Shown: positions 1-64,000 of the stretch, piece after piece
Layout of the letters: each line of letters begins with the position of its first letter
Numbering within the stretch: position 1 is the first letter of the stretch
Source of the DNA: an uncultured Gammaproteobacteria bacterium
GTDB taxonomy: Bacteria; Patescibacteriota; Patescibacteriia; Magasanikbacterales; GWA2-37-8
Reading direction: 5' to 3'
Length of the DNA stretch: 64,000 bases
NCBI GenBank assembly: GCA_964536615.1
Contig: CAZHYG010000002.1
Location: 45,000-108,999, forward strand
Made by a program: the position numbers and the translations under genes
Notes under the pieces: generated by a model
Seen by the model: the letters and a program-made list of their open reading frames with translations, nothing else
What the model was told of the DNA's origin: nothing
Databases searched by the model: none

Positions 1-545
1 TAGAAAAAATAAAAACAAACCAATTAATTTTAATTTCCACCATTGATGTTTATTCTCAAACTCAAGGAATTGATGAATCGTGTAAAATTGATATAGGCAT
101 GCTACAGCCATACGGCAAACACCGACGCCTCCTGGAGGAATTTGCTGAACAGAATTTTAACACTCTTATAATCAGACTGCCGGGCTTATTTGGCCCTGGT
201 TTGAAAAAAAACCCTCTCTTTGATTTAATGAATAATAATCTCACTTATATCCACCCTCAAAATTTACTTCAATTTTATAACCTAAATAATATCTGGAAAG
301 ACATTGAGATATCTTTACAACATAAACTGCCAATAGTTAATTTTGTTACCGAGCCCTTATTATTAGCCGAACTTGCCAAAAATGTCTTTGCCTTAGAACT
401 GCCAGCCCCATCTACCCCTCCTTCGCAAACCTATGATATTCATACTAAATATGGAAGCATATGGCAAAGCAAAAAACCATATCTTTATCTTAAAGATATG
501 GTTTTAGAAGATATAAAACAATTCATTAGCAGCACATCTCGTTAG
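1..545 (+). CDS. NAD-dependent epimerase/dehydratase (RmlD-like), 5'-truncated at window edge
   Basis: The ORF frame is open from base 3 with no upstream stop. 'PYGK..', 'LIIRLPGLFGPG' and the C-terminal substrate-domain pattern resemble SDR-fold sugar-nucleotide reductases/epimerases. Confidence 0.5.
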   Translation, partial: EKIKTNQLILISTIDVYSQTQGIDESCKIDIGMLQPYGKHRRLLEEFAEQNFNTLIIRLPGLFGPGLKKNPLFDLMNNNLTYIHPQNLLQFYNLNNIWKDIEISLQHKLPIVNFVTEPLLLAELAKNVFALELPAPSTPPSQTYDIHTKYGSIWQSKKPYLYLKDMVLEDIKQFISSTSR

Positions 546-546
546 A

Positions 547-1407
547 TCATTTTTTTTCCGCAATAACTTCCATAATATCAAATAGATTCAAACCGAAGTT
601 TACTTTATGTAAACCGAGTTTTTTTACTACACCATGCAAGAACTTTAAAATCTTAGAGCTGATGCTTTGCGGATTTTGTTTCCCCGCAAGCTGATTAAAC
701 ACAGAGTCTACATTGCGATAAATTGTAGTGTGGCCAAAATAAACGATTCTAAAACCGTGTTTTGCCAAAAGTTTCGTTATAGTTTTTTTATCAAAGTAAA
801 AAAGATGAGTTGGGGGATGCACCATGCGCCACTTATCTTTGCGAATTCTGGCTGCAACAGCACCTATATCCCCAGTTGTAAGCGCAATATGCCCTCCTTT
901 GTTTATTGAGGATGAGATTTTGCCTATAATCTGATCCGGGTTAGGTAAATGCTCTACCACATCCCAAAGACAAACCATATCTGCCTTTTCTCCCTCATAA
1001 TTCATAAAACTATCGCAATATACATCTAAACCGAGCTCTTTTTTTGCGTACTCTACACCTTCTTTTGTTATATCATACCCAACAATTTTTTTAGCTTTTT
1101 CTTTGCATAAATTTAAAAAAAATCCGTATGAACAACCTATTTCTAACAATATGGAGCTTGGCGAAAGATATGCTTCTAAGCGTTTTAGGCGATTTCTAAA
1201 ATTTTTTTCCAATGCGGGCCTATCTTGAAAATAATCAAAATACTCTTCACCAAAAAAATAATTTTCCTTATACGCCTGCTCTAACTCAGCCGCACTTGGA
1301 TTCATTTTAGCCCGCACCAAACCACAGATAACACATTCCATTAAACGGAGGCTGTAATCCTTCCATACCCGCTGCCCACACACATCACATTGTATTTCTA
1401 TATTCAT
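547..1407 (-). CDS. SAM-dependent methyltransferase with N-terminal zinc ribbon (sugar C/O-methyltransferase-like)
   Basis: N-terminal CxxC..CxxC ('CDVCGQ..CVICG'); class I MTase core 'LLEIGCSYGFF'; C-terminal part resembles hexose methyltransferase C-domains. Lies in a glycan-modification operon. Confidence 0.6.
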   Translation of the reverse strand: MNIEIQCDVCGQRVWKDYSLRLMECVICGLVRAKMNPSAAELEQAYKENYFFGEEYFDYFQDRPALEKNFRNRLKRLEAYLSPSSILLEIGCSYGFFLNLCKEKAKKIVGYDITKEGVEYAKKELGLDVYCDSFMNYEGEKADMVCLWDVVEHLPNPDQIIGKISSSINKGGHIALTTGDIGAVAARIRKDKWRMVHPPTHLFYFDKKTITKLLAKHGFRIVYFGHTTIYRNVDSVFNQLAGKQNPQSISSKILKFLHGVVKKLGLHKVNFGLNLFDIMEVIAEKK

Positions 1408-1428
1408 ATATAACTCAAGGAATATTTC

Positions 1429-2382
1429 TTACCGAGCGTTATCACCAAATCCATCGGTATAATTTACTATGTATAAAGGACGGCCTTTAACCTCGTAAAA
1501 CATCTTAAAAAGATATTCTCCAATAATGCCCAAAATAATCAGCTGTGCGCCACCAATAATTAATACAGCAATAATAAGAGATGTCCAACCGGCAATAAGA
1601 CGCTCCGGAAAATAAATATATTCCAATAAAATATAGCCCCCATATACAACGCCACTTAGCGTTACTAAAAGACCAAACCACCAAGCCAGCCTTAACGGAA
1701 ATGCCGAAAAAGAAGTAATTCCGGTTATGGCAAGCTTAAACATCTTATTAATACCATACTTGCTCACGCCGCTATTGCGCCTATCTGCTTCATATTGAAT
1801 ATAGGTTTTTTGAAATCCAACCCACTGAGCCAACCCTCGTAAAAACCTGTCTTTTTCCGGCATTTTTTTAAGCACATCTATTACTTTTCTATCATATAAA
1901 TTAAAATCGGCAACACTAGATCGAAATTCCACATTGCTTATTTTATTTAAAATAAAATAAAAAAGTCGGCTAAAAGTATTTTTAATTTTTCTACCGTCAT
2001 TATTAAACACTCGCTCGCCAAGCACTAGATCGTAGCCATTTTTATATTCTTGAAACATTTTTTTAATGAGCTCAGGCGGCTGTTGAAGATCAGCATCAAT
2101 TGTCACCACGGCTTTTCCAAGACTATAATCAAGCCCTGCATGCAAAGCTGCCTGATGACCAAAATTACGAGACAGGCAAATCAGCTTAATACGCCGATCG
2201 CGCTGCTGCAAATCATGAACTATCTGCGCAGTGCCATCAACACTCCCATCGTCAACAATAATAATTTCATAGTTAGGCACAAGAGAAGACAGCACTTCGG
2301 CCAACCGAGCAGTAAGCAACGGAATATTACCGGCTTCATTATACGCTGGGACAACTACCGACAAATCATATGTTTCTGGCAT
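1429..2382 (-). CDS. GT2 polyprenyl-phosphate glycosyltransferase (GtrB/ArnC/DPM1-like)
   Basis: 'LSVVVPAYNEAGNI...IIVDDGSVDGT' GT2 motifs, DxD, C-terminal TM helices. Start moved to the internal ATG (MPETYD) to avoid overlap with the upstream gene. Confidence 0.75.
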   Translation of the reverse strand: MPETYDLSVVVPAYNEAGNIPLLTARLAEVLSSLVPNYEIIIVDDGSVDGTAQIVHDLQQRDRRIKLICLSRNFGHQAALHAGLDYSLGKAVVTIDADLQQPPELIKKMFQEYKNGYDLVLGERVFNNDGRKIKNTFSRLFYFILNKISNVEFRSSVADFNLYDRKVIDVLKKMPEKDRFLRGLAQWVGFQKTYIQYEADRRNSGVSKYGINKMFKLAITGITSFSAFPLRLAWWFGLLVTLSGVVYGGYILLEYIYFPERLIAGWTSLIIAVLIIGGAQLIILGIIGEYLFKMFYEVKGRPLYIVNYTDGFGDNAR

Positions 2383-2383
2383 A

Positions 2384-4084
2384 TTATAAATGTTTATAAA
2401 TTTTAAAATACGCACTACTAAAAGACAGAGTAAAATTTTTATCAAGCGCGGGCTGTATCTGCTTCATAGCAAACGCATGCTCCTCACCTAAATCGGAGCC
2501 ATAAAACTTTGGCTCAAATATAATTACAATTTTACTGTTTTCTGCGCCGTCTAAAGTTGCCCCATACGCGCCGCCAGGCCTATAAAAAGAAACCAAAGGA
2601 AAACCGGCAGGAGGAATTTTGCCCAATAAATAATAAATTTCTGACGCTCGCGGGTATGCAGCTAAACTGCCTGCCTCCTGGCCAGCATCTAAGAACAACG
2701 AAAGATCCCGGAATTGAGCAGAAAAGCTTTTGTAATACGACATTGGCACCCACACATTTTCATTTTTTGTTTTACTCAGAAAATAATCTCTAGTTTTAAA
2801 ATCAAAATATAAAATAGTAAAATTACTAACAAACAAAAGCGCCACCAGCCCACCAGCCACAACATTGAACACGTTATTAAAAAATAAAAATTTACCATTC
2901 ATTTCCTGTTTAACGTTAAAAAGCCACAACACAAAGATCATGAAAAATACACTAAAATTCATCTGAAACACCAAAATGGACGAGGCAAAAAATATACCGA
3001 CCATACCTGTCCAAAGCAAAAAAACAGGTTCAATAGGTTCTTTATATCTAATCTTTTTTAAAAAAATATACACTATATATATTGCCATGTAAATTATAAA
3101 AAACAGGCCAAACAGAGAAAACACGGAAAACAGAAGACTCGATTTTTTCAAAAATACCTTATAAAACAGCCCTTCCGGCAACAGATCGGGCTCTTGCCCG
3201 AATTCTACAGCGGTATTTGACTGCTGTACCACATCTTTTGCGGGAGCAAACCGCTTGTAATACAGACTCCGAACGTTGGTAATTGAAGTGCGCCAAATTG
3301 TGCCGTAACCATAAGTGCCTGTGTACTGCTGATAGCCAGTAGCAAACGTTGATTCATACATTTTCTGCAAAGAAATCTTACCAAACATGACGAAACTGCC
3401 CAAAAATATAAACAGACACAAAAGTTGAGCGCTGACTAAAACAAATAATTTACGTATGCTTAGTTTGTTTTTATTCAATACATAGTCGGCAAACAGCACA
3501 AATAGACCTAATGCCATTGAAGCCATGCCGTATGTTTGCGTCACAAAAAAATTTGCAACCGAACATACCGCTACTACTCCTGCCCATATATAAATTTCTT
3601 TTTTTGAAACGGCCCTTATTAAGCCTATAAGGCAAAAAGCAACACAAGCAGAAAGTGTTACATCAAAGGAATGATGATTAAAACTAGGCAAAGTGGTAGT
3701 ATACACGCCAAAAAACAGCAGCAGGCTCAATACTTTCTCCCGAAATGAAAGCTTCAGAACATGCGCACTAGCAAAAACAATCAAAGAAGCTGCAAAAATG
3801 TTAAGTGCGCCTAAAATGTTCGCCGCATGGATTGGCAATTTAGCTAGCAACAAAAAACTCGCAACATACGAAGTTAGTGGCATGATATGCATATAGAAGT
3901 CAACATATGGAACGCGCCCGGATTTCACCATAGTTCCATAAGTTAATTCTACCGAACTATCCCCCATCTGCATTTTACCCCACGTAAAAAAACCTACACA
4001 CAAAGCGACAGTCACAATAAGCCCAAACAGCGCGTAATTTTGTTTTCTGTCCGAAAACTTAATCTTGAAATTACTAATATTCAT
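2384..4084 (-). CDS. Polytopic membrane protein, putative GT-C fold glycosyltransferase (ArnT/PMT/GtrII-like partner of the GT2)
   Basis: 566 aa with more than 10 predicted TM helices, immediately upstream of a GtrB-like GT2. No specific motif recognised. Confidence 0.4.
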   Translation of the reverse strand: MNISNFKIKFSDRKQNYALFGLIVTVALCVGFFTWGKMQMGDSSVELTYGTMVKSGRVPYVDFYMHIMPLTSYVASFLLLAKLPIHAANILGALNIFAASLIVFASAHVLKLSFREKVLSLLLFFGVYTTTLPSFNHHSFDVTLSACVAFCLIGLIRAVSKKEIYIWAGVVAVCSVANFFVTQTYGMASMALGLFVLFADYVLNKNKLSIRKLFVLVSAQLLCLFIFLGSFVMFGKISLQKMYESTFATGYQQYTGTYGYGTIWRTSITNVRSLYYKRFAPAKDVVQQSNTAVEFGQEPDLLPEGLFYKVFLKKSSLLFSVFSLFGLFFIIYMAIYIVYIFLKKIRYKEPIEPVFLLWTGMVGIFFASSILVFQMNFSVFFMIFVLWLFNVKQEMNGKFLFFNNVFNVVAGGLVALLFVSNFTILYFDFKTRDYFLSKTKNENVWVPMSYYKSFSAQFRDLSLFLDAGQEAGSLAAYPRASEIYYLLGKIPPAGFPLVSFYRPGGAYGATLDGAENSKIVIIFEPKFYGSDLGEEHAFAMKQIQPALDKNFTLSFSSAYFKIYKHL

Positions 4085-4118
4085 AGCATGATTAAGTTTG
4101 TTTTAAACAAACAGTAAA

Positions 4119-6209
4119 TTATTTAACTGGGGATGTCTTAAAAATCTCAGCAATTACGCCTTGATCTTTCGGGCTAAATACAACGCCATTTTTAATGGCT
4201 TCATCAATTATTTCATGGGCCTTTTCTGTTTTACCGGTTAATTGATATAAGTAGGCAAGGCGCCAATATCCTTCTGTTACTTTTGGATCATCGGTGATAG
4301 TGCCCTCAATTAATTTTACTGCTTCGTCCATCTTTCCAATTTGCAAATTAAAATTAGCAATATTATATATAATTTGCTGACGTTTAGGAGAATACGATAA
4401 AGCGGTTTGCAGATATGTTCCGTAATCTCCGATATACTTAACATCGCCGGTTAACCCATAACCAGACTGGCTCAACTGGCTTAGAGTTAAGTAGTTTCTA
4501 ATATCATAGGGATGAAGCTCGATATTTGCCTTAAGCGCGTCAGAGGCGATTGAAAACATCTCCAAACTCTTTTCTTTACCAATCTTACTTGTATCGCCAG
4601 TTAACACCTGGGCAACTGTACGAGCTAAGTCACTGCGAATATCATCTATATGCGGCGAGTTAAACGCCAAAGCAGATTTCATTAAATCAATGCCCGCATC
4701 AGGCTGGTAGCTAAGATACTTAAGCGCTTCCAGTGTTTTCATGTTAGCTCGTGCCGGCTGTATATTAAACACAAAAATTAACAGGGCAAATACCAATCCT
4801 GTTGTAACCACACTACCCGTACTTACAACACTATCCGGACGAATTGTTGAGACAGTATTTTTAGTCCCTGATGCTACAGCTAACTCTTTTTTAATATACG
4901 CAAGAGATCCAGTCATTGCCAACCAAAACATAAAATAAAGATAGGAGGTTGGATTTTCAAAAACAGTGATACTCTGCACCAAATGAGCTACAAGAAAACC
5001 GACACTGATAATTGCAAGATTAAGATCTAAAACTTTTTTTCTACGAGCCAACACAACTACTCCAACACTAGCTACAAACACCAACAAGTATGTAACCAAA
5101 CCTACAAGGCCCTGAACCGCCAATGTGTTAACTAAAATATTATGCGCATTATCAAACCAAGTTTCACCATAACCAAAACGCAATGATTTAGATTGGTAAT
5201 ATTTATTGAAGGCGTAGAAAAAATTGTTTGGACCCCACCCAAACACAGGCTTCTCTTTCCAACTCTCAACAGCTGATTCCCACGCCAACCAGCGCGGACT
5301 ATTTTTTATAGTTTCAAGCGAAGTTTCAAATACACGATTGACCGCCGGAATTTTTTGAACAAGCTCACTATTTCTAAACACATACAACAAAGCTATAAGA
5401 GCAAAACCCAGCACGGCAATAGCAACTAAAATTTTTCTGGTTTTTGGAAAATCACGTAAAAATATAATATACCCAAACAGCATAACCGCAGACCCGGCCA
5501 CAAGACCCAACATAGAACCGCGGGTGCCGCTAAAAATAAGAGCTGCAAAAGCGAGCAATCCTACACAAACCGATGCCCACTTCCAAATTTTATTTTCTTC
5601 TTTAAGAAAAAGTAAAAATGACACAAAGATCAAAAACATACCATATCCTCCCACATAAATAGCATTTCCAAGTGTAGCAATAATACGAGGGGATCCCTGA
5701 TTTAACAATAAATTAGGATTAAATATCTGCAAAATCCCCACTAACATAACTAATGAACCGGCGATCAAAAAAACACGCAGGGCTTTTTTCCAGTCATCCC
5801 ATGTCTTAAACAAAGAAGTGGCAATAAAATAATAAGCAATATAGTGAAAAATAGTAAACAACCCTAACATTCTTTCGTGATTGTCCCAAAAACTGTGATA
5901 CCAATCTACACCGGCAAAAGTTGAAATAGCAAAGCTTAGAAAAAATCCTGCCACCGCTACATTCAACCAAGAAAATTTTGGTCTAAATTCAGACCAATTT
6001 ATTATTAACAGCAGAACATAGGCGCCGATCATTAGCTCAACCAAAGATCGGAATACTAGAATTTTTGGCACGATAAACGGAAAGATAAACGAGGTTGGAA
6101 AAACAAGCAACGGCACAAAAAAAGTAAGATATACCAACACCTTTAACATACTAACGATTCGTTGTTTCATACAGAGAGTTTTAAAAAAATATAAAATTTT
6201 TCCGGTCAT
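4119..6209 (-). CDS. O-antigen ligase (Wzy_C)-like membrane protein with C-terminal TPR repeats
   Basis: Multi-TM N-terminal half with a 'SGTRGSMLGLVAG' Wzy_C-like motif; C-terminal about 250 aa with TPR-like repeats (ALKYL.., AYLYQLTGKTEKA). Confidence 0.55.
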   Translation of the reverse strand: MTGKILYFFKTLCMKQRIVSMLKVLVYLTFFVPLLVFPTSFIFPFIVPKILVFRSLVELMIGAYVLLLIINWSEFRPKFSWLNVAVAGFFLSFAISTFAGVDWYHSFWDNHERMLGLFTIFHYIAYYFIATSLFKTWDDWKKALRVFLIAGSLVMLVGILQIFNPNLLLNQGSPRIIATLGNAIYVGGYGMFLIFVSFLLFLKEENKIWKWASVCVGLLAFAALIFSGTRGSMLGLVAGSAVMLFGYIIFLRDFPKTRKILVAIAVLGFALIALLYVFRNSELVQKIPAVNRVFETSLETIKNSPRWLAWESAVESWKEKPVFGWGPNNFFYAFNKYYQSKSLRFGYGETWFDNAHNILVNTLAVQGLVGLVTYLLVFVASVGVVVLARRKKVLDLNLAIISVGFLVAHLVQSITVFENPTSYLYFMFWLAMTGSLAYIKKELAVASGTKNTVSTIRPDSVVSTGSVVTTGLVFALLIFVFNIQPARANMKTLEALKYLSYQPDAGIDLMKSALAFNSPHIDDIRSDLARTVAQVLTGDTSKIGKEKSLEMFSIASDALKANIELHPYDIRNYLTLSQLSQSGYGLTGDVKYIGDYGTYLQTALSYSPKRQQIIYNIANFNLQIGKMDEAVKLIEGTITDDPKVTEGYWRLAYLYQLTGKTEKAHEIIDEAIKNGVVFSPKDQGVIAEIFKTSPVK

Positions 6210-6291
6210 TAACCGGCTAATTTAGCTTGCAACTTTTCAGATATTCTATCCTGCTCAGGCTTTTGTGTCAACAAAAGCGGCTTACCTTGAG

Positions 6292-6320
6292 TTGACCCCT
6301 CCCCTATTATCTGCTATAAT
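6292..6320 (+). promoter_or_regulatory. Sigma70-like promoter TTGACC-17-TATAAT upstream of the ABC-F gene
   Basis: TTGACC at 6292-6297, 17-nt spacer, TATAAT at 6315-6320; the ATG at 6342 gives a very short leader. Confidence 0.4.
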
Positions 6321-6341
6321 AAGCCATCTATTTATGCATAT

Positions 6342-7802
6342 ATGGCACAAGAAAACGTTATTATAAGTTTTGACAACGTATCTTTTTCTTACAATTCCCA
6401 CAAGCCGATTCTTGAAGAGGCTAATTTTTCGGTACGCAAAAACTCTAAGATCACCATCATGGGACAAAACGGAGCCGGAAAAAGCACTATTTTTAAACTC
6501 ATAACTGGCGATTTAAAACCAGAGGTGGGCCAGGTAAATATCAGCCTCGGCGCTTCCATAGCCATCGCTACCCAGGTCATGAAGCCAGAAAATTTGGAAA
6601 AAACTATAGAAGAATTTTTTGGTCAGTTATTCCAGAAAAAAGTATACGATCTGCCAAAACGAATCGCCGACATTTTGGACGTTGTTCACCTAAACGCCCC
6701 TTTAGATAAAAAAATAAAACAATTTTCCGGAGGCCAGCAGGCGCGCTTACTTCTTGCTTACGCGCTTATTCAGCAGCCTGATATTTTGCTGTTAGATGAA
6801 CCAACTAACAATCTTGATACCGCGGGTATAGAGCACCTCACTCAATTCTTAATCTCCTACCAAAAAACATGCCTGGTTATTTCTCATGATGCGAACTTTT
6901 TAAACGCATTTACTGACGGCGTGTTGTATCTTGATTCATACACTCAAAAAATAGAACAATACGTTGGCGACTATTACAACGTGCTTGGTGAAATTGAAGC
7001 CAGAATTGAACGCGAACGCATGAAAAACGCACAGCTCCGCAAAAGCATTCAAGACCGCAAAGATAAAATAAACTTTTTCGCCAACAAAGGCGGCAAGATG
7101 AGAAAATTAGCCAGCAAACTGCGCGACCAGGTGGAAGACGCGGAAGAAAACATGGTTGACGAACGCCAAGAAGACAAAACTATCAATGAATTTACCATAC
7201 CTTCTCAAACCGAGATTATCGGACCAATGGTAGAAATTAAATCGGTTGGGGTTATGATAAATAATGAACCTGTTCGCAAAACATTGCTCCCACCTGTTTC
7301 TTTGCGCAAAAAACAACGTCTGCTTTTAAAAGGACCAAACGGCATAGGCAAAAGCACCTTGCTATACGCGCTCGCTCATGGAACTGAAGAAGGCGCGACT
7401 ATTTCTCCCGACATCCGAGTCGGTTATTACCGACAGGATTTTTCCGGGCTTGATTTTGAAAAAACCGCCTACCAGGCTTTGGAAGAAATGATGCCTAACC
7501 CATGGAACCAAGAAATATTCGCTACCGCCGCTCAATTTCTTTTGCCGGCACAGCTGCTCAAAAATAAAGTTGGATCACTATCTGAAGGTCAAAAAGGGCT
7601 CTTATGCTACGCGCGTTTTGTGCTGCAAAAACCAGGATTGTTAATTATGGATGAACCGACCAACCATATCAATTTCCGACACCTGCCAATTATCGCCAAA
7701 GCGCTGGATGAATTTGAAGGCGCTATTATATTGGTAAGCCACGTACCAGAATTTGTAGAACAGATTACAATTGACCAAGTGCTTGATCTGGAAAACCTAT
7801 AA
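6342..7802 (+). CDS. ABC-F family ATPase (two tandem ABC domains, no TMD)
   Basis: Two Walker A motifs ('GQNGAGKST', 'GPNGIGKST'), two signature motifs ('FSGGQQARL', 'LSEGQKGLL'), and an inter-domain linker. Confidence 0.8.
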   Translation: MAQENVIISFDNVSFSYNSHKPILEEANFSVRKNSKITIMGQNGAGKSTIFKLITGDLKPEVGQVNISLGASIAIATQVMKPENLEKTIEEFFGQLFQKKVYDLPKRIADILDVVHLNAPLDKKIKQFSGGQQARLLLAYALIQQPDILLLDEPTNNLDTAGIEHLTQFLISYQKTCLVISHDANFLNAFTDGVLYLDSYTQKIEQYVGDYYNVLGEIEARIERERMKNAQLRKSIQDRKDKINFFANKGGKMRKLASKLRDQVEDAEENMVDERQEDKTINEFTIPSQTEIIGPMVEIKSVGVMINNEPVRKTLLPPVSLRKKQRLLLKGPNGIGKSTLLYALAHGTEEGATISPDIRVGYYRQDFSGLDFEKTAYQALEEMMPNPWNQEIFATAAQFLLPAQLLKNKVGSLSEGQKGLLCYARFVLQKPGLLIMDEPTNHINFRHLPIIAKALDEFEGAIILVSHVPEFVEQITIDQVLDLENL

Positions 7803-7853
7803 TCAGATTGACTTTATACGATTTTTTGATACACTGTTTTTACCAAACATGTT

Positions 7854-7943
7854 GGAGAGATGGCTGAGCGGTCGATAGCAACGGTTTACTAAACCGTAGT
7901 CCACGCAAGTGGACCCTGGGTTCGAATCCCAGTCTCTCCGCCA
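7854..7943 (+). tRNA. Type II tRNA (long variable arm), anticodon loop UUACUAA, apparent anticodon ACU (Ser-like, atypical A34)
   Basis: Acceptor GGAGAGA/TCTCTCC + G + encoded CCA; anticodon stem ACGGT/ACCGT at 7881-7897; long variable arm TCCACGCAAGTGGAC; T-arm GGGTTCGAATCCC. Confidence 0.7.
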
Positions 7944-7952
7944 AACACACCT

Positions 7953-8040
<88 letters not shown>

Positions 8041-8070
8041 AATTGAAAATCGGAATGGGATGAGAAGTTT

Positions 8071-8104
8071 ACACCCCAAAGGGGTGAATCCCTCCCTCTC
8101 CGCA
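8071..8104 (+). pseudogene. tRNA 3'-end fragment (duplicate of the last ~20 nt of tRNA-Ser(GCU): T-arm-like hairpin + AATCCCTCCCTCTCCGC)
   Basis: 'CCCCaaaGGGGTGAATCCCTCCCTCTCCGCA' lies 30 nt after the intact tRNA. There is no 5' half. Confidence 0.4.
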
Positions 8105-8110
8105 TTATAA

Positions 8111-8141
8111 AAACACACGCCTAATAAAGCGTGTGTTTTTG
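8111..8141. terminator. Bidirectional rho-independent terminator (ACACACGC-loop-GCGTGTGT flanked by A/T runs)
   Basis: Perfect 8-bp stem with a T-run on the + side and an A-run upstream (a T-run on the - strand). It sits between the tRNA array (+) and the 3' end of the ATP-grasp gene (-). Confidence 0.6.
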
Positions 8142-8190
8142 CGATGATCAAGAGGAAGAAAATATGAAGTGAAAATTTGTATTAAAAAAT

Positions 8191-9243
8191 TTAAGACCTA
8201 AGCTCCGGAAACATGAGATAGACAAATTCTTTGGTTACCTCTCGAGATTTGCCCTGCATCGGCAGATCATGCATCGCAAACTCAGGCGCGGAATTCATTT
8301 CTATAATTGTATATGTTTCTACAGATTGTGGCTGAGAAAGATCTTTGCACATAAAGTCAATCCCCGACCAACTTAGACCCGGAATTGCTCGAACTGCATC
8401 AATTGCAATTTGCTTAACAGAAGGGTGCGCATTATCAGTTCTATCAACAGCAACACCACCAGCCATAATATTTGAAACTTTTTGCAAACGCACTAACTGA
8501 TCCTTTTTTGGAACAGATTTTTCGGTTAAATCCTGATCTTTAAGCAAGGCAACCGAATTATGATCTAACATAATATGAGGGTACAAATGCTGCGAGATAT
8601 TTCTCAACGGCTTTGTATTTTCAACCTCAATCAACTCACTAACTGTATGAACACCGTCACCGATAATATGGGCCGGGATTCGCTCCATAATGGCAAGCAC
8701 TTTTTCTTGGGTGGCCATAATACGATATTCGTGCCCAACAAACATTTCCTCCAAAATAAGGAGGCCTGGATATAATGGATTTTTAAAATATAATCGAATT
8801 TTTTCTAGACATTCATTAAAATCAAAGAGTTCCATTTCAACACCTTTTCCATGCGATCCTTTTGCAGGCTTAAGAACTAGCGGTTTTTGCAGCGAATCCC
8901 ATATTGATTTAATTCGATCATCGGAATCTGATTGATATATAGTATATCCAGGCATCACAGATAAACCTGATCTTTTAAGCATTACTTTGCATAACTGCTT
9001 ATCGTAGCAAGACTCCACGCCAGTAAAATTAGTAGTACTTGGAATTCTTTCTCTAAAAGTTAGGATTTTATTTTTATATTGCAATTGCACAACGTCGGTA
9101 TCAGGTATCACAAAAGCACTAACACCCATCTTTTGGGCCTCTTCAATAATCATTTGAGTGGACAAAAATGGATCAATTTCCTCTTCTTGCACTTCTCCTT
9201 CGGGTAAAGACCGCACGAAATATAACGGTTTAGATAGCGACAT
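8191..9243 (-). CDS. ATP-grasp fold ligase (RimK/cyanophycin-synthetase-like)
   Basis: ATP-grasp central/C-terminal motifs ('LVLKPAKGSHGKGV', 'IIEMNSAPEF'); 350 aa. Confidence 0.6.
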   Translation of the reverse strand: MSLSKPLYFVRSLPEGEVQEEEIDPFLSTQMIIEEAQKMGVSAFVIPDTDVVQLQYKNKILTFRERIPSTTNFTGVESCYDKQLCKVMLKRSGLSVMPGYTIYQSDSDDRIKSIWDSLQKPLVLKPAKGSHGKGVEMELFDFNECLEKIRLYFKNPLYPGLLILEEMFVGHEYRIMATQEKVLAIMERIPAHIIGDGVHTVSELIEVENTKPLRNISQHLYPHIMLDHNSVALLKDQDLTEKSVPKKDQLVRLQKVSNIMAGGVAVDRTDNAHPSVKQIAIDAVRAIPGLSWSGIDFMCKDLSQPQSVETYTIIEMNSAPEFAMHDLPMQGKSREVTKEFVYLMFPELRS

Positions 9244-9285
9244 ATACTATAAGAATATCCTTAACAAAAAAATAAAAATTAAACT

Positions 9286-10224
9286 CTAAGATAACGCACC
9301 GACAAGCATCTCCGCCATAGCATCCATATACCTGCGAGCATCATCCGATAAAGAAGGCACGCAAACTGCTGGGCGCGAATTTAGCTCAACAAGTTTAAAA
9401 CCTTGATCTGAATTAACAAAATCTGAAGCAAAAATACTTGGACGATACTGCGCTAACTGGAGATTAATTTGCTGAACCATAGCAAGCAATGCAGGGGGTA
9501 TTTGTTCTAGCCGAACCTGAACTTCGCTGCCTCCCTGCGAGACATTTGCCAAAAAAGAACCCGGTTTAGGCACTCGCACCAACATAAAAACCGGATTACC
9601 GTTGATAGTAATAACCCGAATGTCATGCAAACCATCTACAATACCCGGGATACCGACAGAGTTATCTATAAATTCCTGCAGCAAAACATCATTCCAATTA
9701 TCGTATAAGGATTCACTGATTTCGGATACTGGTCGTATATATATGCCTCGCCCGCCGGATAAAAAGTTTTTCTTTACAACAATTTTATCTGCTTGTTTTA
9801 ATTCCCATCCATTAACTACCTGTTCGTATTCTTTATATGAGTGGATGGCGGCGGTTTTAGGTGAAAAGTCTGGAAAAAGCTCAGCGGTAGCGACTTTATC
9901 AACGCAAATCTGATCTAAGTCAGGATGATTAATAATAGCACAATCGTAAATTGCAGGAATTGTATTCTTATCATCACGATTAAATATTAAATCTACGGCG
10001 ATTGGTTCATCTATCGCCACCATAACCCCATCTCGTATCTGCCAACCATTAGAAAACACTCCTTTTCCTACATAAGAATTACCGCGCACTATGTATACAG
10101 CAATATTATGCTGCTCGATATTTTTAACAAGACCTTGATACACTTCCCAGTAAGGATATACGGGAGAATTAAACGGATACCCCATTGGCTCCGGATCGGA
10201 AAAATAAATTGCTAATTTTTTCAT
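9286..10224 (-). CDS. RimK-like ATP-grasp ligase
   Basis: 'KIVVKKNFLSGGRGIYI', 'LVELNSRPAV' ATP-grasp signatures. Adjacent to a second ATP-grasp gene. Confidence 0.65.
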   Translation of the reverse strand: MKKLAIYFSDPEPMGYPFNSPVYPYWEVYQGLVKNIEQHNIAVYIVRGNSYVGKGVFSNGWQIRDGVMVAIDEPIAVDLIFNRDDKNTIPAIYDCAIINHPDLDQICVDKVATAELFPDFSPKTAAIHSYKEYEQVVNGWELKQADKIVVKKNFLSGGRGIYIRPVSEISESLYDNWNDVLLQEFIDNSVGIPGIVDGLHDIRVITINGNPVFMLVRVPKPGSFLANVSQGGSEVQVRLEQIPPALLAMVQQINLQLAQYRPSIFASDFVNSDQGFKLVELNSRPAVCVPSLSDDARRYMDAMAEMLVGALS

Positions 10225-10327
10225 AGTACCTATAACAATAACTCTAACTCCTCAACCTGTCAATTATATTATTGTCTGAAAAAACACCCTGTGATATAGT
10301 AGATTTCTAATCCAAGCTATTCATTTT

Positions 10328-11854
10328 ATGATACAAAAAATACTTGCGGTTTGCGCACTTGCCTCTTTAGCAAATAGCATCATTTCCATACCCGCGTCTG
10401 CTCAAAACACCCAACTTATCGCACCGCAAGAAAACACCGGTTTTTTTCTTGACGCGAAAATTACGTCTGAAAAGAATATCAGAATAGATAAAAAAGCAAT
10501 CTTTGACGCTTCAGAGTCAGTTCTATCAACCCCCACTCTCCCGGCTGAATACATTTGGGATTTTGGCACCGGACCTAAAATAGAAGGCAAAGAAGTAGTG
10601 CGGTCATTTTCTACAATTGGAAAACAGACAGTAACGCTTACTATTCGCCAAGCACAAACACAGGTCAGCACACAAAAAGACATATTTGTGTTTAATAAAA
10701 AAGCATTGCTAATTGCTGACCAGACCAATGTCCCTGCCATTGAAAGCATACAGGCCCAAGCAGCGGAAAATGGCATAGCTTTAGAATTACTGCCAACTGC
10801 AGAAAAGGAAGGAACACTACTCACTGAAGACGCGCTGGTACAAAAAATCAAAGAGGCAACCGATTATATTAAAGATTCAGATATCCTTATTTTTTACACC
10901 CAATCCCCTGTTGGGCTTCAAGCATTTAATTTGTATTGGCGCGATCTTGACCCGGCTACAAAAGAACTGGTCAAAAATAAATTTTTTACGGTTATTTCAG
11001 ATAATAATTTGGATACGGCTGCCAATTTAGCGTACCAGACATTTAATATCATAGAACCAAGCTATATTTTACTCACTCGCCCCGAGGCCATCAATCCGAT
11101 TTTTCTCGCCAAAGACACATCTGATGTGACCGGCATATTGGCGAATCGCGGCATTGAATATAAAATTATTGACAGACGGGGTGAAAAATCTCCGCTATTT
11201 GTACTCTCTCATTTTGTTACCGACCTGGTCTCTCAAGGAGTGTCCTCAAATATTATTTATATAATCTTAATCGTGCCTTTTTTAGCCTGCATTGCCTCAA
11301 TCGCCAAACAAGTTGTGGGTATTAGTGCGTTTGGCGTGTACACCCCCATTATTATCGCCATCTCATTTTTTATTCTTGGCTTGAGATTGGGTATTATCGC
11401 TTTTATCTGCGCAGTAATAATTGGCTATGTTACAAAATATATTCTTAATAAATTTGAACTTTTATACTTGCCAAAAGTGGCGCTAAACTTGGCTTTTATC
11501 AGTTTATCATTCTTGTTTGTCATCTGGCTGGCTCTGGAATACGGCACTTCGGTGCCCCTGTCTATAGCCGTATTTCCGATGCTTGTTATGTCTACGGTAT
11601 CTGAGAAATTTATGGCTGCGCAAAATGAAGAAGGTGTGCGCAGCGCCTTACTGGCAGTTGCGGGCACGCTTTTTATCGTTATCACCTCATATTATTTTGT
11701 AACTTGGACATATATCAACAATGTTCTGCTTGCCTGGCCGGAATTGGTTTTTGTACCAATACTTATCACCATAGCTCTTGGTAAATTTACCGGCTTACGT
11801 TTAGTTGAATACGTTCGCTTTAGAACTTTACTTACCGAACACCAAGAAGAATAA
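10328..11854 (+). CDS. Secreted/periplasmic PKD-like domain protein fused to a C-terminal ~7-TM module (7TM module of the type reported with amidoligases)
   Basis: Signal peptide; 'YIWDFGTGPK..VTLTI' PKD-like motif; roughly 7 hydrophobic helices in the last ~220 aa. Divergently transcribed from the ATP-grasp genes. Confidence 0.5.
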   Translation: MIQKILAVCALASLANSIISIPASAQNTQLIAPQENTGFFLDAKITSEKNIRIDKKAIFDASESVLSTPTLPAEYIWDFGTGPKIEGKEVVRSFSTIGKQTVTLTIRQAQTQVSTQKDIFVFNKKALLIADQTNVPAIESIQAQAAENGIALELLPTAEKEGTLLTEDALVQKIKEATDYIKDSDILIFYTQSPVGLQAFNLYWRDLDPATKELVKNKFFTVISDNNLDTAANLAYQTFNIIEPSYILLTRPEAINPIFLAKDTSDVTGILANRGIEYKIIDRRGEKSPLFVLSHFVTDLVSQGVSSNIIYIILIVPFLACIASIAKQVVGISAFGVYTPIIIAISFFILGLRLGIIAFICAVIIGYVTKYILNKFELLYLPKVALNLAFISLSFLFVIWLALEYGTSVPLSIAVFPMLVMSTVSEKFMAAQNEEGVRSALLAVAGTLFIVITSYYFVTWTYINNVLLAWPELVFVPILITIALGKFTGLRLVEYVRFRTLLTEHQEE

Positions 11855-11855
11855 T

Positions 11856-14204
11856 ATGGTTTTGCCAAATTTTCATAGGCAATCTTTTTTTAACAGGCTT
11901 TCGGGCGTACTCGGAATTAACGCGCGCAATTTATTATACATCAGCAGATTCAACAGCAAAGCAAACAAAAATTTTGCTGATGATAAAATGTTTACAAAAA
12001 ATTATCTGCGCTCCCGCGGCCTTGGGGCAGCCAAGGCATTTACGGTTATTAAGAATTACAACGATCTAAAAAATTTTAACCCAAAAAGCTTGCCTGATAA
12101 TTTTGTCATAAAACCAAATCACGGATATGGCGGCGAGGGTATTATCGTATTCACAGAAAAACACCATGGCCGATTTATTGACATTGCTGGAGACATATAC
12201 GACTGGCCGCGAATCCACCGCCATATTTCTTCAATCTTAGACGGTGAATATGCTATTTCCGGCTTAACTGATCAAGTTATTATTGAAGAACGATTAATTG
12301 CGCACTCATTTTTTAAACCGTACATTGCCAATGGATTACCGGATATTCGTGTTATTGTTTTTAATTACATACCGATTATCGCCATGTTGCGCTTACCCAC
12401 CCAAGCCTCACATGGTAAAGCAAACTTGCATCTAGGAGCTGTCGGACTGGGTATTGACATCGCTACCGGAACGGCAACTTATGGCGTATACCAGCATAAA
12501 CTAATACGCACCTTGCCAAATGGAGAAAAATTAGCACAGATAAAAATTCCGCACTGGGATGAAATACTGCTAACTGCTGCTCATGCGCAAAAAGTAAGCC
12601 AGATTGGTTTTTTGGCAGTAGACCTAGCACTCACTACCTCGGGCATAAAAATTCTTGAGCTTAACGCGAGAGCCGGACTTTCAATTCAAATTGCCAATCA
12701 AGTGCCTTTGAGGGCGCGCTTAGAAAAAGTGAGCGATCTAAAAATTGCATCCCCTGAAAAAGGTGTAGAACTCTGTAAAACATTGTTCGGGTCACATACG
12801 CCAGCGGAAGTAAAACATAATAAAGATACGCATGTTCCTATTAGCTTATTTGAACATGTGGAAATACTGAATACAAATCATAGCTCTGTATTAGCAAAAA
12901 TTGACCCTCATTACGATGGCGCGTTTTTTGATAACAGCCTTAAACCTACAGACGCGCACGATGCATTTCTCGGTATTAAATTAAAAACCAAACGCCTTAC
13001 ACTGCCTGCAAATTTTGGCGATTTAAGCCAGCATAATTACAAAATAATTATTGGCGGTAAATTTCTTGAAGGTTTTAGTATTTATAGCCATCCTAATAAA
13101 AATATTTCAGTACTCGCTCCTGCCACAGACACAACTCGTGAAGAAAAAATAATTGCCAATATTGATAAAAAAATATACGAACTTGATAAAAAAATAAGTA
13201 TTGCTAATTGTCTGCGCCCAATTAACCACGATCAGGAAAAACAAACTTTTTTTGAAAATAGATCCGGATCTCCACAATTTAGATATCGCCCTCTCACCCT
13301 CCCGTTTGCACATCTTAAAAAAGAGCTTGAATCTCTACCAGAATCACACCACACGCTCTATCCAATATACAAACAAAAAATTAAAGAAGTTGGCTTAAAG
13401 CTCAGCCTGCTAGAATCAATGGATACTCCATCCTTTCAAACCGCCTCAGAACAACTGTACGGAGCCGCCAATCGCGTCTTATATGACCAGGCCACACGCT
13501 ATATACATGAACATCCGTTTCAACCCGATACGAGCGACCTGATAAGCTTTAAACAAATTATTAAGCGTCTATCCGTATTTTTAGAGGAGCATAAACTTAC
13601 TCACTGGCGCATAAAAAGCTCTGCCGACCGCGTAAACGATATTTCGATTAGCCTTGATGGAACAATCCATATCCGCACCGGAGTAACGTTTACCGAAAAT
13701 CGCTTGCGCGCCGTAATCGCTCATGAAATTGAAACTCATATTTATCGCGCCGAAAATAGCCATTTGCAAAAATATAAAATTTTTGAAACGGGCACAGCTG
13801 GATATATAGCTACCGAAGAAGGTTTGGCTGTATATAACCAGAACGCGCTCGGCGTACCGCTCGGTGAAAAAGAAATCTGGGCTCCACTGCGTTCCATAGG
13901 GGCGTATTTGGCGCAGGAAATGTCATTTGCGGAGCTGTTTGATTATTTAAAGACAAACTATCAGCTAGAAGACGAATCCGCTTGGCGCACCTGCGTAAAA
14001 GTAAAACGAGGCATTTCCGATACCAGCCAAAAAATGGCATTTACCCGGGATACTATTTACTTTACCGGCTTTCAAAAAATATCTGAATTTATGCGCAACG
14101 CTTCGGCTGAAAAAATTAAATACCTATACTTAGGAAAAATCGGTATTGATGATTTGGAAAATATCGGCCCCTTAAGCCAATATAAAATTAAATATTTAAT
14201 TTAA
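11856..14204 (+). CDS. ATP-grasp ligase fused to a DUF1704-type putative metallopeptidase domain (HExxH; 'EEGLA' = QEGLA-like motif)
   Basis: N-terminal 'FVIKPNHGYGGEGIIVF', 'ILELNARAGLSIQ' ATP-grasp motifs; C-terminal 'IAHEIETHIYR' (HExxH) and 'GYIATEEGLAVYNQ'. Start set to ATG 11856 (MVLPNF) to avoid overlap. Confidence 0.6.
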   Translation: MVLPNFHRQSFFNRLSGVLGINARNLLYISRFNSKANKNFADDKMFTKNYLRSRGLGAAKAFTVIKNYNDLKNFNPKSLPDNFVIKPNHGYGGEGIIVFTEKHHGRFIDIAGDIYDWPRIHRHISSILDGEYAISGLTDQVIIEERLIAHSFFKPYIANGLPDIRVIVFNYIPIIAMLRLPTQASHGKANLHLGAVGLGIDIATGTATYGVYQHKLIRTLPNGEKLAQIKIPHWDEILLTAAHAQKVSQIGFLAVDLALTTSGIKILELNARAGLSIQIANQVPLRARLEKVSDLKIASPEKGVELCKTLFGSHTPAEVKHNKDTHVPISLFEHVEILNTNHSSVLAKIDPHYDGAFFDNSLKPTDAHDAFLGIKLKTKRLTLPANFGDLSQHNYKIIIGGKFLEGFSIYSHPNKNISVLAPATDTTREEKIIANIDKKIYELDKKISIANCLRPINHDQEKQTFFENRSGSPQFRYRPLTLPFAHLKKELESLPESHHTLYPIYKQKIKEVGLKLSLLESMDTPSFQTASEQLYGAANRVLYDQATRYIHEHPFQPDTSDLISFKQIIKRLSVFLEEHKLTHWRIKSSADRVNDISISLDGTIHIRTGVTFTENRLRAVIAHEIETHIYRAENSHLQKYKIFETGTAGYIATEEGLAVYNQNALGVPLGEKEIWAPLRSIGAYLAQEMSFAELFDYLKTNYQLEDESAWRTCVKVKRGISDTSQKMAFTRDTIYFTGFQKISEFMRNASAEKIKYLYLGKIGIDDLENIGPLSQYKIKYLI

Positions 14205-14231
14205 ATCTAACATACACTAATTCAAACACTT

Positions 14232-14603
14232 ATGAAAAAATTTTTACAAATATTTTTTATAACTTTAGGAGTAATATTCTTTTTGCTGATACTGGGAGGC
14301 GCTTATTTATATATAGCCGATCCATATGAAATTAGACCAATTATAGCAAGCTTTACCAACAAACCATCACAAACTGATACACAACCGACCGGAACTAACA
14401 TAGATAAAAATCCCCTACTATCTCCTACCCAAGAAAAAGCTTTAGAAAAAATAGGCATTGATCCAGCAACCCTGCCATCAGTAATTACACCTGCAATGGA
14501 AGCGTGCTTCTACCAAAAACTTGGCGCTAATCGTGCAAATGAAATTAAAAATGGCGCACAACCAACCGCATCCGATTACTTTACAGCTCGCGCTTGTTTT
14601 TAA
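14232..14603 (+). CDS. Hypothetical membrane-anchored protein
   Basis: N-terminal TM helix followed by a Pro/Thr/Gln-rich segment; no recognised domain. Confidence 0.4.
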   Translation: MKKFLQIFFITLGVIFFLLILGGAYLYIADPYEIRPIIASFTNKPSQTDTQPTGTNIDKNPLLSPTQEKALEKIGIDPATLPSVITPAMEACFYQKLGANRANEIKNGAQPTASDYFTARACF

Positions 14604-14629
14604 GCGCTCTAATTTATTTAATTTAAAAT

Positions 14630-15121
14630 ATGAAAAAAAAATTAATTATTTTAGCAGCGCTACTCACACTAACTGGGGCAGGATGCAGCAATAAAACCAA
14701 CGGCGCACAAATTCCAATTGGAGAAACACCAGTCATCTGCACCCAAGACGCGCGTCAATGTGCTGACGGGTCATATGTTGGGCGTACTGGACCAAACTGT
14801 GAATTTGCCGCATGCCCGGCTGAGTCAAAACCAGCACCTACTACAAACACAGACTGGAAAACCATCACTATTGGCGGAGTTGCAACCTTTAGCATTCCTC
14901 CACACTGCACTGCTGATCCCGGAGCTGGCACAACATATATTACATGCCCAACCTTAGACAACGAAACTCCTACACCAGAATTCACCTTCTCTTCCGACGG
15001 TATTCAGGTAAACATGAAGCGCTGGGAAGGCTTAAGCTCGCCATATTGGAACGATGTGATTGCTTCAATGCGCATAATTACCCCGCTCACCCATGCCATT
15101 CAAATCAATATAGAAAAATAA
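14630..15121 (+). CDS. Putative lipoprotein, Cys-rich
   Basis: Signal peptide with 'LTGAGC' lipobox-like Cys; several conserved Cys (CTQDARQCADGS..CEFAAC). Confidence 0.45.
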   Translation: MKKKLIILAALLTLTGAGCSNKTNGAQIPIGETPVICTQDARQCADGSYVGRTGPNCEFAACPAESKPAPTTNTDWKTITIGGVATFSIPPHCTADPGAGTTYITCPTLDNETPTPEFTFSSDGIQVNMKRWEGLSSPYWNDVIASMRIITPLTHAIQINIEK

Positions 15122-15122
15122 C

Positions 15123-15392
15123 ATGAAACCTCAAAATACGCCGACACCTTTTCAGCAAAAAGTATATGCTGTTGTTAAAAAAATCCCCAAAGGCAGCACT
15201 CTTACTTATAAACAAGTGGCTGAAAAAATTGGCAACCCCAATGCCGCACGCGCCATCGGTAACGCGCTGAATAAAAATTATAACCCTGCCATCCCCTGCC
15301 ACCGCGTAATTCGATCGGATGGAAAACTGGGCGGATACAATCGCGGCCGAGCCAAAAAACAGAAGATTCTTCAACAAGAAAAAGCGCTTTAG
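15123..15392 (+). CDS. MGMT-family DNA-binding domain protein (methylated-DNA-protein-cysteine methyltransferase C-domain only)
   Basis: 'IPCHRVIRSDGKLGGY' contains the PCHRV active-site motif with the helix-turn-helix region; 89 aa, no N-terminal domain. Confidence 0.7.
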   Translation: MKPQNTPTPFQQKVYAVVKKIPKGSTLTYKQVAEKIGNPNAARAIGNALNKNYNPAIPCHRVIRSDGKLGGYNRGRAKKQKILQQEKAL

Positions 15393-15432
15393 AAAACCTG
15401 ATTTTATCAGAATTTTTAGAGCATTTCCACCG

Positions 15433-15461
15433 TTGACTCAAGCCTTCGGAAGCTGTATTAT
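15433..15461 (+). promoter_or_regulatory. Sigma70-like promoter TTGACT-17-TATTAT upstream of the suf operon
   Basis: TTGACT at 15433-15438, 17-nt spacer, TATTAT at 15456-15461, 25 nt upstream of the sufC ATG. Confidence 0.4.
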
Positions 15462-15485
15462 AAGTTTCTGATATAGCCACATATT

Positions 15486-16247
15486 ATGTCTATTCTTTCC
15501 ATAAAAAACCTACACGCTTCTATCGGAAAAACCAAAATTTTAAACGGCGTTTCACTCACCGTAAACTCAAATGAGATCCATGTTATCATGGGACAAAACG
15601 GATCTGGCAAAAGCACTCTTCTATCTGTGCTAATGGGCAGCCCAAAATATACTGTTACAAACGGTGCTATTACTTTAGACAAAAAAAATATTCTTGAGCT
15701 AACTCCAGATAAACGCGCCCAAGCCGGATTGTTTTTAGGTTTTCAGCACCCTCAGGTTGTGGCTGGCGTGGCGTTAGGGAATTTTTTACGACTCGCTCGC
15801 AACACCATCGGCGCAGTGCAACCAATCAAAGAAGGTCCGATTGCCCCTGCCCAATTTGCCAACACCATGCGTGAAGAAATGGCTCGCCTGAACATAGATC
15901 CTTCATTCATGGCCCGGTCAATTAACGAGGGCTTTTCTGGCGGAGAAAAAAAGAAATCCGAGGTGCTACAAATGGCAATGCTCAAACCAGCATTTGCTTT
16001 TTTGGACGAAATTGACTCTGGTCTTGATATAGACGCTCTAAAAACAGTTGCGCGTCAATTAGCGGCCCTACAAAAAAAACAAAAAATGGGATTAATTATT
16101 GTAAGCCATAATCCAAAAATTTTAGAATTTTTAAAACCAGATACTATACATGTCATGGCCAAAGGCAAAATTGTTGCCAAGGGCCGTAAAGAATTATTAA
16201 AAAAGATAGAAAAAAACGGCTTTGCTTCATTTTTAAAAAAGAAATAA
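15486..16247 (+). CDS. sufC: Fe-S cluster assembly ATPase SufC
   Basis: Walker A 'GQNGSGKST', signature 'FSGGEKKK', SufC length; first gene of a sufCBD-S-U-T array. Confidence 0.9.
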
Positions 16248-16249
16248 TC

Positions 16250-17668
16250 ATGGCCATTCCACTTAAAACAAAGAAGATAATTGCCAATACCGGAGATAAA
16301 TCATCGGTTTCTTTTCGCACACAAACTACAAGTATTTTTACCGCAAAAAAAGGCCTGGACGAAAGCGTAATCAGGGAAATATCAAAACAAAAATCCGAGC
16401 CAAAATGGATGTTAGACTTTCGACTACAATCGTACAAAATTTTTTTGGAAAAAAAGATGCCGACTTGGGGCGCTGATTTAAGCTCTATTGATTTCGACTC
16501 AATCTACTATTATGTTCGCCCGCAAGACAAAACCAAACGCAGCTGGGATGACGTACCACAAGAAATAAAAGACACATTTGAAAAATTGGGCGTACCGGAA
16601 GCGGAACGTAAATTTTTAGCTGGCAGCGGAGCGCAGTTTGAATCGGAGATGATCTATCATTCATTGGCAAAAAAACTTGCCGCCCAAGGAGTTATTTTTG
16701 AATCTACTGACGATGCACTCAAAAACCACCCTGATCTATTTAAAAAATACTTTGGTACAATTATCCCCGCTCGAGACAATAAATTTGCAGCTCTTAACTC
16801 CGCTGTATGGTCTGGAGGCAGCTTTATTTATGTGCCAAAAGGCGTTCGGGTGGAATTGCCGCTGCAGGCATATTTCCGTATTAACCGAGAAAATATGGGA
16901 CAATTTGAACGAACGCTTATTATAGCCGACGAAGGCAGTTCGGTGCACTATGTTGAAGGCTGTACTGCCCCCACCTATTCAAGCGACTCACTACATTCAG
17001 CCGTCGTAGAAATTATCGTCAAAAAAAACGCACGCGTTCAATATACAACAATTCAAAATTGGTCGGATAATGTTTATAATCTCGTTACCAAAAGATCTTC
17101 GGTTGATGAAAATGGCGAAATGTTTTGGCTGGATTGCAATTTAGGATCCAAAATCACCATGAAATACCCGAGTATTATTTTGCAAGGCCGAGGCGCGCGC
17201 GGCGAGATTCAGTCGTTAGCTTTTGCCAGCAAAGGCCAGCATCAAGACGCAGGTGGCAAGGTTATCCATCTAGCACCCGACACCAGCTCCACAATCGCCT
17301 CCAAATCTATAAGTAAAAATGGCGGACAAACCACGTATCGTGGTTTAGTTAAAGTTATAAAAGGAGCAAAAAATGTAAAAACTAGAGTTGTGTGCGATGC
17401 GCTTATGCTTGACCCTTCCTCCCGATCTGACACATACCCAACCATGGATATTCGAGAAAAAGATGTAGCGATTGCCCACGAAGCTACCGTAGCCAGTATT
17501 GGCGAAGAAGAACTATTCTACCTCATGAGCCGCGGTCTTTCCGAGGAACAAGCGGCCACCCTTATTGTAAACGGTTTCGCCAATCCTATCATCAAACAAC
17601 TACCGATGGAGTACGCGGTAGAATTAAACCGGCTACTGGCCTTAGAAATGACTGGGTCTGTAGGATAA
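16250..17668 (+). CDS. sufB: Fe-S cluster assembly protein SufB
   Basis: 472 aa; conserved SufB C-terminal beta-helix region ('[13 protein letters not shown]..', '[23 protein letters not shown]'). Confidence 0.9.
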
Positions 17669-17672
17669 AATT

Positions 17673-18332
17673 ATGCCAAAAAAAATTATACAAAAAATTC
17701 CTTCTGCGCTGACTATACAAAAAAATAAGCGTGCTTTTTATTTTATAGATACAATTCCCAACGCGGAAATCAATCTTAAAAAACATACCGACACAACTAT
17801 TGTCGCGCTAGTTACTCAAGGCTGGGAAAATGAACGCCGACTTATAGTACGCGCTACCGAACCAGGAGCACGCTGTCGTTTAGTGTTTTTTATTCTGGGA
17901 AATGCTACAAATAAATTTACGGCTACTATACAAGCTATTCATCAAGATGAAAAAACTGACATAAAAGCTCGCATTCGCACAGCCTTAACCGACGAAGCCG
18001 TTTGCTCCGTCGCGGGTGACTGGATCATTGAACCGCGAGCTAAAGGAGCTGACACGCATTTTGCGCACCATACTCTTTTATTATCAGAAAAGGCTTCGGC
18101 AAAAACTTCACCGAACCTGGAAATTAAAACAGACAGCGTAAAGGCAGGCCATTCAGCCAGCGTGGGGAAAATAGATGAAGACGTATTATTTTACTTGCTT
18201 TCTCGCGGCATTTCGGAAACAGACGCGCGCGCTCTTTTGGTACAAGGGTTTTTTGAAAGCGAGCTAAACCAAATTGATAACCAGCGAGTGCAGGACACTA
18301 TTTCTCAAACTGTAAAAATATTTTTAGCATAA
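17673..18332 (+). CDS. sufD: SufD-like protein (short, C-terminal SufB/D core only)
   Basis: Follows sufB and shares its 'DEDVLFYLLSRGISETDARALL' motif. 219 aa, shorter than canonical SufD. Confidence 0.6.
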   Translation: MPKKIIQKIPSALTIQKNKRAFYFIDTIPNAEINLKKHTDTTIVALVTQGWENERRLIVRATEPGARCRLVFFILGNATNKFTATIQAIHQDEKTDIKARIRTALTDEAVCSVAGDWIIEPRAKGADTHFAHHTLLLSEKASAKTSPNLEIKTDSVKAGHSASVGKIDEDVLFYLLSRGISETDARALLVQGFFESELNQIDNQRVQDTISQTVKIFLA

Positions 18333-18337
18333 CATAT

Positions 18338-19555
18338 ATGCTTGCTACAAAAAAAGATTTTCCTATTTTACAAAGAAAAATCAATGGTAAAAAACTTGTA
18401 TACCTAGACAGCGCCTCTACCTCACAAAAACCAAAGGCACTTCTATCTGCTCTGCAAAATTTTTATACTACTTCTAACGCCAACATTCACCGAGGTATTC
18501 ATGATCTGTCCGTGGAATCAACTCAACAATACGAAGCGACCAGGAAAAAAGTTGCGGCTTTTATTGGCGCAGCTTCATCCGAAGAAATAGTTTTTACTAA
18601 AAATTGCACCGAGGCAATAAACTGCGTTCGTTTTTCATGGGGTGAAAAAAATATTAATCCTGGCGATGAAATTATTGTAAGCGGCTTAGAACATCATGCC
18701 AATTTTGTGCCCTGGCAAACTCTCGCCACAGAAAAACGCGCGACTTTAAAAATAATTCCGGTTACCTCCGATTTTCAGCTGGATCTGGAGGCGTATAAAA
18801 AAATGCTTTCAAAAAAAACTAAACTTGTTTGCGTTACCAGCCAGTCTAATGTAACTGGTACCATTAACCCCATACAGGAGATGACACGCCTGGCTCATAA
18901 TAAAGGCGCTTTCGTTATGATAGACGGCGCACAAAGCGTTGGCCACAGACCGATTAATGTGCGAAATATTGACTGCGACTTTCTTGCTTTTTCCGCCCAT
19001 AAAATGCTTGGACCAACTGGCGTAGGCGTTATATATATTAAACAAAAAATAATGATGGATATGCCTCCATTTATGTATGGCGGTGAAATGGTAGAAACGG
19101 TGCAAGACACTCACACAACCTACCGCACAGGTCCATGGAAATTTGAAGCCGGCACTCCTAACATTGCCGACATAATTGCATTTGGCGCATCACTTGATTA
19201 TCTGCAAAAAATAGGAGTGGCTCGTATTGCAAAACACGACAAACAGCTTCTTGCGCAGACAAAAAAAATGCTGCGGAAATATCCAAAAGTACGCCTATTC
19301 TCCCCTGCCAATAATAACTTGTGCGGAAATGTTCTGTCTTTTACTGTTGAAGGAGTTCATCCGCACGATATTGCCACAATTTTTAATAACGAAGGCATAG
19401 CCATTCGTTCCGGACTTCACTGCGCTGAACCGCTCGCCCGACGACTCGGCATAACCGGCACAGCGCGCCTAAGTTTTTATCTATACAACGATATGGCCGA
19501 TATAGACAAGGTTGAAAAAGCTCTGCAAAAAGTAATCAAAATTTTTAAATTATAG
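18338..19555 (+). CDS. sufS: Cysteine desulfurase SufS (class V aminotransferase)
   Basis: PLP-fold motifs ('SAHKMLGPTGVGVIY'), active-site Cys region 'RSGLHCAEP'; operon context. Confidence 0.85.
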   Translation: MLATKKDFPILQRKINGKKLVYLDSASTSQKPKALLSALQNFYTTSNANIHRGIHDLSVESTQQYEATRKKVAAFIGAASSEEIVFTKNCTEAINCVRFSWGEKNINPGDEIIVSGLEHHANFVPWQTLATEKRATLKIIPVTSDFQLDLEAYKKMLSKKTKLVCVTSQSNVTGTINPIQEMTRLAHNKGAFVMIDGAQSVGHRPINVRNIDCDFLAFSAHKMLGPTGVGVIYIKQKIMMDMPPFMYGGEMVETVQDTHTTYRTGPWKFEAGTPNIADIIAFGASLDYLQKIGVARIAKHDKQLLAQTKKMLRKYPKVRLFSPANNNLCGNVLSFTVEGVHPHDIATIFNNEGIAIRSGLHCAEPLARRLGITGTARLSFYLYNDMADIDKVEKALQKVIKIFKL

Positions 19556-19557
19556 AT

Positions 19558-19926
19558 ATGGATCTTTATAACGAAATAATTTTAGATCATTATCATAACC
19601 CGCACCACGCCACGGCTCTTCATACATTTACCCAGACTTCCACTGTACACAACCCTCTATGCGGAGATGTTCTAAAGCTCGACATCAATGTAAAAAATGG
19701 CATAATTGCAGACATCGGATTTACGGGCAATGGCTGCGCGATTAGCCAGGCTGCCATGTCTTTGCTAGCTGACGCAGTAATTGGAAAAAAAATTAGCGCT
19801 GTAAAAAAAATAAACCAAACTAAAATTTATGCGCTGCTTGGAATTCCTATCAGTCCCGGACGCAGTAAATGCGCCTTGCTTGGATTAAGCGCCTTAAAAC
19901 AAAATCTTACTGCTTATGAAAAATAA
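19558..19926 (+). CDS. sufU: SUF scaffold protein SufU (NifU/IscU-like)
   Basis: 'NPLCGDVLKL', 'GNGCAISQAAMSL', 'SKCALLGL' conserved Cys triad. Confidence 0.8.
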   Translation: MDLYNEIILDHYHNPHHATALHTFTQTSTVHNPLCGDVLKLDINVKNGIIADIGFTGNGCAISQAAMSLLADAVIGKKISAVKKINQTKIYALLGIPISPGRSKCALLGLSALKQNLTAYEK

Positions 19927-20245
19927 AACCGCCTGCACTCCGACACCGCCGGAAAAACGCACTGAGCCATACTGGAAAATACTCAACAATATTATTGACC
20001 CTGAAATTGGCGTTGGAGTTGTTGATCTTGGCTTAATTTATAACATAGAAATTAAACAAAACACAGCCACAATTACTATGACTTTTACCAGCATGGGCTG
20101 CCCGGCAGGACCAAGTATTACCGAACAAATAAAAGAAGAAATGGAAAAAATTCCTGGCGTAAAAAAAGCAAAAATTAATATCGTTTGGGACCCTATTTGG
20201 ACTGCAGATAGAATGAATCCGGATATCCGGTTCATGCTTCCGTAA
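19916..20245 (+). CDS. sufT: DUF59/MIP18-family Fe-S assembly protein (SufT-like)
   Basis: 'ILNNIIDPEIGVGVVDLGLIYNIEI' DUF59 signature; last gene of the suf array. Confidence 0.7.
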   Translation: MKNKTACTPTPPEKRTEPYWKILNNIIDPEIGVGVVDLGLIYNIEIKQNTATITMTFTSMGCPAGPSITEQIKEEMEKIPGVKKAKINIVWDPIWTADRMNPDIRFMLP

Positions 20246-20890
20246 CTAACCTTTGGCAAGCACCAACCCGTGCACTTCTCGCACACCAGCATCGCGCAGC
20301 ACAAGCGCGCACTCTCCCATGGTTGACCCAGTCGTAAAAATATCATCAATCAAAATCACTTTTTCCGGCACTTTTCTTTTACTCTCAAAGCTAAAAGCTC
20401 CTTTGGTATTTTGCATCCGCTCTAATCCGGATAATTTTGCTTGCTGTTTGGTGTATATATTACGACGCAGCATATGCGCCATCGGCACATCATAGATTCG
20501 TGAACATATATTCGCGATCGCCTCCGCTTGATTAAATCCGCGCTCACGATATCGGCGGGGATGCAGTGGCACTGGTACGAGCGCATATCCTGCCAAATCA
20601 AAAGAAAATATTTTTTTACGCATAAGGCTCTCTAAATCAGACAGCACATCCATTGCAAATTGATATTTTAACAAACGCGCCAATTCTGATATCGGATTAT
20701 CTCCATATTCGGATAAAAAAATCAGGCTATCTAAGCCTGCTCCTGGCGCAACTAAAAAACTACGGATTTGCGACTGATCTGATTCAGCCTGCAAACACTG
20801 AAGGCATAACCACTCTCCTTCTTGTTTGCATACCACACACAACTTTGGAAATAAAATATCAACCAAAAAAGAAACCCTCCTGTGAACCAT
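20246..20890 (-). CDS. comF: ComF-family protein (phosphoribosyltransferase-like, N-terminal Zn finger)
   Basis: 'CVVCKQEG..CLQCL' Zn finger; PRTase motif 'VILIDDIFTTGSTM'. Confidence 0.75.
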   Translation of the reverse strand: MVHRRVSFLVDILFPKLCVVCKQEGEWLCLQCLQAESDQSQIRSFLVAPGAGLDSLIFLSEYGDNPISELARLLKYQFAMDVLSDLESLMRKKIFSFDLAGYALVPVPLHPRRYRERGFNQAEAIANICSRIYDVPMAHMLRRNIYTKQQAKLSGLERMQNTKGAFSFESKRKVPEKVILIDDIFTTGSTMGECALVLRDAGVREVHGLVLAKG

Positions 20891-20893
20891 ATG

Positions 20894-21478
20894 CTAATTC
20901 CAAGTTAACGTGTTAGCCAGCCAAACACTTTCTATTTTTTTCATGCCAACCGTAACGTCTTGATACATATTTTTAATAGATCCATTTTTATTTTCCGTAC
21001 GCACAGTTTTTAAAACAACCGTAGCGGCATCACCCGACCAATCTGAAATTTGCGTACTGGCAACTTTGGTAGTAACGCCAAAAAAAGCAGTGTTGGTATT
21101 TTTAGTTTTCATAGCCGCGCTTATTTTTGTCCATAAGGCTGGCGTTACCAGTGTTTTTACTTCCAAAATATTTTGAAATTCATTATCTGTGGAATATGTG
21201 CCGTAGCGTTCAACCACAATCTTAGCAATCTGTTCTACGCTATTTTTTTCCAACTCCTCTGCGGTAAGGGGTTTAACTGGAGTGCCTGCGGGTATAACCG
21301 TAGCACCAGGCTGAGTTATTTGTCCGGATGAATTGTTATTAGATGTGGTGGAAGTAGGCTGTGCATTTGAAGATAGATCATTTTTCTGTTTGCCGCGCAC
21401 AAACAAAAATATGCTGACTGCTAAAATAAACAGAATAATAATGCTGAGAATAATGAAAATGCGAGCGCGCAGGGACAT
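20894..21478 (-). CDS. Hypothetical membrane-anchored protein with Ser/Thr/Asn-rich linker
   Basis: N-terminal TM helix and low-complexity linker. First gene of the T4SS-like cluster. Confidence 0.4.
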   Translation of the reverse strand: MSLRARIFIILSIIILFILAVSIFLFVRGKQKNDLSSNAQPTSTTSNNNSSGQITQPGATVIPAGTPVKPLTAEELEKNSVEQIAKIVVERYGTYSTDNEFQNILEVKTLVTPALWTKISAAMKTKNTNTAFFGVTTKVASTQISDWSGDAATVVLKTVRTENKNGSIKNMYQDVTVGMKKIESVWLANTLTWN

Positions 21479-21500
21479 ACAATAAAATTAAAATTGATAA

Positions 21501-23375
21501 TTATTTGGTTTGTTGTTCAAACTCTCGCTTAGAACGTTCTATTTCTAAAAGCTGCTCAGGATTGGTGGTTACGAGCTGATCTTCAGTATATGAAGCCACA
21601 ACTTTAATAGCTGCATGCTTGTTGCCGGCAAAAAATATCCCCTCCCCAACTCCGCTTTCCAATAATAAATACTTTTCTCCTTCAGTAAGAATAAAGACTT
21701 TCTGGACTAAATCAATTGCAGCCGGAGATTGGCGCAACAATAGCTGCAAAGCCGAGTTGGTTACGATAGCTTGGCCATACTGTGATTTAAGAAAATCATT
21801 AACATCCTGAGTAATGGTGGTAACGCCTAAATAATACTTGCGCGCGCGTTTAACTAACGCAAAAATAAATCGGGCGCTATCTTCATGCTGCATGAGCCAC
21901 CACGCCTCATCGATAACCAGCAGTCTTTTTTTGCGTTCGGAACGAACCACATTCCAAATATAATTAATAATGGCATATATAGACATTGGCCGTAGCTCAT
22001 CTTCCAAATCACGAACACTAAATACCACCAACTGATTTTTCATATCCACATTGGTTGGCGCATTGAACAACCCGCTAAATGTACCTTCGGTGTATTTCTT
22101 GAGGCGTAACACCAAATCTCCAGACCCTTCCATGCCTTCTAAAATTTCTTGCAAATCCTGAATAATTGGCGGCTGCACTATCTGCAAATCAGCTTCGGGA
22201 GTAATATCTTTCTTGGCATAAGTTTCAATTAGGGCTCGATCAATAATTGAGTCCTGCTCGGTAGTTAAATTTCCAAGCATGATTCGCAATAGTCCTTTTA
22301 CGGTAATAACCGCACCGCGAATTATGTCCTCAGTTGAAAAATCTTCACCACCAGTTGGTCGAGGCAAATCAAACGGGTTAACCTTGCTTTCTGAAGACAA
22401 AGAAATATTTATATATGTGCCGCCTACCGCATCTGCCAAATGCTTATATTCCATTTCAGGATCTATCACTATCACGTCAACACCCATCATCATGCTTCGC
22501 AAAATCTCCAACTTAATGGCATAACTTTTACCGGCACCAGAGGTAGCAAAAACAGCCATATTGGCGTTTTGCAAAGAGAATCTATCAAACAGAATAAGAC
22601 TGTTGTTATGGCGATTAACTCCGTATAAAATACCATCGTCTGAGGTAAGTTCCGCGGATGTAAATGGGAATGAGGCGGCAATTGGCGAAGAATTAAGGTT
22701 AAATGAAACCATAAGCTCATCATTGGCTAATGGCAATGTAGAGTTGAAACCCTGTTCGGCTTGGTATAGTACTTTACGGCTATTTATTAACTTGGAACCA
22801 AAAATATTTTCCACATCTTCGGAAACCTGATCAAGCTCTTCTTTGGTTTTCGCGTACAAAGTTACATAAAAAGCGAATTGGAAAAAATGCTCAACACCTT
22901 GGGTTAAATCATCTCGCAACTGTTCAATATCGCGCAAAGCGGTTTCTCGCACCGGATCGCGCGGGGCGCCTTTTTCTGAATCTGCCGTAAGCTGCGCTTC
23001 AAGCGCGCCGACTTTATTGCGCAGTTGTTTTAAAATAATAGCTGACTTGACTGGGTAAAAAAACATTCCCACATCCATGGTAATAGACAAATTAAGCACC
23101 GGCGAGCTCCAGCCAATAGAAATATATCGCGGATATGTAACAACAAAAAGAGTACGGCACACAATATTGCCGAGCTGCACATAACTTGGCTCAACATTAA
23201 ACGCAGAAGGTGCCAGCAAGTCTTTTATAGAAACCGTACCCTCTCTGTAGGCGCGCTCCTCTTCTAACGTTACTAGCTCTTCATTTGATTTTTTTTCAAT
23301 ATCTTCTGCCTTATTCTTAAACAAGCCCTTGCGTGCAGGAGCGGCGGTGTTGGAAAATTGTGGTTTAAAAGCCAT
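21501..23375 (-). CDS. VirB4/TraC/TrbE-family ATPase (T4SS-like), ATPase core
   Basis: Walker A 'FATSGAGKSY', VirB4-type Walker B 'LLVIDEAWWL'; 624 aa. Confidence 0.75.
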   Translation of the reverse strand: MAFKPQFSNTAAPARKGLFKNKAEDIEKKSNEELVTLEEERAYREGTVSIKDLLAPSAFNVEPSYVQLGNIVCRTLFVVTYPRYISIGWSSPVLNLSITMDVGMFFYPVKSAIILKQLRNKVGALEAQLTADSEKGAPRDPVRETALRDIEQLRDDLTQGVEHFFQFAFYVTLYAKTKEELDQVSEDVENIFGSKLINSRKVLYQAEQGFNSTLPLANDELMVSFNLNSSPIAASFPFTSAELTSDDGILYGVNRHNNSLILFDRFSLQNANMAVFATSGAGKSYAIKLEILRSMMMGVDVIVIDPEMEYKHLADAVGGTYINISLSSESKVNPFDLPRPTGGEDFSTEDIIRGAVITVKGLLRIMLGNLTTEQDSIIDRALIETYAKKDITPEADLQIVQPPIIQDLQEILEGMEGSGDLVLRLKKYTEGTFSGLFNAPTNVDMKNQLVVFSVRDLEDELRPMSIYAIINYIWNVVRSERKKRLLVIDEAWWLMQHEDSARFIFALVKRARKYYLGVTTITQDVNDFLKSQYGQAIVTNSALQLLLRQSPAAIDLVQKVFILTEGEKYLLLESGVGEGIFFAGNKHAAIKVVASYTEDQLVTTNPEQLLEIERSKREFEQQTK

Positions 23376-23400
23376 ATATTAAATTACCCAATTATCATAA

Positions 23401-24081
23401 TTATTCTGTGCGCAATTCATTAACCGGAGGCAGATGTTCGCTAAACGCGATATCGGGGTTATAGGTGGAATAAAACAACTCAATAAGCGATTGTGTATCC
23501 AGCCGCACCACCTCTAAATTCATACTGGTAAGGCCGGATTCAATCTGGCGCACCCGCATATCCAAATCATGTTTGCGCAATTGAAATCTTTCGTCCTTTA
23601 ATTTAATGGTTACCGCCGGATTAACCACTTCTTTTATGCGAGACCAAAATCCTTTTTTATTATTTGAAAGTGGGTCGTATGGCACAATCACAAAAAACTG
23701 CTTGCTCATAATATTGCCAAGACTCACCAATTCGGAGACAAACGAACGATAATCGGCAATTTGCACACGCAATAATTCGTTGGTTTGTTCACGCTCTTGT
23801 TTGAGCAGTTTTTCTAAATATGGCTTAATATATAGTTGTCGGGATTGCACCACAATTTGCAAAGGAAAATCAATACCGTTTAAAAATGAAACGTACGATG
23901 AAACAATCGCGTTTTGCTCATCTTCATTTTTAAGCGCAAAATTGATACTGGAAACCAAAAGAATGGCGCGCAGCGTTCCGTCTTTCATCACCACCGTATC
24001 AAATTTTATTTCCGCAAATGGCAAATGATTTTGCGCGCTTTCAATTTTTATATTGCCTTTTTTTACCCGTTCTTCTGGCAT
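23401..24081 (-). CDS. Hypothetical protein; possible detached N-terminal domain of VirB4
   Basis: 226 aa ORF 25 nt upstream of the VirB4 ATPase core; the two together add up to full VirB4 length. No motif recognised. Confidence 0.3.
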   Translation of the reverse strand: MPEERVKKGNIKIESAQNHLPFAEIKFDTVVMKDGTLRAILLVSSINFALKNEDEQNAIVSSYVSFLNGIDFPLQIVVQSRQLYIKPYLEKLLKQEREQTNELLRVQIADYRSFVSELVSLGNIMSKQFFVIVPYDPLSNNKKGFWSRIKEVVNPAVTIKLKDERFQLRKHDLDMRVRQIESGLTSMNLEVVRLDTQSLIELFYSTYNPDIAFSEHLPPVNELRTE

Positions 24082-24087
24082 ATATTT

Positions 24088-24522
24088 TTATGGTTTTTGT
24101 TCCCCGCTATAATATCCGCCCGTATTAACAATCAAGGATAAATCGCGAATACGGCTGTATGACATTTTTGGCATTTCTTTAACAGGTTCTGTAGATACAA
24201 CCGATACCGATTTGATAGCGTCTAAGAGCTCTTGTTTTTCATGCATTTTATGCCAAATTCTTCGGCTCGGACGACGTAAAGTTTGCACAATATTTAATAA
24301 AAAATAATGGAATGACTGTCCATTAATTTTTACAAATGCCAAAACTAAAGCCAAGCCACCGATAAGCACTGCTAAAAAAATAAACAATGCCGTATCTGCC
24401 CATTTAAAAGCAGCAGTCAATATTAATCCAGTCACAAGTAAAATAACAAACTGCCGCGTTGTAATAGGGCCGAAAATTTTGTCTTCAACTTCTATAAATT
24501 GTGGAACTACAAATTGATCCAT
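24088..24522 (-). CDS. PrgI/VirB3-like small two-TM membrane protein
   Basis: 144 aa with two hydrophobic helices, immediately upstream of the VirB4 ORFs as in Gram-positive-type T4SS. Confidence 0.5.
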   Translation of the reverse strand: MDQFVVPQFIEVEDKIFGPITTRQFVILLVTGLILTAAFKWADTALFIFLAVLIGGLALVLAFVKINGQSFHYFLLNIVQTLRRPSRRIWHKMHEKQELLDAIKSVSVVSTEPVKEMPKMSYSRIRDLSLIVNTGGYYSGEQKP

Positions 24523-24527
24523 AAATT

Positions 24528-25631
24528 TTATAAGGCTGATTCAATTTCAATTATCGCCATCACCTCACTTAATTTTATACTATTTTGCGCCGCAAGTACA
24601 TTGGCAATAGTTTTTCTCTCGGCTAGCGATGCGGCCACAGCATTCATATATGCGATATAGAGCGGACAACTATGAAACGCGGCCACACCATCCATATACC
24701 AAACATACGATTCTTCTTTCAAATTAAGGATTTTTTGCAAAACGCGTTTTGCTGCTTCTTCAGGCTTGCTGGAAAGCCGGCGAAAATCTTCTACGGTCAT
24801 TGATCTGATTTCTTCAATCGGCCCCATTTCCATCTCTGAAACTGTTATATCTTGCATAACTGGACGCGCAGACGGCTGAGTACTAATTTTAAAGACAGGT
24901 TCGTTAGCAAGGCTTTCGTTAATAATTTTTGACACAATTTTTTCTTTTTCATTAACGGGAGGACGAGCTGGAGTTGAGTTTTTTGTTCGCACACCTCCAG
25001 AAACTGGCAATACCATTGGCAATTCTGGCGGCTCCACCATTGGCAGCATATGCAAAGCAGATCCCTTGAGTACAGGCACACTCGTATTTTCAGATACAAC
25101 ATTTACAGAAACCTGTCGACAGATATCTAACATTTTTTGGACCTGTAAATCGGATAAACCCAATCCACCATTTTTTACCGGCTTACACAATATATCTTTT
25201 ACTTCATCGTCCGTTTTAATATCTTTAAGACGTGCCAAGACTAAACTTTTTAATCGCCCCTGCAGTTCTGAACCTACTGAAAACCCAAGCTTACGCACGA
25301 CTTCTTCAACCTGCTTTTCTCTTTTTTGGCTGGTGAGCCCACCAGCAGCTGATGCCGGTTTTTTTTCTTCAAGCAGCGAACGAGCATCATCACGCGTCAT
25401 AGCTACCGGCTTAGCCGGTTCTTTTTTTTCTTTTATCTCAACTGTTGTTTTGGAAACAATATTGCGCGCCGGCGAATTACCCGCAGCAGGTGCGTTTTGC
25501 GTCGATGCACGAGCTGGGGCAGGCGCAACCGCAACTGGTTTTTTGGCAGCTTGGGCTTTTTTAATATCGCTTAGCGGCACTTTAGCAAAAGTGCCGTCGG
25601 GGCGTTTTATAGTAATAAGCGGCTCGGTCAT
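24528..25631 (-). CDS. Hypothetical Ala/Pro/Lys-rich protein
   Basis: Low-complexity N-terminal half (APAPARASTQNAPAAG..); no TM helix; sits in the T4SS-like cluster. Confidence 0.35.
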   Translation of the reverse strand: MTEPLITIKRPDGTFAKVPLSDIKKAQAAKKPVAVAPAPARASTQNAPAAGNSPARNIVSKTTVEIKEKKEPAKPVAMTRDDARSLLEEKKPASAAGGLTSQKREKQVEEVVRKLGFSVGSELQGRLKSLVLARLKDIKTDDEVKDILCKPVKNGGLGLSDLQVQKMLDICRQVSVNVVSENTSVPVLKGSALHMLPMVEPPELPMVLPVSGGVRTKNSTPARPPVNEKEKIVSKIINESLANEPVFKISTQPSARPVMQDITVSEMEMGPIEEIRSMTVEDFRRLSSKPEEAAKRVLQKILNLKEESYVWYMDGVAAFHSCPLYIAYMNAVAASLAERKTIANVLAAQNSIKLSEVMAIIEIESAL

Positions 25632-25634
25632 ATG

Positions 25635-26558
25635 TTATATATTCCATTTAAATTGAGCGTCCTGTTCGTCAAAATAGAGTAGGTTTGCAATTTCTGGATT
25701 ATTATATTGTCCTGACAATTCTTGTAGTTTGTTTAAAACAGCTTCTATATCCTGAAATTCTCCAGCCTCGTTCTTTGGAAATTCAGATTCTATCTGGGAT
25801 TTGATTTCTGAAAGCACAGGAACTTGCATACGCACATTTTCCACATCTAACTCTGCTTCTTCATCATTAGTCACGAATAAGGATGCCGGCTCGTCGTAAA
25901 CTTGCGGGTTTAAAAAAACCTCTAGAACCTCTTGCAATTTTTCCACCGTATCTATATCTTCAAAAAAATTAACCAATTCTAGCAATCTATCCACTCCATC
26001 CGCTTTATTGCCTACCCCAAAATATTGTTCTGCCTCTAGTGGAAACAGTATTTGATTTAACTTACTGATAAATTCAGCCATTCGCATGGAATTATCTGTA
26101 CGTTTAAGATCTGCGTATTCCAAAACCAAATCTTTTAACTGCACGTTTTTACCTTGGTACTCCCCTAAAAATTCTTGGGAATTCAAAAAATTATTTCGAA
26201 CTTTAAAATACAGAGATGCTAGACGAGCTTTATCAGCCTTATTAGCGCTAAAAAACCAAAGCATTTCTTTAAAAATATCTATATCTAAAATGATAGCCAT
26301 TGGCGCCTGGCGCGCCATGATTTGTGCAAATACGTCCGCATCAGTAATGGTATCAATAACTTTCCAACTAAGGAGCACATATACCCGAAAATATGTCCAT
26401 CGCCAAACTTTATCTTTTTCATACATGTCCTTGGCAAAAAAACTATCCAGATCTTTCCATGTTTCATAGATACTATCAAAATTGGTATTATTATCAAAAA
26501 TACCTTGTTCAATTTGAACAAACTCTTCAAGCGTTTTTTTCTCAATTACAAGCTTCAT
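25635..26558 (-). CDS. Hypothetical acidic protein
   Basis: 307 aa, Glu/Asp-rich, no recognised domain. Confidence 0.35.
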   Translation of the reverse strand: MKLVIEKKTLEEFVQIEQGIFDNNTNFDSIYETWKDLDSFFAKDMYEKDKVWRWTYFRVYVLLSWKVIDTITDADVFAQIMARQAPMAIILDIDIFKEMLWFFSANKADKARLASLYFKVRNNFLNSQEFLGEYQGKNVQLKDLVLEYADLKRTDNSMRMAEFISKLNQILFPLEAEQYFGVGNKADGVDRLLELVNFFEDIDTVEKLQEVLEVFLNPQVYDEPASLFVTNDEEAELDVENVRMQVPVLSEIKSQIESEFPKNEAGEFQDIEAVLNKLQELSGQYNNPEIANLLYFDEQDAQFKWNI

Positions 26559-26568
26559 ACTGCCTAAT

Positions 26569-29500
26569 TTATTTTTTACGCTTATTCAATTCTTTTAGGG
26601 CTTCTTCAACTTCTTTTATATTATTACCATTTTTCATTCTACCTGTTTCTAGAGCAAACTTAAGCAGGGCCTCTACCCCTCTTTTATCCGGTACTTGTTT
26701 TTCTAAACGACCAAGTAAATCTTGCAAATCCGGAACGCTGCTGTTGTCAAAAATCGCACCAATATCACCCTTAGTGAACTCTTCTACATTTCCTAAATTG
26801 TTCCCAGTTAAACCGACTGCCAATTTTACAAATATATCTTTTGAATCCTCAGATTTGACTACCAACTTTCCATCAACTCCTCGATCCATACTACCTGCAA
26901 AACCAATTACATTTGTAAGTTTAGATCCAGATAAACCATTTTTTCTTCTACCCGCAACATACTCTCTGTCGCCCTTATTTTCTGCATCCACCAAAACTGT
27001 CTTCAGTGTTGCACTATCTATCTTATACAACCCAGCTCTACCCAACGAACCCTGACCAGCAGCTTTTTCATTTTTTAATCTTTTTTGTTCTAACATGGCA
27101 TTCGCCTTATCTCCATATATTTCATTCAATCTTTCTAAAGCTTTTTCTAAACTTGCATGACTGCTTGCATCAACTTTTTCATTTATGAGCTCTGCTAAAT
27201 CTTGAGCTTGTAAATTTCGAATAGCTTGAGGAGTTAGCTCCATTGACTGAGCATTTGACATTCCTACAGCTTCCAAAATTTTGCCTTTAATACCGTCTGC
27301 TACTGCCGCATGAGTACCTAAATTACTTATCTGCATTTCAGACAAACTTCTTTCTAAAATTCTTAAAACTGTTTCTGCGGCTTTTTTAGATTTTTCATCT
27401 TTTGCGCCTGCTATTATTTTTTTCTGGGCTTCGATTCTGGCGAGCTGAGCAGTAGTTTTGGCATCACTCTGAACATAATCGCCGGCCGCATTATGTCTCT
27501 TTATCCTCTCTTCAACTTGATTGTTTATGGTATTTTGCTCGTTATTCGCCTCACTGCTTCTATTTTCATCTCTCAAGACTTTATCGCGTGCTCGAGCGAT
27601 TTGTAAATCTTGCAACTCCTTTACATCAAAATTAAGCTGTTCAGCCATAGCCTTGCTTTTAGCAGGCTCAGTCACTTCTAAACCTTGTTTTAGCAGCTCT
27701 TTTATGGATTCCAATTCTTCAATCTGCTTTTTAGCAGCCAACTCGTCTTCAATTCGTTTTGTTTCTGCTCGCACTTCCGCAGATTTACCTTGTAATTCTT
27801 TCCCTTCATTTCCATGGAGATATTTTTCTAATTTTTCTACTTCTTGTTTTTTATGCTCCTCTCCAACATATTCTTTTTTTACTTTTGCTTCTGCTTTTGA
27901 TTTCATTGATTTATTGAACCGATCAAACCCTTGTCTGGCCTTAAATATATCCATATCATCTAAGCCAAGTTCCCTAAGCTCTTTGTCAACTTCTTCTTCA
28001 GACTTGCCACGCTCTTCACCACGTTCTAAGGTGTGCATTATTTTTTCACGCAATAATTCCATGTTCGCTTCTTTTCCTGCCTTGATATCTGCACCTGTAT
28101 GTTCCAAAAAATGCAACCATTCTTTGGCTTTCTGTTTTTTCATACCAATAGGCAAACTACTTGTACTAGCCAAATGGTCTAACTGCTCATGTTTTGCTTC
28201 AGCGGTAGCTTCCAGATCTTCAGAATAAGCTTTATGGAAAGCACCATATCCAATACCCCATTCCAACCTTGCTCTGGCAAATGTTCTTTTAGCCCAATCT
28301 CCCAAACCTTTCTGATCCACAGTGTCATACTTAATATTACCATGCTCATCTTTTATAATATTACCCTGCTCATCTCTCAAGGCAACTTTTTTCACATATT
28401 TACCCTTTTCATTAACAGCGAAAGTTTTTGAAATTTCCCCAGCCTTAACCGTGCTTTTTGCAAGCCGATCATAATACCAACCTGCTGCCCTACTCTTAAT
28501 ATTATGGCCTCGTCGCTGCCAAGCTTCCCCACCAATCAACGGCATTTTCATTACCGCAAATTTCCCGGCCGCCTTTGCCCCCTCGCCAACTTTACCACCA
28601 GCCCATTTTGCAGCCTGGAAGCCAGATGCGTACATGGCGGCTTTTTTGCCCAACTCACTGGCACTGCCCATCATATGTGCTCCGGCAACGCCAAGCTCTT
28701 CAGCCATTTTTGCCCCAGCCATTAAAATTGCAATGGCGATAATAAAATTTCCCATGTTTTCCCAACTCATTACTTCTGTAATACCTGTTTGTTCTTCGGC
28801 GGGTGCAGCTGATTCTTGCAACAACTGCCCTTGTTTAAGCGAATTATGCTTCACAATATCATCGTGAATATTTCCAGAACCAACTGTAACAAAAGAAAGC
28901 CAGAGAAAAAACGCGATTACCGGACCGGAAACAACGTTACTATTAAATTTTCCCCACCATTCACCGGCAAAATGTTCGGTTTGATGTAATACATTTAAAA
29001 CAAACGCAAATGGAGAAACCACGATAAGCACCCACAACATGGCCATGCGCGCCACAATCATAAACAAAAACGCCAGCATGGTGATAAGCATTGTTACCGA
29101 AAACATGATGGCCGCTACAGAAGCTAGAAAAATTGAAGCAGTGTCTCCGGTAAAATTGTCTCCATTGCCAAGTTTAAATATTTTATCTACCTGAAACATG
29201 TTGACCAAGTTGCCGCTGGCGGTGGCGGCGATACCGTTGAGAAATGTAACCATAACAATCTGCGCCACATCTATGATAAGACCGCAAATTAAACGGCTAA
29301 AATTAACGAGCACAGCTGCTGTAACCAGCTTAACCAGCATATGTTTCCATTCGTAGTGATCCAGACCAAGAATGGTACCGAATGCTATCATTAAAAGCAC
29401 AACCACAAAAAACATATTGGTGAGATCGCGAATCATAACCCAGCCAACCGTAACTGCCGGAGAATCTATGAACCCATTGTAACCAGCGACTTCAATGATA

Positions 29501-29757
29501 AATTTGAGAACAAAAAACGTAAGCTTGATACAAAAACCTGCCAACAAAAATAGCAGACCAGCAAATGCCTTGCCGATAGTTTCGCCAACACCACTTAACC
29601 AACCAGCTTGCGCAAACGGAGCAAAAACAAACCAACTAGTGATGATTGCGCTGGTAATTATAATAAAACTAACTAAGCCTAATTTTTTATGAGAACGAAA
29701 AAAAGACCAGAGCTGTCTGAAAATTAAACGCGCCTGTAGTGCAAATTGAGCAAACAT
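26569..29757 (-). CDS. VirB6/TrbL-like polytopic membrane protein with ~700 aa charged coiled-coil C-terminal extension
   Basis: N-terminal ~350 aa with multiple TM helices; then a long K/E/A-rich heptad-like region (KELQDLQIARARDKVLRDE..). Confidence 0.55.
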   Translation of the reverse strand: MFAQFALQARLIFRQLWSFFRSHKKLGLVSFIIITSAIITSWFVFAPFAQAGWLSGVGETIGKAFAGLLFLLAGFCIKLTFFVLKFIIEVAGYNGFIDSPAVTVGWVMIRDLTNMFFVVVLLMIAFGTILGLDHYEWKHMLVKLVTAAVLVNFSRLICGLIIDVAQIVMVTFLNGIAATASGNLVNMFQVDKIFKLGNGDNFTGDTASIFLASVAAIMFSVTMLITMLAFLFMIVARMAMLWVLIVVSPFAFVLNVLHQTEHFAGEWWGKFNSNVVSGPVIAFFLWLSFVTVGSGNIHDDIVKHNSLKQGQLLQESAAPAEEQTGITEVMSWENMGNFIIAIAILMAGAKMAEELGVAGAHMMGSASELGKKAAMYASGFQAAKWAGGKVGEGAKAAGKFAVMKMPLIGGEAWQRRGHNIKSRAAGWYYDRLAKSTVKAGEISKTFAVNEKGKYVKKVALRDEQGNIIKDEHGNIKYDTVDQKGLGDWAKRTFARARLEWGIGYGAFHKAYSEDLEATAEAKHEQLDHLASTSSLPIGMKKQKAKEWLHFLEHTGADIKAGKEANMELLREKIMHTLERGEERGKSEEEVDKELRELGLDDMDIFKARQGFDRFNKSMKSKAEAKVKKEYVGEEHKKQEVEKLEKYLHGNEGKELQGKSAEVRAETKRIEDELAAKKQIEELESIKELLKQGLEVTEPAKSKAMAEQLNFDVKELQDLQIARARDKVLRDENRSSEANNEQNTINNQVEERIKRHNAAGDYVQSDAKTTAQLARIEAQKKIIAGAKDEKSKKAAETVLRILERSLSEMQISNLGTHAAVADGIKGKILEAVGMSNAQSMELTPQAIRNLQAQDLAELINEKVDASSHASLEKALERLNEIYGDKANAMLEQKRLKNEKAAGQGSLGRAGLYKIDSATLKTVLVDAENKGDREYVAGRRKNGLSGSKLTNVIGFAGSMDRGVDGKLVVKSEDSKDIFVKLAVGLTGNNLGNVEEFTKGDIGAIFDNSSVPDLQDLLGRLEKQVPDKRGVEALLKFALETGRMKNGNNIKEVEEALKELNKRKK

Positions 29758-29950
29758 TTTTTAGCGATTATGTTGTATGCATTATACCATATTTTTAACA
29801 CGTCAACAACGCAAAAACATTAGTAAAAAATATGTGGATAAAAATATTATCGCGGGCTTGCATATTGCATTTTGGCATGGCCTATGTATAATACATATAT
29901 ACCTTTTTAGCGGCATATACGCGTATGCACTGTTTATGATGTGCTATAGA

Positions 29951-29979
29951 TTGACAAAATTGTTAAAAAGGTGTATACT
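29951..29979 (+). promoter_or_regulatory. Near-consensus sigma70 promoter TTGACA-17-TATACT
   Basis: TTGACA at 29951-29956, 17-nt spacer, TATACT at 29974-29979, in native AT-rich DNA pointing toward the GC-rich island. Confidence 0.45.
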
Positions 29980-29985
29980 TGTTAG

Positions 29986-30002
29986 TTATCCATAATGGAT
30001 AA
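29986..30002. promoter_or_regulatory. Perfect 17-bp palindrome TTATCCAT-A-ATGGATAA (candidate operator) at the predicted TSS
   Basis: 8-bp perfect arms around a single central base, 7 nt downstream of the -10 element. Confidence 0.4.
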
Positions 30003-30165
30003 TCGTTCTTTACAAAGTGCTGAAACGAGCAAAACTGCTAGTTTTAGCCAAATAATGAGTTACTACTGAAGACGCCTCTGGGCGAATATTTGCTTCTCTT
30101 CTAGACAAAGAGAGGTAGTTATTCGCCTAGAGGATTCAACTTCCCCCTCTGGGTAGGAGACCGCC

Positions 30166-30696
30166 ATGAGCAAGTCGTCCGTCAACAAGACCGCCGCGCT
30201 CGTGCGCGGCATCGTCCTGAGCATCCTCGTGATGCTCACCACCCTCCTCGCCGCCTGCGGCGGCGAGGACGACCCCATCGGCGACGCCACCACGTCGCCT
30301 GACGGCCCCGTCCAGCTGGACGGCGGCATCGACGCCATGTCGCCCCCCGATGCGCCGCAGCTGGACGTGTGCCAGCAACAGGACCCCCCTCCCCAGGGGG
30401 CGTACGTGATGAACGGAAAGAGCCTGCGGTGTGGCGCAAACGCCATGCCTGGAGACCACAACTCGTGGATCTTCGCCGGCTCCTCGGAGTTCTCCTGCAA
30501 CCTCGATGTCCACCCGGACACCGAAACGGGCGCAATTTGCGTCGTTCTGTGTGATGGGCACTTCGGCGCAGACTACACCAACCTGGTGGTGGAACGAGCG
30601 GGACTCCAAGGCCCCTACCGCTTCTACTACACCCCGCCGGGAGACGTGATGGAGTACGTGTGCTACGATCCGAGTACGCTCCCGTCTCAGTCGTAA
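30166..30696 (+). CDS. Small lipoprotein encoded in strongly GC-rich, foreign-composition DNA
   Basis: Signal peptide + 'LLAAC' lipobox; third codon positions almost all G/C; GGAGA RBS 8 nt upstream. Surrounded by AT-rich native sequence. Confidence 0.6.
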   Translation: MSKSSVNKTAALVRGIVLSILVMLTTLLAACGGEDDPIGDATTSPDGPVQLDGGIDAMSPPDAPQLDVCQQQDPPPQGAYVMNGKSLRCGANAMPGDHNSWIFAGSSEFSCNLDVHPDTETGAICVVLCDGHFGADYTNLVVERAGLQGPYRFYYTPPGDVMEYVCYDPSTLPSQS

Positions 30697-30760
30697 CTTT
30701 TGGGGCAGCTATCCGCGCTGCCCCGATCCGCTTAGTAGAAAAATAATTTTCTATTGAGCA

Positions 30761-30800
30761 AAATAAAAAATCGTTGTGTAATACAACGATTTTTTATTTT
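30761..30800. terminator. Bidirectional rho-independent terminator (AATCGTTGT-gtaat-ACAACGATT flanked by A/T runs)
   Basis: Perfect 9-bp stem; T-run on + after the island gene and T-run on - after the giant gene (which ends at 30813). Confidence 0.6.
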
Positions 30801-30812
30801 TAAAATATTATT

Positions 30813-33800
30813 TTAATTTGGCGTTACAACAACCTGCCCCGCAAATGGGGTGTACGCACCAATATTATCTTCACACTCATACTGAGGTATTGCGCCAACA
30901 GATCTATCGTAACACCCAACCCCACCTGAAGTTCCAGCAGATCCACAACTTCCATTACACCAACCCCAGTTATCTTTCAACTGTACAGCTGGTTTGAAGA
31001 CACAACATCCGCCATATAATGATTGGGTTTGCGCATCCGGACAAGTATTAGTCCAGCCGGTACCGTCGCGCGTACATTGATACACATGATCAAAACGGAA
31101 ATAGGCAGAGTCGCAAGTTTGTCCGATAATCTGACCAAAGCTTGGCGCCTTGCTTTCGGCTACACAATTATCCAAATACAAACAATCACTGCCCGACGAA
31201 CAATTTTTTCCGGTATCCAAATCGTATACACCTGCCGCGCCGGAAGAAATCATACACGTACCGCTGCTGCCGCAAATACCATTTACCGTACCGCGTTGAT
31301 TGCGGAAATAACCATCTAACGAAACTATATTGCCATCATTCCAGTCTAACTTAATTTTTTTCAACGGCATCTGATTTTTATCGGCAAAACCATAAAACTT
31401 AGCATTTACTACACCCACATTGGAACTAAACACAACATTACCGCTCGTTTTATCATTAACACTTATACCAGCGCTTAAACCTTCCAAACATTTACCTCCC
31501 GGCTTACAGGTGCCGAGCGGACGCACTTGCGGCGCGCGGTCTGGTGAAGATAATGTTTCGGTAAGATCATACGGACGAACCGCAGATGCATCACCAGCCG
31601 GCAACACACTGCTTATTTGCGTATTATTTTTATAGAAGAAGCCAGCAGATGGTGTCGAGCTAAGAGTCCAGTTCCATACACTGCTAATTTTGGCAAAAAT
31701 TTGCGAGAGGCTTGATTGCGCATCATCAAAATTACGCCCTGAAGCTTGGCCGGTTTGATCGGCGCGCGCGGAAGGATTTGTTTGCAAACAATTTCTGTCG
31801 GTACAAGCGTATGGAGAACCGACCGTTGCTGCAGGCAAAGCCGGAGTTGCGGCCGCATAATGAGAAAAAATTGAAATCAACTGATCCGGAACAAGCAAAC
31901 CTTGCATTGAGACACTGCCAAATGGTGAACCTGCTAAATTATTTTTATAATTTAATCCGGATGGATCTACGGCAAAATTACTTCTCTTCCACAAACGATC
32001 TGTCCAACCGACCGAAGTATATGGCGCATCTTTGGCTGTTTGCGCCACACTGGCACATGTTTCACGAAGACCCGCATATACATTAAATGTAGCATTTTCA
32101 AAATCAGTGCTTTCACCAGTAAAACAAACCAAACTTACATGATCAAGTTTTCCGCTCGCATCAAACATAGCTCGTATCGCACAACCATCATCATTATCAT
32201 CAACATTTTCATGTAAACAATTAGTTTGATAGTTATCGGCTCTTTCCACATCAACACTTCCACAATCTGCGCGAAGTAAATCTCTAAACTGAACTGCTGT
32301 TGTATCATACGGATCCGCATATTGATAATGCGGCAATGAAACCACGTCGCCCTGGCCATCATCCCATCGCATATACCACGCGCTTTTATCACGGCCATCA
32401 GACCAAACTTCTTGTCCGATATTTAACCCCGTTGCCTCTCCTGCAAATAACAACGATGAGTCGTTAACAAGATCTAAATTTGAACCATTGCCTGTAAAAA
32501 CTTGAGTTTGATTTGTATACTTACTTACATATCCATTTCTGATAAAAAATTTATTTGTACCATTAGGGAACCAGTCCGAATTTCCAGTTGCAGAAATCAA
32601 CAAATAATCAATTTCATCTCTGTAAACGGGCGTGCTAGCATTAACGGTCAACACCCTAATAGTACGATCATTTATCTGGTCGCTTTTTACCTCTTTGGTG
32701 CCTAATAATTTATCATAAATGGCAACATCACTACCCAACACACTTGTTACTGTTTGATTGCCTTTAGCATTTAAACAGTAGTATTTACCGGAGGCCTCAG
32801 TTGCTTGAAAACCAGCTTCCACATGCTGATTATTTATATCTAAAGCACCTGTAATACTGTCTTTAGGGAACCAGGTAAGACAAGCAAAACTTCCTTGTTC
32901 AGCATTTATCGGACGCGACAGATCTGGTTCAACGCAATATCCTTGCCAGCCAATGAGTTTGGACTGCTTCTTTAATTTTTGGCAAGTGCCGCCAGAACAA
33001 TCGCTATCAGTTGAACATACCTGATCAGCGTTATCTCCACCCACACAAATACCCGGCACAACACTCTTAAATATTTGCCCACTGCCACCAGCAATGCCCT
33101 GGCTATTCGGGTTATTGAAATTCCAATATCTTGTGAACGAATCACCGTATGATGCTTTGGTGTAACTACACTCGCAAGCATATGCCTTATCTCTGTCGGT
33201 GGTAGAGGTTGGCGATTCAGCACAGACGTTAACCGAGTTAAACAAGACTGAATTTTCTATATTGCTTGTATTTGGGAACGGGGATGTCTCCTCTGGATAC
33301 GCTCGGCAAGATGGCGAGATTGATTGACGAGGAGCGTTACTGGAAGCGTCATCTAAATTTTGCACACAGACTGGATTGCCTGCTCCCATACACACACCAA
33401 TGTTACTTCGACCGCAGGCCAGACCAACTGCATTTGATTTGCAGGCAGTGTTGTTTGGATTTGTGGTTTTACAATTTGCACCGCCGCCACAACCCATAGT
33501 TTTTGCCAAACGCCAATCGGTGTTTGTAGCACTGCCAACATTAACTTCGGATAATTCTTCCAACGGGAATGTATTTAAAATACTAAAGCCGCTAAAATCT
33601 TCTCCGCGCCAATCGGTACTTCGGTTGCGATACGCTGTTTCGGTCAATACTTGACCGCTCAAATCATGGGAATTATCAACCCAATTTGCACAATTAATAA
33701 GGCCATTACCTGTGGAACCTGAAACCTTATTACACCTTCCCACATCGTCACAAACCTCTTTATATGTGCCAGATTGGGGATCGAACACGCGATGCGAAGA

Positions 33801-36800
33801 TCGACACTGCAACCATTCGCCGCATTCTCTATCTCTACTTACTTTCAAAACTACATTAGCATCATTGACGGACGATCCTGAACCAGCAACCGGAGCAACC
33901 AATTCGCCATTTTGCGCTGTGCTGGCCGCATACGAAGCAGCTGTATTCCATAATTTATTTGGAGAATCTGTTTTATCAAACAAAACACAACCATTTTTTT
34001 CACTTACCTGGCCATTACATTGAGTCTGTTGCGATTTTAACTTATCGTCATTTATTAAATAATAAGTTTTATTATTTTCATTTCTGTCAATAAATTCGGT
34101 ACATCCGCTTTGCGCTGCGGCACATTCACCAACAAAATTACTGTATCTACCACTGTCACCATACGACCATAAGCCGTAATTATTGCCGGATTGCAGATAG
34201 CTTGGATAGCAAGCTTGCTCCCCCTTTCCCTGACATGTCGCGCCGCCTGTACAATCACTATCCGAAGAACATAATGCGGAACCTGACGATCCGCCGCCTT
34301 GGCAAACACCCACATCTTTCCAAAACCAACCATTATATTTAACACCATCTTTTACAACATTTTCTTTATAGGCACAAACTTTTTGACCGATAACTGCCGG
34401 ATCCTTAAAGAACAAAGATCCATTTGCCGAAGAATATGCGTTACATCCAACAGCCTCACTCTGACACAATGTTGTATCAAATGAAGCCGGATCTTTCTTA
34501 ATAAATACATCAGTATACACAGGTCCGGTCGGAGTTTCGGTAACTTTTCCGGCTTTGGAACAACCGACATCTACTGCGTTACAGGTTGTATTTCTGCTTG
34601 CAACCAAATATATTGGTGATGAAGTTGGTGTATCTGCTTGCACATACACAGTTGATGTGGAAACTACTCCGCCACCAGCAGTAATTTGAGCAATCGTAAT
34701 GCCGGTGGTATTAACATAACAACCGCTTTGGCCTAGCGCAACCTGGCATGTATATGAGGTTCCACCCATAATCTTTGTAACTGTTTGACCTTCCGGACCT
34801 GACAACCAAACATTATATGCGCGCGGTCCAGGATCATCAGGTGTATTGGCTGTATCAAAGAGAGCAGTGCAACCGATAGCATTTTCACGGCACAGCGAGG
34901 TGAAACCTGTTAAATATATTGAATTATTATCAGGTGTCTTGTATTGAGAGCAGCCAAGTGCTTCTCCTGGCAAGTTATCATTAACATTACTGTCGCATAC
35001 CGGATCAACTTTGAGCGTATTTTTTACCACATATATGTAATCGGAAATTTCTTTGAGGCTGACATTGTCTAAGAATAAACGGCCATTGACTATAAATTTA
35101 AGCTGAGTACTGCTAGCAGAGCCATTTAACTCTACTGGACCAAGATGATAGCTTTGCCAACTATCACCAACACTTACCGTACCCAGAGTTTGCACACTGT
35201 CATTTTCAAGAGTAACGGTTACTGTTTCTCCGGCAGATCCTTTTGCCCAGAAAACCAAATCATAACTTTGACCAGGCGTGAGAGATACGGTTTTAGATAC
35301 GAACTGTGAGCCCGTATATGACAATGAATGTTCGCCGGTGTGGGTTGATTCTAAAGATTGAGTTACTCCGTTAGCGCTCCAACCTGATAGAGCATCGCTT
35401 AATACTGACTGCTCAAAATTATTACTAAAAATATTGCGAACGTTATTGCCAGTATTGCCTTTGTACGCCCGACATGAACTTACTGTGGCTGCACAGGTCT
35501 TACTGGTTCCAGCCACATCTTGAGCACCGCCTGGCAAACCATAATAGAAACATTGCCCATCTCTATATTCACCGTTTTGGAAACATACTTGGCAAGTTTG
35601 CGTACCTGCATCAAATTTACCTTTATCCAAATCACATTTATCTTGACTTGAAGCTACTGTTTCCATTTCCGTGTCATTTAACCGATACGGAGTACACATG
35701 GTAGAAACCGTAATGGTTTTTGACAGCAATTTATAATAAACCTGTCCAGCATCATCGTTAAACTGCCGGCAATCCGGACTGGCTAGACCTGACTTATATA
35801 AAGACTCATTACATACTGCATCATAATCTTCTAACAAACGACTGCTGCGATAAAAATACTTTGGACTGCCATCAGAGTCTTGCTCCAACACAAATGATTT
35901 CAGTTGAAAACCGCCAACTGCAGAACCTTCGTAGGTATAAAATTTCTTTTGTTTGTTTGCGTCAGGCAAAATACATGGACGCAAATATGAGAAGTGCTCT
36001 ACTTTTTCCACGCCATTATTTGTATCACCTAAGTTGGTAAAGCTGGCACAACCTTCGTCAGCAGCGCTACATGCTGCGCCAGATGATGGGATAATATAGG
36101 CAACAGATTGGCCGCTAGAATAGCTGCTTGGCATTTCTTTGTATGCGCTATACCCGACACATCGAGCATCACATTGATCATTCCAAACAATTGCATCGTT
36201 TACAATTTGCGCAGGAGTAAATTTACCCGGAATACGATCTCCGCTATAGCTAGTCGGCTGATACCAGTTACAACTTACTTCATCGGCAATACATGCCGGG
36301 GCATAACTGCTGCATTCTGGTTTTGTTCCTAATTTATTCAAATCACTTGCGCTACGAGGCCAATCTACCGCAAGTGTTGATGTGTCTGTGTCATAACACT
36401 GAGCGTAATATGGCGCCTTCCGCAAATACAAATTATCTGCGGTACTGGCTGTTTTAAACGCACTACAACCATCTGAGTTGGCCGAACAATTTGTAGAAAC
36501 TTTATTATTAAAATAAATAACCGAATTTTCACCGCTGTTTATATCTGCCGGAGAGTAACCAGTCCATTGCCCCGAAGCATTCTTCTTTAAACTATACGCA
36601 GAGCAACCTACGGTATCTTGCGTACAAAAACCAGTATCCAACGTGCGATAGAGATAGCTGACGGTGACCCCATTGGCGTTTTGAAATGATTGGCAAGTGC
36701 GATACTGCGCATCGCATTTATTTGCATCAACTTTCCAAACATTTTTTTCTCTGGTGCAGTAACCTTGAGTGGCACAATTACCGTCTTTATCATAAGCGAC

Positions 36801-38426
36801 ACACGTGGTCATATCTACACATTCTTGGGTGCGATTAGCTGTGCCAGATAAAGCAGCTGGTGTAGAACCAAACGCCATAAAATTACAGGTGGCTGGAGGT
36901 GCTTTGATAACCCAGTTTGGATCAATGAGGTGACAGAATGGTTTATTTACAGGATCATTATCTACACCCACCACATTGCCATTTACGTCTTTAATAAAAT
37001 TACAGTCATTAAAACCATCAACCACTTGCTTGAGAGTCCAAGGCTTATCCGGATTGCTGTTTAACGTAGCGACCTCAAACCCAAGCGGCAAAATCCGCGC
37101 CTTACGCAATTTGGCAATGTTAGCATAACAATATGCGCGCTGATGACAGCTCGTGTCAGTGTTATCAGCGATGCGATCCGGGGACACAAGCTTCCATTCT
37201 CCGTGAAGCCAATTTTTTTCAATTGCTTCTCTTATAGTGACGGCCTTACCGACATTTGCTTCCTGTGCTGCTTGAGCTAACCCATTGTCTGCCACACAAT
37301 TTTCTGCGCTTGGGTTTGCTGGGCAGTTAGTGAAATTCAATAATAAATTATACTGATCAACACGCAGGTTAGGAGGGGTGAGCAGATCACTAAACAAAGC
37401 CTGCGCGGATTGTCTTCCGCCTCTGCCTAATTGACCTTCCAAACTACTAAGCGTATCTTGCAAAGTTTTACACCCTTCTCCACCCACACCGCCCACACAA
37501 ATTCCAAGAGGTAGCATGCCTTTTTCTTGCCAATTTTTTAACATCTGAGAAGCGAGCGTGTTGAAAAATAAAGAACCTGCGCTGGCAATACTGCCAATCG
37601 CTCCAGTGCCTAATGTGGCAAAAAATCCCGCTTCAGCAGATTTCTTTTGCTCGCTCGGATTTTGCGACTGCGCTTCTTCCGCAATATTTTTTGCCGGTGT
37701 TACAATCTCTCCCGAAATAAGAGTTGTTTTTGGATTGTACCCATCCCCCTCTTCGCGCTGCAGCTTAGCAGCTTCTGTTTGTTGAGCCACATAGTTATCA
37801 ATTTTTTCTGTGGCGCTAAGCAAAATACCCACATCTGTCTGCTCTAAAGAAAAAGCAACATTAAATTTACGGGCAATATCATCTGTGGAACCAAATTGAC
37901 TCTGCCAATTGCTGGCGCTTAACACTTCATTTTGAAAAGTTGACCAAGTACAAGTAGGTTTATTAACTCCTTGGGTTTGTGTATTAAGATTCGTATTAAG
38001 ATCCAAATATTTACGCGTCAAACCAATACGCATGGCCAAATCTATTTTTGGATCTGGGATTTTACATAAATTGAGGCCGTATGGAGAACCTAAAGCCTCA
38101 ATAGCCACACCGGCTGCATTATCCCCCACATCTTTCATGTAACTGCCGAAGTCTTTATATTGCGCGAACGGAGACTGGCCTTTATTGCCTGAGGCCAACC
38201 AAACAGCAGTATCATATGCAACTCGACGTAAAAAATATGAAAAAGACTGAATCGCAATATTTACCGCAGCGGTTTTAATAAAGCGTTCCGCCAAACTTGG
38301 TAAATCAGAAATAACTTCTACCGGGATTGCTTTGGCTGGACGAACATATAAAAACGAACCACCTACGCTTACAAATACAAAAATAAATAAAAGTATTTTA
38401 GTTGCGATTCTTTGAAACTTTGACAT
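30813..38426 (-). CDS. Giant (2537 aa) secreted Cys-rich cell-surface protein, putative adhesin with a beta-sandwich carbohydrate-binding-like region
   Basis: N-terminal signal/TM anchor; uninterrupted 7.6-kb ORF; many Cys pairs, Gly/Ser/Thr/Asn-rich; segment 'WQSYHLGPVELNGSASSTQLKFIVNGRLFLDNVSL' resembles CBM/LamG beta-sandwich modules. Confidence 0.6.
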   Translation of the reverse strand: MSKFQRIATKILLFIFVFVSVGGSFLYVRPAKAIPVEVISDLPSLAERFIKTAAVNIAIQSFSYFLRRVAYDTAVWLASGNKGQSPFAQYKDFGSYMKDVGDNAAGVAIEALGSPYGLNLCKIPDPKIDLAMRIGLTRKYLDLNTNLNTQTQGVNKPTCTWSTFQNEVLSASNWQSQFGSTDDIARKFNVAFSLEQTDVGILLSATEKIDNYVAQQTEAAKLQREEGDGYNPKTTLISGEIVTPAKNIAEEAQSQNPSEQKKSAEAGFFATLGTGAIGSIASAGSLFFNTLASQMLKNWQEKGMLPLGICVGGVGGEGCKTLQDTLSSLEGQLGRGGRQSAQALFSDLLTPPNLRVDQYNLLLNFTNCPANPSAENCVADNGLAQAAQEANVGKAVTIREAIEKNWLHGEWKLVSPDRIADNTDTSCHQRAYCYANIAKLRKARILPLGFEVATLNSNPDKPWTLKQVVDGFNDCNFIKDVNGNVVGVDNDPVNKPFCHLIDPNWVIKAPPATCNFMAFGSTPAALSGTANRTQECVDMTTCVAYDKDGNCATQGYCTREKNVWKVDANKCDAQYRTCQSFQNANGVTVSYLYRTLDTGFCTQDTVGCSAYSLKKNASGQWTGYSPADINSGENSVIYFNNKVSTNCSANSDGCSAFKTASTADNLYLRKAPYYAQCYDTDTSTLAVDWPRSASDLNKLGTKPECSSYAPACIADEVSCNWYQPTSYSGDRIPGKFTPAQIVNDAIVWNDQCDARCVGYSAYKEMPSSYSSGQSVAYIIPSSGAACSAADEGCASFTNLGDTNNGVEKVEHFSYLRPCILPDANKQKKFYTYEGSAVGGFQLKSFVLEQDSDGSPKYFYRSSRLLEDYDAVCNESLYKSGLASPDCRQFNDDAGQVYYKLLSKTITVSTMCTPYRLNDTEMETVASSQDKCDLDKGKFDAGTQTCQVCFQNGEYRDGQCFYYGLPGGAQDVAGTSKTCAATVSSCRAYKGNTGNNVRNIFSNNFEQSVLSDALSGWSANGVTQSLESTHTGEHSLSYTGSQFVSKTVSLTPGQSYDLVFWAKGSAGETVTVTLENDSVQTLGTVSVGDSWQSYHLGPVELNGSASSTQLKFIVNGRLFLDNVSLKEISDYIYVVKNTLKVDPVCDSNVNDNLPGEALGCSQYKTPDNNSIYLTGFTSLCRENAIGCTALFDTANTPDDPGPRAYNVWLSGPEGQTVTKIMGGTSYTCQVALGQSGCYVNTTGITIAQITAGGGVVSTSTVYVQADTPTSSPIYLVASRNTTCNAVDVGCSKAGKVTETPTGPVYTDVFIKKDPASFDTTLCQSEAVGCNAYSSANGSLFFKDPAVIGQKVCAYKENVVKDGVKYNGWFWKDVGVCQGGGSSGSALCSSDSDCTGGATCQGKGEQACYPSYLQSGNNYGLWSYGDSGRYSNFVGECAAAQSGCTEFIDRNENNKTYYLINDDKLKSQQTQCNGQVSEKNGCVLFDKTDSPNKLWNTAASYAASTAQNGELVAPVAGSGSSVNDANVVLKVSRDRECGEWLQCRSSHRVFDPQSGTYKEVCDDVGRCNKVSGSTGNGLINCANWVDNSHDLSGQVLTETAYRNRSTDWRGEDFSGFSILNTFPLEELSEVNVGSATNTDWRLAKTMGCGGGANCKTTNPNNTACKSNAVGLACGRSNIGVCMGAGNPVCVQNLDDASSNAPRQSISPSCRAYPEETSPFPNTSNIENSVLFNSVNVCAESPTSTTDRDKAYACECSYTKASYGDSFTRYWNFNNPNSQGIAGGSGQIFKSVVPGICVGGDNADQVCSTDSDCSGGTCQKLKKQSKLIGWQGYCVEPDLSRPINAEQGSFACLTWFPKDSITGALDINNQHVEAGFQATEASGKYYCLNAKGNQTVTSVLGSDVAIYDKLLGTKEVKSDQINDRTIRVLTVNASTPVYRDEIDYLLISATGNSDWFPNGTNKFFIRNGYVSKYTNQTQVFTGNGSNLDLVNDSSLLFAGEATGLNIGQEVWSDGRDKSAWYMRWDDGQGDVVSLPHYQYADPYDTTAVQFRDLLRADCGSVDVERADNYQTNCLHENVDDNDDGCAIRAMFDASGKLDHVSLVCFTGESTDFENATFNVYAGLRETCASVAQTAKDAPYTSVGWTDRLWKRSNFAVDPSGLNYKNNLAGSPFGSVSMQGLLVPDQLISIFSHYAAATPALPAATVGSPYACTDRNCLQTNPSARADQTGQASGRNFDDAQSSLSQIFAKISSVWNWTLSSTPSAGFFYKNNTQISSVLPAGDASAVRPYDLTETLSSPDRAPQVRPLGTCKPGGKCLEGLSAGISVNDKTSGNVVFSSNVGVVNAKFYGFADKNQMPLKKIKLDWNDGNIVSLDGYFRNQRGTVNGICGSSGTCMISSGAAGVYDLDTGKNCSSGSDCLYLDNCVAESKAPSFGQIIGQTCDSAYFRFDHVYQCTRDGTGWTNTCPDAQTQSLYGGCCVFKPAVQLKDNWGWCNGSCGSAGTSGGVGCYDRSVGAIPQYECEDNIGAYTPFAGQVVVTPN

Positions 38427-38437
38427 AGCGGCAAATT

Positions 38438-39043
38438 CTATGGATTATTGATATTGGTTGATGTTGCTGTAGCGCTCAACGCTTCTTGCACCATTTTTAT
38501 CAGATCAGCATCGGATGTTTTATCAAGTAAAGTTTTATCAAAACCGGCCTCAAGAAGCATCTTGCGAATCTGAGTTGGATTGCTGAGCATGGTTTCTAAT
38601 TCAGCCGCAGAAGGAGGCGGCCCAAGCGTGGAAGTGGCGGCTGCTACTGACGTTACTGGCGGGACACCATCACCGCTTAGAATAGAATCTGTACATGTTT
38701 GACCTTCAGGACAAGCGGGGTTAGTGCCTTTTTCAACTTCTTCTTTATCACTAATACCATCCGAATCGGTATCTTTTAAATATGGACTGGTAACATACAC
38801 ATACAACTCATCAAAATCATTAAGCCCGTCTTTATCGGTATCACGATACATCAAGCCTTCGTTGGTATCAATTTCTTCTTTGGTCGCATACGGAACATCT
38901 GAATTGAGCGCAAAAGGCGCATATAAAGTATTTCTAATTTTGAGCACTCCCAAACCAACCGCAAAAACAGCAAAAAGAGAAAGCATAAAAACACCCATCT
39001 TTTGCTGCTTGGTTAATCCTTGCTCTTCGTGCCCTTCTGGCAT
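38438..39043 (-). CDS. Membrane-anchored protein with thrombospondin type-3-like Ca-binding repeats
   Basis: N-terminal TM helix; 'DTDKDGLNDFDE' and 'DTDSDGISDKEE' Dx[DN]xDGxxDxxE repeats; immediately upstream of and co-oriented with the giant gene. Confidence 0.55.
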   Translation of the reverse strand: MPEGHEEQGLTKQQKMGVFMLSLFAVFAVGLGVLKIRNTLYAPFALNSDVPYATKEEIDTNEGLMYRDTDKDGLNDFDELYVYVTSPYLKDTDSDGISDKEEVEKGTNPACPEGQTCTDSILSGDGVPPVTSVAAATSTLGPPPSAAELETMLSNPTQIRKMLLEAGFDKTLLDKTSDADLIKMVQEALSATATSTNINNP

Positions 39044-39141
39044 AAAAACTGTCGGTTAAGTATATATAGTATAACACAAGGCAAGCCATCTGAGTAATGG
39101 GGATAACTACACGGTGAAGCACAACTAAAATTTAGGTGTGT

Positions 39142-39978
39142 TTAGGAGAGAATTGCTTGGGCCAGATCACGCCATTGCTGCACTGACAGCTCTTGCGGGC
39201 GCGCTTTTGGATTGATACCTAACATTTCAAACACCTTTTCAGTCTTTTGACGCGAACAAATACCTCCAATATTTTTGATAAGCATTTTTCTACGACTCAC
39301 AAACCCGGCTTTTACAATTTTAAAAAATTGATCATCTTCCTGCGCTGACGTAGACTGCGTATGATTAATATTAATCTTTATAACCGCTGAATCCACGGCT
39401 GGCACAGGCCAAAAATATGACCGAGGTACCTGCATGACAATTTCCGGATTACCATAATACTGAACTGAAAGCGCCAATACCGACATATCACCGGCCTGCG
39501 CACAAATTCTTTCAGCAACTTCTTTTTGCACCATAAGAACCAGCACGCGCGGCTTGCAGGCTGTTTCTAAAAACTTTCTCATCACCAAAGAAGTTATCTG
39601 GTATGGAAGATTAGCAACTACCGAATACGGCTCTGTTTGCAACACTGCTTGCTTCTCAAGTTCATACAGCACATTCCCCCACACAATTTCTATATTTTTA
39701 TATTGTTTCTGCAAACCATTCCAGTATGGTGTTAATTTTTTTTCAATTTCAAACGCAATAACCTGCTTGGCTTTTTCCGCCAAAGCAAGTGTTAACACTC
39801 CAAAACCAGGACCGACCTCTACAACCATATCATCTTTTGCAACCTCGCCAGCTTCCACCATCGCGGCAATCACCTCGGGTTGTAATAAAAAATTCTGGCC
39901 GTATTTTTTGGACGGAACCAAGCCATATTTTTGAGACAAGCTTTTTAAATATGATTCGTTATACAGCTGGAGTTGCAT
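39142..39978 (-). CDS. rsmA: 16S rRNA (adenine1518/1519-N6)-dimethyltransferase RsmA/KsgA
   Basis: 'KKYGQNFLL', 'VVEVGPGFGVLT' motifs; 278 aa. Confidence 0.85.
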   Translation of the reverse strand: MQLQLYNESYLKSLSQKYGLVPSKKYGQNFLLQPEVIAAMVEAGEVAKDDMVVEVGPGFGVLTLALAEKAKQVIAFEIEKKLTPYWNGLQKQYKNIEIVWGNVLYELEKQAVLQTEPYSVVANLPYQITSLVMRKFLETACKPRVLVLMVQKEVAERICAQAGDMSVLALSVQYYGNPEIVMQVPRSYFWPVPAVDSAVIKININHTQSTSAQEDDQFFKIVKAGFVSRRKMLIKNIGGICSRQKTEKVFEMLGINPKARPQELSVQQWRDLAQAILS

Positions 39979-41191
39979 ATAATTGATTGTTAGAGAAAAC
40001 TTTTTTCATACGAAATACAGTGAGCGCCAATACTGCTGATAACAACACCATTACATACGGCAAAACCGTGCTTTTGCCCACCATCCAAGCCGCCACTGGC
40101 AAAAAAGGAACTTCCATAATATGGCGTACAAAATTAGCTAAAGACAGCGTAGTGGCTCTGTTGTACGAACGAAACTGCTGGTTGAACAGATGCGAAAAAA
40201 ACGGATCGCGCAAAGCACTGCTCGCCATCATCAGAATATAGCTAGCAAATATTATATATTTATTTGGATAAAAAAACCATGCAACCAGAAACAAAGCAAC
40301 GGCACCGCCGGTAACCCCATTCAAAATATTAATTTTAGATTCGGCTGTATTTTTAAACAAAATTTTATCACCCAAACGATTGCCTGCAAAAACGACTAAA
40401 TGATGCATACTCCACAAAAAACCAAATATAATTACAGGTATGCGCAACGAATCAACAAATAAAACAGCTGCATACCGCCAACAAGCCGCAGCGGTAACCA
40501 CAACCATCATCTTATTAAAGATGGTCCATAATAAATTTTTATCATGAACCAATATGCGATACGCGTCTTTAATAATACCCGCCTCTTGCTGCTCCACATC
40601 CATATAATGATTTGGTTCAACCAAAGTAAAAGCATAAAATATAGCTATAATTGATGCTACCACATCCACTAAAATAATAAGCGAAAACTGCCAAGAAGCA
40701 AGATCTTTGGCAATTATGGCGCCTAAAAAGGCAGAAAAAATTTTAAACACCCTTTCCGAAGAAAAATAATAAGCTAGTTTTTTAAACGACTGATTATGAT
40801 CACCCAGCTCTTTATTTGTGTCAAATACAAAGGCTTCATCCGTACCGCTCATGAAAGATTCTGCCAAAGCAAAAAATATCGCTCCGACTGCAAACATGGC
40901 AAACGAGTCGGCTATCAAGTACACGGCCCAGTGCAACAGCGCAAAACATGTTGCCATAATTATCGTTCGCTTACGGCCAAATTTATCTGCCAAATAACTG
41001 GATGGCACCTCACTGGCAATAACCGTAACGGAATAGATAATGCCCAGATAAAAAATATCGGCAATACGCAAGCTGCGATATACAAAAAACAAAGAAATGA
41101 TCACGTTGATCATTTTTAAATTAAGAAGCGAGTTGATGAAAAATATTTTAAAAAAGTTTTTTTCTAATTTCTTTTTTCTATCGTCAGACAT
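39959..41191 (-). CDS. MFS transporter
   Basis: About 12 TM helices and an MFS-like loop motif between TM2 and TM3 ('DKFGRKRT'). Confidence 0.6.
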   Translation of the reverse strand: MSDDRKKKLEKNFFKIFFINSLLNLKMINVIISLFFVYRSLRIADIFYLGIIYSVTVIASEVPSSYLADKFGRKRTIIMATCFALLHWAVYLIADSFAMFAVGAIFFALAESFMSGTDEAFVFDTNKELGDHNQSFKKLAYYFSSERVFKIFSAFLGAIIAKDLASWQFSLIILVDVVASIIAIFYAFTLVEPNHYMDVEQQEAGIIKDAYRILVHDKNLLWTIFNKMMVVVTAAACWRYAAVLFVDSLRIPVIIFGFLWSMHHLVVFAGNRLGDKILFKNTAESKINILNGVTGGAVALFLVAWFFYPNKYIIFASYILMMASSALRDPFFSHLFNQQFRSYNRATTLSLANFVRHIMEVPFLPVAAWMVGKSTVLPYVMVLLSAVLALTVFRMKKVFSNNQLYATPAV

Positions 41192-41200
41192 ATATGTTTT

Positions 41201-42367
41201 TTACTCCTTTTCTAGCCCCGCCTCGCCATACCTGTTAGCCGCATTCCACAACACCCACCCATCAGCACCCGCATCATCGGATGCTTGAATTTGCGCACGA
41301 ATCTTTTTTCCATCATAGACTGCCCCCAAGTTAAAGGCTTGTATCCAGGCGCGCAATTTTGCCTTTTTGCCTTCAGCTTGTTTTACACCTGCTTTCATTG
41401 CGTTGTACACCACTTCATATGGATAATTGGCCGGATTTTTATACCCACGGTAACCGGTCGGATAATGTGAAGGATATACCATTGGCATAACATAATCAAA
41501 ATGATCAACCGCATCTGCCAAGCGCTGTCCAATGTGCAAGTCATCCGATCCTTTTTTCTCTGTAGTTAAGCCAAATAAATCAGCTGAAATATATACAGGC
41601 TCATCCTGCATCTGTTCTTCAACATACGAAAAAAAATCTCCAATTACTTCATACCGAGTCTGCGCGCCGTTGCTGTACACAATATCTGACAAACTGCCGT
41701 CAGTTGGAAAACGAATATAGTCAAAATTAATTTCATCAAACCCAAGATCTGCAGCCTCTTTGGCGACCGACACAACATGTTTCCACACTTCTGGGTTAGA
41801 TGGATCTACCCAAGCCAACTTGTTTCTATCTCTCCATAAACCGCCTTTTTTTGACTGTATTGCCCACTCTGGTTTTTTTACTGCCAATAACGGATCTTGA
41901 AAAACACTAACACGAGCAATTGTGTATATGTTATGTTCGCGCAACATCTTAAGCGTATCCCCTATGTTTTTAATTCTCTTATCACGCAATCCAAGCTTTT
42001 CAGCTAATGGCAATTTTGAATCATACAGGATATACCCGCTATAATCTTTAACATCAATTACAATCGCGTTGAGTTCTGTTTTTTCAATCAAATCAATAAT
42101 CTGCGTTAATTTTTTACTACTTCCCGCCGAATACGCGGTTAAGTACAGCCCTTTTACTTTAATTGGTTCGGCTTTAAAGCGCGAGATTTCCGGTACTGGC
42201 TCTGGAATAATTATCTGGCTAAATAAATCTGAGGCAGCCAAACCATCTATTTCCGCGCTAACCACTTCGTACTGGGCAAAACAAAACACTACCGAAAATA
42301 AACAGCACGAGGAAATTATAATCCAAGAAAAAACTGCGCTGATTTTTTTGGAAAAAAAATTAAACAT
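41201..42367 (-). CDS. Putative TIM-barrel glycoside hydrolase-like protein (DUF4015/GHL-type)
   Basis: Signal/TM N-terminus; 'KGLYLTAYSAGSSKKLTQIIDLIEKTELNAIVIDVKD' is typical of the putative-glycosidase GHL families. Confidence 0.45.
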   Translation of the reverse strand: MFNFFSKKISAVFSWIIISSCCLFSVVFCFAQYEVVSAEIDGLAASDLFSQIIIPEPVPEISRFKAEPIKVKGLYLTAYSAGSSKKLTQIIDLIEKTELNAIVIDVKDYSGYILYDSKLPLAEKLGLRDKRIKNIGDTLKMLREHNIYTIARVSVFQDPLLAVKKPEWAIQSKKGGLWRDRNKLAWVDPSNPEVWKHVVSVAKEAADLGFDEINFDYIRFPTDGSLSDIVYSNGAQTRYEVIGDFFSYVEEQMQDEPVYISADLFGLTTEKKGSDDLHIGQRLADAVDHFDYVMPMVYPSHYPTGYRGYKNPANYPYEVVYNAMKAGVKQAEGKKAKLRAWIQAFNLGAVYDGKKIRAQIQASDDAGADGWVLWNAANRYGEAGLEKE

Positions 42368-42965
42368 CGGTTATAGTTACGGCGCCTTGCCTAATAATAT
42401 TAATAGTATCATGACTTGCATCAACAATGGTAGTCGGCAAATTGCGAGCAATTTCTCCAACACTGAGCAGCATATCAGGTTGATGCGCAGCCCCGGCAAA
42501 CATTTGCATAACTTGATCGGCGCTATATAAGTCTCCCTTAGATGAAATATTGCCGGAGGTAGCTACCACCGGCTTACCAATACTATCAACCAAAAATTGC
42601 ACTGTCTGATCGGCGCTCACGCGAACTGCCACAGTGCCTGATTTTGAAACTACGCCGCGCGCCAAACCGCAATCCGGCTGCGCATTTCCCACAATTGTAA
42701 GAGGGCCGGGCCAAAACATCTGAGATAATTTTTCTATGGTATTGTTCCAGACAAGAATTTTTTTTGCCATTTCTACTGCAGAAACAACCACTAACAACGG
42801 TTTATTCTCATCTCTTTGCTTAATGGTAAAAATCGCATCAACCGCAGATTGATTACTGGCATCGCACCCCAAACCATATGATGTTTCAGTTGGGTATATA
42901 AGTGTTTTGCCATCTTTTAATCCAACAATAACTTCTGATAAATTACACATGCGTAATACTTCCAT
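42360..42965 (-). CDS. tsaC: L-threonylcarbamoyladenylate synthase TsaC/YrdC
   Basis: 'LIYPTETSYGLGCDA', 'KQRDENKPLLVVV' YrdC-domain motifs; 201 aa. Confidence 0.8.
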   Translation of the reverse strand: MEVLRMCNLSEVIVGLKDGKTLIYPTETSYGLGCDASNQSAVDAIFTIKQRDENKPLLVVVSAVEMAKKILVWNNTIEKLSQMFWPGPLTIVGNAQPDCGLARGVVSKSGTVAVRVSADQTVQFLVDSIGKPVVATSGNISSKGDLYSADQVMQMFAGAAHQPDMLLSVGEIARNLPTTIVDASHDTINIIRQGAVTITDV

Positions 42966-42968
42966 ATA

Positions 42969-44045
42969 TTATTTTTTAATCCATTTTAAATACGCTTCCG
43001 ATAACGGCCGCAGATCACCCTCTAAAACCGCTTCCGGGTCAGCAGATTCATAATCGGTACGATTGTCTTTAACCAGATGATATGGGTGCAGCACATAGGA
43101 ACGAATCTGATTTCCCCATTCGGCTGATTTGTATTCTCCGCGCATCTCTTGGCGCTCTTTGGCCAAACGCTCTTGCTCCAGCGCGTGCAATTTTGCTTTT
43201 AAAATTTTAAATGCCATTTCTTTATTTTGCTGTTGCGAGCGCTCATTTTGGCACGAAACCGAAATGCCGGTCGGAAGATGCACAATACGCACTGCTGAAT
43301 AGGTAGTGTTTACACTTTGACCGCCTTTACCGCCAGACATAAACGTGTCTATGCGAAGATCTTTCTGATCTATTTCAACCGCAACTTTATCATCTAGTTC
43401 CGGCAAAACTTCAATGAGGGCAAATGATGTGTGGCGCATTTTTTCCGCATCAAACGGAGATATGCGCACCAGGCGATGTACGCCATGCTCGGATTTTAAA
43501 TAACCATACGCATAACGCCCCGAGACTTCAACTGTTACCGATTTATACCCTGCCTCTGCCCCCAAAGACTGATCTAGAATTTTTGTCCGCCACCCCATTT
43601 TATCAGCAAAGCGCATAATCATACGCAACAGCATCTCCGCCCAGTCTTGGGCTTCGGTTCCCCCCGCACCAGCATGGACACTAATGATTGCATTATTCTT
43701 ATCATACGGCCCGGAAAGCAAAACCAAAAATTCATAATCGGAAAAATCTTTTTCCAACACCGCAGTTTGCTCCTCTATTTCTTGCACCAACGACATATCA
43801 TTGGACTGGGCTAATTCCAATAAGTCGGCAATTCTTTTTTCTAAGCCAACAAACGCATCTATTTCTTTTTTTATATCTTGATAATCTTGCGAAATTGATT
43901 GGGCAAGCTCTTGATTTGACCAAAAACTAGGCGCATTCATTTCTTGCGCCAACTGATCAAGCTTTTGCAGCAACCCTTCTATATTAAGAAGTTTTTTAGT
44001 ATCTAAAAGTTTATGCTGTAAATTTTTCAGAGCATCTAAAGACAT
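42969..44045 (-). CDS. prfB: Peptide chain release factor 2
   Basis: SPF tripeptide ('RISPFD') before the GGQ motif ('SGGKGGQSVN'); continuous ORF without a programmed frameshift. Confidence 0.85.
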   Translation of the reverse strand: MSLDALKNLQHKLLDTKKLLNIEGLLQKLDQLAQEMNAPSFWSNQELAQSISQDYQDIKKEIDAFVGLEKRIADLLELAQSNDMSLVQEIEEQTAVLEKDFSDYEFLVLLSGPYDKNNAIISVHAGAGGTEAQDWAEMLLRMIMRFADKMGWRTKILDQSLGAEAGYKSVTVEVSGRYAYGYLKSEHGVHRLVRISPFDAEKMRHTSFALIEVLPELDDKVAVEIDQKDLRIDTFMSGGKGGQSVNTTYSAVRIVHLPTGISVSCQNERSQQQNKEMAFKILKAKLHALEQERLAKERQEMRGEYKSAEWGNQIRSYVLHPYHLVKDNRTDYESADPEAVLEGDLRPLSEAYLKWIKK

Positions 44046-44060
44046 ATCTGAATTTTAAAT

Positions 44061-44552
44061 TCAAAAAATTTTACCAGCACCAACTGTAAGCAATAGCACT
44101 GCTGCGCCTGAAATAATTACTCCAGCCAAAATAGAAAACCATGACTTTGCAAATGGCAATGCAAAAATGAATGCGGCTAAAGCACCGGTCCAAGCACCGG
44201 TCATAGGCAACGGAATGCCTACAAAAATAGCAAGACCTATAAGACCGTATTTTTGATAATCACCGGCAAATTTACTTTGGGCCCTGTCTAAATATTTAAT
44301 CCATGTGGATGCAAACCGTCCAGATTTTTTATGAATCCACTGATGAAAATGCTTGGCAAAAGCCAAAATAATTGTTACAGGAACCATGTTGCCCATCACA
44401 CCCCAAAAAAATGCTTCCCAAATAGGAAGTTTATATACAAAAACAGCAATCGGAACTGCCAACCGAATTTCTCCAACCGGAGTCATGCCGATTAAAAAAG
44501 TAGCGAGCTCGCGAGGAAAACTGGAAAAAATATCAAGTATAACTTGCATCAT
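44061..44552 (-). CDS. Small 4-TM membrane protein (COG2426 / putative small multidrug-export-like family)
   Basis: 163 aa, four hydrophobic helices, 'PVGEIRLAVPIA' N-terminal motif. Confidence 0.4.
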   Translation of the reverse strand: MMQVILDIFSSFPRELATFLIGMTPVGEIRLAVPIAVFVYKLPIWEAFFWGVMGNMVPVTIILAFAKHFHQWIHKKSGRFASTWIKYLDRAQSKFAGDYQKYGLIGLAIFVGIPLPMTGAWTGALAAFIFALPFAKSWFSILAGVIISGAAVLLLTVGAGKIF

Positions 44553-44593
44553 AGCAAATTCATTTTACTCCGTATTCAATTTTTTTACAAATA

Positions 44594-44626
44594 AAAAGCG
44601 CCCGGGTAAACCGAAGCGCTTTTTAC
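44594..44626 (-). terminator. Rho-independent terminator downstream of groEL
   Basis: AAAAGCGC-ccgggtaaaccgaa-GCGCTTTTT; on the minus strand the hairpin is followed by a T-run directly after the groEL stop. Confidence 0.55.
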
Positions 44627-44645
44627 TTTAAATTGATATCGCTTT

Positions 44646-46301
<1,656 letters not shown>

Positions 46302-46328
46302 TCAAGAAATTATATACATTAAATTTTC

Positions 46329-46613
46329 TTATTCCAACACAGCCAAAATATCTTCTTGGAAAACAACTTTATATTCTTCTTTTCCAATTTCCACTTTTTC
46401 TCCACCCCAATTTTTTAATAACACTTTGTCGCCAACTTTTACTTCCATAGCGCCGCGTTCACCATTCTTTAACAGCTTACCTGGGCCTATGGCAACAACT
46501 TCAGCTTCGGCTTTTTTTTCATCCTTATCTGGCAAAACCAAACCAAATGAAGTAACTTCATCAGCCTTCACTTGTTTTACCAAAACATTATCTCCTAATG
46601 GTCTTATCTTCAT
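46329..46613 (-). CDS. groS: Co-chaperonin GroES
   Basis: 94 aa, 'IRPLGDNVLVK' mobile-loop region; directly upstream of groEL. Confidence 0.9.
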   Translation of the reverse strand: MKIRPLGDNVLVKQVKADEVTSFGLVLPDKDEKKAEAEVVAIGPGKLLKNGERGAMEVKVGDKVLLKNWGGEKVEIGKEEYKVVFQEDILAVLE

Positions 46614-46689
46614 ATAAACATTGAAGTAAGAGATTATGCTAAATGGTGTTAGCGTAATCTAAATTGAGTAATAAAATATATTAATATGC

Positions 46690-46716
46690 TTATCACTCAA
46701 AATATGAGAGTGATAA
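46690..46716. promoter_or_regulatory. CIRCE-like inverted repeat TTATCACTC-N9-GAGTGATAA upstream of groES
   Basis: Matches CIRCE consensus TTAGCACTC-N9-GAGTGCTAA except G to T at arm position 4 (symmetric C to A in the other arm); lies 77-103 nt upstream of the groES start. Confidence 0.5.
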
Positions 46717-46781
46717 GACTGGTATCAGTTTACTACAACAAAAAAATCTGTCAACCCTTAATTACAGGCATGTATAGATAT

Positions 46782-48095
46782 CTATCTAGAATATGGTTTT
46801 TTAGCTATATCTTGGGCAATATTTGAAATTCCTAAACCAACCCACCACAAAAGTATGCCACTAAACATGCTTACCAGCCAATGATCAAAAAGCCCGGCAC
46901 ACAACAATGAAATAAGCACAGGCAGGTACATTATATTAAACCGATACACATCTCGCACAACCAATAATAGCCACAACATAAACAGAAGAGCTGCTACCAA
47001 GCCAAGCTCTGTCGCCATCAGCATATATATATTATGCACGGGCTGATATTGCCACGATTCTAACTTGTTATATTTTTGATACACGGCATACGTATATGCA
47101 CCAGGACCAACTCCCAGCCATGGATGAGCAGCCACAAACAGCTCGGCATCACGATACTGCCCCGCTCTTTCAGCTACCGATCGTGCCTCAAGCCGGTTAT
47201 AAATATTAAAACGAGCGCTAAATACCGGATAAAAAATTAACACCCAAAATAGTATCACGCCTAAAGAAAAAAATATTTGTTTAACAAAATCTCGCACCGA
47301 CTCTTTTTGCTTAAAAAATAATATTGCGGCCAAAGATATAAGACCGGCCACAGCCGCAACCCAAGCTCCTCGAGAAAAAGAAAGCAGCAATCCTGATAAA
47401 ACAAACAGCTGGCCTACGCTTATAATAATTTTATGCCATGGTATTGTGGTCTTAACATATAACACAAGAGTTAATATAAATACCACCGCCAAATAAATAC
47501 CGAGCGAATTGGGCGAACCAAAACTGCCATACGCACGCAGCCAGCGCTGATCGGCAAACTCTATCACGCTAGCCCCGCCATTTAATGCTTGCTGCGATGC
47601 TATGCCTAGCCAACTATGCGCGGAAATCTGCTGTGATAAAAACTGATATATAGCCATTGCCCCCTGCACCACACCGCCAGCCAGCATCACTCCAGAAGCA
47701 GATGAAAAAGCGATGTTAGAAACACGAATGATTCCATACAGCATCAGGCCTTCCCATAATCGCAGCAAGAAATAATACGAAACAAACTGATTGCTACTCA
47801 AAACTGCAGATAGGACTACCAATCCAAAAAAAATAAACAATGCGATTTTTAATCGTGCATTCAGAGCCGGTAACCGCTGTTTTTTAATCCAAAAATAATC
47901 AATCGCAAAAACTATAGCCGCGAACCACAATAACAACTCGGTCACATACACGCTATATGTTCCATACTCCCAATTTCTATTATTAAGGGCGCCGAGATGC
48001 CAAATATACCTGGTTTGCCAGGGTAATAAAAACAATAACGCAGGCAGTGAAATAGATTTTATTTTTTCTATTATATTCATAAACGATTGAGCCAC
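46782..48095 (-). CDS. O-antigen ligase (Wzy_C)-like polytopic membrane protein
   Basis: About 11 TM helices; 'LLSFSRGAWVAAVAGL' Wzy_C-like motif. Confidence 0.5.
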   Translation of the reverse strand: MAQSFMNIIEKIKSISLPALLFLLPWQTRYIWHLGALNNRNWEYGTYSVYVTELLLWFAAIVFAIDYFWIKKQRLPALNARLKIALFIFFGLVVLSAVLSSNQFVSYYFLLRLWEGLMLYGIIRVSNIAFSSASGVMLAGGVVQGAMAIYQFLSQQISAHSWLGIASQQALNGGASVIEFADQRWLRAYGSFGSPNSLGIYLAVVFILTLVLYVKTTIPWHKIIISVGQLFVLSGLLLSFSRGAWVAAVAGLISLAAILFFKQKESVRDFVKQIFFSLGVILFWVLIFYPVFSARFNIYNRLEARSVAERAGQYRDAELFVAAHPWLGVGPGAYTYAVYQKYNKLESWQYQPVHNIYMLMATELGLVAALLFMLWLLLVVRDVYRFNIMYLPVLISLLCAGLFDHWLVSMFSGILLWWVGLGISNIAQDIAKKPYSR

Positions 48096-49015
48096 TCTTG
48101 CCGATAGCGCAGACGAGTATCTTCTTCGTGGAATTTTAACATATCGTCGGAAATAACTACACCGGCACCGGTCTTAGGCTCGCTGCGGCGCGCTGAAAAC
48201 TTCATTTTGGAAAGCTGGATTTTTTTTGCTTCTTGATTTATCAAATCACCATATCCGCCAGCCCACATTGTTTGCCAGGCTCGCTTCCACCACGAACCCA
48301 GCACAGACTCCGGCACGGAGTGCGCATAGGCGCGCAAGCTAGCTGCGGATATATGTGGCAAATATTTTTTTGTCCAACTATTTGCTTGTAAAAATAACTC
48401 GTACACATTATCGGGATCAAAAATCGGCAGCATTTGATGAATCCAAAACGCAAAATGGATATCATCATCCGCCACGCGCACTTCCGCCAAATCCAAACTT
48501 TTTTCCGACAAATAAAAGCTAAGGCAAATTTTATTTTTAATATTTTTTTTCGTCCGCCGCAAACCAAATATTTGCAGTATTCCCGTAACCAGCAAACGAG
48601 CAATCCAGATGCGCCGGTGTGCGGTAATAATCAAAAAATCTACATCGCTTTGCTCGCTCGCCTGCCCTGCCCCGACCGTATTACAAACAAAAACTGCTTT
48701 TACAAACGGCACCGCGCGAATCAATCGCGCCGCCCGCCTGGCAATCTTTAATTTTTTTTCAGAAAACCAAACCATTTCTCTGCGCTGATCTACCAATGCT
48801 TCCCTGCCAGGCAAAAAATAAAAACCGCGATCTTGCGCCACCAGTCCGGCTGGCACTGCTTCACCTTCCAAAAATAAAACAAAATCCTGATATTTTACTT
48901 GGAGCGGATTCCATAAATACGCGTACAGCTCTTCTTTGGTAAGCGGAACGCGCGCAATATCAAAATACACCAGTGTCTGTTTAAGAGATTCTGGCAATGA
49001 CAAAGCGGAGTTCAT
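48077..49015 (-). CDS. Hypothetical protein, possible nucleotidyltransferase fold
   Basis: 'NTVGAGQASEQSDVDFLII' resembles the G[SG]-x(n)-DxD minimal NTase motif; otherwise unrecognised. Confidence 0.3.
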   Translation of the reverse strand: MNSALSLPESLKQTLVYFDIARVPLTKEELYAYLWNPLQVKYQDFVLFLEGEAVPAGLVAQDRGFYFLPGREALVDQRREMVWFSEKKLKIARRAARLIRAVPFVKAVFVCNTVGAGQASEQSDVDFLIITAHRRIWIARLLVTGILQIFGLRRTKKNIKNKICLSFYLSEKSLDLAEVRVADDDIHFAFWIHQMLPIFDPDNVYELFLQANSWTKKYLPHISAASLRAYAHSVPESVLGSWWKRAWQTMWAGGYGDLINQEAKKIQLSKMKFSARRSEPKTGAGVVISDDMLKFHEEDTRLRYRQEWLNRL

Positions 49016-49020
49016 ACGAA

Positions 49021-49293
49021 TTATTCTTCTAAGGCCGGACGACCAAATATAGAAATGCGTTCGGCGGAGACTGAGTCGTCTACAACCATTTTTTCTTCGG
49101 TAATAGATACAACTTGTGAATATTGCACTAGAAAAGATGCCAGACTTATGGCGCTTGCTTTAACAATATATCGTGCCACCAGGTGTTTTTCCGCATCAAT
49201 TTCAGCGTCGGCAACTTTTCCCAGCTTAACGCCTGCGGCGGTATAAACCGGCAAACCAATCAGTTTACGAAGGTTTATGACCATAAAATGCAA
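49021..49293 (-). CDS. PRC-barrel domain protein
   Basis: 90 aa; 'LIGLPVYTAAGVKLGKVADAEID' pattern as in PRC-barrel/YlmC-like proteins. Confidence 0.45.
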   Translation of the reverse strand: MHFMVINLRKLIGLPVYTAAGVKLGKVADAEIDAEKHLVARYIVKASAISLASFLVQYSQVVSITEEKMVVDDSVSAERISIFGRPALEE

Positions 49294-49297
49294 ATTA

Positions 49298-50053
49298 TTA
49301 TTTTACAATTTGACCTTCTATAACATTATTATTTTCACTTACAGTTCCGCGAGTCAGCCAGATTTGCTGCAGCACCATAAGCACCGTACCGAAGAACCAG
49401 TACAATGTAAGACCAGCAGGTAAATTCAAGCCAATTAGCACAGTCATTACCGGCATAAAATACAGCATTTGTTTGTTCATCATGGAAAGCATTGCTTCAT
49501 CTTTTGAACCTTCACCTGCCTGTGGAGGAGGATTTTTTCGGCTCATGGTTTTTGCTTGCCAGAACTGCGCCAAACCTGCTAGTACTGCGAGAATATAATT
49601 TGGTTGGGCCAAATTGAACAGTCCAAGCGATACCTGGTTGATTGATTCTGGATTAGCCACAAATGAATACAAAGAATCGGCTAAATTTTTTGAATGTAGA
49701 CCGTCTTGCAAAACTCTATACAGCGCAATCAAAATTGGCAGCTGAATAAGCATTGGCAAACAAGAAGCTAACGGGTTTACTTTGTTATTTTTATACATTT
49801 CCATAATAGCCTGTGTCTGTTTTTGCTTATCATCCGGGTACTGTAATTTGATTGCAGCCATCTTTGGCTGCAAATCTTGCAAGGCACGTTGAGATTTTAT
49901 GGAAGAGCTAGTAAGCGGATACAAAGCCGCGCGCACAATAATGGTTATAGCCAAAATTACCAAACCGACATCATGGCCTGGCAAATAATTGTACAAAAAT
50001 ACAAAGATGTTAAAGATTGGCTGGTACAGCAAAACATGAAAAATAGAGAACAT
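49298..50053 (-). CDS. yidC: Membrane protein insertase YidC (short form)
   Basis: 'NKVNPLASCLPMLIQLPILIALYRVL' YidC/Oxa1 conserved helix; 251 aa with 5 TM helices. Confidence 0.8.
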   Translation of the reverse strand: MFSIFHVLLYQPIFNIFVFLYNYLPGHDVGLVILAITIIVRAALYPLTSSSIKSQRALQDLQPKMAAIKLQYPDDKQKQTQAIMEMYKNNKVNPLASCLPMLIQLPILIALYRVLQDGLHSKNLADSLYSFVANPESINQVSLGLFNLAQPNYILAVLAGLAQFWQAKTMSRKNPPPQAGEGSKDEAMLSMMNKQMLYFMPVMTVLIGLNLPAGLTLYWFFGTVLMVLQQIWLTRGTVSENNNVIEGQIVK

Positions 50054-50086
50054 ACAAAATTTTATTTATATAAATACCTCTGACGA

Positions 50087-51319
50087 TTATTTTTCTTCGT
50101 TTTCTTCTGTTTCTTCTACGGCTTCGACAGCTTCTTCGGATGATTCTACTGTTTCTGCTTCAGACTCTGCGGCTGCTGGAGCGCCACCTTCTTGCACTAC
50201 ATCAATACGCCAACCAGTGAGATCTGCAGCCAAACGAACATTTTGCCCATTACGGCCAATAGCTAACGAGAATTGATCTGCAACCACATGCACTTCGGCG
50301 ATTTTTTCGGCTTCATTGAGAGTTACGTTGGCAATTTTTGCTGGAGCAAGCGCGTGTGAAATATATTCGCGTGCATCTTCACTATATTGAATAACATCAA
50401 TCTTTTCACCGCCCAATTCTTCAATAATGGTGTTGATGCGGCCGCCGCGCTGACCAATACAAGAACCGATTGGGTCTATAGATTTATCACTGGTAGAAAC
50501 CGCCACTTTGGAACGAAAACCTGCGTCGCGAGCAATGCCTTTGATTTCAATGAGTCCGTCATTGATTTCTGGAATTTCTTGTTTAAATATTTCACGAACC
50601 ATACCAACATCACTGCGAGATAAGAGCACCTCTAAACCACGCACTGTCATCTGTACGGACAGAACTAAAAATTTCATGCGAGCGCCTGGGCGATAATGAT
50701 CGCGAGGATTTTGCTGATCCGACAGCAATACACCAGTTACCTTTCCAAAATCAACCAACACTTTGCGGGCTTCAGCTCGCTGAATAGTACCCATAACAAT
50801 TTGCCCTTCCTGTCCTTTGAAGTCATTAAACATGATACCACGCTCAGCTTCACGAATTTTTTGGATAATCACTTGCTTGGCGGTCTGCGCTGCCATACGA
50901 CCAAACTCATGAGGAATTTCCAACGGAATCTCCATCACTTCTCCTAGTTTTGCTTTTTTATCTATTTCTTTGGCAGCCGAAATCATGAGCTCCATTTTTG
51001 GATTGAAACGAACCAGGTCGGCGGTTTCTTCTTCAGAAAGTTCACGCTTTTCTTCTTTAGCTTTTTCACGGCGAGCAGCCAATTCTTCTTGCGCAGCCAG
51101 CAGCACATCTTCGGCAATATCTTCTACTACGGTTTTTACATCCCAAGCTTTCATATCGCCGGTTTCGGGATTAAATTGTACTTTGATATTTTGCTGTTTA
51201 TTGCCAAAATCTTTGCGGTACGCGGCGGCAAGCGCAAACTCAATCGCTTCCATTACGGATTCGTAAGAAAGGCCTTTTTCATCGCACAATACCTGAATTG
51301 CTTTTGTAATATCTGACAT
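50087..51319 (-). CDS. nusA: Transcription termination/antitermination factor NusA
   Basis: N-terminal domain, S1 ('GQIVMGTIQR') and two KH domains, acidic C-terminal tail. Confidence 0.9.
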   Translation of the reverse strand: MSDITKAIQVLCDEKGLSYESVMEAIEFALAAAYRKDFGNKQQNIKVQFNPETGDMKAWDVKTVVEDIAEDVLLAAQEELAARREKAKEEKRELSEEETADLVRFNPKMELMISAAKEIDKKAKLGEVMEIPLEIPHEFGRMAAQTAKQVIIQKIREAERGIMFNDFKGQEGQIVMGTIQRAEARKVLVDFGKVTGVLLSDQQNPRDHYRPGARMKFLVLSVQMTVRGLEVLLSRSDVGMVREIFKQEIPEINDGLIEIKGIARDAGFRSKVAVSTSDKSIDPIGSCIGQRGGRINTIIEELGGEKIDVIQYSEDAREYISHALAPAKIANVTLNEAEKIAEVHVVADQFSLAIGRNGQNVRLAADLTGWRIDVVQEGGAPAAAESEAETVESSEEAVEAVEETEENEEK

Positions 51320-51592
51320 ATGTTATATATGATTAATGTGTTAAAAGTATACCATAAAAATGGCTAACAAAAAAGAGCGTTTCTATATGAAAGCTCTTTA
51401 ATATTAAAAGGATACTATATTTCAAAATAAAAGTCAAGCAATACTTAAATAAAATACCATGCATTGTTCTGTATGGTATTTAAAAATTTTTTACGAGATC
51501 TCCGTATCAAACCATACAAATGAATTATACAGCTTAATACAACACGGAGACCTCGTCATCTTTCTTACACCTACCCCTACTGCTAGTTCGGA

Positions 51593-52498
51593 CTACTTGA
51601 TGTAGTCGGGATGACGGTAGGACGGCATGACACCACCCTTCAAAAACGACATCTCTGGGTCGGTGTTTTCCGCCTGAGCAAAGAAGCTCTGGCGGACGAA
51701 CTTCGTCCCGAGCTTGTTCATATGGCGGATATGGCCCTCCGGGTCGACGTCTGGGTCGGGGGCCCGATAGACCCTGACACCATCACCCCTGGGGAGGATA
51801 GGCGCGAAACAGGGGCCGAAGGTGCGCGCCAGCCGGATGAGTGGCACGATCTCTTCCACGCCCGCATTGTCGTAAGCATAGAAGAGCTTGCCGCTTTCCC
51901 AGGCTTCCGCGCGGGACTTGATCGGCGCATCCTTCTTCGGCTTGGCGCTTCGAGCGTCGAAGCAACCCACCTGAACCAGCGACATGAGATGCCACATCGC
52001 GAAGGTGTTCGCAATGCGGCCCTGCATGATCGACTCGGTCAGCTCAGTGATGGCGAGTCCCATCGCGAGCGCGCCAGCTTCGGCGGCAGTGACCAGATCT
52101 TCCGCGGCTTCATTCGTGAAGTAGGCCTCGGCCTCCTTTGAAAGAACAATGCCGTAGTCACAACCGGCGCGGAGGAGCTTGGCCGTCCCGTAGTTCAAGA
52201 TGCCGACGAAGATGTCGCCGTGCTTGACCTCGGAAACGAACACACCCTTCCAGCCCTTGACCCGGATGGCCTCGCGCAGCTTGGGCGCGGTTTGGCCACA
52301 GTCCTTCTCGGCGTAGGCATCGTCCGTGGGGACGAGGATCTCGACGCGCGAGACGAACGAGCGTCCACCGACCTGAACGGACAGCATCCGCTCCACACTT
52401 GCCACCGCAAGAGCGACGGCGTTGTCGACCAGGTTTGGTTCACGAGCAAAACAGCGCAGGAGGGCGCCTACCTTCTTTGAATCGAGCAGCATGATCAT
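51593..52498 (-). CDS. Hypothetical protein encoded in GC-rich foreign-composition DNA
   Basis: Ala/Gly/Arg-rich with high-GC codon usage, unlike its neighbours. Start set at the ATG preceded by GGAG (MLLDSKK). No domain recognised confidently. Confidence 0.5.
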   Translation of the reverse strand: MIMLLDSKKVGALLRCFAREPNLVDNAVALAVASVERMLSVQVGGRSFVSRVEILVPTDDAYAEKDCGQTAPKLREAIRVKGWKGVFVSEVKHGDIFVGILNYGTAKLLRAGCDYGIVLSKEAEAYFTNEAAEDLVTAAEAGALAMGLAITELTESIMQGRIANTFAMWHLMSLVQVGCFDARSAKPKKDAPIKSRAEAWESGKLFYAYDNAGVEEIVPLIRLARTFGPCFAPILPRGDGVRVYRAPDPDVDPEGHIRHMNKLGTKFVRQSFFAQAENTDPEMSFLKGGVMPSYRHPDYIK

Positions 52499-52607
52499 CT
52501 CCAGATTGGTGGGCCCTTGGGGTTCTTTTCCCCTCGGGCACTCTGTCGATTTTCCCTCTAAAAAGAGAGGGGGCTTCATTACACACTTCTTTATATGTGT
52601 AACAAAG

Positions 52608-52640
52608 GAGCATACTACAAAAACCAGGCTTCGTCAAGCC
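52608..52640 (-). terminator. Rho-independent terminator downstream of the ComEC-MBL gene
   Basis: CAGGCTT-cgtc-AAGCCTG perfect 7-bp stem; on the minus strand it is followed by TTTTTGT. Confidence 0.5.
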
Positions 52641-52661
52641 TGATATAGAAAACAAAACCTA

Positions 52662-53567
52662 TTAAAACTCCACTATACTACCTATTAAATCGGTTCGGAG
52701 AATCTGTATCTGCGCCCTTTCCAATTTTCGCAAGACTCGCAAAGACGGGTGTCCGTATTTATTACGCGCACCTACAGAAATAACGGCTTCTTTGGCTTTA
52801 ACCGCCTTTAAAAAATTTTCTCCCGACGATGTGTCGCTGCCATGATGACCAACTTTAAGAACCCTTGCTTCCAGAGACGGGCAATCAAACGTAGATGTGT
52901 TCACACAATATTTGGCAAGCAAAGCGTCTTCCAGCGGCATTTCCATATCGGCGGTAAATAAAAAACTGCTGCTGGCATTAGTTAAACGAAATATAATGGA
53001 ATAATTATTACTATCATCGGCGCCAACAGACATATTCAAAGTTTTATCCGGAGATAAAAACTCCAAAGTAGAGCTGGCTATTTTCCACACTTCCGGAGCG
53101 TTAATGATTTGTGTCTGCGCCCGCTCGCCTGCCGCTGCCTGCTCAAATGTTTTATAAAAAGAATCCGGTTTAACATGTCCGTTAAGAATGATTTTTTTAA
53201 CTACATAGTTTCGCAGCACGTCCACACAGCCGCCATAATGATCCAAATCGGGATGTGTAACCAGCAGATAATCTATAGTGCGATCATAAAACCGCAACGA
53301 CTGGCCAAGCTGAGATAAAATTTTTCTATCCGGCCCGCAATCTACCAGCATCTGTTCTCCATTTGCAAAATCAATAAGCGTCGCGTCGCCTTGTCCGATA
53401 TCAAAAAAACTTACTTTAAACGCATGTCTGGCAGTTTCTTTATACAAAAAATAAATCAGCAAACCCACTGAGAACAACAATACAATACCGGCAATAATCA
53501 AAAGTTTTTTGCGTAACAGCATTGATTTAATATAATTACCAAGCGTATAATGTACCCATAGTATCAT
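52662..53567 (-). CDS. ComEC/Rec2-type metallo-beta-lactamase domain protein (stand-alone, N-terminal TM anchor)
   Basis: 'DIGQGDATLID', 'LLVTHPDLDHYGG' MBL motifs characteristic of the ComEC C-terminal domain. Confidence 0.7.
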   Translation of the reverse strand: MILWVHYTLGNYIKSMLLRKKLLIIAGIVLLFSVGLLIYFLYKETARHAFKVSFFDIGQGDATLIDFANGEQMLVDCGPDRKILSQLGQSLRFYDRTIDYLLVTHPDLDHYGGCVDVLRNYVVKKIILNGHVKPDSFYKTFEQAAAGERAQTQIINAPEVWKIASSTLEFLSPDKTLNMSVGADDSNNYSIIFRLTNASSSFLFTADMEMPLEDALLAKYCVNTSTFDCPSLEARVLKVGHHGSDTSSGENFLKAVKAKEAVISVGARNKYGHPSLRVLRKLERAQIQILRTDLIGSIVEF

Positions 53568-53589
53568 ATTTACTTATTCGCAACCATCT

Positions 53590-54693
53590 ATGAATAAAGC
53601 CTCTGTTATACGTTTTTTCTATCAAAACTTTCTTAAGAAAATATTTTTTCGCATTGACCCCGAAGTGGTGCATGACCACATGGTGCGTGCCGGCATATTC
53701 CTAGGTTCGCACGCGTTTACCCGCACTATCACCCGCTGGTTTTTTGACTACCAAAACGACGTGCTTAAGCAGCAAATTTTAGGAATTACGTTTGCCAATC
53801 CAGTCGGCTTATCGGCAGGCTTTGATAAAAATGCCGAGCTGACCGATATTCTTCCATGTGTTGGTTTTGGCTTTGTTGAAGTAGGATCTGTTACCGGAGA
53901 ACCTTGCGCCGGCAATCCCAAGCCAAGATTGTGGCGCTTACCGCAAAGCAAAGGCTTGGTGGTATATTACGGATTAAAAAATGACGGTTGCGTCGCTATC
54001 GCCAACCGTTTGCGCAGTAAAAAATTTACCTTTCCGGTTGGCGTTAGTATTGCTAAAACAAATTGCGAAAGAACAGCAGACACACAAGCTGGCGTTGAAG
54101 ATTACACTGCCGCATATGTGGCTCTTAAAGATATCGGTGATTATATAACGGTTAACATTAGCTGCCCGAACGCATTTGGCGGACAACCATTTACCGATAC
54201 TGAACGGCTTGAAAAGCTGCTCGCGTCTTTAGACCAGCACCCATCTTCCAAACCGATTTTTATTAAACTATCTCCGGATTTAAGCGACGCTGAGCTTGAG
54301 AATATTATATGTGTTTCAGAAAATCATCATGTAGACGGTTTTATCTGCACCAACCTTGTTAAAAAAAGAGAAAATATTACCCTAGCTGATAAAACACTTC
54401 CGGAAACCGGAGGCATCAGTGGCCGCGCCATTAGCGCTCAATCGGATCGCTGCATTGCGACCGTATACAAAAAAACGGGCGGTAAGAAAATAATCATTGG
54501 CGTGGGAGGCATATTTAGCGCCGAAGATGCATATGCAAAAATACGCCTTGGCGCTTCTCTATTACAACTTATTACCGGCATGATATTTGAAGGGCCGCAG
54601 CTGATTGGCGAAATAAACCGAGGATTGGTGCGGCTGTTAAAACGCGACGGGTTTAACCATATTTCTGAAGCAATCGGCGTTGATAATAAATAA
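53590..54693 (+). CDS. pyrD: Dihydroorotate dehydrogenase (quinone), class 2
   Basis: N-terminal membrane-association segment, 'FGFVEVGSVT', 'NISCPN', 'GVGGI' DHOD motifs; 367 aa. Confidence 0.8.
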   Translation: MNKASVIRFFYQNFLKKIFFRIDPEVVHDHMVRAGIFLGSHAFTRTITRWFFDYQNDVLKQQILGITFANPVGLSAGFDKNAELTDILPCVGFGFVEVGSVTGEPCAGNPKPRLWRLPQSKGLVVYYGLKNDGCVAIANRLRSKKFTFPVGVSIAKTNCERTADTQAGVEDYTAAYVALKDIGDYITVNISCPNAFGGQPFTDTERLEKLLASLDQHPSSKPIFIKLSPDLSDAELENIICVSENHHVDGFICTNLVKKRENITLADKTLPETGGISGRAISAQSDRCIATVYKKTGGKKIIIGVGGIFSAEDAYAKIRLGASLLQLITGMIFEGPQLIGEINRGLVRLLKRDGFNHISEAIGVDNK

Positions 54694-54695
54694 AA

Positions 54696-55304
54696 TTATT
54701 TCTTTGCAATAATAATCTGATTAACCCAAAGCTCGCCTTCTTTTATAAAAACTTCTTCTTGTATTTGGAAAGCAAGCGACTCAATAATTTCTCTGACTTT
54801 TTCTGGACGATGATAATATGATTCTATAATAATCAAGCCGCTATCAGTTTTTACTTCTGGCGGAGTTTTTTGATTAATGTTTGTTACTGCCAAAATTCCT
54901 CCATCCTTTAAAACTCTGTATGCTTCATCAAAAAACCTGGTCGGATCTTTTAAATGCACAATCAAAAATGAAGCTGTCACGATATCAAATGTTTCATCGG
55001 CAAAATCCAAACGCTCCGCATCGCCCACCTGAGTTATAATCTTATTATTTTTTCTTTTAAGAAGCTCCAACATTTTTGGCGAAACATCTACTGCTGTAAC
55101 CTGCGCACCCCTATTTGCCATAGGCAAAGATAAGCGGCCCGTACCAGCTCCCACGTCTAAAACTGCCTTGCCGGCCAAAGAGCCAAGCAACGGCACCAGC
55201 TCCCCTTGCTCAAAACTATTTAGGTAATTCTCGTTTTTATCATATTCCTTAGCAGCCAAATTGTATCCGTCTTCGGAAGATAATACTTTTATTTTTTTTG
55301 CCAT
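54696..55304 (-). CDS. Class I SAM-dependent methyltransferase
   Basis: 'VLDVGAGTGRLSL' motif I, 'LKDGGILAV' post-II region. Confidence 0.7.
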   Translation of the reverse strand: MAKKIKVLSSEDGYNLAAKEYDKNENYLNSFEQGELVPLLGSLAGKAVLDVGAGTGRLSLPMANRGAQVTAVDVSPKMLELLKRKNNKIITQVGDAERLDFADETFDIVTASFLIVHLKDPTRFFDEAYRVLKDGGILAVTNINQKTPPEVKTDSGLIIIESYYHRPEKVREIIESLAFQIQEEVFIKEGELWVNQIIIAKK

Positions 55305-56830
55305 ACAAATATTTTTTGTTTTTTATGTTCTCGCACAATTATATATATGATGCTGCTATATAGCAAGATCATGGCCCAAAACGGAATGTGCACTTCAAGC
55401 GCAGACCAAGCCTGCCTGCCAAACCAATCCACCACCATTATAACATACCTGGTGCCCAGCCAAGCACACCACGCTACCGCCTGACCCAATGGAAAAAATA
55501 TAAAACTGAGCACAAGCCCCACAAAACCAAATAGCATAAGCATCGGAATAATCCAAAGCACTAATATGTTTACCAGCGGCGCTGATACGGAAAATCTGCC
55601 GAACTGATGCATGATAAGCGGTAACGTAGCCACAATCGCGGCCATGGTAGTAAAAAAAGTTTCAGATATAGTTTGTATAAAAGCCGGCATAGCACCAACA
55701 ACCGACTCGGCATAGCGCTGAAAAATTGGCGCGATATATACCAACCCGATAGTGGCTAAAAACGACAGCTGAAATCCCGCGTCCCATAATAAGACATATG
55801 GATTAAAAATCATCATAACCACAGCCGCATATATAAGCGCGCGGCTTATAGCAGACATGCGACCGATATGCTGAGAAACAAGTGTTAACAGCGCCATAAT
55901 TCCAGCTCGCACTACCGAAGCGCTAGCACCGGTAAAAAATACAAAACAACCAACCAGGCAAACCAAAAACCAAAAGGATTGCCGCCGAAATAATCCGGCG
56001 TATATAAGAAGCGTATTAAGAGCCACAACCATAATGGTTACGTTGTACCCGGATACCGCCACAATATGACTCACTCCCGTGCGGCTAAAATTGTCTGTTA
56101 TCTGCTTGGGAAGCCCGCTGCGACTACCGTACAATATACCAGCCAATAAACTACTATCCGGCTCAGGCCAAAGCTTAGCAATATGCGCAGCAATTATATT
56201 TTTAACTGTCAGCATATACATAACTACTCTGTTGCCTTTATTGCCTCCCAACGATTTAATTTTTGGATTGCCGCACACAGACCATACATTTTGTTTGGCC
56301 AAATATTTTTTGTAATTAAACCCGCTGCCTTCTATATTTTTAGGCTCTTGCAATACGCATTCCATTTGCAGCGCTTCTCCATACATATACTCCGGATATA
56401 TTTTTGTTTTTAGCAGAATATTTCCTGATACATTGCGCCATTTATCTTTTTCTTGCAGACGCGTGGCGCGCAATATAAACTGCGCTTCGCCAATACCGCG
56501 ATACGGTTCGGCATTAACAAACCCTTCGATTGTTAACTTTTGATTATAGTACGCATAAACAGAGGAAGAATTTATATGTGGTATGGTTATTAAAAATCGG
56601 CATCCGCCCGCTAGAAATACACATATACATGCCAAAATAAACGCAATATATTTTTTATGCCAACACATAATAGCGCTGGCAGCCAAACCAAACATTGCAA
56701 CATACGCATACATCAAAAAACGATCTGTGTTTAACAAAGAAAAGCTGCCTGCGCCGGCAATAAAACAAAAACAAAACGCCAGAAGCATTTTGTTTTTGGA
56801 TAACAAAATTTTTTCCACCCCCTCCTTCAT
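55289..56830 (-). CDS. comEC: ComEC/Rec2 competence channel, membrane part (DUF4131 + Competence domain)
   Basis: Polytopic protein; 'LLAGILYGSRSGLP', 'GVSHIVAVSGYNVTI' conserved Competence-domain motifs. Lacks the MBL domain, which is encoded separately at 52662-53567. Confidence 0.75.
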   Translation of the reverse strand: MKEGVEKILLSKNKMLLAFCFCFIAGAGSFSLLNTDRFLMYAYVAMFGLAASAIMCWHKKYIAFILACICVFLAGGCRFLITIPHINSSSVYAYYNQKLTIEGFVNAEPYRGIGEAQFILRATRLQEKDKWRNVSGNILLKTKIYPEYMYGEALQMECVLQEPKNIEGSGFNYKKYLAKQNVWSVCGNPKIKSLGGNKGNRVVMYMLTVKNIIAAHIAKLWPEPDSSLLAGILYGSRSGLPKQITDNFSRTGVSHIVAVSGYNVTIMVVALNTLLIYAGLFRRQSFWFLVCLVGCFVFFTGASASVVRAGIMALLTLVSQHIGRMSAISRALIYAAVVMMIFNPYVLLWDAGFQLSFLATIGLVYIAPIFQRYAESVVGAMPAFIQTISETFFTTMAAIVATLPLIMHQFGRFSVSAPLVNILVLWIIPMLMLFGFVGLVLSFIFFPLGQAVAWCAWLGTRYVIMVVDWFGRQAWSALEVHIPFWAMILLYSSIIYIIVREHKKQKIFVWQKK

Positions 56831-56836
56831 ACTGCA

Positions 56837-59800
56837 CTAAACCACGATACTAATTAATTTTCCTTTGACGTAAATAATTTTTTTCGGTTCTTTTCCTTCC
56901 AGCCATTTTTGCACTGCGGGACTAGCCAAGACAATTTCTTTGGCAGCAGCTTCGGTAATTTCTGCATCTACAGAAATTGCATCGCGCAATTTGCCATTTA
57001 TCTGCACCGCCAATGTAATTTCCTGCTCTTTAGTTAGAGCTTCGTTATATTCCGGCCAAACCTCTAAAGCAATGCTGCCGCTATTTCCCAATTGATTCCA
57101 TATTTCTTCGCATAAATGAGGCGCGAACGGAGATAATATTTTTACAAACAAAGCATAATCAGACGCGGCGATCTTTTCTTGCTTAGACATTTCATTTGCC
57201 AGCTCCATCATTTTAGCAATGGCCGTATTAAACCGCATATCATCAATATCTTCCGTCACTTTTTTTATAGTTTGATGCAAATACATTTGCGTCTTTGCGT
57301 CTGACGCGGCTGCGCCGCTGGTTTTTTCCTGCAACCCCCAGACTTTTTCCAAAAACCTTCGTACACCCACCAAACCATTAGTATCCCATTCCACCGCCTG
57401 ATCAAACGGGCCCATAAACATAATGTAAGTGCGCAAGGCATCAGCGCCAAATTGCCCCACCATTTCATCCGGGTTTACCACATTGCCGCGGGATTTACTC
57501 ATCTTTTCTCCGCCTTTTGCCAAAATCATGCCGTGCGATGTGCGTTTTTTGTACGGTTCACTGGTTGGCACAAAACCAACATCATACAAAAATTGATTCC
57601 AGAAACGCGAATACAACAAATGCAGCACCGTATGTTCCATGCCGCCATTGTACCAATCTACAGGCATCCACTGTTTTAATAATTCTTGATTCCAAAAATT
57701 CTGTTCTGCCAATCTTTTTTCACCGCCCAGCGCGTACGCCAAGAAATACCAGCTGGACCCGGCCCAATTTGGCATTGTATCTGTTTCACGCCGTGCTGCC
57801 CCGCCACAATTTGGACATTTTGTTTTTACCCATTTTTCCATAGCGGCCAATGGTGATTCACCTGTATCGGTTGGCTGATACTGTTCAACTTTAGGAAGTT
57901 TAAGCGGCAATTCGCTTTCTGGCAGCGGCACCCAGCCGGTGTTTTTAGCTGAAACAATAATCTCCGACAAAAAGCTGCCGGTATATTGATTAAAATGACC
58001 GAAACCATTTGTTTTATACAGATACCAATCTGATGGATATATTGAACGCGAGGGTTCGGGTACTTTCTCATCGTCTGCAGACCATACTACAGTTTTATTT
58101 TTTACTAATGAGGAAACCAGTTCAATATCAATTGGCGTTTCAATAAATAGTCGCAACAACTCAACACTGTCTTCGTGATCTGGATGATCTTTTTTTCTAA
58201 TATCCCAATATTGCTCTGAATATTTTCCAAATGCTGGCGCAATTAAATACAGTGAACCGATACGTTTTTTATTTTTTGCCAAAACGCTTAAAGCCGCGTG
58301 TCCGCCTAAACTATGCCCTATCACAATATCATTTTCACCCAACTGTTCGACATACTGTTTTAATTCTTCCATCCATTTTTCAAATACAGGCTCATCTTTC
58401 GTAGACATTACTGGCGCCATCACTTCAAAACCCTGCGCTTCAAGCTGTTTTTGCAGTGCGCCTGTAGTCACGCCAGAACTTCTAAACCCATGAATAAGCA
58501 ATACTTTTTGTTTTTTATTTTTACAGTGCTCGCAATACACAAGCGGAATCGGTTCACCCCAATACCGCTGGCGAGAAAATACCCAATCGCGCAATTTATA
58601 ATTTGTCTGCTTTTTGCCGATTTTATTTTTTTCCAGCCAGGCAACTATTTTTTCTTTAGCCTCATCTGAAACTAAACCATCAAATTCTCCCGAATTAACT
58701 ATTCTACCAGTTTCGGTAAATGGTTTATTTTTTATATAATGCTCAAAAAAAACTTTATGACTTGTGGCAAATGTAGGAAGTTTTAAAATCTCTTCAGCAC
58801 TCATCCAACCTCCTTTTACAGTTTCGGCATCAATTATTTCACGGCGAGCGTTACTACCTAGTTGAGCAACAAATACAGAATCGTGGCAAATTTCTTCACG
58901 AGATTTCCTTACTTTATAACCTCGACCATATGCATGCTCAAGCAGAGGTTTAATACTTTTAATATCTGTATAACCTGATTCTTCGGTAACTTCACGTGAA
59001 GCAGTATCTAAAACAGCTTCACCGGATTCAACATGCCCCCCAACAAAACCTTGTAATGCTTCAGAAAAATTAACTACATAAAACAATTCTTTGTCCCAAT
59101 GTTTAATAATGGTGGTAGCTGCACGAAACTCAATAATATTTTGATCACTGCGTGGAGCACCATCTCCAGTTTGCACAATATATGGTGCAACAACTTGTTT
59201 AATCGGCAGCCCAAACTTCTTTGCAAAATCAAAATCACGTTCATCATGCGCTGGCACGCCCATAAGCGCCCCCGTACCAACTCCACCCATTACATAATTG
59301 GTTACCCATACCGACACAGATTCTTTTGATACCGGGTTAACAGCCAATACATCCGTGCGTACACCGGTTTTTTCTTGCTCTTCACGCGTGGTAATTGCAG
59401 CGCGATTTTTTAATTCTTGATCAATATATTGCACCACTTCTGCGCTTGGCTTCCAACCGGCGTCCAGCCAGCTTTTTGCCAGCTCCGGAGAAATAGCTAA
59501 AAAAGTTACGCCAAAAATAGTATCGGGGCGCGTAGTAAACACGGTAACTGAATACGCGCCGTCAGCCTGACCCGGCACACGCAACGGAAACACCACTTCC
59601 GCGCCTTCGCTTTTACCAATCCAATTTTCCTGTTGCACGCGAGCGCGTTCAATATAATTTACATCTTTGAGGCCTTCCAATAATTTATCGGCATATTTGG
59701 TTATACCGAGCATCCATTGTTCTTTGTTTCTTTTTTCTACAGCTGTACCGCAACGCTCACAACAACCCCCAACCACCTCTTCATTAGCCAAACCAATTTT

Positions 59801-60307
59801 ATCTTTAGGGCACCAATTGATTGGCTGATTTTTTTTATATGCCAAACCATGCTTGTAGAATTGCAAAAACAACCACTGTGTCCATTTATAATAATTGGGA
59901 TCAGTAGTATCTACCTGCCTTGACCAATCAAAACCAAAGCCGAGCATTTTTAACTGCCGAGTAAAATTGGCAATATTTTTTTTGGTCACTTCGGCTGGCG
60001 GCTTGCCAGTTTTAATAGCAAAATTTTCGGTTGGCAATCCAAAGGCATCAAAACCAATCGGAAACAAAACATTTTTGCCCTCCATGCGTTTTTTACGAGT
60101 TATAACATCCATGGCGGTAAACGGACGCGGATGGCCAACATGCAAACCTTCACCACTCGGATATGGAAACTCAATCAGGCCATAAAACTTTTCCCCGGAA
60201 GGGATCCCTGCGGGACTTTGGGTATTTTCTGCAACCTCAAATGTTTTTTGTTTAGCCCAATATTTTTGCCATTTTGGCTCAATTTTTTTCGGATCGTATT
60301 TTTTCAT
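56837..60307 (-). CDS. leuS: Leucyl-tRNA synthetase with two large inserted domains (Nudix-box domain; GxSxG alpha/beta-hydrolase-like domain)
   Basis: HIGH 'HVGH', KMSKS 'KMSKS', CP1 editing domain, 'RDWVFSRQRYWGEPIP', 'RETDTM' all present. Extra ~160 aa with Nudix box 'GGHVESGEAVLDTASREVTEESGY' and extra ~200 aa with 'VIGHSLGGHAA'. Confidence 0.9.
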   Translation of the reverse strand: MKKYDPKKIEPKWQKYWAKQKTFEVAENTQSPAGIPSGEKFYGLIEFPYPSGEGLHVGHPRPFTAMDVITRKKRMEGKNVLFPIGFDAFGLPTENFAIKTGKPPAEVTKKNIANFTRQLKMLGFGFDWSRQVDTTDPNYYKWTQWLFLQFYKHGLAYKKNQPINWCPKDKIGLANEEVVGGCCERCGTAVEKRNKEQWMLGITKYADKLLEGLKDVNYIERARVQQENWIGKSEGAEVVFPLRVPGQADGAYSVTVFTTRPDTIFGVTFLAISPELAKSWLDAGWKPSAEVVQYIDQELKNRAAITTREEQEKTGVRTDVLAVNPVSKESVSVWVTNYVMGGVGTGALMGVPAHDERDFDFAKKFGLPIKQVVAPYIVQTGDGAPRSDQNIIEFRAATTIIKHWDKELFYVVNFSEALQGFVGGHVESGEAVLDTASREVTEESGYTDIKSIKPLLEHAYGRGYKVRKSREEICHDSVFVAQLGSNARREIIDAETVKGGWMSAEEILKLPTFATSHKVFFEHYIKNKPFTETGRIVNSGEFDGLVSDEAKEKIVAWLEKNKIGKKQTNYKLRDWVFSRQRYWGEPIPLVYCEHCKNKKQKVLLIHGFRSSGVTTGALQKQLEAQGFEVMAPVMSTKDEPVFEKWMEELKQYVEQLGENDIVIGHSLGGHAALSVLAKNKKRIGSLYLIAPAFGKYSEQYWDIRKKDHPDHEDSVELLRLFIETPIDIELVSSLVKNKTVVWSADDEKVPEPSRSIYPSDWYLYKTNGFGHFNQYTGSFLSEIIVSAKNTGWVPLPESELPLKLPKVEQYQPTDTGESPLAAMEKWVKTKCPNCGGAARRETDTMPNWAGSSWYFLAYALGGEKRLAEQNFWNQELLKQWMPVDWYNGGMEHTVLHLLYSRFWNQFLYDVGFVPTSEPYKKRTSHGMILAKGGEKMSKSRGNVVNPDEMVGQFGADALRTYIMFMGPFDQAVEWDTNGLVGVRRFLEKVWGLQEKTSGAAASDAKTQMYLHQTIKKVTEDIDDMRFNTAIAKMMELANEMSKQEKIAASDYALFVKILSPFAPHLCEEIWNQLGNSGSIALEVWPEYNEALTKEQEITLAVQINGKLRDAISVDAEITEAAAKEIVLASPAVQKWLEGKEPKKIIYVKGKLISIVV

Positions 60308-60382
60308 ACTCTCAACTTTGCTTATAGAAACATATTAAACCTATTTTCTTAGTTTACCTAAGAATAGACAAATAATCAAGAA

Positions 60383-60411
60383 AAGACAGCCATTTTCAGG
60401 CTGTCTTTTTT
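60383..60411. terminator. Bidirectional hairpin terminator downstream of trxA
   Basis: AGACAGCC-attttca-GGCTGTCT with A-run before and T-run after. Confidence 0.5.
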
Positions 60412-60426
60412 ATATATGTATTTTAT

Positions 60427-60720
60427 TTATACGTGCTTATCAATCATTGCTTGCAGCTTTTCTTTCGGCACGCCGCCAACCACTTGGTCTGCCGGCTGTC
60501 CGTCTTTAAACAATACAAAAGAAGGGATGCTCATGATGTTATATTTGGTGGCGATTTCCGGATTTTCATCTACATTGCATTTGCCGATTTTTATATTTTT
60601 ACCTTCGTAGGCTTTGGCCATTTCTTCTACCACCGGCCCCATCATTTGGCATGGACCGCACCAGGCTGCCCAAAAATCAACAAAAACAGGTGTAGTTGAT
60701 TTTAACACTTCAGCATCAAA
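60427..60720 (-). CDS. trxA: Thioredoxin
   Basis: 'WAAWCGPCQM' active site; start moved to the internal ATG (MEHIFTE) to give a typical length. Confidence 0.85.
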   Translation of the reverse strand, partial: FDAEVLKSTTPVFVDFWAAWCGPCQMMGPVVEEMAKAYEGKNIKIGKCNVDENPEIATKYNIMSIPSFVLFKDGQPADQVVGGVPKEKLQAMIDKHV

Positions 60721-60849
60721 GTTTGCTTCAGTAAATATGTGTTCCATATTATGAAAAGAGTGATAGAAAAAGTTAAATGTGCTTAACTTTTTCCGATAAA
60801 TAAGCATACACGGGCTACCGCCTATGTATTTTAAAAATTAATAATACGG

Positions 60850-62868
60850 CTATTCAAGCACCAGTTTCTTTTCTTTTTCTTCTTCTCGGTATGCTTCCAG
60901 CACATCGCCAACTTCTAATTTTAATTTACCATCAAATTGCAAACCGCCTTCGTTGCCTTCAGGCAATTCATTTACGGACTGCTTACCAGATTGCAACTGA
61001 GAAATTTTTCCTACGCCAATAATCTCTCCTTTTCTTTTCACGCGCAACTTAGCATCTTTTTTAATTTTACCAGACTCAACTCGCCCACCCACAATCATAC
61101 TGCTGCGATCGGTTCTAAATATGGCGGACACGCGCAACGAACCAAGTTCGATCGTAATCTTTTCAGGGTTCAACATTTTTTTCAACTCAGCTTTTACAAA
61201 ATCAATTAAATCATAAATAACACTGAACTGTAAGAACTGTATATTTTTATCCTGTATCATATTTTTGGCCAGTGAAACCGGAGTTACATTGAATCCAAAA
61301 ATTACACCGTGGGTCGTTTCGGCTTTAGCCACGTCGTCGGCCATAATATTTCCCAGCCCCTTGCCTACCACGCGCACACCAACTTCATCGTTTTTAATTT
61401 TTTCCAAAGATCCAATAATCGCTTCTAAAGATCCAAGCGTATCGGCTTTTACAACTATATTCAAAACTTTTTTCTGCTCTTCGTCTTCAGGATCGGCAGT
61501 CATAGATACCAATTTCTTTTCAGCACCAGACTGAATATTTTTCTTTTCTTTAATATTAATGCTGTGAGCAGAATCGGCACTGCCAACATCTAGAATGTCT
61601 CCCACCTGCGGCGCAACTTTAAAACCTAAAATACGCGCTGGACAGCTTGGGGTGGCTTCAGATAAATTTTCACCTTTATAATCTTTCATGGCGCGGACCT
61701 TGCCATAAATTTCTCCGTTTATAACTAACGGATCATTAAGCTTGAGAGTCCCTGTCTGCACAAGCACGGTTGCCACCGGACCCTGGCCCTTATCTACGTG
61801 CGCCTCAATAACAGTACCGGCTGCGGCGCGATGCGGGTTTGCTTTAATGCTATCAGCATGCACATCAGCGACCAATAACAAAACATCGAGCAGTTTATCA
61901 ATATTTAAATTTTGTTTTGCGGAAATTTCCACCATCGGCACATCACCGCCCCATTCTTCAGCCAACACATCATGCTGAGCCAAGTCTGAGCGCACCCGCT
62001 GCACATCCGCACCCTCTTTATCTATTTTATTTATCGCTACCACAATCGGCAATTTTACCGCTTTAATAATTTTTATAGCTTCAATAGTTTGCGGCTTAAC
62101 ACTATCATCTGCAGCTACTACTAATACGGCAATATCAGCAACTTTTGCGCCACGACCGCGCATAACGGAAAAAGCTTCATGGCCCGGCGTATCAATAAAC
62201 GTAAGCGGTGATTTTTCTTTGGTTTTTGGATTATTCCAAACTACTTGATATGCACCAATATGCTGAGTAATACCGCCAGCTTCTTGCGCCACCACATTGG
62301 CGCTGCGAATAGAATCAAGCAGTTTTGTTTTACCATGATCAACATGGCCCATAACCACAACAACAGGCGCTCGAGAAATATGAGCATCTTTTCCTAAAAT
62401 ATTTTCTAAATTTTCTACATGAGCGCTTTCAGCAGAAGAAGTTTCGGTCGCAGCATTATCTACAACCGTAAACCCTAATTCTTGAGCAACCAACGCAGCT
62501 GTATCATGGTCAATATTCTCATTTTGAGTTGCTAAAATACCGTTTTTCATAAACTCCATGATGAGGCGGTTTACCGGCATTTGCAAAATATCCGACAATT
62601 GTTTAACAGTTATTTTTTCTGGGATCGCCACTGTAATACCACTGCTTTTACGGGCTTCTTTTTCCAATTCTTTCTGCTTTTCTTTTTCTTTTTGCTCTCT
62701 ATCTTCCAAAATAAACTTAATGCGCTTCCACTCTTTTTGAATCTGCTGAGCTACTCTATCATCAACTTTAACCGCTTTTGCGCCAATATCAAAACCAAAC
62801 TCAGGCAGAATTTGGAGCATTTTTTGCGGATGTATTTTAAGTTTTCGGGCTAATTCGGTAACATTCAT
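60850..62868 (-). CDS. infB: Translation initiation factor IF-2
   Basis: G-domain 'VVVMGHVDHGKTKLLD', 'DTPGHEAF', 'NKIDK'; short N-terminal region. Confidence 0.9.
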   Translation of the reverse strand: MNVTELARKLKIHPQKMLQILPEFGFDIGAKAVKVDDRVAQQIQKEWKRIKFILEDREQKEKEKQKELEKEARKSSGITVAIPEKITVKQLSDILQMPVNRLIMEFMKNGILATQNENIDHDTAALVAQELGFTVVDNAATETSSAESAHVENLENILGKDAHISRAPVVVVMGHVDHGKTKLLDSIRSANVVAQEAGGITQHIGAYQVVWNNPKTKEKSPLTFIDTPGHEAFSVMRGRGAKVADIAVLVVAADDSVKPQTIEAIKIIKAVKLPIVVAINKIDKEGADVQRVRSDLAQHDVLAEEWGGDVPMVEISAKQNLNIDKLLDVLLLVADVHADSIKANPHRAAAGTVIEAHVDKGQGPVATVLVQTGTLKLNDPLVINGEIYGKVRAMKDYKGENLSEATPSCPARILGFKVAPQVGDILDVGSADSAHSINIKEKKNIQSGAEKKLVSMTADPEDEEQKKVLNIVVKADTLGSLEAIIGSLEKIKNDEVGVRVVGKGLGNIMADDVAKAETTHGVIFGFNVTPVSLAKNMIQDKNIQFLQFSVIYDLIDFVKAELKKMLNPEKITIELGSLRVSAIFRTDRSSMIVGGRVESGKIKKDAKLRVKRKGEIIGVGKISQLQSGKQSVNELPEGNEGGLQFDGKLKLEVGDVLEAYREEEKEKKLVLE

Positions 62869-62978
62869 GCGATTTAATGTTTAGAAAGAGTAATACCCGC
62901 TAGTATATAGAAGTTACAGTAAAAAGTCAATCGGGCGATATTGTATTTTTTCATATTTCCGCCTATGATACCGGCTAT

Positions 62979-63644
62979 ATGGATTTTTTACTTGTAAACA
63001 AACCTGCAGGATGGACCAGCTTTGATGCCGTGGCTTATGTGCGCAAACATGCGGATACTGCTTCGCTGCGCACCGACAGCAAACAAAAACGGGTTAGGGT
63101 TGGCCATGCTGGCACACTCGATCCGTTTGCCACGGGCCTGCTTATCATTGGCGTGGGACGAGAAGCAACCAAACAACTTGACCAATGCAAAGCAATGCCA
63201 AAAACATACCAGGCCGTGATTATGCTGGGAAAAACCAGTACTACCCAGGATAAAACCGGAGTCATTACCGAAAACACTATAACTGACACTCAAATTCCAG
63301 ACAAAGACAAAATTACTGAAGTATTACAATCAATGACCGGCATACAGATGCAAACACCCCCTATGTTTTCCGCAAAGAAAATAAACGGCCAGCGGCTTTA
63401 TACCCTGGCCAGAAAAGGTATTGAGGTGGAAAGAAAGCCAAATCAGGTAGAAATAACAAGCATACATCTGTTAGAATATAGCTGGCCGCTCCTTACCATA
63501 GAGGTTGAGTGTTCTGCCGGCACTTATATCCGCACTCTTGCACAAGACATTGGCGAAAAATTAGGCACCGGGGCATACTGCCAAGAACTAACCCGTACAC
63601 GCATCGGTCCATATTCTTTATCTAACGCTATAAACTTAACTTAA
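62979..63644 (+). CDS. truB: tRNA pseudouridine(55) synthase TruB
   Basis: 'LLVNKPAGWTSFD', catalytic 'GHAGTLDPFATGLL' motif. Confidence 0.85.
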   Translation: MDFLLVNKPAGWTSFDAVAYVRKHADTASLRTDSKQKRVRVGHAGTLDPFATGLLIIGVGREATKQLDQCKAMPKTYQAVIMLGKTSTTQDKTGVITENTITDTQIPDKDKITEVLQSMTGIQMQTPPMFSAKKINGQRLYTLARKGIEVERKPNQVEITSIHLLEYSWPLLTIEVECSAGTYIRTLAQDIGEKLGTGAYCQELTRTRIGPYSLSNAINLT

Positions 63645-64000
63645 ATAAACTAAGCTATAAGATATGCCGAAACCAATAGAATGGATGCCAAACCAAGACC
63701 AACCCTCTCCTGTATCTCCAGAAGAAATCCAATGAAGAATTGACCGTGAAAAAGAAAAGCAAAACCCACCACCGCCAAGACCGGTAGTTGAAATAGATAT
63801 CACCCCACCACCAACTGACGAACCACCAAAAAGTGACGACGAATCAAAACGAGGGGTTTGGGAAACCGACATCTAGACAGTTTGACAAAACAGACCTGCA
63901 ATGTTACCATACGCACATCATTAAATAATTAACGATTTTTAAGTCTTTTTATTCCGTAACCGTTAAGAAGTATTGGAAAAAAACGATTGTTTGAACTATA

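Follow-up and report, generated by a model that had tools for sequence, protein, structure and literature searches.

The 64,000-nucleotide stretch of DNA analysed here (the window) encodes a tRNA-Ser with the anticodon ACU, which is likely to be a functional elongator tRNA and a member of an old, conserved isoacceptor family of the Patescibacteria (CPR), in which A34 would most likely be left unmodified and would serve to read AGU beside the GCU isoacceptor. An A at position 34 in the Ser-Arg split box has been described as “universally missing” (PMC8007984), and the initial annotation of this locus took A34 outside tRNA-Arg(ACG) to be essentially absent in bacteria; that statement stands for the literature but not for Patescibacteria and phages. 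The gene lies within a small locus with the following features:

7808 to 7835, forward strand: candidate sigma-70-like promoter (TTGACT, 16 nt, TACACT, with TG before the -10), from a consensus match
7854 to 7943, forward strand: tRNA-Ser(ACU), class II, encoded CCA (ARAGORN, Rfam, sequence and fold)
7953 to 8040, forward strand: tRNA-Ser(GCU), encoded CCA (ARAGORN; Rfam, 51.6 bits)
8086 to 8103, forward strand: additional direct copy of the final 18 nt of tRNA-Ser(GCU), GAATCCCTCCCTCTCCGC (original at 8021-8038)
8109 to 8140, forward strand: terminator-like hairpin, AAAAACACACGC, loop CTAATAAA, GCGTGTGTTTTT (sequence and fold)

ARAGORN called only two tRNAs in the window, tRNA-Ser(act) and tRNA-Ser(gct), and placed the act anticodon of the first, at 7854-7943(+), at tRNA position 35, which corresponds to 7888-7890. 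The Rfam tRNA model, which has a gathering score of 29, matched the same stretch with 59.0 bits (E 1e-11) and placed UUACUAA at the anticodon loop. As read from the sequence, the acceptor stem GGAGAGA/TCTCTCC consists of 7 bp, perfectly paired, and is accompanied by G73 and an encoded CCA, while the D-arm has C11-G24 and a loop with GG. The anticodon stem ACGGT (7881-7885)/ACCGT (7893-7897) encloses the loop TTACTAA at 7886-7892, that is U32 U33 A34 C35 U36 A37 A38; the variable region of 18 nt forms a helix of its own of up to 6 bp, and the T-arm reads CTGGG-TTCGAAT-CCCAG. Folded as a single sequence (-37.8 kcal/mol, z -3.96), the tRNA forms the acceptor, anticodon, variable and T helices. 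The gene has the 7-bp acceptor, 5-bp anticodon stem, U33 and GTTCRAATC T-arm of a class-II elongator tRNA-Ser cloverleaf, together with a long variable arm that forms its own helix, and it shows neither the truncation nor the mismatched acceptor of a pseudogene or att fragment, being full length with an intact acceptor. Apart from the wobble base, everything tested conforms to an ordinary class-II tRNA-Ser. ARAGORN, Rfam and the fold thus agreed with the initial annotation on a canonical type-II tRNA with a 7-bp acceptor, CCA, long variable arm and T-arm; its reading of ACU at 7888-7890 from the stem ACGGT/ACCGT was reproduced by both predictors and by covariation, with ARAGORN giving the anticodon act and assigning no different anticodon stem; and the neighbouring tRNA-Ser(GCU) that it had noted was called by ARAGORN as tRNA-Ser(gct) at 7953-8040.

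Proteins encoded in the window are 72-82% identical to those on Candidatus Magasanikbacteria contigs and on TPA MAGs titled ‘uncultured Gammaproteobacteria’ that cluster with them, and the window ABC-F protein is 76% identical to one on a Magasanikbacteria locus (L003). These identities place the window organism among the Magasanikbacteria-type Patescibacteria (CPR). In the MAGs named ‘uncultured Gammaproteobacteria bacterium’ (L004, L013, L015, L016, L020, L064 and about 25 others) the tRNAs and proteins are likewise of Magasanikbacteria type, and the ‘Gammaproteobacteria’ titles of these records are probably a taxonomic mislabel. The window also encodes SufCBDS, GroEL, IF-2, NusA, RF, LeuRS, TruB, KsgA, TsaC and a VirB4-like ATPase. 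The leucyl-tRNA synthetase (56837-60307, reverse strand; 1156 aa) has an unusual architecture, in which the editing and anticodon-binding domains are separated by two insertions, a NUDIX domain (419-523) and a serine-hydrolase domain (603-774). Directly 3' of the tRNA pair, the region 8191-14204 encodes two RimK/ATP-grasp proteins, a membrane protein with PKD and 7TM_transglut domains, and a 799-aa protein in which ATP-grasp_ST is fused to a MATCAP-like carboxypeptidase domain; this cluster might act in the ligation and trimming of peptide tails, and in other genomes it does not accompany the tRNA. The region 20246-38426 on the reverse strand contains a VirB4/TraG-like ATPase (21501-23375), several ORFs without a Pfam match and an ORF of 2537 aa, and in other Magasanikbacteria loci the VirB4-like gene is found no more than a few kb from tRNA-Ser(ACU).

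The distribution of the gene was determined by scanning species-representative genomes with a pattern that combined a Ser-type D-loop, a YTACTAA loop and a GGTTCRAATCC T-loop at class-II spacing. Matches were obtained on at least 119 contigs, which belong to about 116 genomes (roughly 100 from Patescibacteria), and ARAGORN called tRNA-Ser(act) in 118 of the 119 contigs among the matches listed. Every family member was drawn by this ACT-requiring pattern, and the constancy of A34 in the lineage is not independent of the search. Among the matches listed, about 99 ACU genes fell into two sequence clusters with almost entirely CPR titles, in which the names are Magasanik-, Paceibacteria/Parcubacteria, Kaiser-, Nomura-, Yanofsky- and Saccharibacteria, together with the mislabelled MAGs; those of Levyi- and Vogelbacteria were lone singletons, and the remaining ACU genes comprised a Polynucleobacter/Burkholderiaceae cluster of nine and scattered singletons. 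For the singletons of Luminiphilus and Legionellales, a close match exists among the viral contigs. A pattern built on the family anticodon arm, with position 34 left free, recovered only ACU genes from the fetched loci. In metagenomes it recovered 115 G34 genes and one A34 gene, mostly non-CPR-looking tRNAs, so that the arm is not family-specific; these counts show only that ACU is rare overall.

Polynucleobacter sp. (L007, L008, L096, L098, L117) and two further loci (L009, L115) carry the tRNA-Ser(ACU)-like genes of the Polynucleobacter/Burkholderiaceae cluster, one Polynucleobacter strain having four contigs with such genes. The acceptor stems of the copies in L007 and L008 are unpaired, and the genes of this cluster are 86-87% identical to viral-contig copies and look like island or prophage junctions.

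For all ACU tRNAs among the matches listed (119/119), the nearest neighbour in another genome was itself an ACU tRNA. Identity between the ACU tRNA and the GCU tRNA of the same locus averaged 0.65 (range 0.53-0.76, n=61), and mean identities were 0.78 for ACU-ACU, 0.63 for ACU-GCU and 0.68 for ACU-UGA comparisons. Since ACU genes have each other as nearest neighbours and are only distantly similar to GCU genes, they are not recent G34A derivatives; by these comparisons, they form an isoacceptor family of their own, as old and as distinct as the other Ser isoacceptors.

A structural alignment of 86 distinct CPR-type ACU sequences was then used for a covariation test, from which the U32-A38 and U33-A37 ‘pairs’ returned by RNAalifold were left out as loop artefacts. 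The canonical cloverleaf was paired in 99.8% of cells, with changes on both sides in 18 of the 25 pairs, and the covariation score was 0.54, as compared with 0.16 in shuffles (reached by 0 of 500) and 0.05-0.08 in slid registers. Within the anticodon stem, pair 27-43 is G-C in 63 relatives and A-U in 22, pair 29-41 is A-U in 52 and G-C in 34, and the pairs C28-G42, G30-C40 and U31-A39 are invariant, in a stem that the search pattern left unconstrained. All five modelled pairs of the variable-arm helix covary (5/5). The anticodon loop is nearly invariant, with a single U32C, in a search whose pattern had fixed YTACTAA, and the D-loop GG and GGTTCRAATCC are conserved, the latter being part of the search pattern. 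This combination of conserved structure and compensatory changes points to purifying selection at the level of the family; it is what a functional, SerRS-charged decoder would show, as opposed to a pseudogene or a tRNA whose anticodon is unconstrained.

In E. coli the SerRS identity set consists of G73, G1-C72, G2-C71, A3-U70 and C11-G24, while Tyr and Leu class-II tRNAs have A73; in studied systems, recognition by SerRS depends on the variable arm, on G73 and on the acceptor stem, not on the anticodon. Across the alignment, G1-C72 and G2-C71 were present in 86/86 sequences and A3-U70 in 83/86, with G73 conserved; C11-G24 was found in 70/86, and in the remaining 16 both bases are altered with pairing retained. 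For the window gene, comparison of identity elements (G73, G1-C72, G2-C71, A3-U70, long variable arm) upheld the Ser assignment of the initial annotation over Leu or Tyr. SerRS would thus presumably charge tRNA-Ser(ACU) via the variable arm, G73 and the acceptor stem.

The GCU gene lies downstream of the ACU gene in the window, at a distance of 9 nt. Among the matches listed, 62 ACU loci had a tRNA-Ser(GCU) gene on the stretch fetched (up to 8 kb); the distance was at most 700 nt in 51 loci and at most 100 nt in 34, and both gene orders occurred. The two tRNAs share class II, G73, G1-C72/G2-C71/A3-U70, a long variable arm and the amino acid, as well as the loop U33...C35 U36 A37 A38. They differ in that the ACU family has A34 in place of G34 and a body that is only about 63-65% identical and belongs to a separate family; furthermore, A34 cannot wobble onto C, so AGU-only reading is expected of ACU. 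The promoter candidate is located 18 nt upstream of tRNA-Ser(ACU), and one such match was found where 0.9 were expected in shuffles. The hairpin at 8109-8140 is followed by a T-run, and the fold of 8041-8150 has a z of -7.0; a simple terminator scan did not list this hairpin. From this arrangement, the ACU and GCU genes likely form one two-tRNA operon closed by the candidate terminator hairpin, and the ACU gene would probably be co-transcribed with its neighbour.

The 18-nt copy at 8086-8103 resembles an att-type scar, as would be left at a hotspot of integration. In a sister strain (ERZ4216102 NODE_161), an island of ~5.9 kb lies between two full copies of tRNA-Ser(GCU) (L473, 11612-11699 and 17640-17727) and encodes an HTH protein, a HinfI-like endonuclease, a D12 methylase, a DpnI-like protein, an N4/N6 methylase and a 733-aa SMC_N protein. 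It thus appears that the 3' end of tRNA-Ser(GCU) serves as an integration hotspot.

The genetic code was examined through GroEL. The AGA/AGG codons at positions 12, 117, 283 and 394 of the window GroEL align with Arg residues of a solved chaperonin (R12, R117, R283, R394), that at residue 136 aligns with a Lys, and conserved Ser residues are matched by the AGU/AGC codons at 78, 241 and 357. This alignment indicates that AGR encodes Arg and AGY encodes Ser, so that the code is standard, and it rules out a reassignment of AGA to Ser. Window ORFs (18,896 codons) use AGU at 11.3, AGC at 11.9, AGA at 6.4 and AGG at 2.1 per 1000. AGU enrichment was not found in them, their AGY U-fraction of 0.49 being among the lowest of the NNY boxes, and a simple codon-demand argument is therefore weak in this organism; pooled CPR loci have AGU at 14.4 versus AGC at 8.7 per 1000, an AGY U-fraction of 0.62.

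In the decoding scheme that we propose, tRNA-Ser(ACU) would read AGU by a Watson-Crick A34:U3 pair and tRNA-Ser(GCU) would cover AGC while still being able to wobble on AGU, with the Ser/Arg split of the AGN box staying standard. A37 would probably be t6A-modified, and a TsaC/Sua5 gene of the t6A pathway at 42360-42965 fits the invariant U36-A37 of the ACU family. The ACU tRNA looks redundant, as the neighbouring G34 tRNA could in principle read AGU; the simplest advantage, as a conjecture, would be that AT-rich genomes with few anticodon-modifying enzymes gain a cognate decoder for a U-ending codon that is common in them. Expression, serylation, the absence of inosine and AGU-specific decoding are properties that we infer for tRNA-Ser(ACU) from sequence.

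Engineered tRNAs with the same anticodon behave in the way proposed here for the window tRNA. An orthogonal M. jannaschii ACU tRNA placed in E. coli read AGU at 9.4% and AGG at 0.36%, with AGC and AGA below detection; no inosine signal was present, TadA needing an ACG-type loop (PMC11066159). A Ser-tRNA(ACU) on the native E. coli backbone was tolerated, with better growth in some media (bioRxiv 10.64898/2026.05.15.725136). These constructs are thus AGU-specific, free of inosine and neutral to beneficial for fitness, but they are artificial, and their authors treat ACU as absent from natural bacteria.

The alternative that survives best, though we consider it unlikely, is that TadA or a relaxed relative converts A34 to inosine, giving an ICU anticodon that reads AGU, AGC and, weakly, AGA. 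Bacterial A34 tRNAs are normally inosine-modified (PMC8007984), and A-to-I conversion has been inferred for a split-box Phe-tRNA(AAA) construct in E. coli (bioRxiv 10.64898/2026.05.15.725136). Like the TadA-dependent inosine-34 tRNAs (Arg ACG, and Leu AAG in some Lactobacillales), the ACU tRNA has a genomically encoded A34; those tRNAs, however, serve four-fold boxes and have a G36 recognition loop, whereas ACU has U36 and sits in a box split with Arg. The loop of the window tRNA, U32 U33 A34 C35 U36 A37 A38, differs from the Arg2-type TadA substrate loop U33 A34 C35 G36 A37, and TadA requires an ACG-type loop, the ACU variant having given only T in E. coli (PMC11066159). Nor does the box tolerate I34 on U, C and A, AGA being Arg at conserved positions: since I34 would also pair with A, ICU would place Ser at AGA codons, which are used at 6.4 per 1000 and occur at universally conserved Arg positions of GroEL, and this argues against I34. 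Furthermore, tRNA-Arg(ACG) was absent from the 279 tRNAs of the related CPR loci, some of which carry tRNA-Arg(GCG). A TadA-like ORF was found in 0.89 Mb (window plus genome loci) only once, in an Opitutales locus, a sample too small to be telling. tRNA-Arg(GCG) was seen in three Patescibacteria loci (L017 5649-5721, L025 3778-3854, L090 3556-3628) and tRNA-Ile(UAU) in seven (L012, L027, L031, L058, L065, L092, L097). The occurrence of Arg(GCG) and Ile(UAU) without Arg(ACG) is a weak hint that decoding in these lineages may rely on neither TadA inosine nor TilS lysidine. On this evidence, A34 of tRNA-Ser(ACU) is probably left unmodified.

An A34 that stays unmodified has a precedent in Mycoplasma, where tRNA-Thr(AGU) is reported to keep its A34 in this state; as with the ACU tRNA, A34 is used in translation in reduced, AT-rich bacteria. 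Such tRNAs operate in family boxes, in which misreading is harmless, whereas ACU operates in a split box from which A34 is said to be missing throughout (PMC8007984). Genomic Thr(AGU) and Leu(AAG) genes are also listed for Leuconostocaceae, with their modification unstated (PMC8007984).

The same pattern applied to IMG/VR identified tRNA-Ser(ACU) on at least 120 contigs. Among the matches listed, most lie inside phage tRNA arrays together with Thr(UGU), Gly(UCC), Leu(UAA), Arg(UCU) and Ile(UAU), a GCU partner is present in 4 of 119 viral ACU loci, and the viral copies are diverse, with a mean pairwise identity of 0.70 and at most 79% identity to the window gene. With position 34 left free, the viral pattern matched 105 GCU and 15 ACU genes among the matches listed (12.5% of 120), as compared with 1 ACU in 116 for a related, stricter pattern in bulk metagenomes. 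Per 1000 codons, AGU and AGC number 21.2 and 10.0 in ACU viral loci as against 12.9 and 12.6 in GCU viral loci, with an overall AT bias that differs too. For isolate phages, BLAST with the window tRNAs returned mostly GCU, UGA and other Ser tRNAs, and ACT was confirmed only in Rhizobium phage RHph_TM30, for which RefSeq annotates ‘tRNA-Ser(act)’ (NC_070966.1 128636-128725; L470 1501-1590). This phage tRNA shares its anticodon and class-II Ser body with the window gene, and such phage copies occur in genomes that are AT-rich and favour AGU; the phage copies differ in residing in tRNA arrays, usually without a GCU partner, and in their diverse sequences. Other A-starting anticodons were observed in the viral arrays (L242-L361) among the matches listed, namely Leu AAG (five), Asp ATC (two), Asn ATT (two), Thr AGT, Phe AAA and Ser AGA.

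Given how common tRNA-Ser(ACU) is on viral contigs, the window gene might be recent phage or mobile-element cargo at a tRNA integration hotspot and not a core gene, as would also be suggested by the adjoining hotspot with its att-like repeat, by the restriction-modification island of the sister strain and by the phage- or island-borne appearance of the Polynucleobacter, Legionellales and Luminiphilus genes. We regard this as improbable. The window tRNA is 89-93% identical to those of other Magasanikbacteria-type genomes, as opposed to at most 79% for the sampled viral copies; the sister-strain island sits downstream of the GCU gene and not around the ACU gene; and the family spans several CPR classes with its GCU linkage retained. 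The diversity of the viral copies and their distance from the window gene imply that the CPR family is not simply recent phage cargo.

Similarly improbable, in our view, is that the seryl-charged tRNA is used mainly outside translation, as a Fem/MurM-type cross-bridge donor or by another aminoacyl-tRNA transferase, with an anticodon that is irrelevant. Dedicated non-proteinogenic isoacceptors are known in staphylococci, CPR envelopes are Gram-positive-like, and the ACU tRNA looks redundant for decoding. The hallmarks of cell-wall tRNAs (degenerate D- and T-loops, a weakened EF-Tu-binding T-stem and a free anticodon) are nevertheless absent: the 86 sequences keep G18G19 and a canonical T-loop. 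In addition, their anticodon loop, which varies by one U32C, and the three invariant pairs of the anticodon stem are as expected for a ribosomal decoder; a FemAB-like domain was not found in the 40 window ORFs scanned; and phages, which need translation capacity, carry the same anticodon.

Although the two genes are adjacent and a single G-to-A change turns GCU into ACU, it is extremely improbable that 7854-7943 reflects faulty sequencing or assembly, or a copy of tRNA-Ser(GCU) undergoing decay, because independent assemblies carry the identical sequence, the two genes differ at about 35% of positions, and all helices are intact and covarying. The A at 7888 recurs in two other assemblies (ERZ4216102 NODE_161 and ERZ27286469 k141_4199539), whose contigs were reached via the upstream ABC-F protein and are the same DNA through the ACT anticodon, and both tRNAs of a GTDB species representative (L064) are 100% identical to those of the window. 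Identical sequence in independent assemblies, together with a conserved family, rules out a sequencing error and a recent G34A change; a recent G34A mutation of the neighbouring GCU gene is likewise at odds with an identity of only about 65% between the two. The initial annotation had left three options, of which the G-to-A sequencing error falls on these grounds, and the mis-fold falls because ARAGORN, Rfam and covariation all return the same anticodon stem. The Rfam alignment, together with the covariation seen for pairs 27-43 and 29-41, ruled out an alternative anticodon register. The third option, a real variant, is borne out by the identical gene in other assemblies and by the conservation of the family across roughly 100 Patescibacteria genomes.

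Such genes are evidently being labelled by annotation pipelines already. In the literature covered, which is incomplete and leaves most subscription journals outside, we came across no account of a tRNA-Ser(ACU) occurring naturally in bacteria or phages. The rarity of A-starting anticodons in bacteria is an open question that has been attacked with engineered E. coli (bioRxiv 10.64898/2026.05.15.725136), and the natural ACU family, with about 100 Patescibacteria species plus phages, provides test material for it. The family raises the questions of the state of A34, of AGU specificity and of which enzymes (TadA, MnmE/G, TilS) are absent, and is relevant to models of codon usage and tRNA adaptation and to the heterologous expression of CPR and phage genes.

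More tentatively, and as a possibility to which we give somewhat less than even weight, Patescibacteria and many phages may maintain a dedicated Watson-Crick decoder of AGU with a truly unmodified A34 in a split box. The tRNA-Ile(UAU) and tRNA-Arg(GCG) genes of CPR genomes fit such a decoding style of one codon, one Watson-Crick tRNA. If this were true, the near-universal avoidance of ANN anticodons would reflect not a ribosomal or structural prohibition but contingent causes, such as TadA-driven miscoding or G34 redundancy, and would be lifted in lineages with pared-down anticodon modification.

Follow-up and report, generated by a model that had tools for sequence, protein, structure and literature searches.

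Organization of the locus

The window, a 64,000-nucleotide stretch of DNA, contains a cluster of four open reading frames, each of which was confirmed at its coordinates by an ORF check (genes A to D; Table 1). Pfam and NCBIfam searches yielded domain matches for all four proteins that clear the Pfam gathering scores and greatly exceed what chance would give. The initial annotation had read this cluster as an ATP-grasp/7TM_transglut system, and the families it predicted (PF14397, PF14402 and DUF1704/TIGR02421) were all matched; the RLAN domain (PF14401), for which a search had also been suggested, was not found in the four proteins. The start codon of D is most likely ATG 11856 rather than TTG 11805, in agreement with public gene calls.

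Table 1. Coordinates of the genes, protein domains and intergenic region of the locus.
Feature	Position	Strand	Extent	Description
Gene A	8191-9243	-	350 aa	stand-alone ATP-grasp ligase
Gene B	9286-10224	-	312 aa	RimK/GshB-like ATP-grasp ligase of divergent sequence
B/C divergent spacer	10225-10327		103 bp	back-to-back promoter-like hexamers
Gene C	10328-11854	+	508 aa	signal peptide, PKD, flavodoxin-like domain, 7TM_transglut
C, PKD domain	10457-10693	+	aa 44-122	predicted extracellular
C, alpha/beta flavodoxin-like ectodomain	10697-11233	+	aa 124-302	
C, seven transmembrane helices	11246-11788	+	aa 307-487	PF14402, AF2 helices and hydropathy concordant
C, C-terminal segment	11789-11851	+		TGLRLVEYVRFRTLLTEHQEE; predicted cytoplasmic, proposed substrate tail
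Gene D	11856-14204	+	782 aa	ATPgrasp_ST, retropepsin-like domain, MATCAP/DUF1704
D, ATP-grasp domain	11928-12791	+	aa 25-312	RloC/TIGR02291 type
D, retropepsin-like domain	12828-13091	+	aa 325-412	RimB/RloA type, degenerate
D, MATCAP/DUF1704 domain	13128-14201	+	aa 425-782	metallocarboxypeptidase domain

C and D together form the functional unit of the locus. Among 80 Patescibacteria species loci, 74 have C directly upstream of D and in the same orientation, and when the D alignment is extrapolated to the first residue of the protein, the genes frequently overlap or are separated by just a few nucleotides; D without an adjacent C was encountered in five loci. No other conserved partner or neighbour gene was present among 86 loci. 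The co-conservation that had been expected of all four genes holds for C and D but neither for B (15/80) nor for A (1/80). A direct fusion joins the 7TM module to the ATP-grasp domain in Halobacterium DL1, an arrangement which argues that the ligase physically touches this module at its cytoplasmic C-terminal end.

Protein C carries a conserved oligo-Glu terminus

In line with the first description of C, we found a signal peptide, a PKD-like domain (PKD_4, PF18911, 32 bits) and a C-terminal module of about seven transmembrane helices (7TM_transglut, PF14402, 109 bits over residues 308-501). The RloB model NF052267 matches the C-terminal 194 residues of the protein, for which an AF2 model with a pLDDT of 82.8 is available; a flavodoxin-like domain occupies the place where RloB has an inactive transglutaminase domain. 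No solved structural analogue of the 7TM module was detected.

Judged by the signal peptide and the seven transmembrane helices, the C-terminal tail of C is predicted to be cytoplasmic. In this tail, an amphipathic basic helix, which is conserved, is followed by a linker that varies and by a terminal Glu-Glu (codons 11846-11851). Termination of C homologues in oligo-Glu is a new observation: a terminal run of one to four Glu residues, the conservation of which partly reflects shared ancestry inside one superphylum, is present in 95 of 96 metagenomic and in all 75 locus-encoded C homologues, with variable residues directly preceding it. Of the other ORFs that these loci encode with a length of 150 aa or more (n = 992), only 0.3% have the -EE ending, and C alone ends in this way among the window ORFs of at least 120 aa. 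Since both Glu codons are used in the tails of C homologues and the tail is kept in eight loci in which D starts more than 60 nt downstream, it does not represent a ribosome-binding-site artefact. The Glu tail tracks the type of partner peptidase. It is found in about 100% of cases when the partner is fused to MATCAP, in two of four sister systems whose partner is fused to an active retropepsin, and in a single one of 120 proteobacterial RloB proteins, where RloA is secreted; none was seen in Legionella.

Protein D is a three-domain enzyme

The fusion of an ATP-grasp to DUF1704 that had been recognized in D was borne out by matches to ATPgrasp_ST (PF14397, 191 bits) and MATCAP (formerly DUF1704; PF08014, 153 bits), as well as to TIGR02291 (255 bits) and TIGR02421 (QEGLA; 176 bits). 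More than 120 full-length D homologues with 42-74% identity were recovered; those that carry a label are named as Patescibacteria lineages or, in a few cases, just as "bacterium." Within the ATP-grasp domain, K86, E144, E145, D256, E268, N270 and R272 are invariant among 45 homologues, and its nearest solved folds are RimK (5zct, 7qys, and 5zk6 with RpsF) and ArgX/LysX.

Between these two domains lies a third, a degenerate retropepsin-like domain absent from the initial annotation, which ties the locus to RloABC and RimK-RimB. It reads AKIDPH in place of the catalytic AKIDTGA (D350-P351-H352, nt 12903-12911), and its flap region is deleted. A profile of this domain, searched against 1.84 billion representatives, retrieved stand-alone proteins, and 10 of 10 tested were PF05618 Zn_protease. 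None of about 108 D homologues retains D[TS]G; the aspartic motif is gone in all MATCAP-bearing homologues examined and retained in sister fusions without MATCAP. This sequence pattern is consistent with one peptidase having taken over from the other.

The MATCAP domain resembles human MATCAP (7z5g) both in sequence (E 4e-13) and in fold (E 1.6e-13, TMt 0.63). Its motif AHEIETH, first taken for HExxH, is really H-E-x-x-x-H, the atypical motif of MATCAP/TMCP (HEIETH, aa 623-628, nt 13722-13739), and is followed by EEGLA (aa 654-658, nt 13815-13829). The suspected peptidase-like His-Glu-His site is well preserved, with H623, E624, H628, E654 and E655, together with K717, R718 and G719, being invariant in 45 homologues. 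As a signal peptide is absent from all four catalytic domains, they are taken as cytoplasmic, and nothing indicates the secreted or surface substrate that had been suggested.

Accessory ligases A and B

Both stand-alone ligases had initially been described as RimK-like. For B, this call is supported by matches to RimK (PF08443, 37.7 bits) and GSH-S_ATP (30.8 bits), and no solved relative was detectable by sequence. B adjoins C-D in 15 of the 80 species loci and is a recurrent accessory gene of the C-D system; it is divergently oriented in the Magasanik clade and co-directional and upstream in Kerfeld-like genomes, and a B-like gene lies downstream of the sister fusion in locus L098. Ligase A is closer to a different group. 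Judged by sequence, it shares homology with the cyanophycin synthetase G domain, over the whole of which it aligns (PDB 7lg5, CphA1 residues 166-481, E 1e-45), and with the C-terminal ATP-grasp of GshAB (3ln7, E 6.5e-39); both enzymes extend a peptide by one amino acid at its C-terminal carboxylate. A is a lineage-specific accessory gene: it is present in 1 of 80 species loci, and of 86 related loci, L006 and L013 are the sole ones outside the window to have it, while a second B paralogue sits in its slot in the next-closest relatives.

Since the best match of A is the cyanophycin synthetase model TIGR02068 (245 bits), one might regard it as a cyanophycin-like polymer synthetase and the product of the locus as a storage or capsule polymer. 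We consider this highly improbable. The match covers only model positions 160-473 of 862 and scores far below the family cut-off of 850; A is a G domain of 350 aa that has neither of the other CphA1 domains, N and the Mur-ligase-like M, nor the gamma-glutamylcysteine ligase domain of GshAB. The missing domains effectively refute such a function, and the rarity of A and its replacement by a B paralogue likewise speak against it.

Relationship to known ligase-peptidase systems

Predicted ATP-grasp/7TM-transglutaminase systems of the RloABC kind were reportedly described by Iyer et al. in 2009, and the C-D locus is a variant of this type. The two share the 7TM module (PF14402), the ATP-grasp family (PF14397/TIGR02291) and the position of the 7TM gene immediately 5' of the ligase gene, and D carries a homologue of the RloA/RimB retropepsin fold. 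The RloABC operon of Pseudomonas aeruginosa encodes the secreted retropepsin RloA, the inactive-transglutaminase 7TM protein RloB and the ATP-grasp RloC; the middle domain of D is related to RloA and RimB, both of which cleave polyglutamate, and polyGlu chemistry is implicated for RloA (PMC12239564). Deletions of rloB and rloC suppress the loss of rloA (PMC12239564), indicating that the target of the peptidase arises through the action of the ligase and the 7TM protein. The systems differ in that the ectodomain of C is PKD plus flavodoxin-like instead of an inactive transglutaminase, that the retropepsin of D resides inside a cytoplasmic ligase and has lost its DTG whereas RloA is secreted, and that D has an additional MATCAP domain. 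Furthermore, the oligo-Glu terminus is conserved in C and exceptional in RloB, the extra ATP-grasp genes B and A are present here, and the hosts are Patescibacteria rather than Proteobacteria.

In the RimK-RimB-RpsF system, ligase and antagonist are also paired: RimK, an ATP-grasp, extends a protein ending in Glu-Glu, and the retropepsin-type RimB removes the added glutamates. There, the acceptor is ribosomal protein S6 (RpsF), whereas the acceptor proposed here is a membrane protein encoded by the neighbouring gene; the D ligase belongs to a different Pfam family, its active peptidase is a predicted metallocarboxypeptidase, and all activities of D lie within a single polypeptide. MATCAP/TMCP enzymes, which work with HExxxH and an EEG ligand, take off the C-terminal Tyr and Glu of acidic tubulin tails and also deglutamylate these tails (PMC10499314). 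In this tubulin cycle, TTL/TTLL ATP-grasp ligases oppose the carboxypeptidases MATCAP/TMCP1-2 (KIAA0895L/KIAA0895) (PMC10499314), just as ligase and carboxypeptidase would act on the acidic -EE tail of C. The D peptidase domain is a true MATCAP homologue (PF08014, PDB 7z5g, HExxxH, EEG(LA)), but its ligase is of the RloC/RimK type and not of the TTL family, the predicted enzymes are fused, the proposed target is a 7TM protein, and no tyrosine is encoded at the C terminus of C. LysX/ArgX, among the top structural matches to the D ligase domain, similarly modify a dedicated partner at its C-terminal Glu; that partner, LysW, is a small, soluble, biosynthetic carrier, and neither a peptidase nor a 7TM protein is involved.

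A candidate ligase-trimmer acting on the tail of C

By analogy with RimK/RimB on RpsF-EE and TTL(L)/MATCAP on tubulin-EE(Y), D may extend and trim the -EE tail of C, a reading to which we assign a probability of about 0.5. C would expose its PKD and flavodoxin-like domains outside and present, below its seven transmembrane helices, a short cytoplasmic tail with a free -Glu-Glu carboxyl terminus. D would be a bifunctional cytoplasmic enzyme. At the expense of ATP, its RimK/RloC-type ATP-grasp would lengthen the tail at the C-terminal carboxylate by amino acids, glutamate being the most probable, and its MATCAP-type domain would take the added residues off again. Through such extension and removal, the length or identity of the tail would become a reversible mark setting the activity or the partners of the 7TM protein. 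The dead retropepsin-like domain may have been kept as an acidic-tail binding or dimerisation module, and B, plus A in the present lineage, could serve as additional C-terminal-carboxylate ligases attaching further or different residues as initiator or cap. Such a pairing points to a bacterial form of the reversible tail code of eukaryotic microtubules, and with the oligo-Glu terminus of C as a named candidate substrate the hypothesis is directly testable. The comparison favours it insofar as the nearest folds, RimK and LysX/ArgX, both work on a protein C-terminal Glu, and both motifs of the tubulin-trimming MATCAP/TMCP are invariant in D. On the other hand, two of four sister systems are without a Glu tail, and with proteobacterial RloB devoid of a Glu tail and the Halobacterium fusion devoid of a free 7TM C terminus, tail modification cannot be an ancestral or general role of 7TM/ATP-grasp pairs. 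A fused ligase and antagonist would also need regulation to escape a futile cycle, and no regulator of D was identified.

Close to the earlier idea of surface modification, and akin to what has been suspected for RloABC, is the rather doubtful possibility that D, aided by B and A, polymerises glutamate or makes a short peptide in the cytoplasm, which C exports or presents at the surface; MATCAP would then trim or recycle the cytoplasmic remainder, with -EE as no more than a primer or docking site. RimK makes free poly-alpha-glutamate besides modifying RpsF, and the antagonistic P. aeruginosa peptidases are secreted and cut stretches of at least eight Glu (PMC12239564), so the ligase product must reach the periplasm there, presumably via RloB. 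The extracellular PKD and alpha/beta domains of C would suit such a role, as would RloB proteins devoid of a Glu tail and a Halobacterium fusion devoid of a free 7TM C terminus. However, all catalytic domains, including both peptidase-type ones, appear to be cytoplasmic, no secreted peptidase gene is present in the neighbourhoods with listed genes, and no solved transporter was detected that resembles the 7TM module. Three ATP-grasps per locus do recall stepwise peptide assembly, yet A and B are missing from most loci, so that the conserved role is something other than a multi-step assembly line. Export would also leave unexplained why a near-invariant Glu terminus occurs exactly at carboxypeptidase-fused partners.

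It is unlikely, in our estimation, that D ligates and trims a different cytoplasmic protein or metabolite, such as the tail of a cofactor, a peptide precursor of the cell wall or another Glu-ending protein. C would then be a sensor or anchor whose acidic tail, as docking motif or pseudo-substrate only, recruits or regulates D, and A and B would be independent small-peptide synthetases nearby by chance. The five loci with D and no adjacent C, which also count against tail modification, are in keeping with this, as is a Rhizobium chromid that pairs ATP-grasp and MATCAP without 7TM (an FGase, a 628-aa MATCAP protein and a GshB-like ligase, in this order). Relatives of A and B include glutathione, cofactor-tail and N-acetylglutaminylglutamine ligases, and peptidoglycan enzymes are among the neighbours in some loci. 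No alternative partner is conserved across the 86 loci, though, C is the sole -EE-ending ORF of at least 120 aa in the window, and a terminal Glu run that varies between one and four residues is harder to square with pure docking.

Flanking sequence features

In the spacer between B and C, TTGACA begins at 10263 and TATTGT ends at 10235 on the minus strand, and TTGTCT begins at 10272 and TATAGT, preceded by TG, ends at 10300 on the plus strand; these are consensus matches only, and the promoter-hexamer scan, taken as a whole, gave no enrichment over shuffles. The tRNA neighbourhood is syntenic in relatives and does not count as evidence for an island. It had been described as one tRNA-Ser with a duplicated 3' fragment; the 18-nt copy of the 3' end of the GCT tRNA-Ser (7953-8040) is indeed present at 8086-8103, but this gene stands in tandem with a second complete tRNA-Ser (anticodon ACT, 7854-7943).

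Conservation and gene linkage of the locus

The four open reading frames that the initial annotation had combined into a candidate peptide-ligase cluster for surface modification were all present at their annotated positions: two minus-strand genes for ATP-grasp proteins (A and B) and, on the plus strand, a gene for a membrane protein with PKD and 7TM_transglut domains (C) and a gene for an ATP-grasp protein with a MATCAP domain (D). The most likely start codon of D is also the one used in public gene calls. More than 120 full-length homologues of D were found that share 42-74% identity with it; those carrying a label are assigned to Magasanik-, Kerfeld-, Buchanan-, Peregrini- and Gracilibacteria, to other Patescibacteria, or merely to 'bacterium'.

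Gene linkage was counted in 80 species-level genome loci. A C homologue lies directly upstream of D on the same strand in 74 of them; one further locus ends at the contig edge, and the other five have no C nearby, nor was a neighboring ORF that ends in Glu-Glu detected in them. As extrapolated from the D alignment, C and D often overlap or are only a few nucleotides apart. B adjoins in 15 of the 80 loci; its orientation is divergent in the Magasanik clade, and in the other lineages it lies upstream in the same direction. A is found in a single locus plus one further assembly, and its slot is taken by a second B paralogue in the next-closest relatives. The expected co-conservation of all four genes is thus narrowed to C and D, which form the conserved unit, with B as a recurrent accessory and A as a local addition.

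Features of the window and of the proteins encoded by C and D
Feature	Position	Strand	Description
tRNA-Ser	7854-7943		anticodon ACT
tRNA-Ser	7953-8040		anticodon GCT
tRNA 3' fragment	8086-8103		18-nt copy of 8021-8038, gaatccctccctctccgc
Hairpin	about 8110-8145		GC-rich, T runs
Gene A	8191-9243	minus	350 aa; ATP-grasp
Gene B	9286-10224	minus	312 aa; divergent RimK/GshB-type ATP-grasp
Gene C	10328-11854	plus	508 aa; PKD_4 and 7TM_transglut (PF14402)
Loop of C	aa 425-436 (nt about 11600-11635)	plus	predicted cytoplasmic
Gene D	start at 11856 (ATG, most likely)	plus	782 aa
ATP-grasp domain of D	aa 25-312	plus	AlphaFold2 model
Small beta domain of D	aa 325-412	plus	AlphaFold2 model
MATCAP domain of D	aa 425-782	plus	AlphaFold2 model
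Giant ORF	26569-29757	minus	1062 aa
Giant ORF	30813-38426	minus	2537 aa
Leucyl-tRNA synthetase	56837-60307	minus	1156 aa

Domain architecture of D

D matched ATPgrasp_ST (PF14397) with 191 bits and TIGR02291 with 255 bits, the latter score being under the equivalog cut-off of 314; it also matched MATCAP (PF08014, the former DUF1704) with 152.7 bits at a cut-off of 27 and TIGR02421 (QEGLA) with 176 bits. The proposed fusion of an ATP-grasp ligase to DUF1704 was borne out by these matches, and the AlphaFold2 model (pLDDT 86.5; about 90 or more in the MATCAP domain) revealed a third, small beta domain between the two that the initial annotation had missed. The closest structures to the ligase domain found by Foldseek were RimK, including the RimK-RpsF complex, and ArgX/LysX. 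These enzymes all work on a protein C-terminal glutamate.

The MATCAP domain of D was matched by Foldseek to human MATCAP (7z5g) with an E value of 1.6e-13, a probability of 1.00 and a TM score (target) of 0.63, and the D sequence itself matched the human protein with an E value of 4e-13. The 'AHEIETH' stretch had been read as HExxH; its spacing is HExxxH. This motif (HEIETH, aa 623-628) is accompanied by TEEGLA at aa 653-658, and across 45 homologues H623, E624, H628, E654, E655, and G656 do not vary, so that the peptidase-like His-Glu-His site anticipated for the DUF1704 domain is found within a MATCAP fold. By profile, motifs and fold, the peptidase domain of D is a bona fide member of the MATCAP/TMCP family, in which an atypical HExxxH motif is combined with the Glu of an EEG motif as the third ligand (PMC10499314).

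Pfam gave nothing relevant for the middle domain of D, either with the sequence from the window or with all 28 members, and hhalign against one sequence of RloA, the secreted retropepsin of the Pseudomonas aeruginosa RloABC system, returned a probability of 0.5%. Homology surfaced only via a profile search of 1.84 billion representative proteins followed by Pfam analysis of the matches: this search retrieved many proteins of 105-250 residues, and 10 of 10 tested belonged to PF05618 (Zn_protease), the RimB/RloA retropepsin-like family. In the alignment, AKIDPH of D stands opposite the catalytic AKIDTGA of the PF05618 proteins, and the flap region is absent from D. The D[TS]G signature is kept in none of about 108 D homologues (DPH in 83, NPH in six, DLH in four, the remainder scattered). 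Sister proteins of 441-477 aa that consist of ATPgrasp_ST and the retropepsin domain, without MATCAP, keep DTGA or DSGA at the matching position. Loss of the aspartic motif coincides exactly with the gain of MATCAP. Taken together, the homology of the middle domain, the loss of its motif and the match to MATCAP show that D is a single chain made up of a RloC-type ligase, a MATCAP carboxypeptidase and, between them, a RimB/RloA-type domain that is dead.

Retropepsin domains of the RimB/RloA type were also found in other fusions among the proteins retrieved by the profile search. P0298 (688 aa) combines ATPgrasp_ST, retropepsin, and YdjC, P0329 (539 aa) joins a class-I lysyl-tRNA synthetase to a retropepsin, and P0281 (454 aa) is a retropepsin-RimK fusion.

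The membrane protein C and its glutamate-terminated tail

As expected from the initial annotation, C matched 7TM_transglut well above the cut-off (aa 308-501; 109 versus 25 bits), and the RloB model NF052267 covered only its C-terminal 194 residues (70 bits; cut-off 900). The AlphaFold2 model (pLDDT 82.8) has, in this order, a signal-peptide helix, the PKD domain, seven transmembrane helices, an amphipathic C-terminal helix, and a short disordered end. The modeled ectodomain is composed of the PKD domain, which Foldseek matched to that of ColG (TM 0.87), and a flavodoxin-like alpha/beta domain; together with the lack of a match to PF14400, this rules out a transglutaminase ectodomain. A structural search with the 7TM module among solved structures gave no analogue. 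Since a signal peptide is combined with seven helices, topology predicts that the C-terminus of C is located in the cytoplasm.

C ends with -QEE (...RFRTLLTEHQEE). Among 96 metagenomic homologues, 66 end with EE, 16 with EEE, 11 with E and two with EEEE, the lone exception being truncated, and all 75 locus-encoded copies are Glu-terminated. Glu is hence the terminus of every complete C homologue examined, a conservation that is in part owed to shared descent within one superphylum. The residues preceding the Glu run vary (TEHQ, REGQ, EKNI, NHTG, RHV, and others), and ahead of these lies a conserved helix, GKFTGLRLxEYxRFR. A compositional effect was ruled out as the source of the tail: the same loci yielded 992 other ORFs that are 150 aa or longer, of which 4.7% have E and 0.3% have EE at the end. 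Apart from C, no ORF of 120 aa or more in the window ends in EE. Nor did the tail arise as a side effect of sequence shared with the ribosome-binding site or start of D, as Glu is encoded by either codon (GAA 126 and GAG 30 times, compared to 908 and 374 inside D); because eight loci in which D begins only 65-439 nt further downstream keep the tail too, it does not reflect a ribosome-binding-site constraint.

The 7TM proteins of related systems were inspected for the same feature. In gammaproteobacterial RloB, whose partner RloA is secreted, terminal Glu is missing from 119 of 120 homologues, a phylogenetically narrow set whose members are all 63% or more identical to a single Aeromonas protein; all 120 possess PF14400. 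The C-terminal residue of Legionella RloB is not Glu either. Four sister-system loci encode a fusion of the ligase with an active retropepsin; in two of these, the 7TM partner ends in EE, and in the other two it does not. The presence of the tail tracks the peptidase type, and these two sister systems soften the view that it is strictly specific for MATCAP partners.

Besides the tail, another acidic and conserved element on the cytoplasmic side is the predicted loop SEKFMAAQNEEG of the 7TM module, in which E426 is invariant and K427, F428, E434, and G436 are near-invariant. Both RloB, with ERM...EE(R)G, and a Halobacterium 7TM-ligase fusion have counterparts of this loop. In a Buchananbacteria locus (L001, 10343-11428), the 7TM partner comprises 269 aa, is devoid of the PKD and alpha/beta ectodomain, yet its terminus is also -EE; the last 4 nt of D in this locus are shared with a DUF4015 gene, suggesting another lineage-specific accessory gene.

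The neighboring ligases A and B

The top matches of A were cyanophycin synthetase models, and these were restricted to the G domain (TIGR02068: 245 bits over model positions 160-473 of 862; cut-off 850). Only residues 166-481 of CphA1 (7lg5) align with A (E 1e-45); GshAB (3ln7) was matched through its C-terminal ATP-grasp, with an E value of 6.5e-39. A is therefore a stand-alone G-domain-type ligase and not, as had been assumed, RimK-like; a role as cyanophycin synthetase was rejected because the N domain and the Mur-ligase-like M domain are absent. B was matched in Pfam by RimK (37.7 bits) and GSH-S_ATP (30.8 bits), and a sequence search for solved relatives of B gave none. Against TIGR00768, the RimK family proper (cut-off 143), A and B scored below the threshold with 44 and 38 bits, and D gave no match. 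The likeness to RimK is one of fold, outside the RimK family proper. RLAN (PF14401), a further domain considered for the locus, was matched by none of A-D at E values up to 0.01.

Comparison with RloABC and RimK-RimB

ATP-grasp/7TM_transglut systems were reportedly predicted by Iyer et al. in 2009, and we know of no substrate for any of them. By analogy, the logic of the locus resembles that of RloABC (RloA, secreted retropepsin; RloB, 7TM protein; RloC, ATP-grasp) and of RimK-RimB, and two of the three RloABC components are common by homology: C has the PF14402 module, and a RloC-type ATP-grasp, D, is encoded directly downstream of the 7TM gene in 74 of 80 loci. However, C lacks the inactive transglutaminase ectodomain (PF14400) that RloB has at that position, and a separate secreted DTG peptidase is missing; instead, the retropepsin domain resides inside D, without a signal peptide, with DPH, and without a flap. 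With its Glu-Glu end, C may be an acceptor of the RpsF kind.

New here are the three-domain fusion of ligase, fossil peptidase and carboxypeptidase, the ectodomain, and the conserved oligo-Glu tail on the membrane partner. Our literature searches found nothing relevant that links RimK-type ligases to MATCAP or that names DUF1704, QEGLA, PF14402 or PF14397, and no functional study of bacterial MATCAP/DUF1704 proteins, which seem to be functionally unstudied.

A possible cycle of tail extension and trimming

RimK adds glutamates to the -EE end of RpsF, and RimB takes them off; RloA cuts runs of eight or more Glu residues, loss of RloA peptidases is suppressed by deletion of rloB or rloC, and polyE peptides or polyglutamylated proteins have been proposed as RloABC substrates (PMC12239564). 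MATCAP/TMCP enzymes strip C-terminal Tyr, then Glu, from tubulin tails and also deglutamylate (PMC10499314). By combining the chemistry of RimK/RimB, RloA and MATCAP with the anatomy of D and C, we propose that D may both extend and trim the -EE tail of C, and assign to this proposal a probability of about 0.5. The ligase domain of D would add residues, most probably Glu, onto the cytoplasmic -EE terminus of C, and the MATCAP domain would trim them; the dead retropepsin domain may have been retained to grip the acidic tail or to dimerize, and B and A could serve as optional additional C-terminal ligases. The proposal starts from what has been shown here: which domains are present, which catalytic residues are kept, how the genes are linked and that the tail is conserved.

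A plasmid of Halobacterium sp. DL1 (CP007061; L089, 4173-5927) carries an unannotated 584-aa ORF, adjoined by transposase genes, in which 7TM_transglut is fused to ATPgrasp_ST; the 7TM/ligase pair is thus present in Archaea too, and as a single polypeptide. Because both modules are fused directly, this protein speaks for a working contact between the ligase and the C-terminus of the 7TM module on its cytoplasmic side. The fusion and the tail-less RloB proteins also fit the main alternative, suggested by Pseudomonas genetics, in which free polyGlu or another peptide is made in the cytoplasm and exits through C, with the tail acting as primer or dock only. Such export leaves unexplained, however, why the free terminus is always Glu precisely in those systems that have a fused carboxypeptidase and why all peptidase-type domains here are cytoplasmic, and we consider it rather unlikely. 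That D serves a different acceptor, with C as its anchor or regulator, strikes us as quite improbable; it would accord with an apparent operon for an FGase-like amidohydrolase, a MATCAP protein and a GshB-like ATP-grasp in Rhizobium (strain T1473, chromid; L090, 4595-8220), which is without a 7TM protein. Since it lacks this component, the operon shows that the link to the 7TM protein is younger and narrower than the pairing of ATP-grasp with MATCAP. The 628-aa MATCAP protein of Rhizobium sp. T1473 has a 267-aa N-terminus without an assigned domain, the ATP-grasp gene abuts downstream (stop 7176, start 7177), and a YkuD L,D-transpeptidase gene follows the operon.

For extension and trimming of the C tail by D, we infer the acceptor, the added residue and a regulatory purpose. 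A wider reading, which we regard as less likely than not, is that Patescibacteria might use a 'tail code' on a receptor-like 7TM protein: a single enzyme would write and erase a C-terminal polyglutamate or amino-acid cap, coupling sensing by the ectodomain to a reversible mark on the inside. Such a system would correspond in prokaryotes to the tubulin tyrosination/glutamylation cycle, whose ligase-plus-MATCAP logic is seen here in bacteria, and might be where the MATCAP half of that cycle came from. If D indeed extends and trims the tail, C would join RpsF and SdeA (PMC12239564) as the third entry on a very short list of polyglutamylated bacterial proteins, the pairing of MATCAP-type tail trimming with an ATP-grasp ligase would predate eukaryotes, and this would point to a role in signaling or in the envelope for a gene pair found widely across the candidate phyla radiation, a group of minimal metabolism. 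The C-D pair turns the open substrate question of ATP-grasp/7TM systems into a simple biochemical test.

Other features of the window

Two complete tRNA-Ser genes precede the locus. The anticodon ACT (ACU, which would read AGU) of the first is unusual, and this gene stands beside a normal tRNA-Ser(GCT); the pair is kept in three related Magasanikbacteria-like genomes (L006, L008, L013), where the spacing is about 440-460 nt versus 9 nt in the window. A copy of the tRNA-Ser(GCT) 3' end lies 45 nt past the tRNA. It is not the mark of a genomic island, which was ruled out because in relatives synteny extends over both tRNA-Ser genes and their ABC-F, Wzy, and Suf neighbors. The hairpin that follows the copy and separates gene A from the tRNAs resembles a bidirectional terminator.

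The leucyl-tRNA synthetase encoded further along the window has an unusual build, with NUDIX (aa 419-523) and serine-hydrolase (aa 597-774) inserts between the editing and anticodon-binding domains. Two giant ORFs, whose sole Pfam match is CBM_4_9 in the larger one, probably encode large surface proteins of a sort common in Patescibacteria.

Follow-up and report, generated by a model that had tools for sequence, protein, structure and literature searches.

The window that we analysed, a 64-kb stretch of an ABY1-class Magasanikbacteria-like genome, carries at positions 20246-29757 a chromosomal T4SS of the 'Patescibacteria clade', which derives from monoderm MPF-FATA conjugation systems. Clusters of this non-conjugative kind are typical of the ultrasmall Patescibacteria. 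The cluster consists of eight tightly packed, co-oriented ORFs on the minus strand, all of them present as initially annotated, with intergenic gaps of 3-25 nt. These genes encode an extended VirB6-like protein, two unannotated proteins, PrgI/VirB3, TrsD, a VirB4 ATPase, a VirB8/PrgL-like anchor protein and ComFC, and they form one operon for a cytoplasmic-membrane translocon in which ComFC comes last. As an explanation of the whole, a Patescibacteria-clade T4SS operon, its identity taken together with an import mechanism, is moderately probable. The system, its comF linkage in ABY1 and the hypothesis of DNA or macromolecule import have been published before (PMC12102498; PMC10633639), so the call is correct but not new.

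Components of the operon

The first gene (26569-29757, minus strand, as are all genes below) encodes an extended VirB6/TrbL-like protein of 1062 aa. Its N-terminal domain (about residues 1-390) is conserved and polytopic, with 7-9 hydrophobic segments, and is followed by a C-terminal region of about 700 aa that is hydrophilic, K/E-rich and poorly conserved. The protein itself matches no Pfam or NCBIfam model, so the VirB6 assignment, which the initial annotation had made for the protein directly, rests on its homologue family. The protein has 267 homologues, and nearly every one with an informative source name carries a Patescibacteria label. Pfam TrbL matches 6 of 30 family members, and in one relative, P0025, the match (residues 112-288) covers the conserved TM region and exceeds the gathering score (28.1 versus 25.9 bits). 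By hhalign, similarity to TrsL of pGO1 was weak (23%) and that to PrgH of pCF10 was not significant. Reading the sequence 5' of this gene by eye, we found a stretch that resembles a promoter (29781-29806, minus strand), with TTGACG, a 14-nt spacer and TGgTATAAT (an extended -10); a consensus promoter scan omitted it owing to the short spacer, and such scans do not rise above chance in this region.

The next two genes encode lineage-specific soluble proteins of the translocon operon. The 307-aa protein (25635-26558), a hypothetical protein of conserved position, is acidic, divergent and devoid of a TM segment; it matched nothing in Pfam, NCBIfam or PDB sequences, nor, by hhalign, any of the pCF10 Prg or pGO1 Trs proteins, and in 28 loci tblastn located it in the corresponding place. 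The 367-aa protein (24528-25631) is a conserved hypothetical protein, and in every locus where tblastn picks up its gene, that gene directly precedes prgI. It is built from two confident helical domains (101-181 and 271-366), disordered linkers and a small beta element at the N-terminus.

The remaining translocon genes are better defined. The 144-aa PrgI/VirB3-like protein (24088-24522) has two TM segments and matches PF12666 at 39.1 bits (cutoff 27), as its annotation had proposed, and its identity is 41-75% over 79 loci. What had been listed as a 226-aa ORF (23401-24081) is a TrsD-type protein, that is, the VirB4 N-terminal domain as a separate gene: it matches NF041427 TrsD/TraD (E 3.5e-8) and the N-terminal portions of two VirB4 models, NF045975 and NF045971, aligns with pGO1 TrsD at 79% by hhalign, and has relatives that match PF26593 TraC-like. 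Loci that span this region likewise encode TrsD and VirB4 separately, so the split is not a frameshift. The VirB4 ATPase (21501-23375, 624 aa) has the expected intact Walker A (GAGKS, residues 280-284) and 'DEAW' Walker B (489-492) and matches NF045971 conju_CD1110 at 354.9 bits (cutoff 325) and PF19044 at E 8e-27. Its match to the monoderm-type VirB4 in PDB 4ag5 (E 2.6e-49) is far stronger than that to MPF-T TrwK (6e-5), and it scores 40.6 bits against NF010473 VirB4, for which the cutoff is 1050. The hypothetical protein downstream (20894-21478, 194 aa) is membrane-anchored, as noted initially, and can now be given an identity as a VirB8/PrgL-like bitopic protein, with an N-terminal TM helix, a disordered linker and an NTF2-like domain. 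Its family profile aligned with pCF10 PrgL by hhalign (91% probability, E 1.1e-6; 88.7% in a second run), and the best PDB match that Foldseek returned for its AF2 model (pLDDT 81.6) was the VirB8-like protein 4o3v, with further matches to TrwG/VirB8 of R388, DotI, CagV, PrgL (7aed) and generic NTF2 folds.

The last gene, 3 nt further on, encodes a ComFC-family protein of 214 aa (20246-20890). It covers the whole TIGR00201 profile (positions 1-190 of 190, E 4.1e-30), below the NCBIfam curated cutoff, a point that we list against import. It also matches PF00156 and DZR_2 and has the four-Cys zinc ribbon and PRT motif of ComF, with conserved CxxC...CxxC, RGFNQ and DD.xTTGxT. ComEC (55289-56830, 513 aa, with DUF4131 and Competence domains and no MBL domain) is encoded apart from the cluster, as had been stated, but inside the window, 25 kb away.

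Direction of transport

The adjacency of T4SS genes and comF is real and conserved. Among the 71 loci with enough flank, 66 have comF in the same orientation and no more than 2 kb downstream of virB4, and the median gap to the preceding VirB8-like gene is 28 nt. We favour import because this linkage persists although ComF identity is just 28-47% across the lineages that keep it, and because ComFC is described as binding ssDNA and tying import to recombination (Damke 2022, as relayed by a source that cites it). Import of DNA or other macromolecules was proposed in the 2025 paper (PMC12102498), and DNA import by this cluster is a plausible hypothesis. VirB3, VirB6 and VirB8 would form the dock for VirB4 and TrsD, which would energize a putative channel where the cell touches its host; this channel may bear a surface structure and, in this lineage, would carry nucleic acid into the cell. 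ComFC would be translated together with the machine, take over the single strand as it enters at the membrane and pass it to recombination or nucleotide salvage, with ComEC encoded elsewhere. We also count in favour of import that recG and radA often occur in ABY1 T4SS loci (PMC12102498), that ComB is a DNA-importing T4SS with VirB4 only (PMC12857230) and that archaeal VirB4-like DNA importers (Ced) are known. Against it stands Southlakia epibionticum (class Saccharimonadia), the one cultured model, in which the T4SS is essential whereas comEC, comF and dprA do not count as fitness genes, so that whatever makes this T4SS essential bypasses the Com proteins (PMC10633639; PMC12857230). In this species, comEC alone accounts for transformation and its deletion abolishes it (PMC10633639), and type IV pili plus ComEC suffice to explain DNA uptake. 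In addition, comF adjacency is reported in ABY1 only (PMC12102498), and the operon membership of comF could reflect co-regulation instead of physical coupling. Taken alone, the import mechanism is thus a tentative proposal, somewhat short of likely.

It is possible, though rather doubtful, that the same machine works outwards, as a pilus or attachment structure or by exporting proteins or effectors onto or into the host, with comF a co-transcribed passenger that serves ordinary T4P/ComEC competence. Such a role would accord with Southlakia, whose T4SS has an essential function unconnected with comEC, comF and dprA; in that study, the authors suggested protein export or another role because a coupling protein and relaxase are missing (PMC10633639). 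VirB2-like pilin arrays lie beside many Patescibacteria T4SSs, tubular structures that reach the host have been observed in a cultured parasite, and here the syntenic neighbour is a giant Cys-rich surface protein (30813-38426; 2537 aa, 104 Cys) with an N-terminal signal anchor and CBM_4_9. This gene, which has a hairpin at 30760-30800, forms a transcription unit of its own, and relatives of it are found on the upstream side of the cluster in L005, L006, L007 and about 15 more loci; its product may be an adhesin partner. Between it and ksgA lies a gene for a 201-aa TM protein with a TSP3 repeat (38438-39043), which is syntenic in L005 and L007. However, neither a VirB2-like small two-TM protein nor a cell-wall hydrolase was seen in or beside the cluster, no candidate effector was found, and outward transport leaves the tight, long-lived comF linkage unexplained.

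Inheritance of the locus

Whichever way it transports, the cluster is a vertically inherited cell machine and not a mobile or conjugative element, as the initial annotation had also concluded. It is flanked by housekeeping genes (the suf operon at one end, ksgA/RF1/groEL at the opposite end), and the same gene order is kept in 80 species-level genomes of Magasanikbacteria, Uhrbacteria and Falkowbacteria, across which VirB4 is 71-92% identical. A close VirB4 occurs in at least 579 species-level genomes. In loci L005-L087, the gene order is identical even where identity of the VirB6-like, ComF and VirB8-like proteins falls to 21-53%. Distant species share both the surroundings of the locus and a highly similar VirB4, which indicates purifying selection on a core gene, not decay. 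A conjugative or integrative element of Gram-positive MPF-FATA type, or its decayed remnant, is therefore very improbable and largely refuted by gene content, flanks and conservation, even though the profiles that fit best are those of conjugation proteins (CD1110-family VirB4, TrsD, PrgI and PrgL). The GC content of the cluster is that of the genome, and scanned ORFs of at least 100 aa across the 64 kb contain no relaxase, VirD4/T4CP, VirB11 or integrase domain, the first three as annotated; no cell-wall hydrolase was seen there either. The absence of VirD4 applies to the window and does not extend to the genome, because Patescibacteria usually encode VirD4-like proteins at a large distance from virB4 (PMC12102498). 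A VirD4-like protein may thus be encoded outside the window, a further point listed against import.

Comparison with known systems

Orthology to the Helicobacter ComB DNA-uptake T4SS (MPF-T type) is the least credible reading, despite a shared VirB3/4/6/8 subset, com genes in the genome and no T4CP nearby, since VirB4 is of the monoderm type, TrsD is split off, VirB3 is of the PrgI type, profile searches of the cluster found no VirB2, VirB7, VirB9 or VirB10 homologue, and an outer membrane is reported absent in Patescibacteria. The 'comB-like' label is thus not supported: these diderm parts are missing, and VirB4, TrsD, PrgI and the VirB8-like protein match monoderm MPF-FATA systems (pCF10, pGO1 and CD1110) rather than MPF-T/ComB. 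Overall, what the initial annotation observed is confirmed, and its interpretation is partly supported. A functional analogy to H. pylori ComB with ComEC/ComFC is possible, as both are powered by VirB4, have no coupling protein and have ComEC and ComFC in the genome, whereas ComB is of another T4SS class, which includes VirB2 and, as outer-membrane parts, VirB7/9/10. To our knowledge, comF lies outside the comB operons in H. pylori.

The closest likeness is to the Patescibacteria-clade T4SS (Quinonero-Coronel et al. 2025, PMC12102498; S. epibionticum SEML1_0006-0019, Wang et al. 2023, PMC10633639), with which the cluster shares VirB4, a separate TrsD, PrgI/VirB3, VirB6, a chromosomal location without a relaxase nearby and ksgA in the neighbourhood; as here, loci of class ABY1 have comF and a detectable VirB8 homologue. 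In contrast to those systems, we saw no VirB2-like pilin array or hydrolase, and recG/radA are not near the cluster in the window. The 307-aa and 367-aa proteins and the giant Cys-rich neighbour are not discussed in the available portions of those reports.

Among MPF-FATA plasmids, pGO1 (trsC-trsD-trsE) has the same local order of VirB3, TrsD and VirB4, and pCF10 (prgH-prgI-prgJ...prgL) likewise places VirB6 upstream and the VirB8-like gene downstream of virB4. The cluster differs from both in having no T4CP (PcfC/TrsK), relaxase, CHAP/lysozyme hydrolase, adhesin PrgB or SSB, in the hydrophilic extension of its VirB6 and in not being on a mobile element.

Rickettsia RvhB6 and F-plasmid TraG are examples of extended VirB6 proteins. 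We detected no sequence similarity between the window extension and known VirB6 extensions, and it differs from them in being K/E-rich and of varying length (in relatives, the whole protein has 744-1890 aa). In architecture, however, the window protein agrees with this class as defined in a review (PMC12857230), with a polytopic VirB6-like domain and a large hydrophilic C-proximal domain.

Gene content of the T4SS-like operon

Eight co-oriented ORFs on the minus strand occupy window positions 20246-29757 in an operon-like packing, with intergenic spacing of 3-25 nt, which bears out the layout proposed in the initial annotation. At the centre of the cluster is a 624-aa VirB4 ATPase (21501-23375). 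It matched NF045971, the CD1110 family model, at 354.9 bits (cutoff 325), matched the VirB4 structure 4ag5 in a PDB sequence search (E 2.6e-49) and carries Walker A (GAGKS) and Walker B (DEAW) motifs, as first noted. The call of a PrgI/VirB3-like protein with two transmembrane (TM) segments also held, as this 144-aa protein (24088-24522) matched Pfam PF12666 at 39.1 bits (cutoff 27). Between the two genes lies a 226-aa ORF (23401-24081) that matched NF041427 TrsD/TraD (E 3.5e-8), aligned with the N-terminal parts of two VirB4 models and scored 79% against pGO1 TrsD in hhalign; the TraC-like family PF26593 was found in the TrsD-like proteins of relatives. Its sequence matches indicate that this ORF is the VirB4 N-terminal domain encoded as a separate gene, like TrsD in pGO1. 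The split is kept in the related loci that cover this stretch, so it is not a frameshift.

The largest protein of the cluster (1,062 aa; 26569-29757) has 7-9 hydrophobic segments within its first ~360 residues, followed by a K/E-rich hydrophilic region of ~700 aa, and had no direct Pfam or NCBIfam match. Its family comprises 267 homologues, of which those meaningfully named are almost all labelled Patescibacteria; the VirB6-like proteins of relatives range from 744 to 1890 aa and share a strongly conserved N-terminal TM domain. Pfam TrbL/VirB6 was matched by 6 of 30 family members, and the sole member above the cutoff, P0025 (39% identical), scored 28.1 bits against a TrbL gathering threshold of 25.9 over residues 112-288. 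In hhalign, the family was weakly similar to pGO1 TrsL (23%) and not significantly similar to pCF10 PrgH (1.6%), and the full-length family profile, searched against PDB sequences, matched nothing but low-complexity and coiled-coil noise (such as TolA, a tape measure protein and SMC). Extended VirB6 proteins are known to carry large hydrophilic C-proximal domains (PMC12857230). On this transitive evidence and its position, we accept the protein as a probable extended VirB6-like component rather than a proven member; the original VirB6/TrbL-like call thus depends on the protein's relatives, the window protein itself matching no profile.

The 194-aa product of the gene downstream of virB4 (20894-21478), initially described as a membrane-anchored hypothetical, does have an N-terminal TM helix and had no Pfam or NCBIfam match. 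A profile of 58 orthologues matched pCF10 PrgL with 91% probability (E 1.1e-6, hhalign), and in the AF2 model (pLDDT 81.6) a disordered linker connects a TM helix to an alpha+beta NTF2-like domain. The top match of this model in a Foldseek search of the PDB was VirB8-like 4o3v, followed by TrwG/VirB8 (including chains of the R388 T4SS cryo-EM structure), DotI, CagV and PrgL (7aed). Generic NTF2 folds were intermixed among these matches at similar scores, so gene context bears part of the argument. The predicted fold and the profile match together indicate that this bitopic protein is VirB8/PrgL-like and no longer a mere hypothetical. With its addition, the cluster would encode the full monoderm inner-membrane set VirB3/4/6/8, in place of the minimal VirB3/4/6 set originally proposed.

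The last gene encodes a 214-aa ComF family protein (20246-20890). It aligned with TIGR00201 over the whole profile (E 4e-30), at 105 bits against a curated cutoff of 233.55, and matched the Pfam families DZR_2 and Pribosyltran. It combines an N-terminal four-cysteine zinc ribbon (C18/C21/C29/C32) with a PRT-fold domain containing conserved RGFNQ and PRPP-loop-type IDD.xTTGxT motifs. In a phmmer search of PDB sequences no ComFC chain was matched, the only hit being a weak one to an orotate PRTase. The comF call is therefore supported by the full-length alignment, the zinc ribbon and the PRT motif, at a score below the curated cutoff.

The two genes listed as hypotheticals in the initial annotation had no Pfam or NCBIfam match. 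The 367-aa protein (24528-25631) is encoded directly upstream of prgI in 76 related loci that yielded a complete ORF, and its family profile retrieved 2,531 clusters at 50% identity from a library of 1.84 billion proteins. No Pfam domain was detected in any of ten sampled members, and the family had no Pfam model and no structural match. We consider this protein and its relatives (P0121-P0433) a candidate new T4SS-associated family. The 307-aa protein (25635-26558), acidic and lacking any TM segment, is far more divergent than the 367-aa protein; its family profile had no match among PDB sequences. Neither family reached 10% probability in hhalign against 24 pCF10 Prg/Pcf and pGO1 Trs proteins. 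Together, these component identities confirm the gene cluster first described, with refinements.

Chromosomal setting and conserved linkage to comF

The cluster has the GC content of the rest of the window and lies among chromosomal housekeeping genes. A suf Fe-S operon (15486-20245) converges with it on one flank. The other flank begins with a 408-nt gap, in which we read a promoter-like TTGACG-14-TGgTATAAT; a promoter and terminator scan was not above shuffled expectation and speaks neither for nor against internal signals. Beyond the gap are a small GC-rich ORF, a giant Cys-rich surface protein, a TSP3-repeat membrane protein and ksgA, and past ksgA an MFS transporter, a DUF4015 glycosyl hydrolase-like gene, yrdC/sua5, RF1 and groEL. 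The giant protein (2,537 aa, 104 Cys) has an N-terminal signal anchor and a CBM_4_9 domain, and the adjoining TSP3-repeat protein has 201 aa (both genes within 30813-39043, minus strand). Synteny of both genes with the T4SS cluster and ksgA extends to the distant relatives L005 and L007, and the giant protein may therefore be an adhesin partner.

Between the giant-protein gene and the operon lie a perfect 18-nt hairpin (30760-30800) and an island of ~550 bp (30100-30700) with 60-73% GC in a genome of ~40% GC. The island ORF (30166-30696, plus strand) encodes 176 aa with a signal peptide, a lipobox-like LLAAC and no family match. The island is present in L001, a near-identical metagenome contig, but absent at that position in L005-L007, and so appears to be a recent foreign insertion.

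Nearly all ORFs of 100 aa or longer in the 64 kb were compared with Pfam, and none matched a relaxase, VirD4/TcpA, VirB11 or integrase family, as had been noted for the first three; nor was a replication module (Rep) found in the window, which thus holds no detectable conjugation genes. No small two-TM ORF or pilin-family match indicative of a VirB2-like pilin was seen in or beside the cluster, a search that very divergent pilins could escape. ComEC, previously said to be encoded elsewhere, is indeed outside the cluster but within the window (55289-56830, minus strand); it has DUF4131 and Competence domains but lacks a metallo-beta-lactamase (MBL) domain at its C terminus. A gene for a separate MBL-fold protein (52662-53567, minus strand) lies ~1.7 kb from it, with DHO dehydrogenase and methyltransferase genes between.

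Several other features of the window were recorded. A 1,156-aa leucyl-tRNA synthetase (56837-60307, minus strand) contains an inserted NUDIX domain (residues 419-523) and an inserted serine-hydrolase/alpha-beta-hydrolase domain (603-774). Two tandem tRNA-Ser genes (7854-8040, plus strand) were assigned the anticodons ACT (loop TTACTAA) and then GCT by ARAGORN; an A34 tRNA-Ser is unusual in bacteria. A cluster at 8191-14204 encodes two ATP-grasp proteins, a 799-aa fused ATP-grasp/MATCAP-like peptidase protein and a protein that combines a PKD domain with a 7TM domain of a type mostly found joined to an inactive transglutaminase.

The arrangement of the operon is conserved far beyond this contig. 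An identical VirB4 was found on several metagenome contigs with unchanged neighbours, and contigs of 0.29-1.03 Mb that encode distant VirB6-like homologues (25-52% identical) had an identical gene order: ksgA, a ~200-aa protein, the giant protein, VirB6-like, two unknowns, PrgI, TrsD, VirB4, a ~195-aa protein and ComF-like. The suf and ksgA flanks also recur in relatives. A scan of one genome per GTDB species gave at least 579 loci with a close VirB4, the top 80 of which were 71-92% identical. Where the record titles of these 80 were informative, most read Magasanikbacteria and a few Uhrbacteria, Falkowbacteria or Nomurabacteria, or else just "Patescibacteria group". By tblastn, the block VirB6-like/367-aa/PrgI/TrsD/VirB4/VirB8-like/ComF was retained almost everywhere the flank permits. 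In 66 of the 71 eligible loci, comF follows virB4 on the same strand within 2 kb, with a median gap of 28 nt between it and the VirB8-like gene. Conservation is much stronger in VirB4 than in its partners, as is typical of core machinery passed on vertically. Many of the public MAG records with the locus (including L008 and L012-L014) bear the title 'uncultured Gammaproteobacteria bacterium', and single records are assigned to Candidatus Methylomirabilis and to Udaeobacter; on a Patescibacteria locus, these look like placeholder or wrong taxonomy.

Possible substrates and direction of transport

We tentatively favour nucleic-acid import coupled to ComFC, at a confidence somewhat short of even. 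VirB4/TrsD would dock on VirB3, VirB6 and VirB8 and energize a channel in the single membrane, and in ABY1, the Patescibacteria class concerned here, channel activity would be tied to ComFC. T4SS loci of this class commonly contain comF, recG and radA, and import of DNA or other macromolecules has been proposed for Patescibacteria T4SS (Quinonero-Coronel et al. 2025, PMC12102498). The role described for ComFC is the handling of incoming ssDNA (PMC10633639, referring to Damke 2022).

Alternatively, the apparatus could face outward as a pilus or in attachment or protein export, with comF a co-transcribed passenger, which we regard as possible but rather doubtful. The strongest evidence against import comes from the cultured model Southlakia epibionticum, which cannot grow as an epibiont without its T4SS (Wang et al. 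2023, PMC10633639). These data show that, in at least one class, the essential role of the apparatus does not require Com proteins.

A more specific form of the import reading, which we think unlikely, is that T4SS and ComFC in ABY1 form one contact-dependent 'reverse conjugation' machine that draws host nucleic acid into a recipient believed unable to make its own nucleotides; the VirB6 tail and the two unannotated proteins (367 and 307 aa) would then handle substrate like an export coupling protein. Import as such has already been proposed in print (PMC12102498), and novelty would be confined to these particular roles of ComFC, the two proteins and the VirB6 extension. Patescibacteria account for a large part of bacterial diversity, with a near-universal T4SS that is essential in their sole genetic model. 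The comF-translocon operon of ABY1 is the clearest genomic hint that the T4SS substrate may be nucleic acid, and supplies concrete proteins of interest in ComFC, the 367-aa family and the VirB6 tail. The interpretation in the initial annotation is, as a whole, partly supported, and DNA import is unproven.

Relationship to known type IV secretion systems

The best curated VirB4 model is of the FATA type (CD1110), but membership of a conjugative MPF-FATA element is very improbable and effectively excluded: no MOB, T4CP (VirD4/TcpA), integrase or Rep gene was found among the scanned ORFs of at least 100 aa in the window, and the suf/ksgA flanks recur in relatives, so that the initial view of the locus as non-conjugative stands. 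Orthology to Helicobacter ComB is slighter still and likewise effectively excluded: the MPF-T-type VirB4 model NF010473 scored only 40.6 bits (cutoff 1050), the TrwK match was weak (E 6e-5, against 2.6e-49 for monoderm-type 4ag5), and we found no VirB2/7/9/10, whereas ComB has ComB2 and ComB6-10, including the outer-membrane core VirB7/9/10. As a family label, 'comB-like' is accordingly wrong. The archaeal Ced import system (CedB with CedA/A1/A2) was also considered and rejected, as the CedB model NF041017 scored 51.7 bits (cutoff 700) over the P-loop region only.

The closest resemblance is to the T4SS of Patescibacteria. In a survey of 3,035 Patescibacteria genomes, VirB4 was found in 2,417 assemblies, nearly all in one monophyletic clade nested in MPF-FATA, with TrsD, PrgI/VirB3, VirB6 and VirB2-like pilins as neighbours (PMC12102498). 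In that survey relaxases were very few, VirD4-like genes mostly lay at a distance from virB4, VirB8 homologues were almost confined to ABY1, and the surroundings of the loci included housekeeping genes such as ksgA. In a cultured relative described in a 2026 preprint, host RNA serves as food and tubular structures are present that may be T4SS pili. The system, its non-conjugative nature, the comF linkage in ABY1 and the import hypothesis are thus all published, and the locus adds little to them. The frequent, though not universal, VirB2-like pilin genes near virB4 were not seen here. The similarity of its VirB4 to those of 80 Magasanikbacteria, Uhrbacteria and Falkowbacteria genomes (71-92% identity) suggests placement in the Patescibacteria clade, and the locus shares with these systems a separate TrsD adjoining virB4, PrgI/VirB3, a 64-kb surrounding in which no relaxase domain was found and a housekeeping context. 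It is most likely an instance of this published system, and its interpretation as an import machine repeats the hypothesis already advanced for it.

Follow-up and report, generated by a model that had tools for sequence, protein, structure and literature searches.

What does a perfect palindrome do when it begins exactly at the predicted transcription start of a near-consensus promoter, and how did that promoter, embedded in AT-rich DNA, come to face a GC-rich gene? The palindrome (TTATCCAT-A-ATGGATAA, 29986-30002 on the forward strand; TTATCCATAATGGATAA in full, with 8-1-8 symmetry) lies in a 64-kb stretch of a Candidatus Magasanikbacteria (CPR/Patescibacteria) chromosome, referred to here as the window. 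Inverted repeats can be read equally well as RNA hairpins and as symmetric binding sites for proteins, and these two readings are not mutually exclusive. We place about even confidence in the first, according to which the palindrome encodes P1, the 5′-terminal RNA stem-loop of a structured leader.

The promoter is located between a VirB6-like gene (26569-29757, reverse strand; 1062 aa, polytopic) and the gene for a giant Cys-rich surface protein (30813-38426, reverse strand; 2537 aa). The VirB6-like assignment rests on PF04610 (TrbL/VirB6) in the homologue P0023 and on the T4SS neighbours, with PrgI-like, TrsD-like and VirB4-like genes downstream. The VirB6-like gene has its own divergent promoter, TTGTTG-17-(TGG)TATAAT (29781-29809, reverse strand), whose extended −10 element, TGGTATAAT, is kept in 10 lineages. 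The arrangement agrees with the Patescibacterial T4SS cluster described previously, nearby ksgA included; that study is silent on promoters, lipoproteins and GC content at the T4SS locus and reports the locus to be essential for epibiotic growth in the one system tested (PMC12102498).

The GC-rich gene itself (30166-30696, forward strand; GC 0.65) encodes a 176-aa lipoprotein with a signal peptide, the lipobox LAAC, an acidic/proline linker and a Cys-containing C-terminal domain. Its GC3 of 0.85 stands apart from the window's other ORFs, one of which reaches 0.76 while the remaining 47 range from 0.23 to 0.45. The forward-strand unit is monocistronic, consisting of promoter, leader, lipoprotein ORF, a GC-rich hairpin and a bidirectional intrinsic terminator (AAAAAATCGTTGT-GTAAT-ACAACGATTTTTT, 30765-30795; 18-nt arms, 100% complementary) that closes both this unit and the convergent 2537-aa gene. 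The lipoprotein has no match in Pfam, NCBIfam, PHROG or PADLOC, and its AlphaFold2 model is unusable (pLDDT 40). A word-indexed homologue search returned 5 clusters, and a profile search run exhaustively against 1.84 billion representative proteins returned 8 hits, the convincing ones (E ≤ 1e-10) being exclusively small lipoproteins, among which the one with a source name comes from Candidatus Magasanikbacteria. Neither search recovered a high-GC donor family.

The original prediction had pointed to the compositional step between promoter and gene, which the sequence bears out (GC 0.32-0.33 over the promoter and 0.6-0.78 from about 30100), and had proposed, as one of two options, that a foreign island landed behind a native promoter, possibly displacing a gene. 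Comparison with relatives leads elsewhere. The same lipoprotein with the same flanks occurs in several metagenomes, and the homologues P0002, P0003 and P0005 occupy the equivalent slot. GC-rich lipoprotein genes are found at or near the locus in L017-L020, L029, L032 and L041 (L numbers denote the loci fetched for comparison), and the small lipoprotein ORFs near the virB6-like gene of L018, L019, L020, L029, L032 and L041 have GC3 values of 0.68-0.86 in lineages whose VirB6 is only 31-45% identical to that of the window. Since promoter, leader and GC-rich lipoprotein recur jointly beside virB6-like genes in distant Magasanikbacteria, its reading as a recent island behind a native promoter is not supported. 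The locus is also mosaic: relative to L011, DNA identity is 89% up to 30376, lost across 30377-30779 (the C-terminal domain) and then 88%, and relative to L009 it is 71% up to 30069, lost across 30070-30345 (P3 and the signal peptide) and then 73%. Mosaicism and recurrence together indicate that the gene, compositional outlier as it is, yet present in relatives and with no donor homologue recovered in these searches, is a long-standing, recombining resident and not a recent foreign insertion. No convincing direct repeats or transposon ends flank the GC-rich segment.

The promoter that serves this resident combines the −35 hexamer TTGACA (29951-29956, forward strand) with the −10 hexamer TATACT (29974-29979, forward strand) across a 17-nt spacer, an 11/12 match to the sigma-70 consensus (TTGACA/TATAAT, 16-18 nt apart) and the top score within 25000-40000. 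The sequence thus reads as originally described, with a gap of 6 nt (29980-29985) between the −10 hexamer and the palindrome. The −35 hexamer is kept in all relatives and in the distant lineages, and the −10 hexamer varies among relatives (TATAAT, TACACT, TAGGAT) with unchanged spacing, so that TTGACA and the 17-nt spacer are invariant at the same place in orthologous regions. All lineages examined retain TTGACA-17-TAnnnT ahead of their lipoprotein gene, whether orthologous or analogous, which supports the earlier claim of a functional promoter; judged by this conservation, it is a real sigma-70-type promoter. From its geometry we infer a transcript start at 29985/29986, the ATG of the lipoprotein (30166) following 186 nt past the −10 hexamer.

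Is the palindrome at this start anything but coincidence? Its perfect symmetry was at first regarded as unlikely by chance, an argument that fails when taken alone: perfect palindromes whose arms measure 8 bp or more and whose spacers measure 0-3 nt number 18 in the window, compared with 6.7 ± 2.6 expected from first-order Markov simulations. Perfect palindromes of this size are thus common in the window, and the RNA hairpin that the 17-mer would form is AT-rich and modest (−5.3 kcal/mol). Both observations suit the view that the promoter is real and the palindrome a functionless accident inherited in AT-rich DNA, as does its fate in the next relatives out. In L009, L010 and L042 it is 14/17 identical, with one A-U to U-A change and one C-A mismatch in L009 that degrade one arm, and in L051 it is absent from the orthologous promoter, where P1 instead reads CUGUC..GGCAA. 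We nevertheless consider an accident improbable. The palindrome appears non-random because its first base coincides with the predicted +1 of the strongest promoter and because it is conserved among relatives: it is identical in L001-L008, L011-L017 and L058, and in strains whose flanking genes are 88-93% identical at the DNA level. Hairpins begin at the same position in independent lineages and at a second GC-rich gene of the window, and they occur in excess at this class of promoter.

This recurrence is evidence for the stem-loop. In independent TTGACA-17-TAnnnT promoters, a hairpin begins at the seventh base past the −10 hexamer, built each time from unrelated sequence and closed by loops of 3-12 nt. 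Ahead of the lipoprotein genes, it reads TTATCCA-TAA-TGGATAA in the window, GGAGGAA-N12-TTCCTCC in L019, TCCC-TCTC-GGGA in L020, GGAG-N6-CTCC in L032 and TGTC-N7-GGCA in L051. The second GC-rich gene of the window (51593-52579, reverse strand; GC3 0.76) follows the same plan, its promoter TTGACG-17-TATGCT being separated by 6 nt from TTACACA-N10-TGTGTAA, and its relatives carry TTACGTA-N5-TACGTAA (L057) and TTGAG-N9-CTCGA (L053). Hairpins with stems of 5 bp or more that begin at +1 to +3 accompany 7 of the 16 strong promoters before GC3-rich ORFs and 3 of the 47 before ordinary ORFs (Fisher p = 0.0016).

Measured from the predicted start, P1 of the window (29986-30002, forward strand; 7 bp, loop UAA) lies within the 0-2 nt of the RNA 5′ end that characterize 5′-terminal stem-loops, and it is present in both the minimum free energy and the centroid folds. 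The innermost T-A pair of the palindrome, though symmetric, is unable to pair within the 3-nt RNA loop. Two substitution patterns bear on whether RNA or DNA symmetry is being preserved. Between the second GC-rich gene and L057, two pairs have changed in a compensatory manner (A-U to G-C and C-G to U-A) while the loop shrank from 10 to 5 nt, which speaks against an operator because a spaced dimer site would not tolerate a halved loop. In P1 of L051, an A-U pair has become G-C and a U-A pair a U.G wobble, the latter favouring RNA since U.G pairs in RNA and is mismatched in a DNA palindrome. Formal covariation is modest: across four distinct sequences, 2 pairs have changed on both sides, and 28 of 500 shuffles reach as many. 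A C-A mismatch leaves P1 weak in L009 (−0.7 kcal/mol), L029, L041 and L018 show it weakly or not at all, and the double change in L009 (an A/T swap) is compatible with the hairpin and operator readings alike.

The original prediction was a dimeric-repressor operator. In that case, a dimeric DNA-binding protein would occlude the start site, and the same factor, DnaA or another regulator, may bind the TTATCCNCA boxes of the T4SS locus, in which case the lipoprotein would be expressed in concert with the virB6 and giant-gene operons. This is possible, although we doubt it. The 8-1-8 repeat has the perfect two-fold symmetry over the predicted +1 expected of a site overlapping a promoter and start, and the A/T swap in L009 (positions 7 and 11) retains that symmetry. 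The genome moreover places operators just 3′ of a −10 element elsewhere, as the CIRCE-like TTATCACTC-N9-GAGTGATAA at groES (46716-46690, reverse strand) illustrates. Against these points, half-site and spacing are not kept in orthologous promoters: L009 has an asymmetrically damaged palindrome and L051 none at all, with the upstream box exact in both, and in distant lineages the position is taken by unrelated hairpins whose loops measure 4-12 nt. A search for further copies that would define a regulon found none in the 64 kb, where the palindrome is single-copy with up to 3 mismatches allowed, and none in 58 loci outside its own site. The scan for a cognate HTH repressor or other regulator, made among the ORFs of the window (several of the small ones match nothing, and the window covers roughly a tenth of the genome), was equally negative. 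The operator is therefore not the favoured reading.

It survives because the arms resemble a conserved box, TTATCCNCA. An exact TTATCCACA, identical to the classical DnaA-box 9-mer (relaxed form TTWTNCACA), shares the intergenic region with the palindrome at a distance of 145 bp and precedes the divergent virB6-like promoter (29833-29841, reverse strand). No other exact copy occurs in the 64 kb, relatives carry this one unchanged, and the box is clearly under selection there. The palindrome arms TTATCCATA and TTATCCATT match it at 8/9 and 7/9 positions, respectively. The 600-nt stretches ahead of virB6-like genes contain TTATCCNCA 17 times in 17 kb, compared with 24 times in 510 kb elsewhere, a 21-fold enrichment, at a fixed distance from the −10 (28-30 nt upstream of the conserved TGGTATAAT; 46 nt in the window and 38 nt in L009). 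In L020, L032 and L041 a copy of the box is also found ahead of the lipoprotein promoter, and L041 has a single TTATCCATA spanning the lipoprotein start site. The match is nevertheless incomplete: the C at position 8, kept in all variants enriched upstream of virB6-like genes (TTATCC[ACG]CA), is T in both arms, which differ from the box at one and two positions, and TTATCCAT[AT] shows no upstream enrichment once coding matches are removed. The window contains no dnaA gene and no DnaA-box cluster, and its cumulative GC skew has no turn; in many Patescibacterial classes the T4SS lies near dnaA/oriC (PMC12102498). Whatever becomes of the palindrome, the strong enrichment of a DnaA-box-like element at the T4SS locus is an observation in its own right.

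Known operators offer partial likenesses. As in lacO1, the LexA/SOS box and the Fur box, a 17-bp inverted repeat starting at +1 has the geometry for a dimer to block RNA polymerase, but the palindrome matches none of their consensus sites (with the Fur box it shares only GATAA/TTATC, in everted order), its half-sites and spacing are not kept in orthologous promoters, and neither a cognate regulator nor regulon copies were found in the material searched. With the CIRCE-like site at groES it shares the outer TTATC...GATAA and the position just 3′ of a −10. It differs from the CIRCE/HrcA element (TTAGCACTC-N9-GAGTGCTAA) in having 8-bp arms, a 1-nt spacer and a CCAT core instead of 9-bp arms, a 9-nt spacer and a GCACTC core, and in preceding a lipoprotein gene instead of chaperone genes.

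The stem-loop reading gains further from what follows P1. The leader (29986-30165, about 180-186 nt) folds at −70.9 kcal/mol (z = −5.5 relative to shuffles), with P1, P2 and P3 all in the centroid. After P1 comes a conserved single-stranded motif, CGTTCTTTAC (RNA CGUUCUUUAC; 30004-30013, forward strand), with the consensus YGYTCTTTA, which directly follows the 5′ hairpin in the window, L009, L019, L020, L029, L032, L041 and L051. Downstream of the motif lies P2 (GCUGAAAC-G-AGCA-AAAC-UGCU-A-GUUUUAGC, 30019-30048, forward strand), backed by folding and by relatives, in which a G.U pair has become A-U and a G-C pair C-G; a hairpin of the P2 type is present at this place in 8/8 lineages, in unrelated sequences (z −2.1 to −3.3). 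A conserved linker, CAAATAATGAGTTACTACTGA (30049-30069, forward strand), closes the AT-rich portion of the leader that can be aligned with L009. The compositional switch starts with P3, a long GC-rich hairpin with 26-nt arms (30074-30133, forward strand), in which two U-A to U.G changes in L011 preserve pairing solely in the forward-strand RNA, and in whose place L009 has a different long hairpin. The leader ends with the Shine-Dalgarno sequence AGGAG (30155-30159, forward strand), 6 nt ahead of the ATG, of which GGAG is kept in other lineages.

The same order recurs at increasing distance. The lipoprotein of L009 is only 60% identical to that of the window, yet the leader is conserved up to 30069, where the blastn alignment between the two breaks (30069/30070), and this conservation is non-coding because indels disrupt every reading frame. 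In L051, whose VirB6 is 59% identical, promoter, motif, P2 and an AGCCAAA linker are kept. In L019, L020, L029, L032 and L041, the order of units recurs with unrelated stems, often with GCGTGTGAG between the second hairpin and the GC-rich hairpin. This distant comparison was made through per-lineage folding, since a MAFFT alignment of the distant leaders was unusable, and the resulting structural alignment was drawn by eye. A pairing between the motif and the Shine-Dalgarno sequence, suggested by RNAalifold as an anti-SD interaction, was discarded, its duplex energies falling mid-field among leader windows in 8 lineages.

The structured leader is previously uncatalogued. In Rfam 15, neither the leader of the window, searched at E values up to 10, nor those of its relatives, at the gathering threshold, matched a family; only tRNAs reached the gathering score, and the best leader hits were noise from miRNA-type hairpins (27 bits compared with a gathering score of 90). 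A covariance model (R1) built from the window, L017, L009 and L051 recovered its own subfamily alone in 549 kb, with zero extra copies, and a metagenome scan for the conserved linker returned one true relative (L042, of the L009 type) and seven chance matches.

A further alternative places function in the first part of the leader by itself, either as a separate small RNA (29986-30069) or as a 24-codon upstream ORF (29995-30069) whose translation would control the downstream gene. The first 84 nt are indeed the best conserved part of the leader, kept in L009, L010 and L042 despite indels, with conservation ending sharply at 30069, and an ATG within the palindrome opens a frame that ends at the same position. 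Both versions are nonetheless highly improbable. The upstream ORF is not conserved and was rejected: L009 lacks the ATG and is shifted in frame by 1-nt and 2-nt indels, L051 has in-frame stops, and no Shine-Dalgarno sequence stands ahead of it. As for the small RNA, no hairpin with a U tract resembling a terminator occurs in 30002-30165, and Rfam holds no match for either version. The original suggestion of a regulated leader or small RNA is supported as a conserved structured 5′ leader (z = −5.5), while its other half, a free-standing small RNA, is unlikely because no terminator separates the leader from the ORF. Nor does the leader resemble an intrinsic terminator or attenuator, the AT-rich P1 being followed by UCGUUCUUUAC and P3 by AUUCAACUUCCCCC, and a forward-strand terminator scan listed none in 29986-30165.

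Returning to the stem-loop, 5′-terminal stem-loops are established stabilisers of mRNA. PMC3997798 cites work by Emory, Bouvet and Belasco in 1992, Bouvet and Belasco in 1992, Bricker and Belasco in 1999 and Hambraeus and colleagues in 2002. As in the Escherichia coli 5′ UTRs of ompA and papA and the Bacillus subtilis leader of aprE, the hairpin of the window stands at the predicted 5′ end without an unpaired tail, a long leader and a strong Shine-Dalgarno sequence follow, structure recurs between lineages in place of sequence, and a strong promoter drives a gene for an envelope or secreted protein. It differs from them in being AT-rich and modest (−5 kcal/mol), in belonging to an uncultivated CPR host and in standing at a start that is predicted; conversely, ompA, papA and aprE lack the larger conserved leader (motif, P2 and P3) seen here. 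With the cis-regulatory leaders of Rfam, such as riboswitches and protein-binding leaders, it shares single-stranded motifs set between sequence-variable hairpins ahead of one gene family, but it has no family match and spans about eight lineages, all within one candidate phylum.

These likenesses suggest how the leader might act. The conserved near-consensus sigma-70 promoter would initiate transcription near 29985/29986, so that the first 17 nt of the transcript would fold into a 7-bp hairpin without a free 5′ tail. P1 would open the structured leader of a monocistronic mRNA that encodes a GC-rich, rapidly evolving lipoprotein at the Patescibacterial T4SS locus and, by analogy with ompA, papA and aprE, would most likely shield that mRNA from 5′-end-dependent decay, the remaining leader probably setting translation or stability. 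We infer both the leader transcript and any such effect on stability or translation.

To our knowledge, almost nothing is known of gene regulation in CPR. The locus offers four testable cis-elements at a T4SS locus: a consensus promoter, a 5′ stem-loop, an uncatalogued leader and an enriched TTATCCNCA box. A bolder interpretation can be envisioned, in which promoter, +1 hairpin, YGYUCUUUA motif and P2/P3 form an undescribed class of regulatory leader that marks the GC-rich outlier genes of Patescibacteria, perhaps acting jointly with a regulator of the TTATCCNCA box, which might be DnaA. Its targets would be the lipoprotein at the T4SS locus and, under a leader of another kind, a CPR-wide 299-aa protein, a version of the second GC-rich gene's product that was not on record in an exact look-up. 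If it were true, the palindrome would be an RNA element and a DNA site at once, tying replication or T4SS control to surface-protein expression. This interpretation is speculative and improbable. A GC-rich gene that is resident also prompts a separate question, namely what keeps the GC content of a few CPR genes high when their genomes are AT-rich; persistently GC-rich genes of this kind were observed in such genomes, and each of them has a consensus promoter followed by a +1 hairpin.

Compared over positions 30070-30779 of the window with the related loci L009 and L011, the lipoprotein gene (30166-30696, + strand) is modular and recombining. L011, the closest genome, shares 89% DNA identity with the window in the flanks, and the C-terminal domain of its lipoprotein is unrelated to that of the window. 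Conversely, L009 has the same C-terminal domain, but P3 (the long GC-rich hairpin of the leader), the signal peptide and the linker are different. The C-terminal half of the neighbouring VirB6-like gene (25849-27819) also differs between the window and a further locus, L008. On the other side of the lipoprotein gene, and convergent with it, lies the gene for a giant, Cys-rich secreted protein of 2537 aa (30813-38426, - strand), which is kept in relatives and whose sole domain match is a weak one to CBM_4_9; in L050, the C-terminus of the giant protein adjoins virB6 directly, without an intervening lipoprotein gene.

Persistently GC-rich small ORFs, with GC at third codon positions (GC3) of 0.68-0.86, recur near the type IV secretion (T4SS) locus (L018, L019, L020, L026, L029, L032, L036 and L041), in host genomes with a GC content of 37-49%. 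Most of them encode lipoproteins in which an acidic/proline linker is combined with a C-x-W-x-W-M...W-x-C motif. No donor lineage was identified, including by a profile search for homologues of the window's lipoprotein.

A second compositional outlier of the window, with a GC3 of 0.76, lies at 51593-52637 (- strand), and its ORF spans 299 aa, or 328 aa if an upstream ATG is used. Its promoter, TTGACG-17-TATGCT (52637-52609, - strand), is followed 6 nt after TATGCT by a hairpin at the predicted transcription start, TTACACA-N10-TGTGTAA (52602-52579, - strand), and its structured leader contains the conserved CAGAGTGCC...ACCAATYTGGAG. The protein family, comprising 113 clusters, is widespread across Patescibacteria and has no Pfam family; in four lineages, the gene exceeds its own genome in GC.

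The -35 element of the lipoprotein promoter is bracketed by an inverted repeat, TAATACATATATACCTTTTTA / TAAAAAGGTGTATACTTGTTA (29889-29909 and 29964-29984). Its CCTTTTT/AAAAAGG cores are retained in L009, where some changes are two-sided, and L051 also retains AAAAAGG at the same spacer position. In Magasanikbacteria (loci L017-L052 and the window), the box TTATCC[ACG]CA is about 21-fold enriched in the 600-nt region upstream of each virB6-like gene, and its distance to an extended -10 (TGGTATAAT) is fixed; ahead of the TSP3-repeat/giant-gene operon sits a variant, TTATCCCCA. Box and variant occupy 29833-29841 and 39098-39106 in the window, both on the - strand. The box is identical to the classical DnaA-box 9-mer.

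The groES-groEL promoter, TTGACA-16-TAAACT, and its inverted repeat occupy 46754-46690 (- strand). The CIRCE-like repeat, TTATCACTC-N9-GAGTGATAA (46716-46690, - strand), lies downstream of the promoter and represents a variant form of the consensus HrcA operator, TTAGCACTC-N9-GAGTGCTAA. Rfam matches in the window are limited to two neighbouring tRNA genes with long variable arms (7854-7940 and 7953-8037). In a leucyl-tRNA synthetase of 1156 aa (56837-60307, - strand), a NUDIX domain (residues 419-523) and a serine-hydrolase domain (603-774) appear to be inserted, an unusual architecture.
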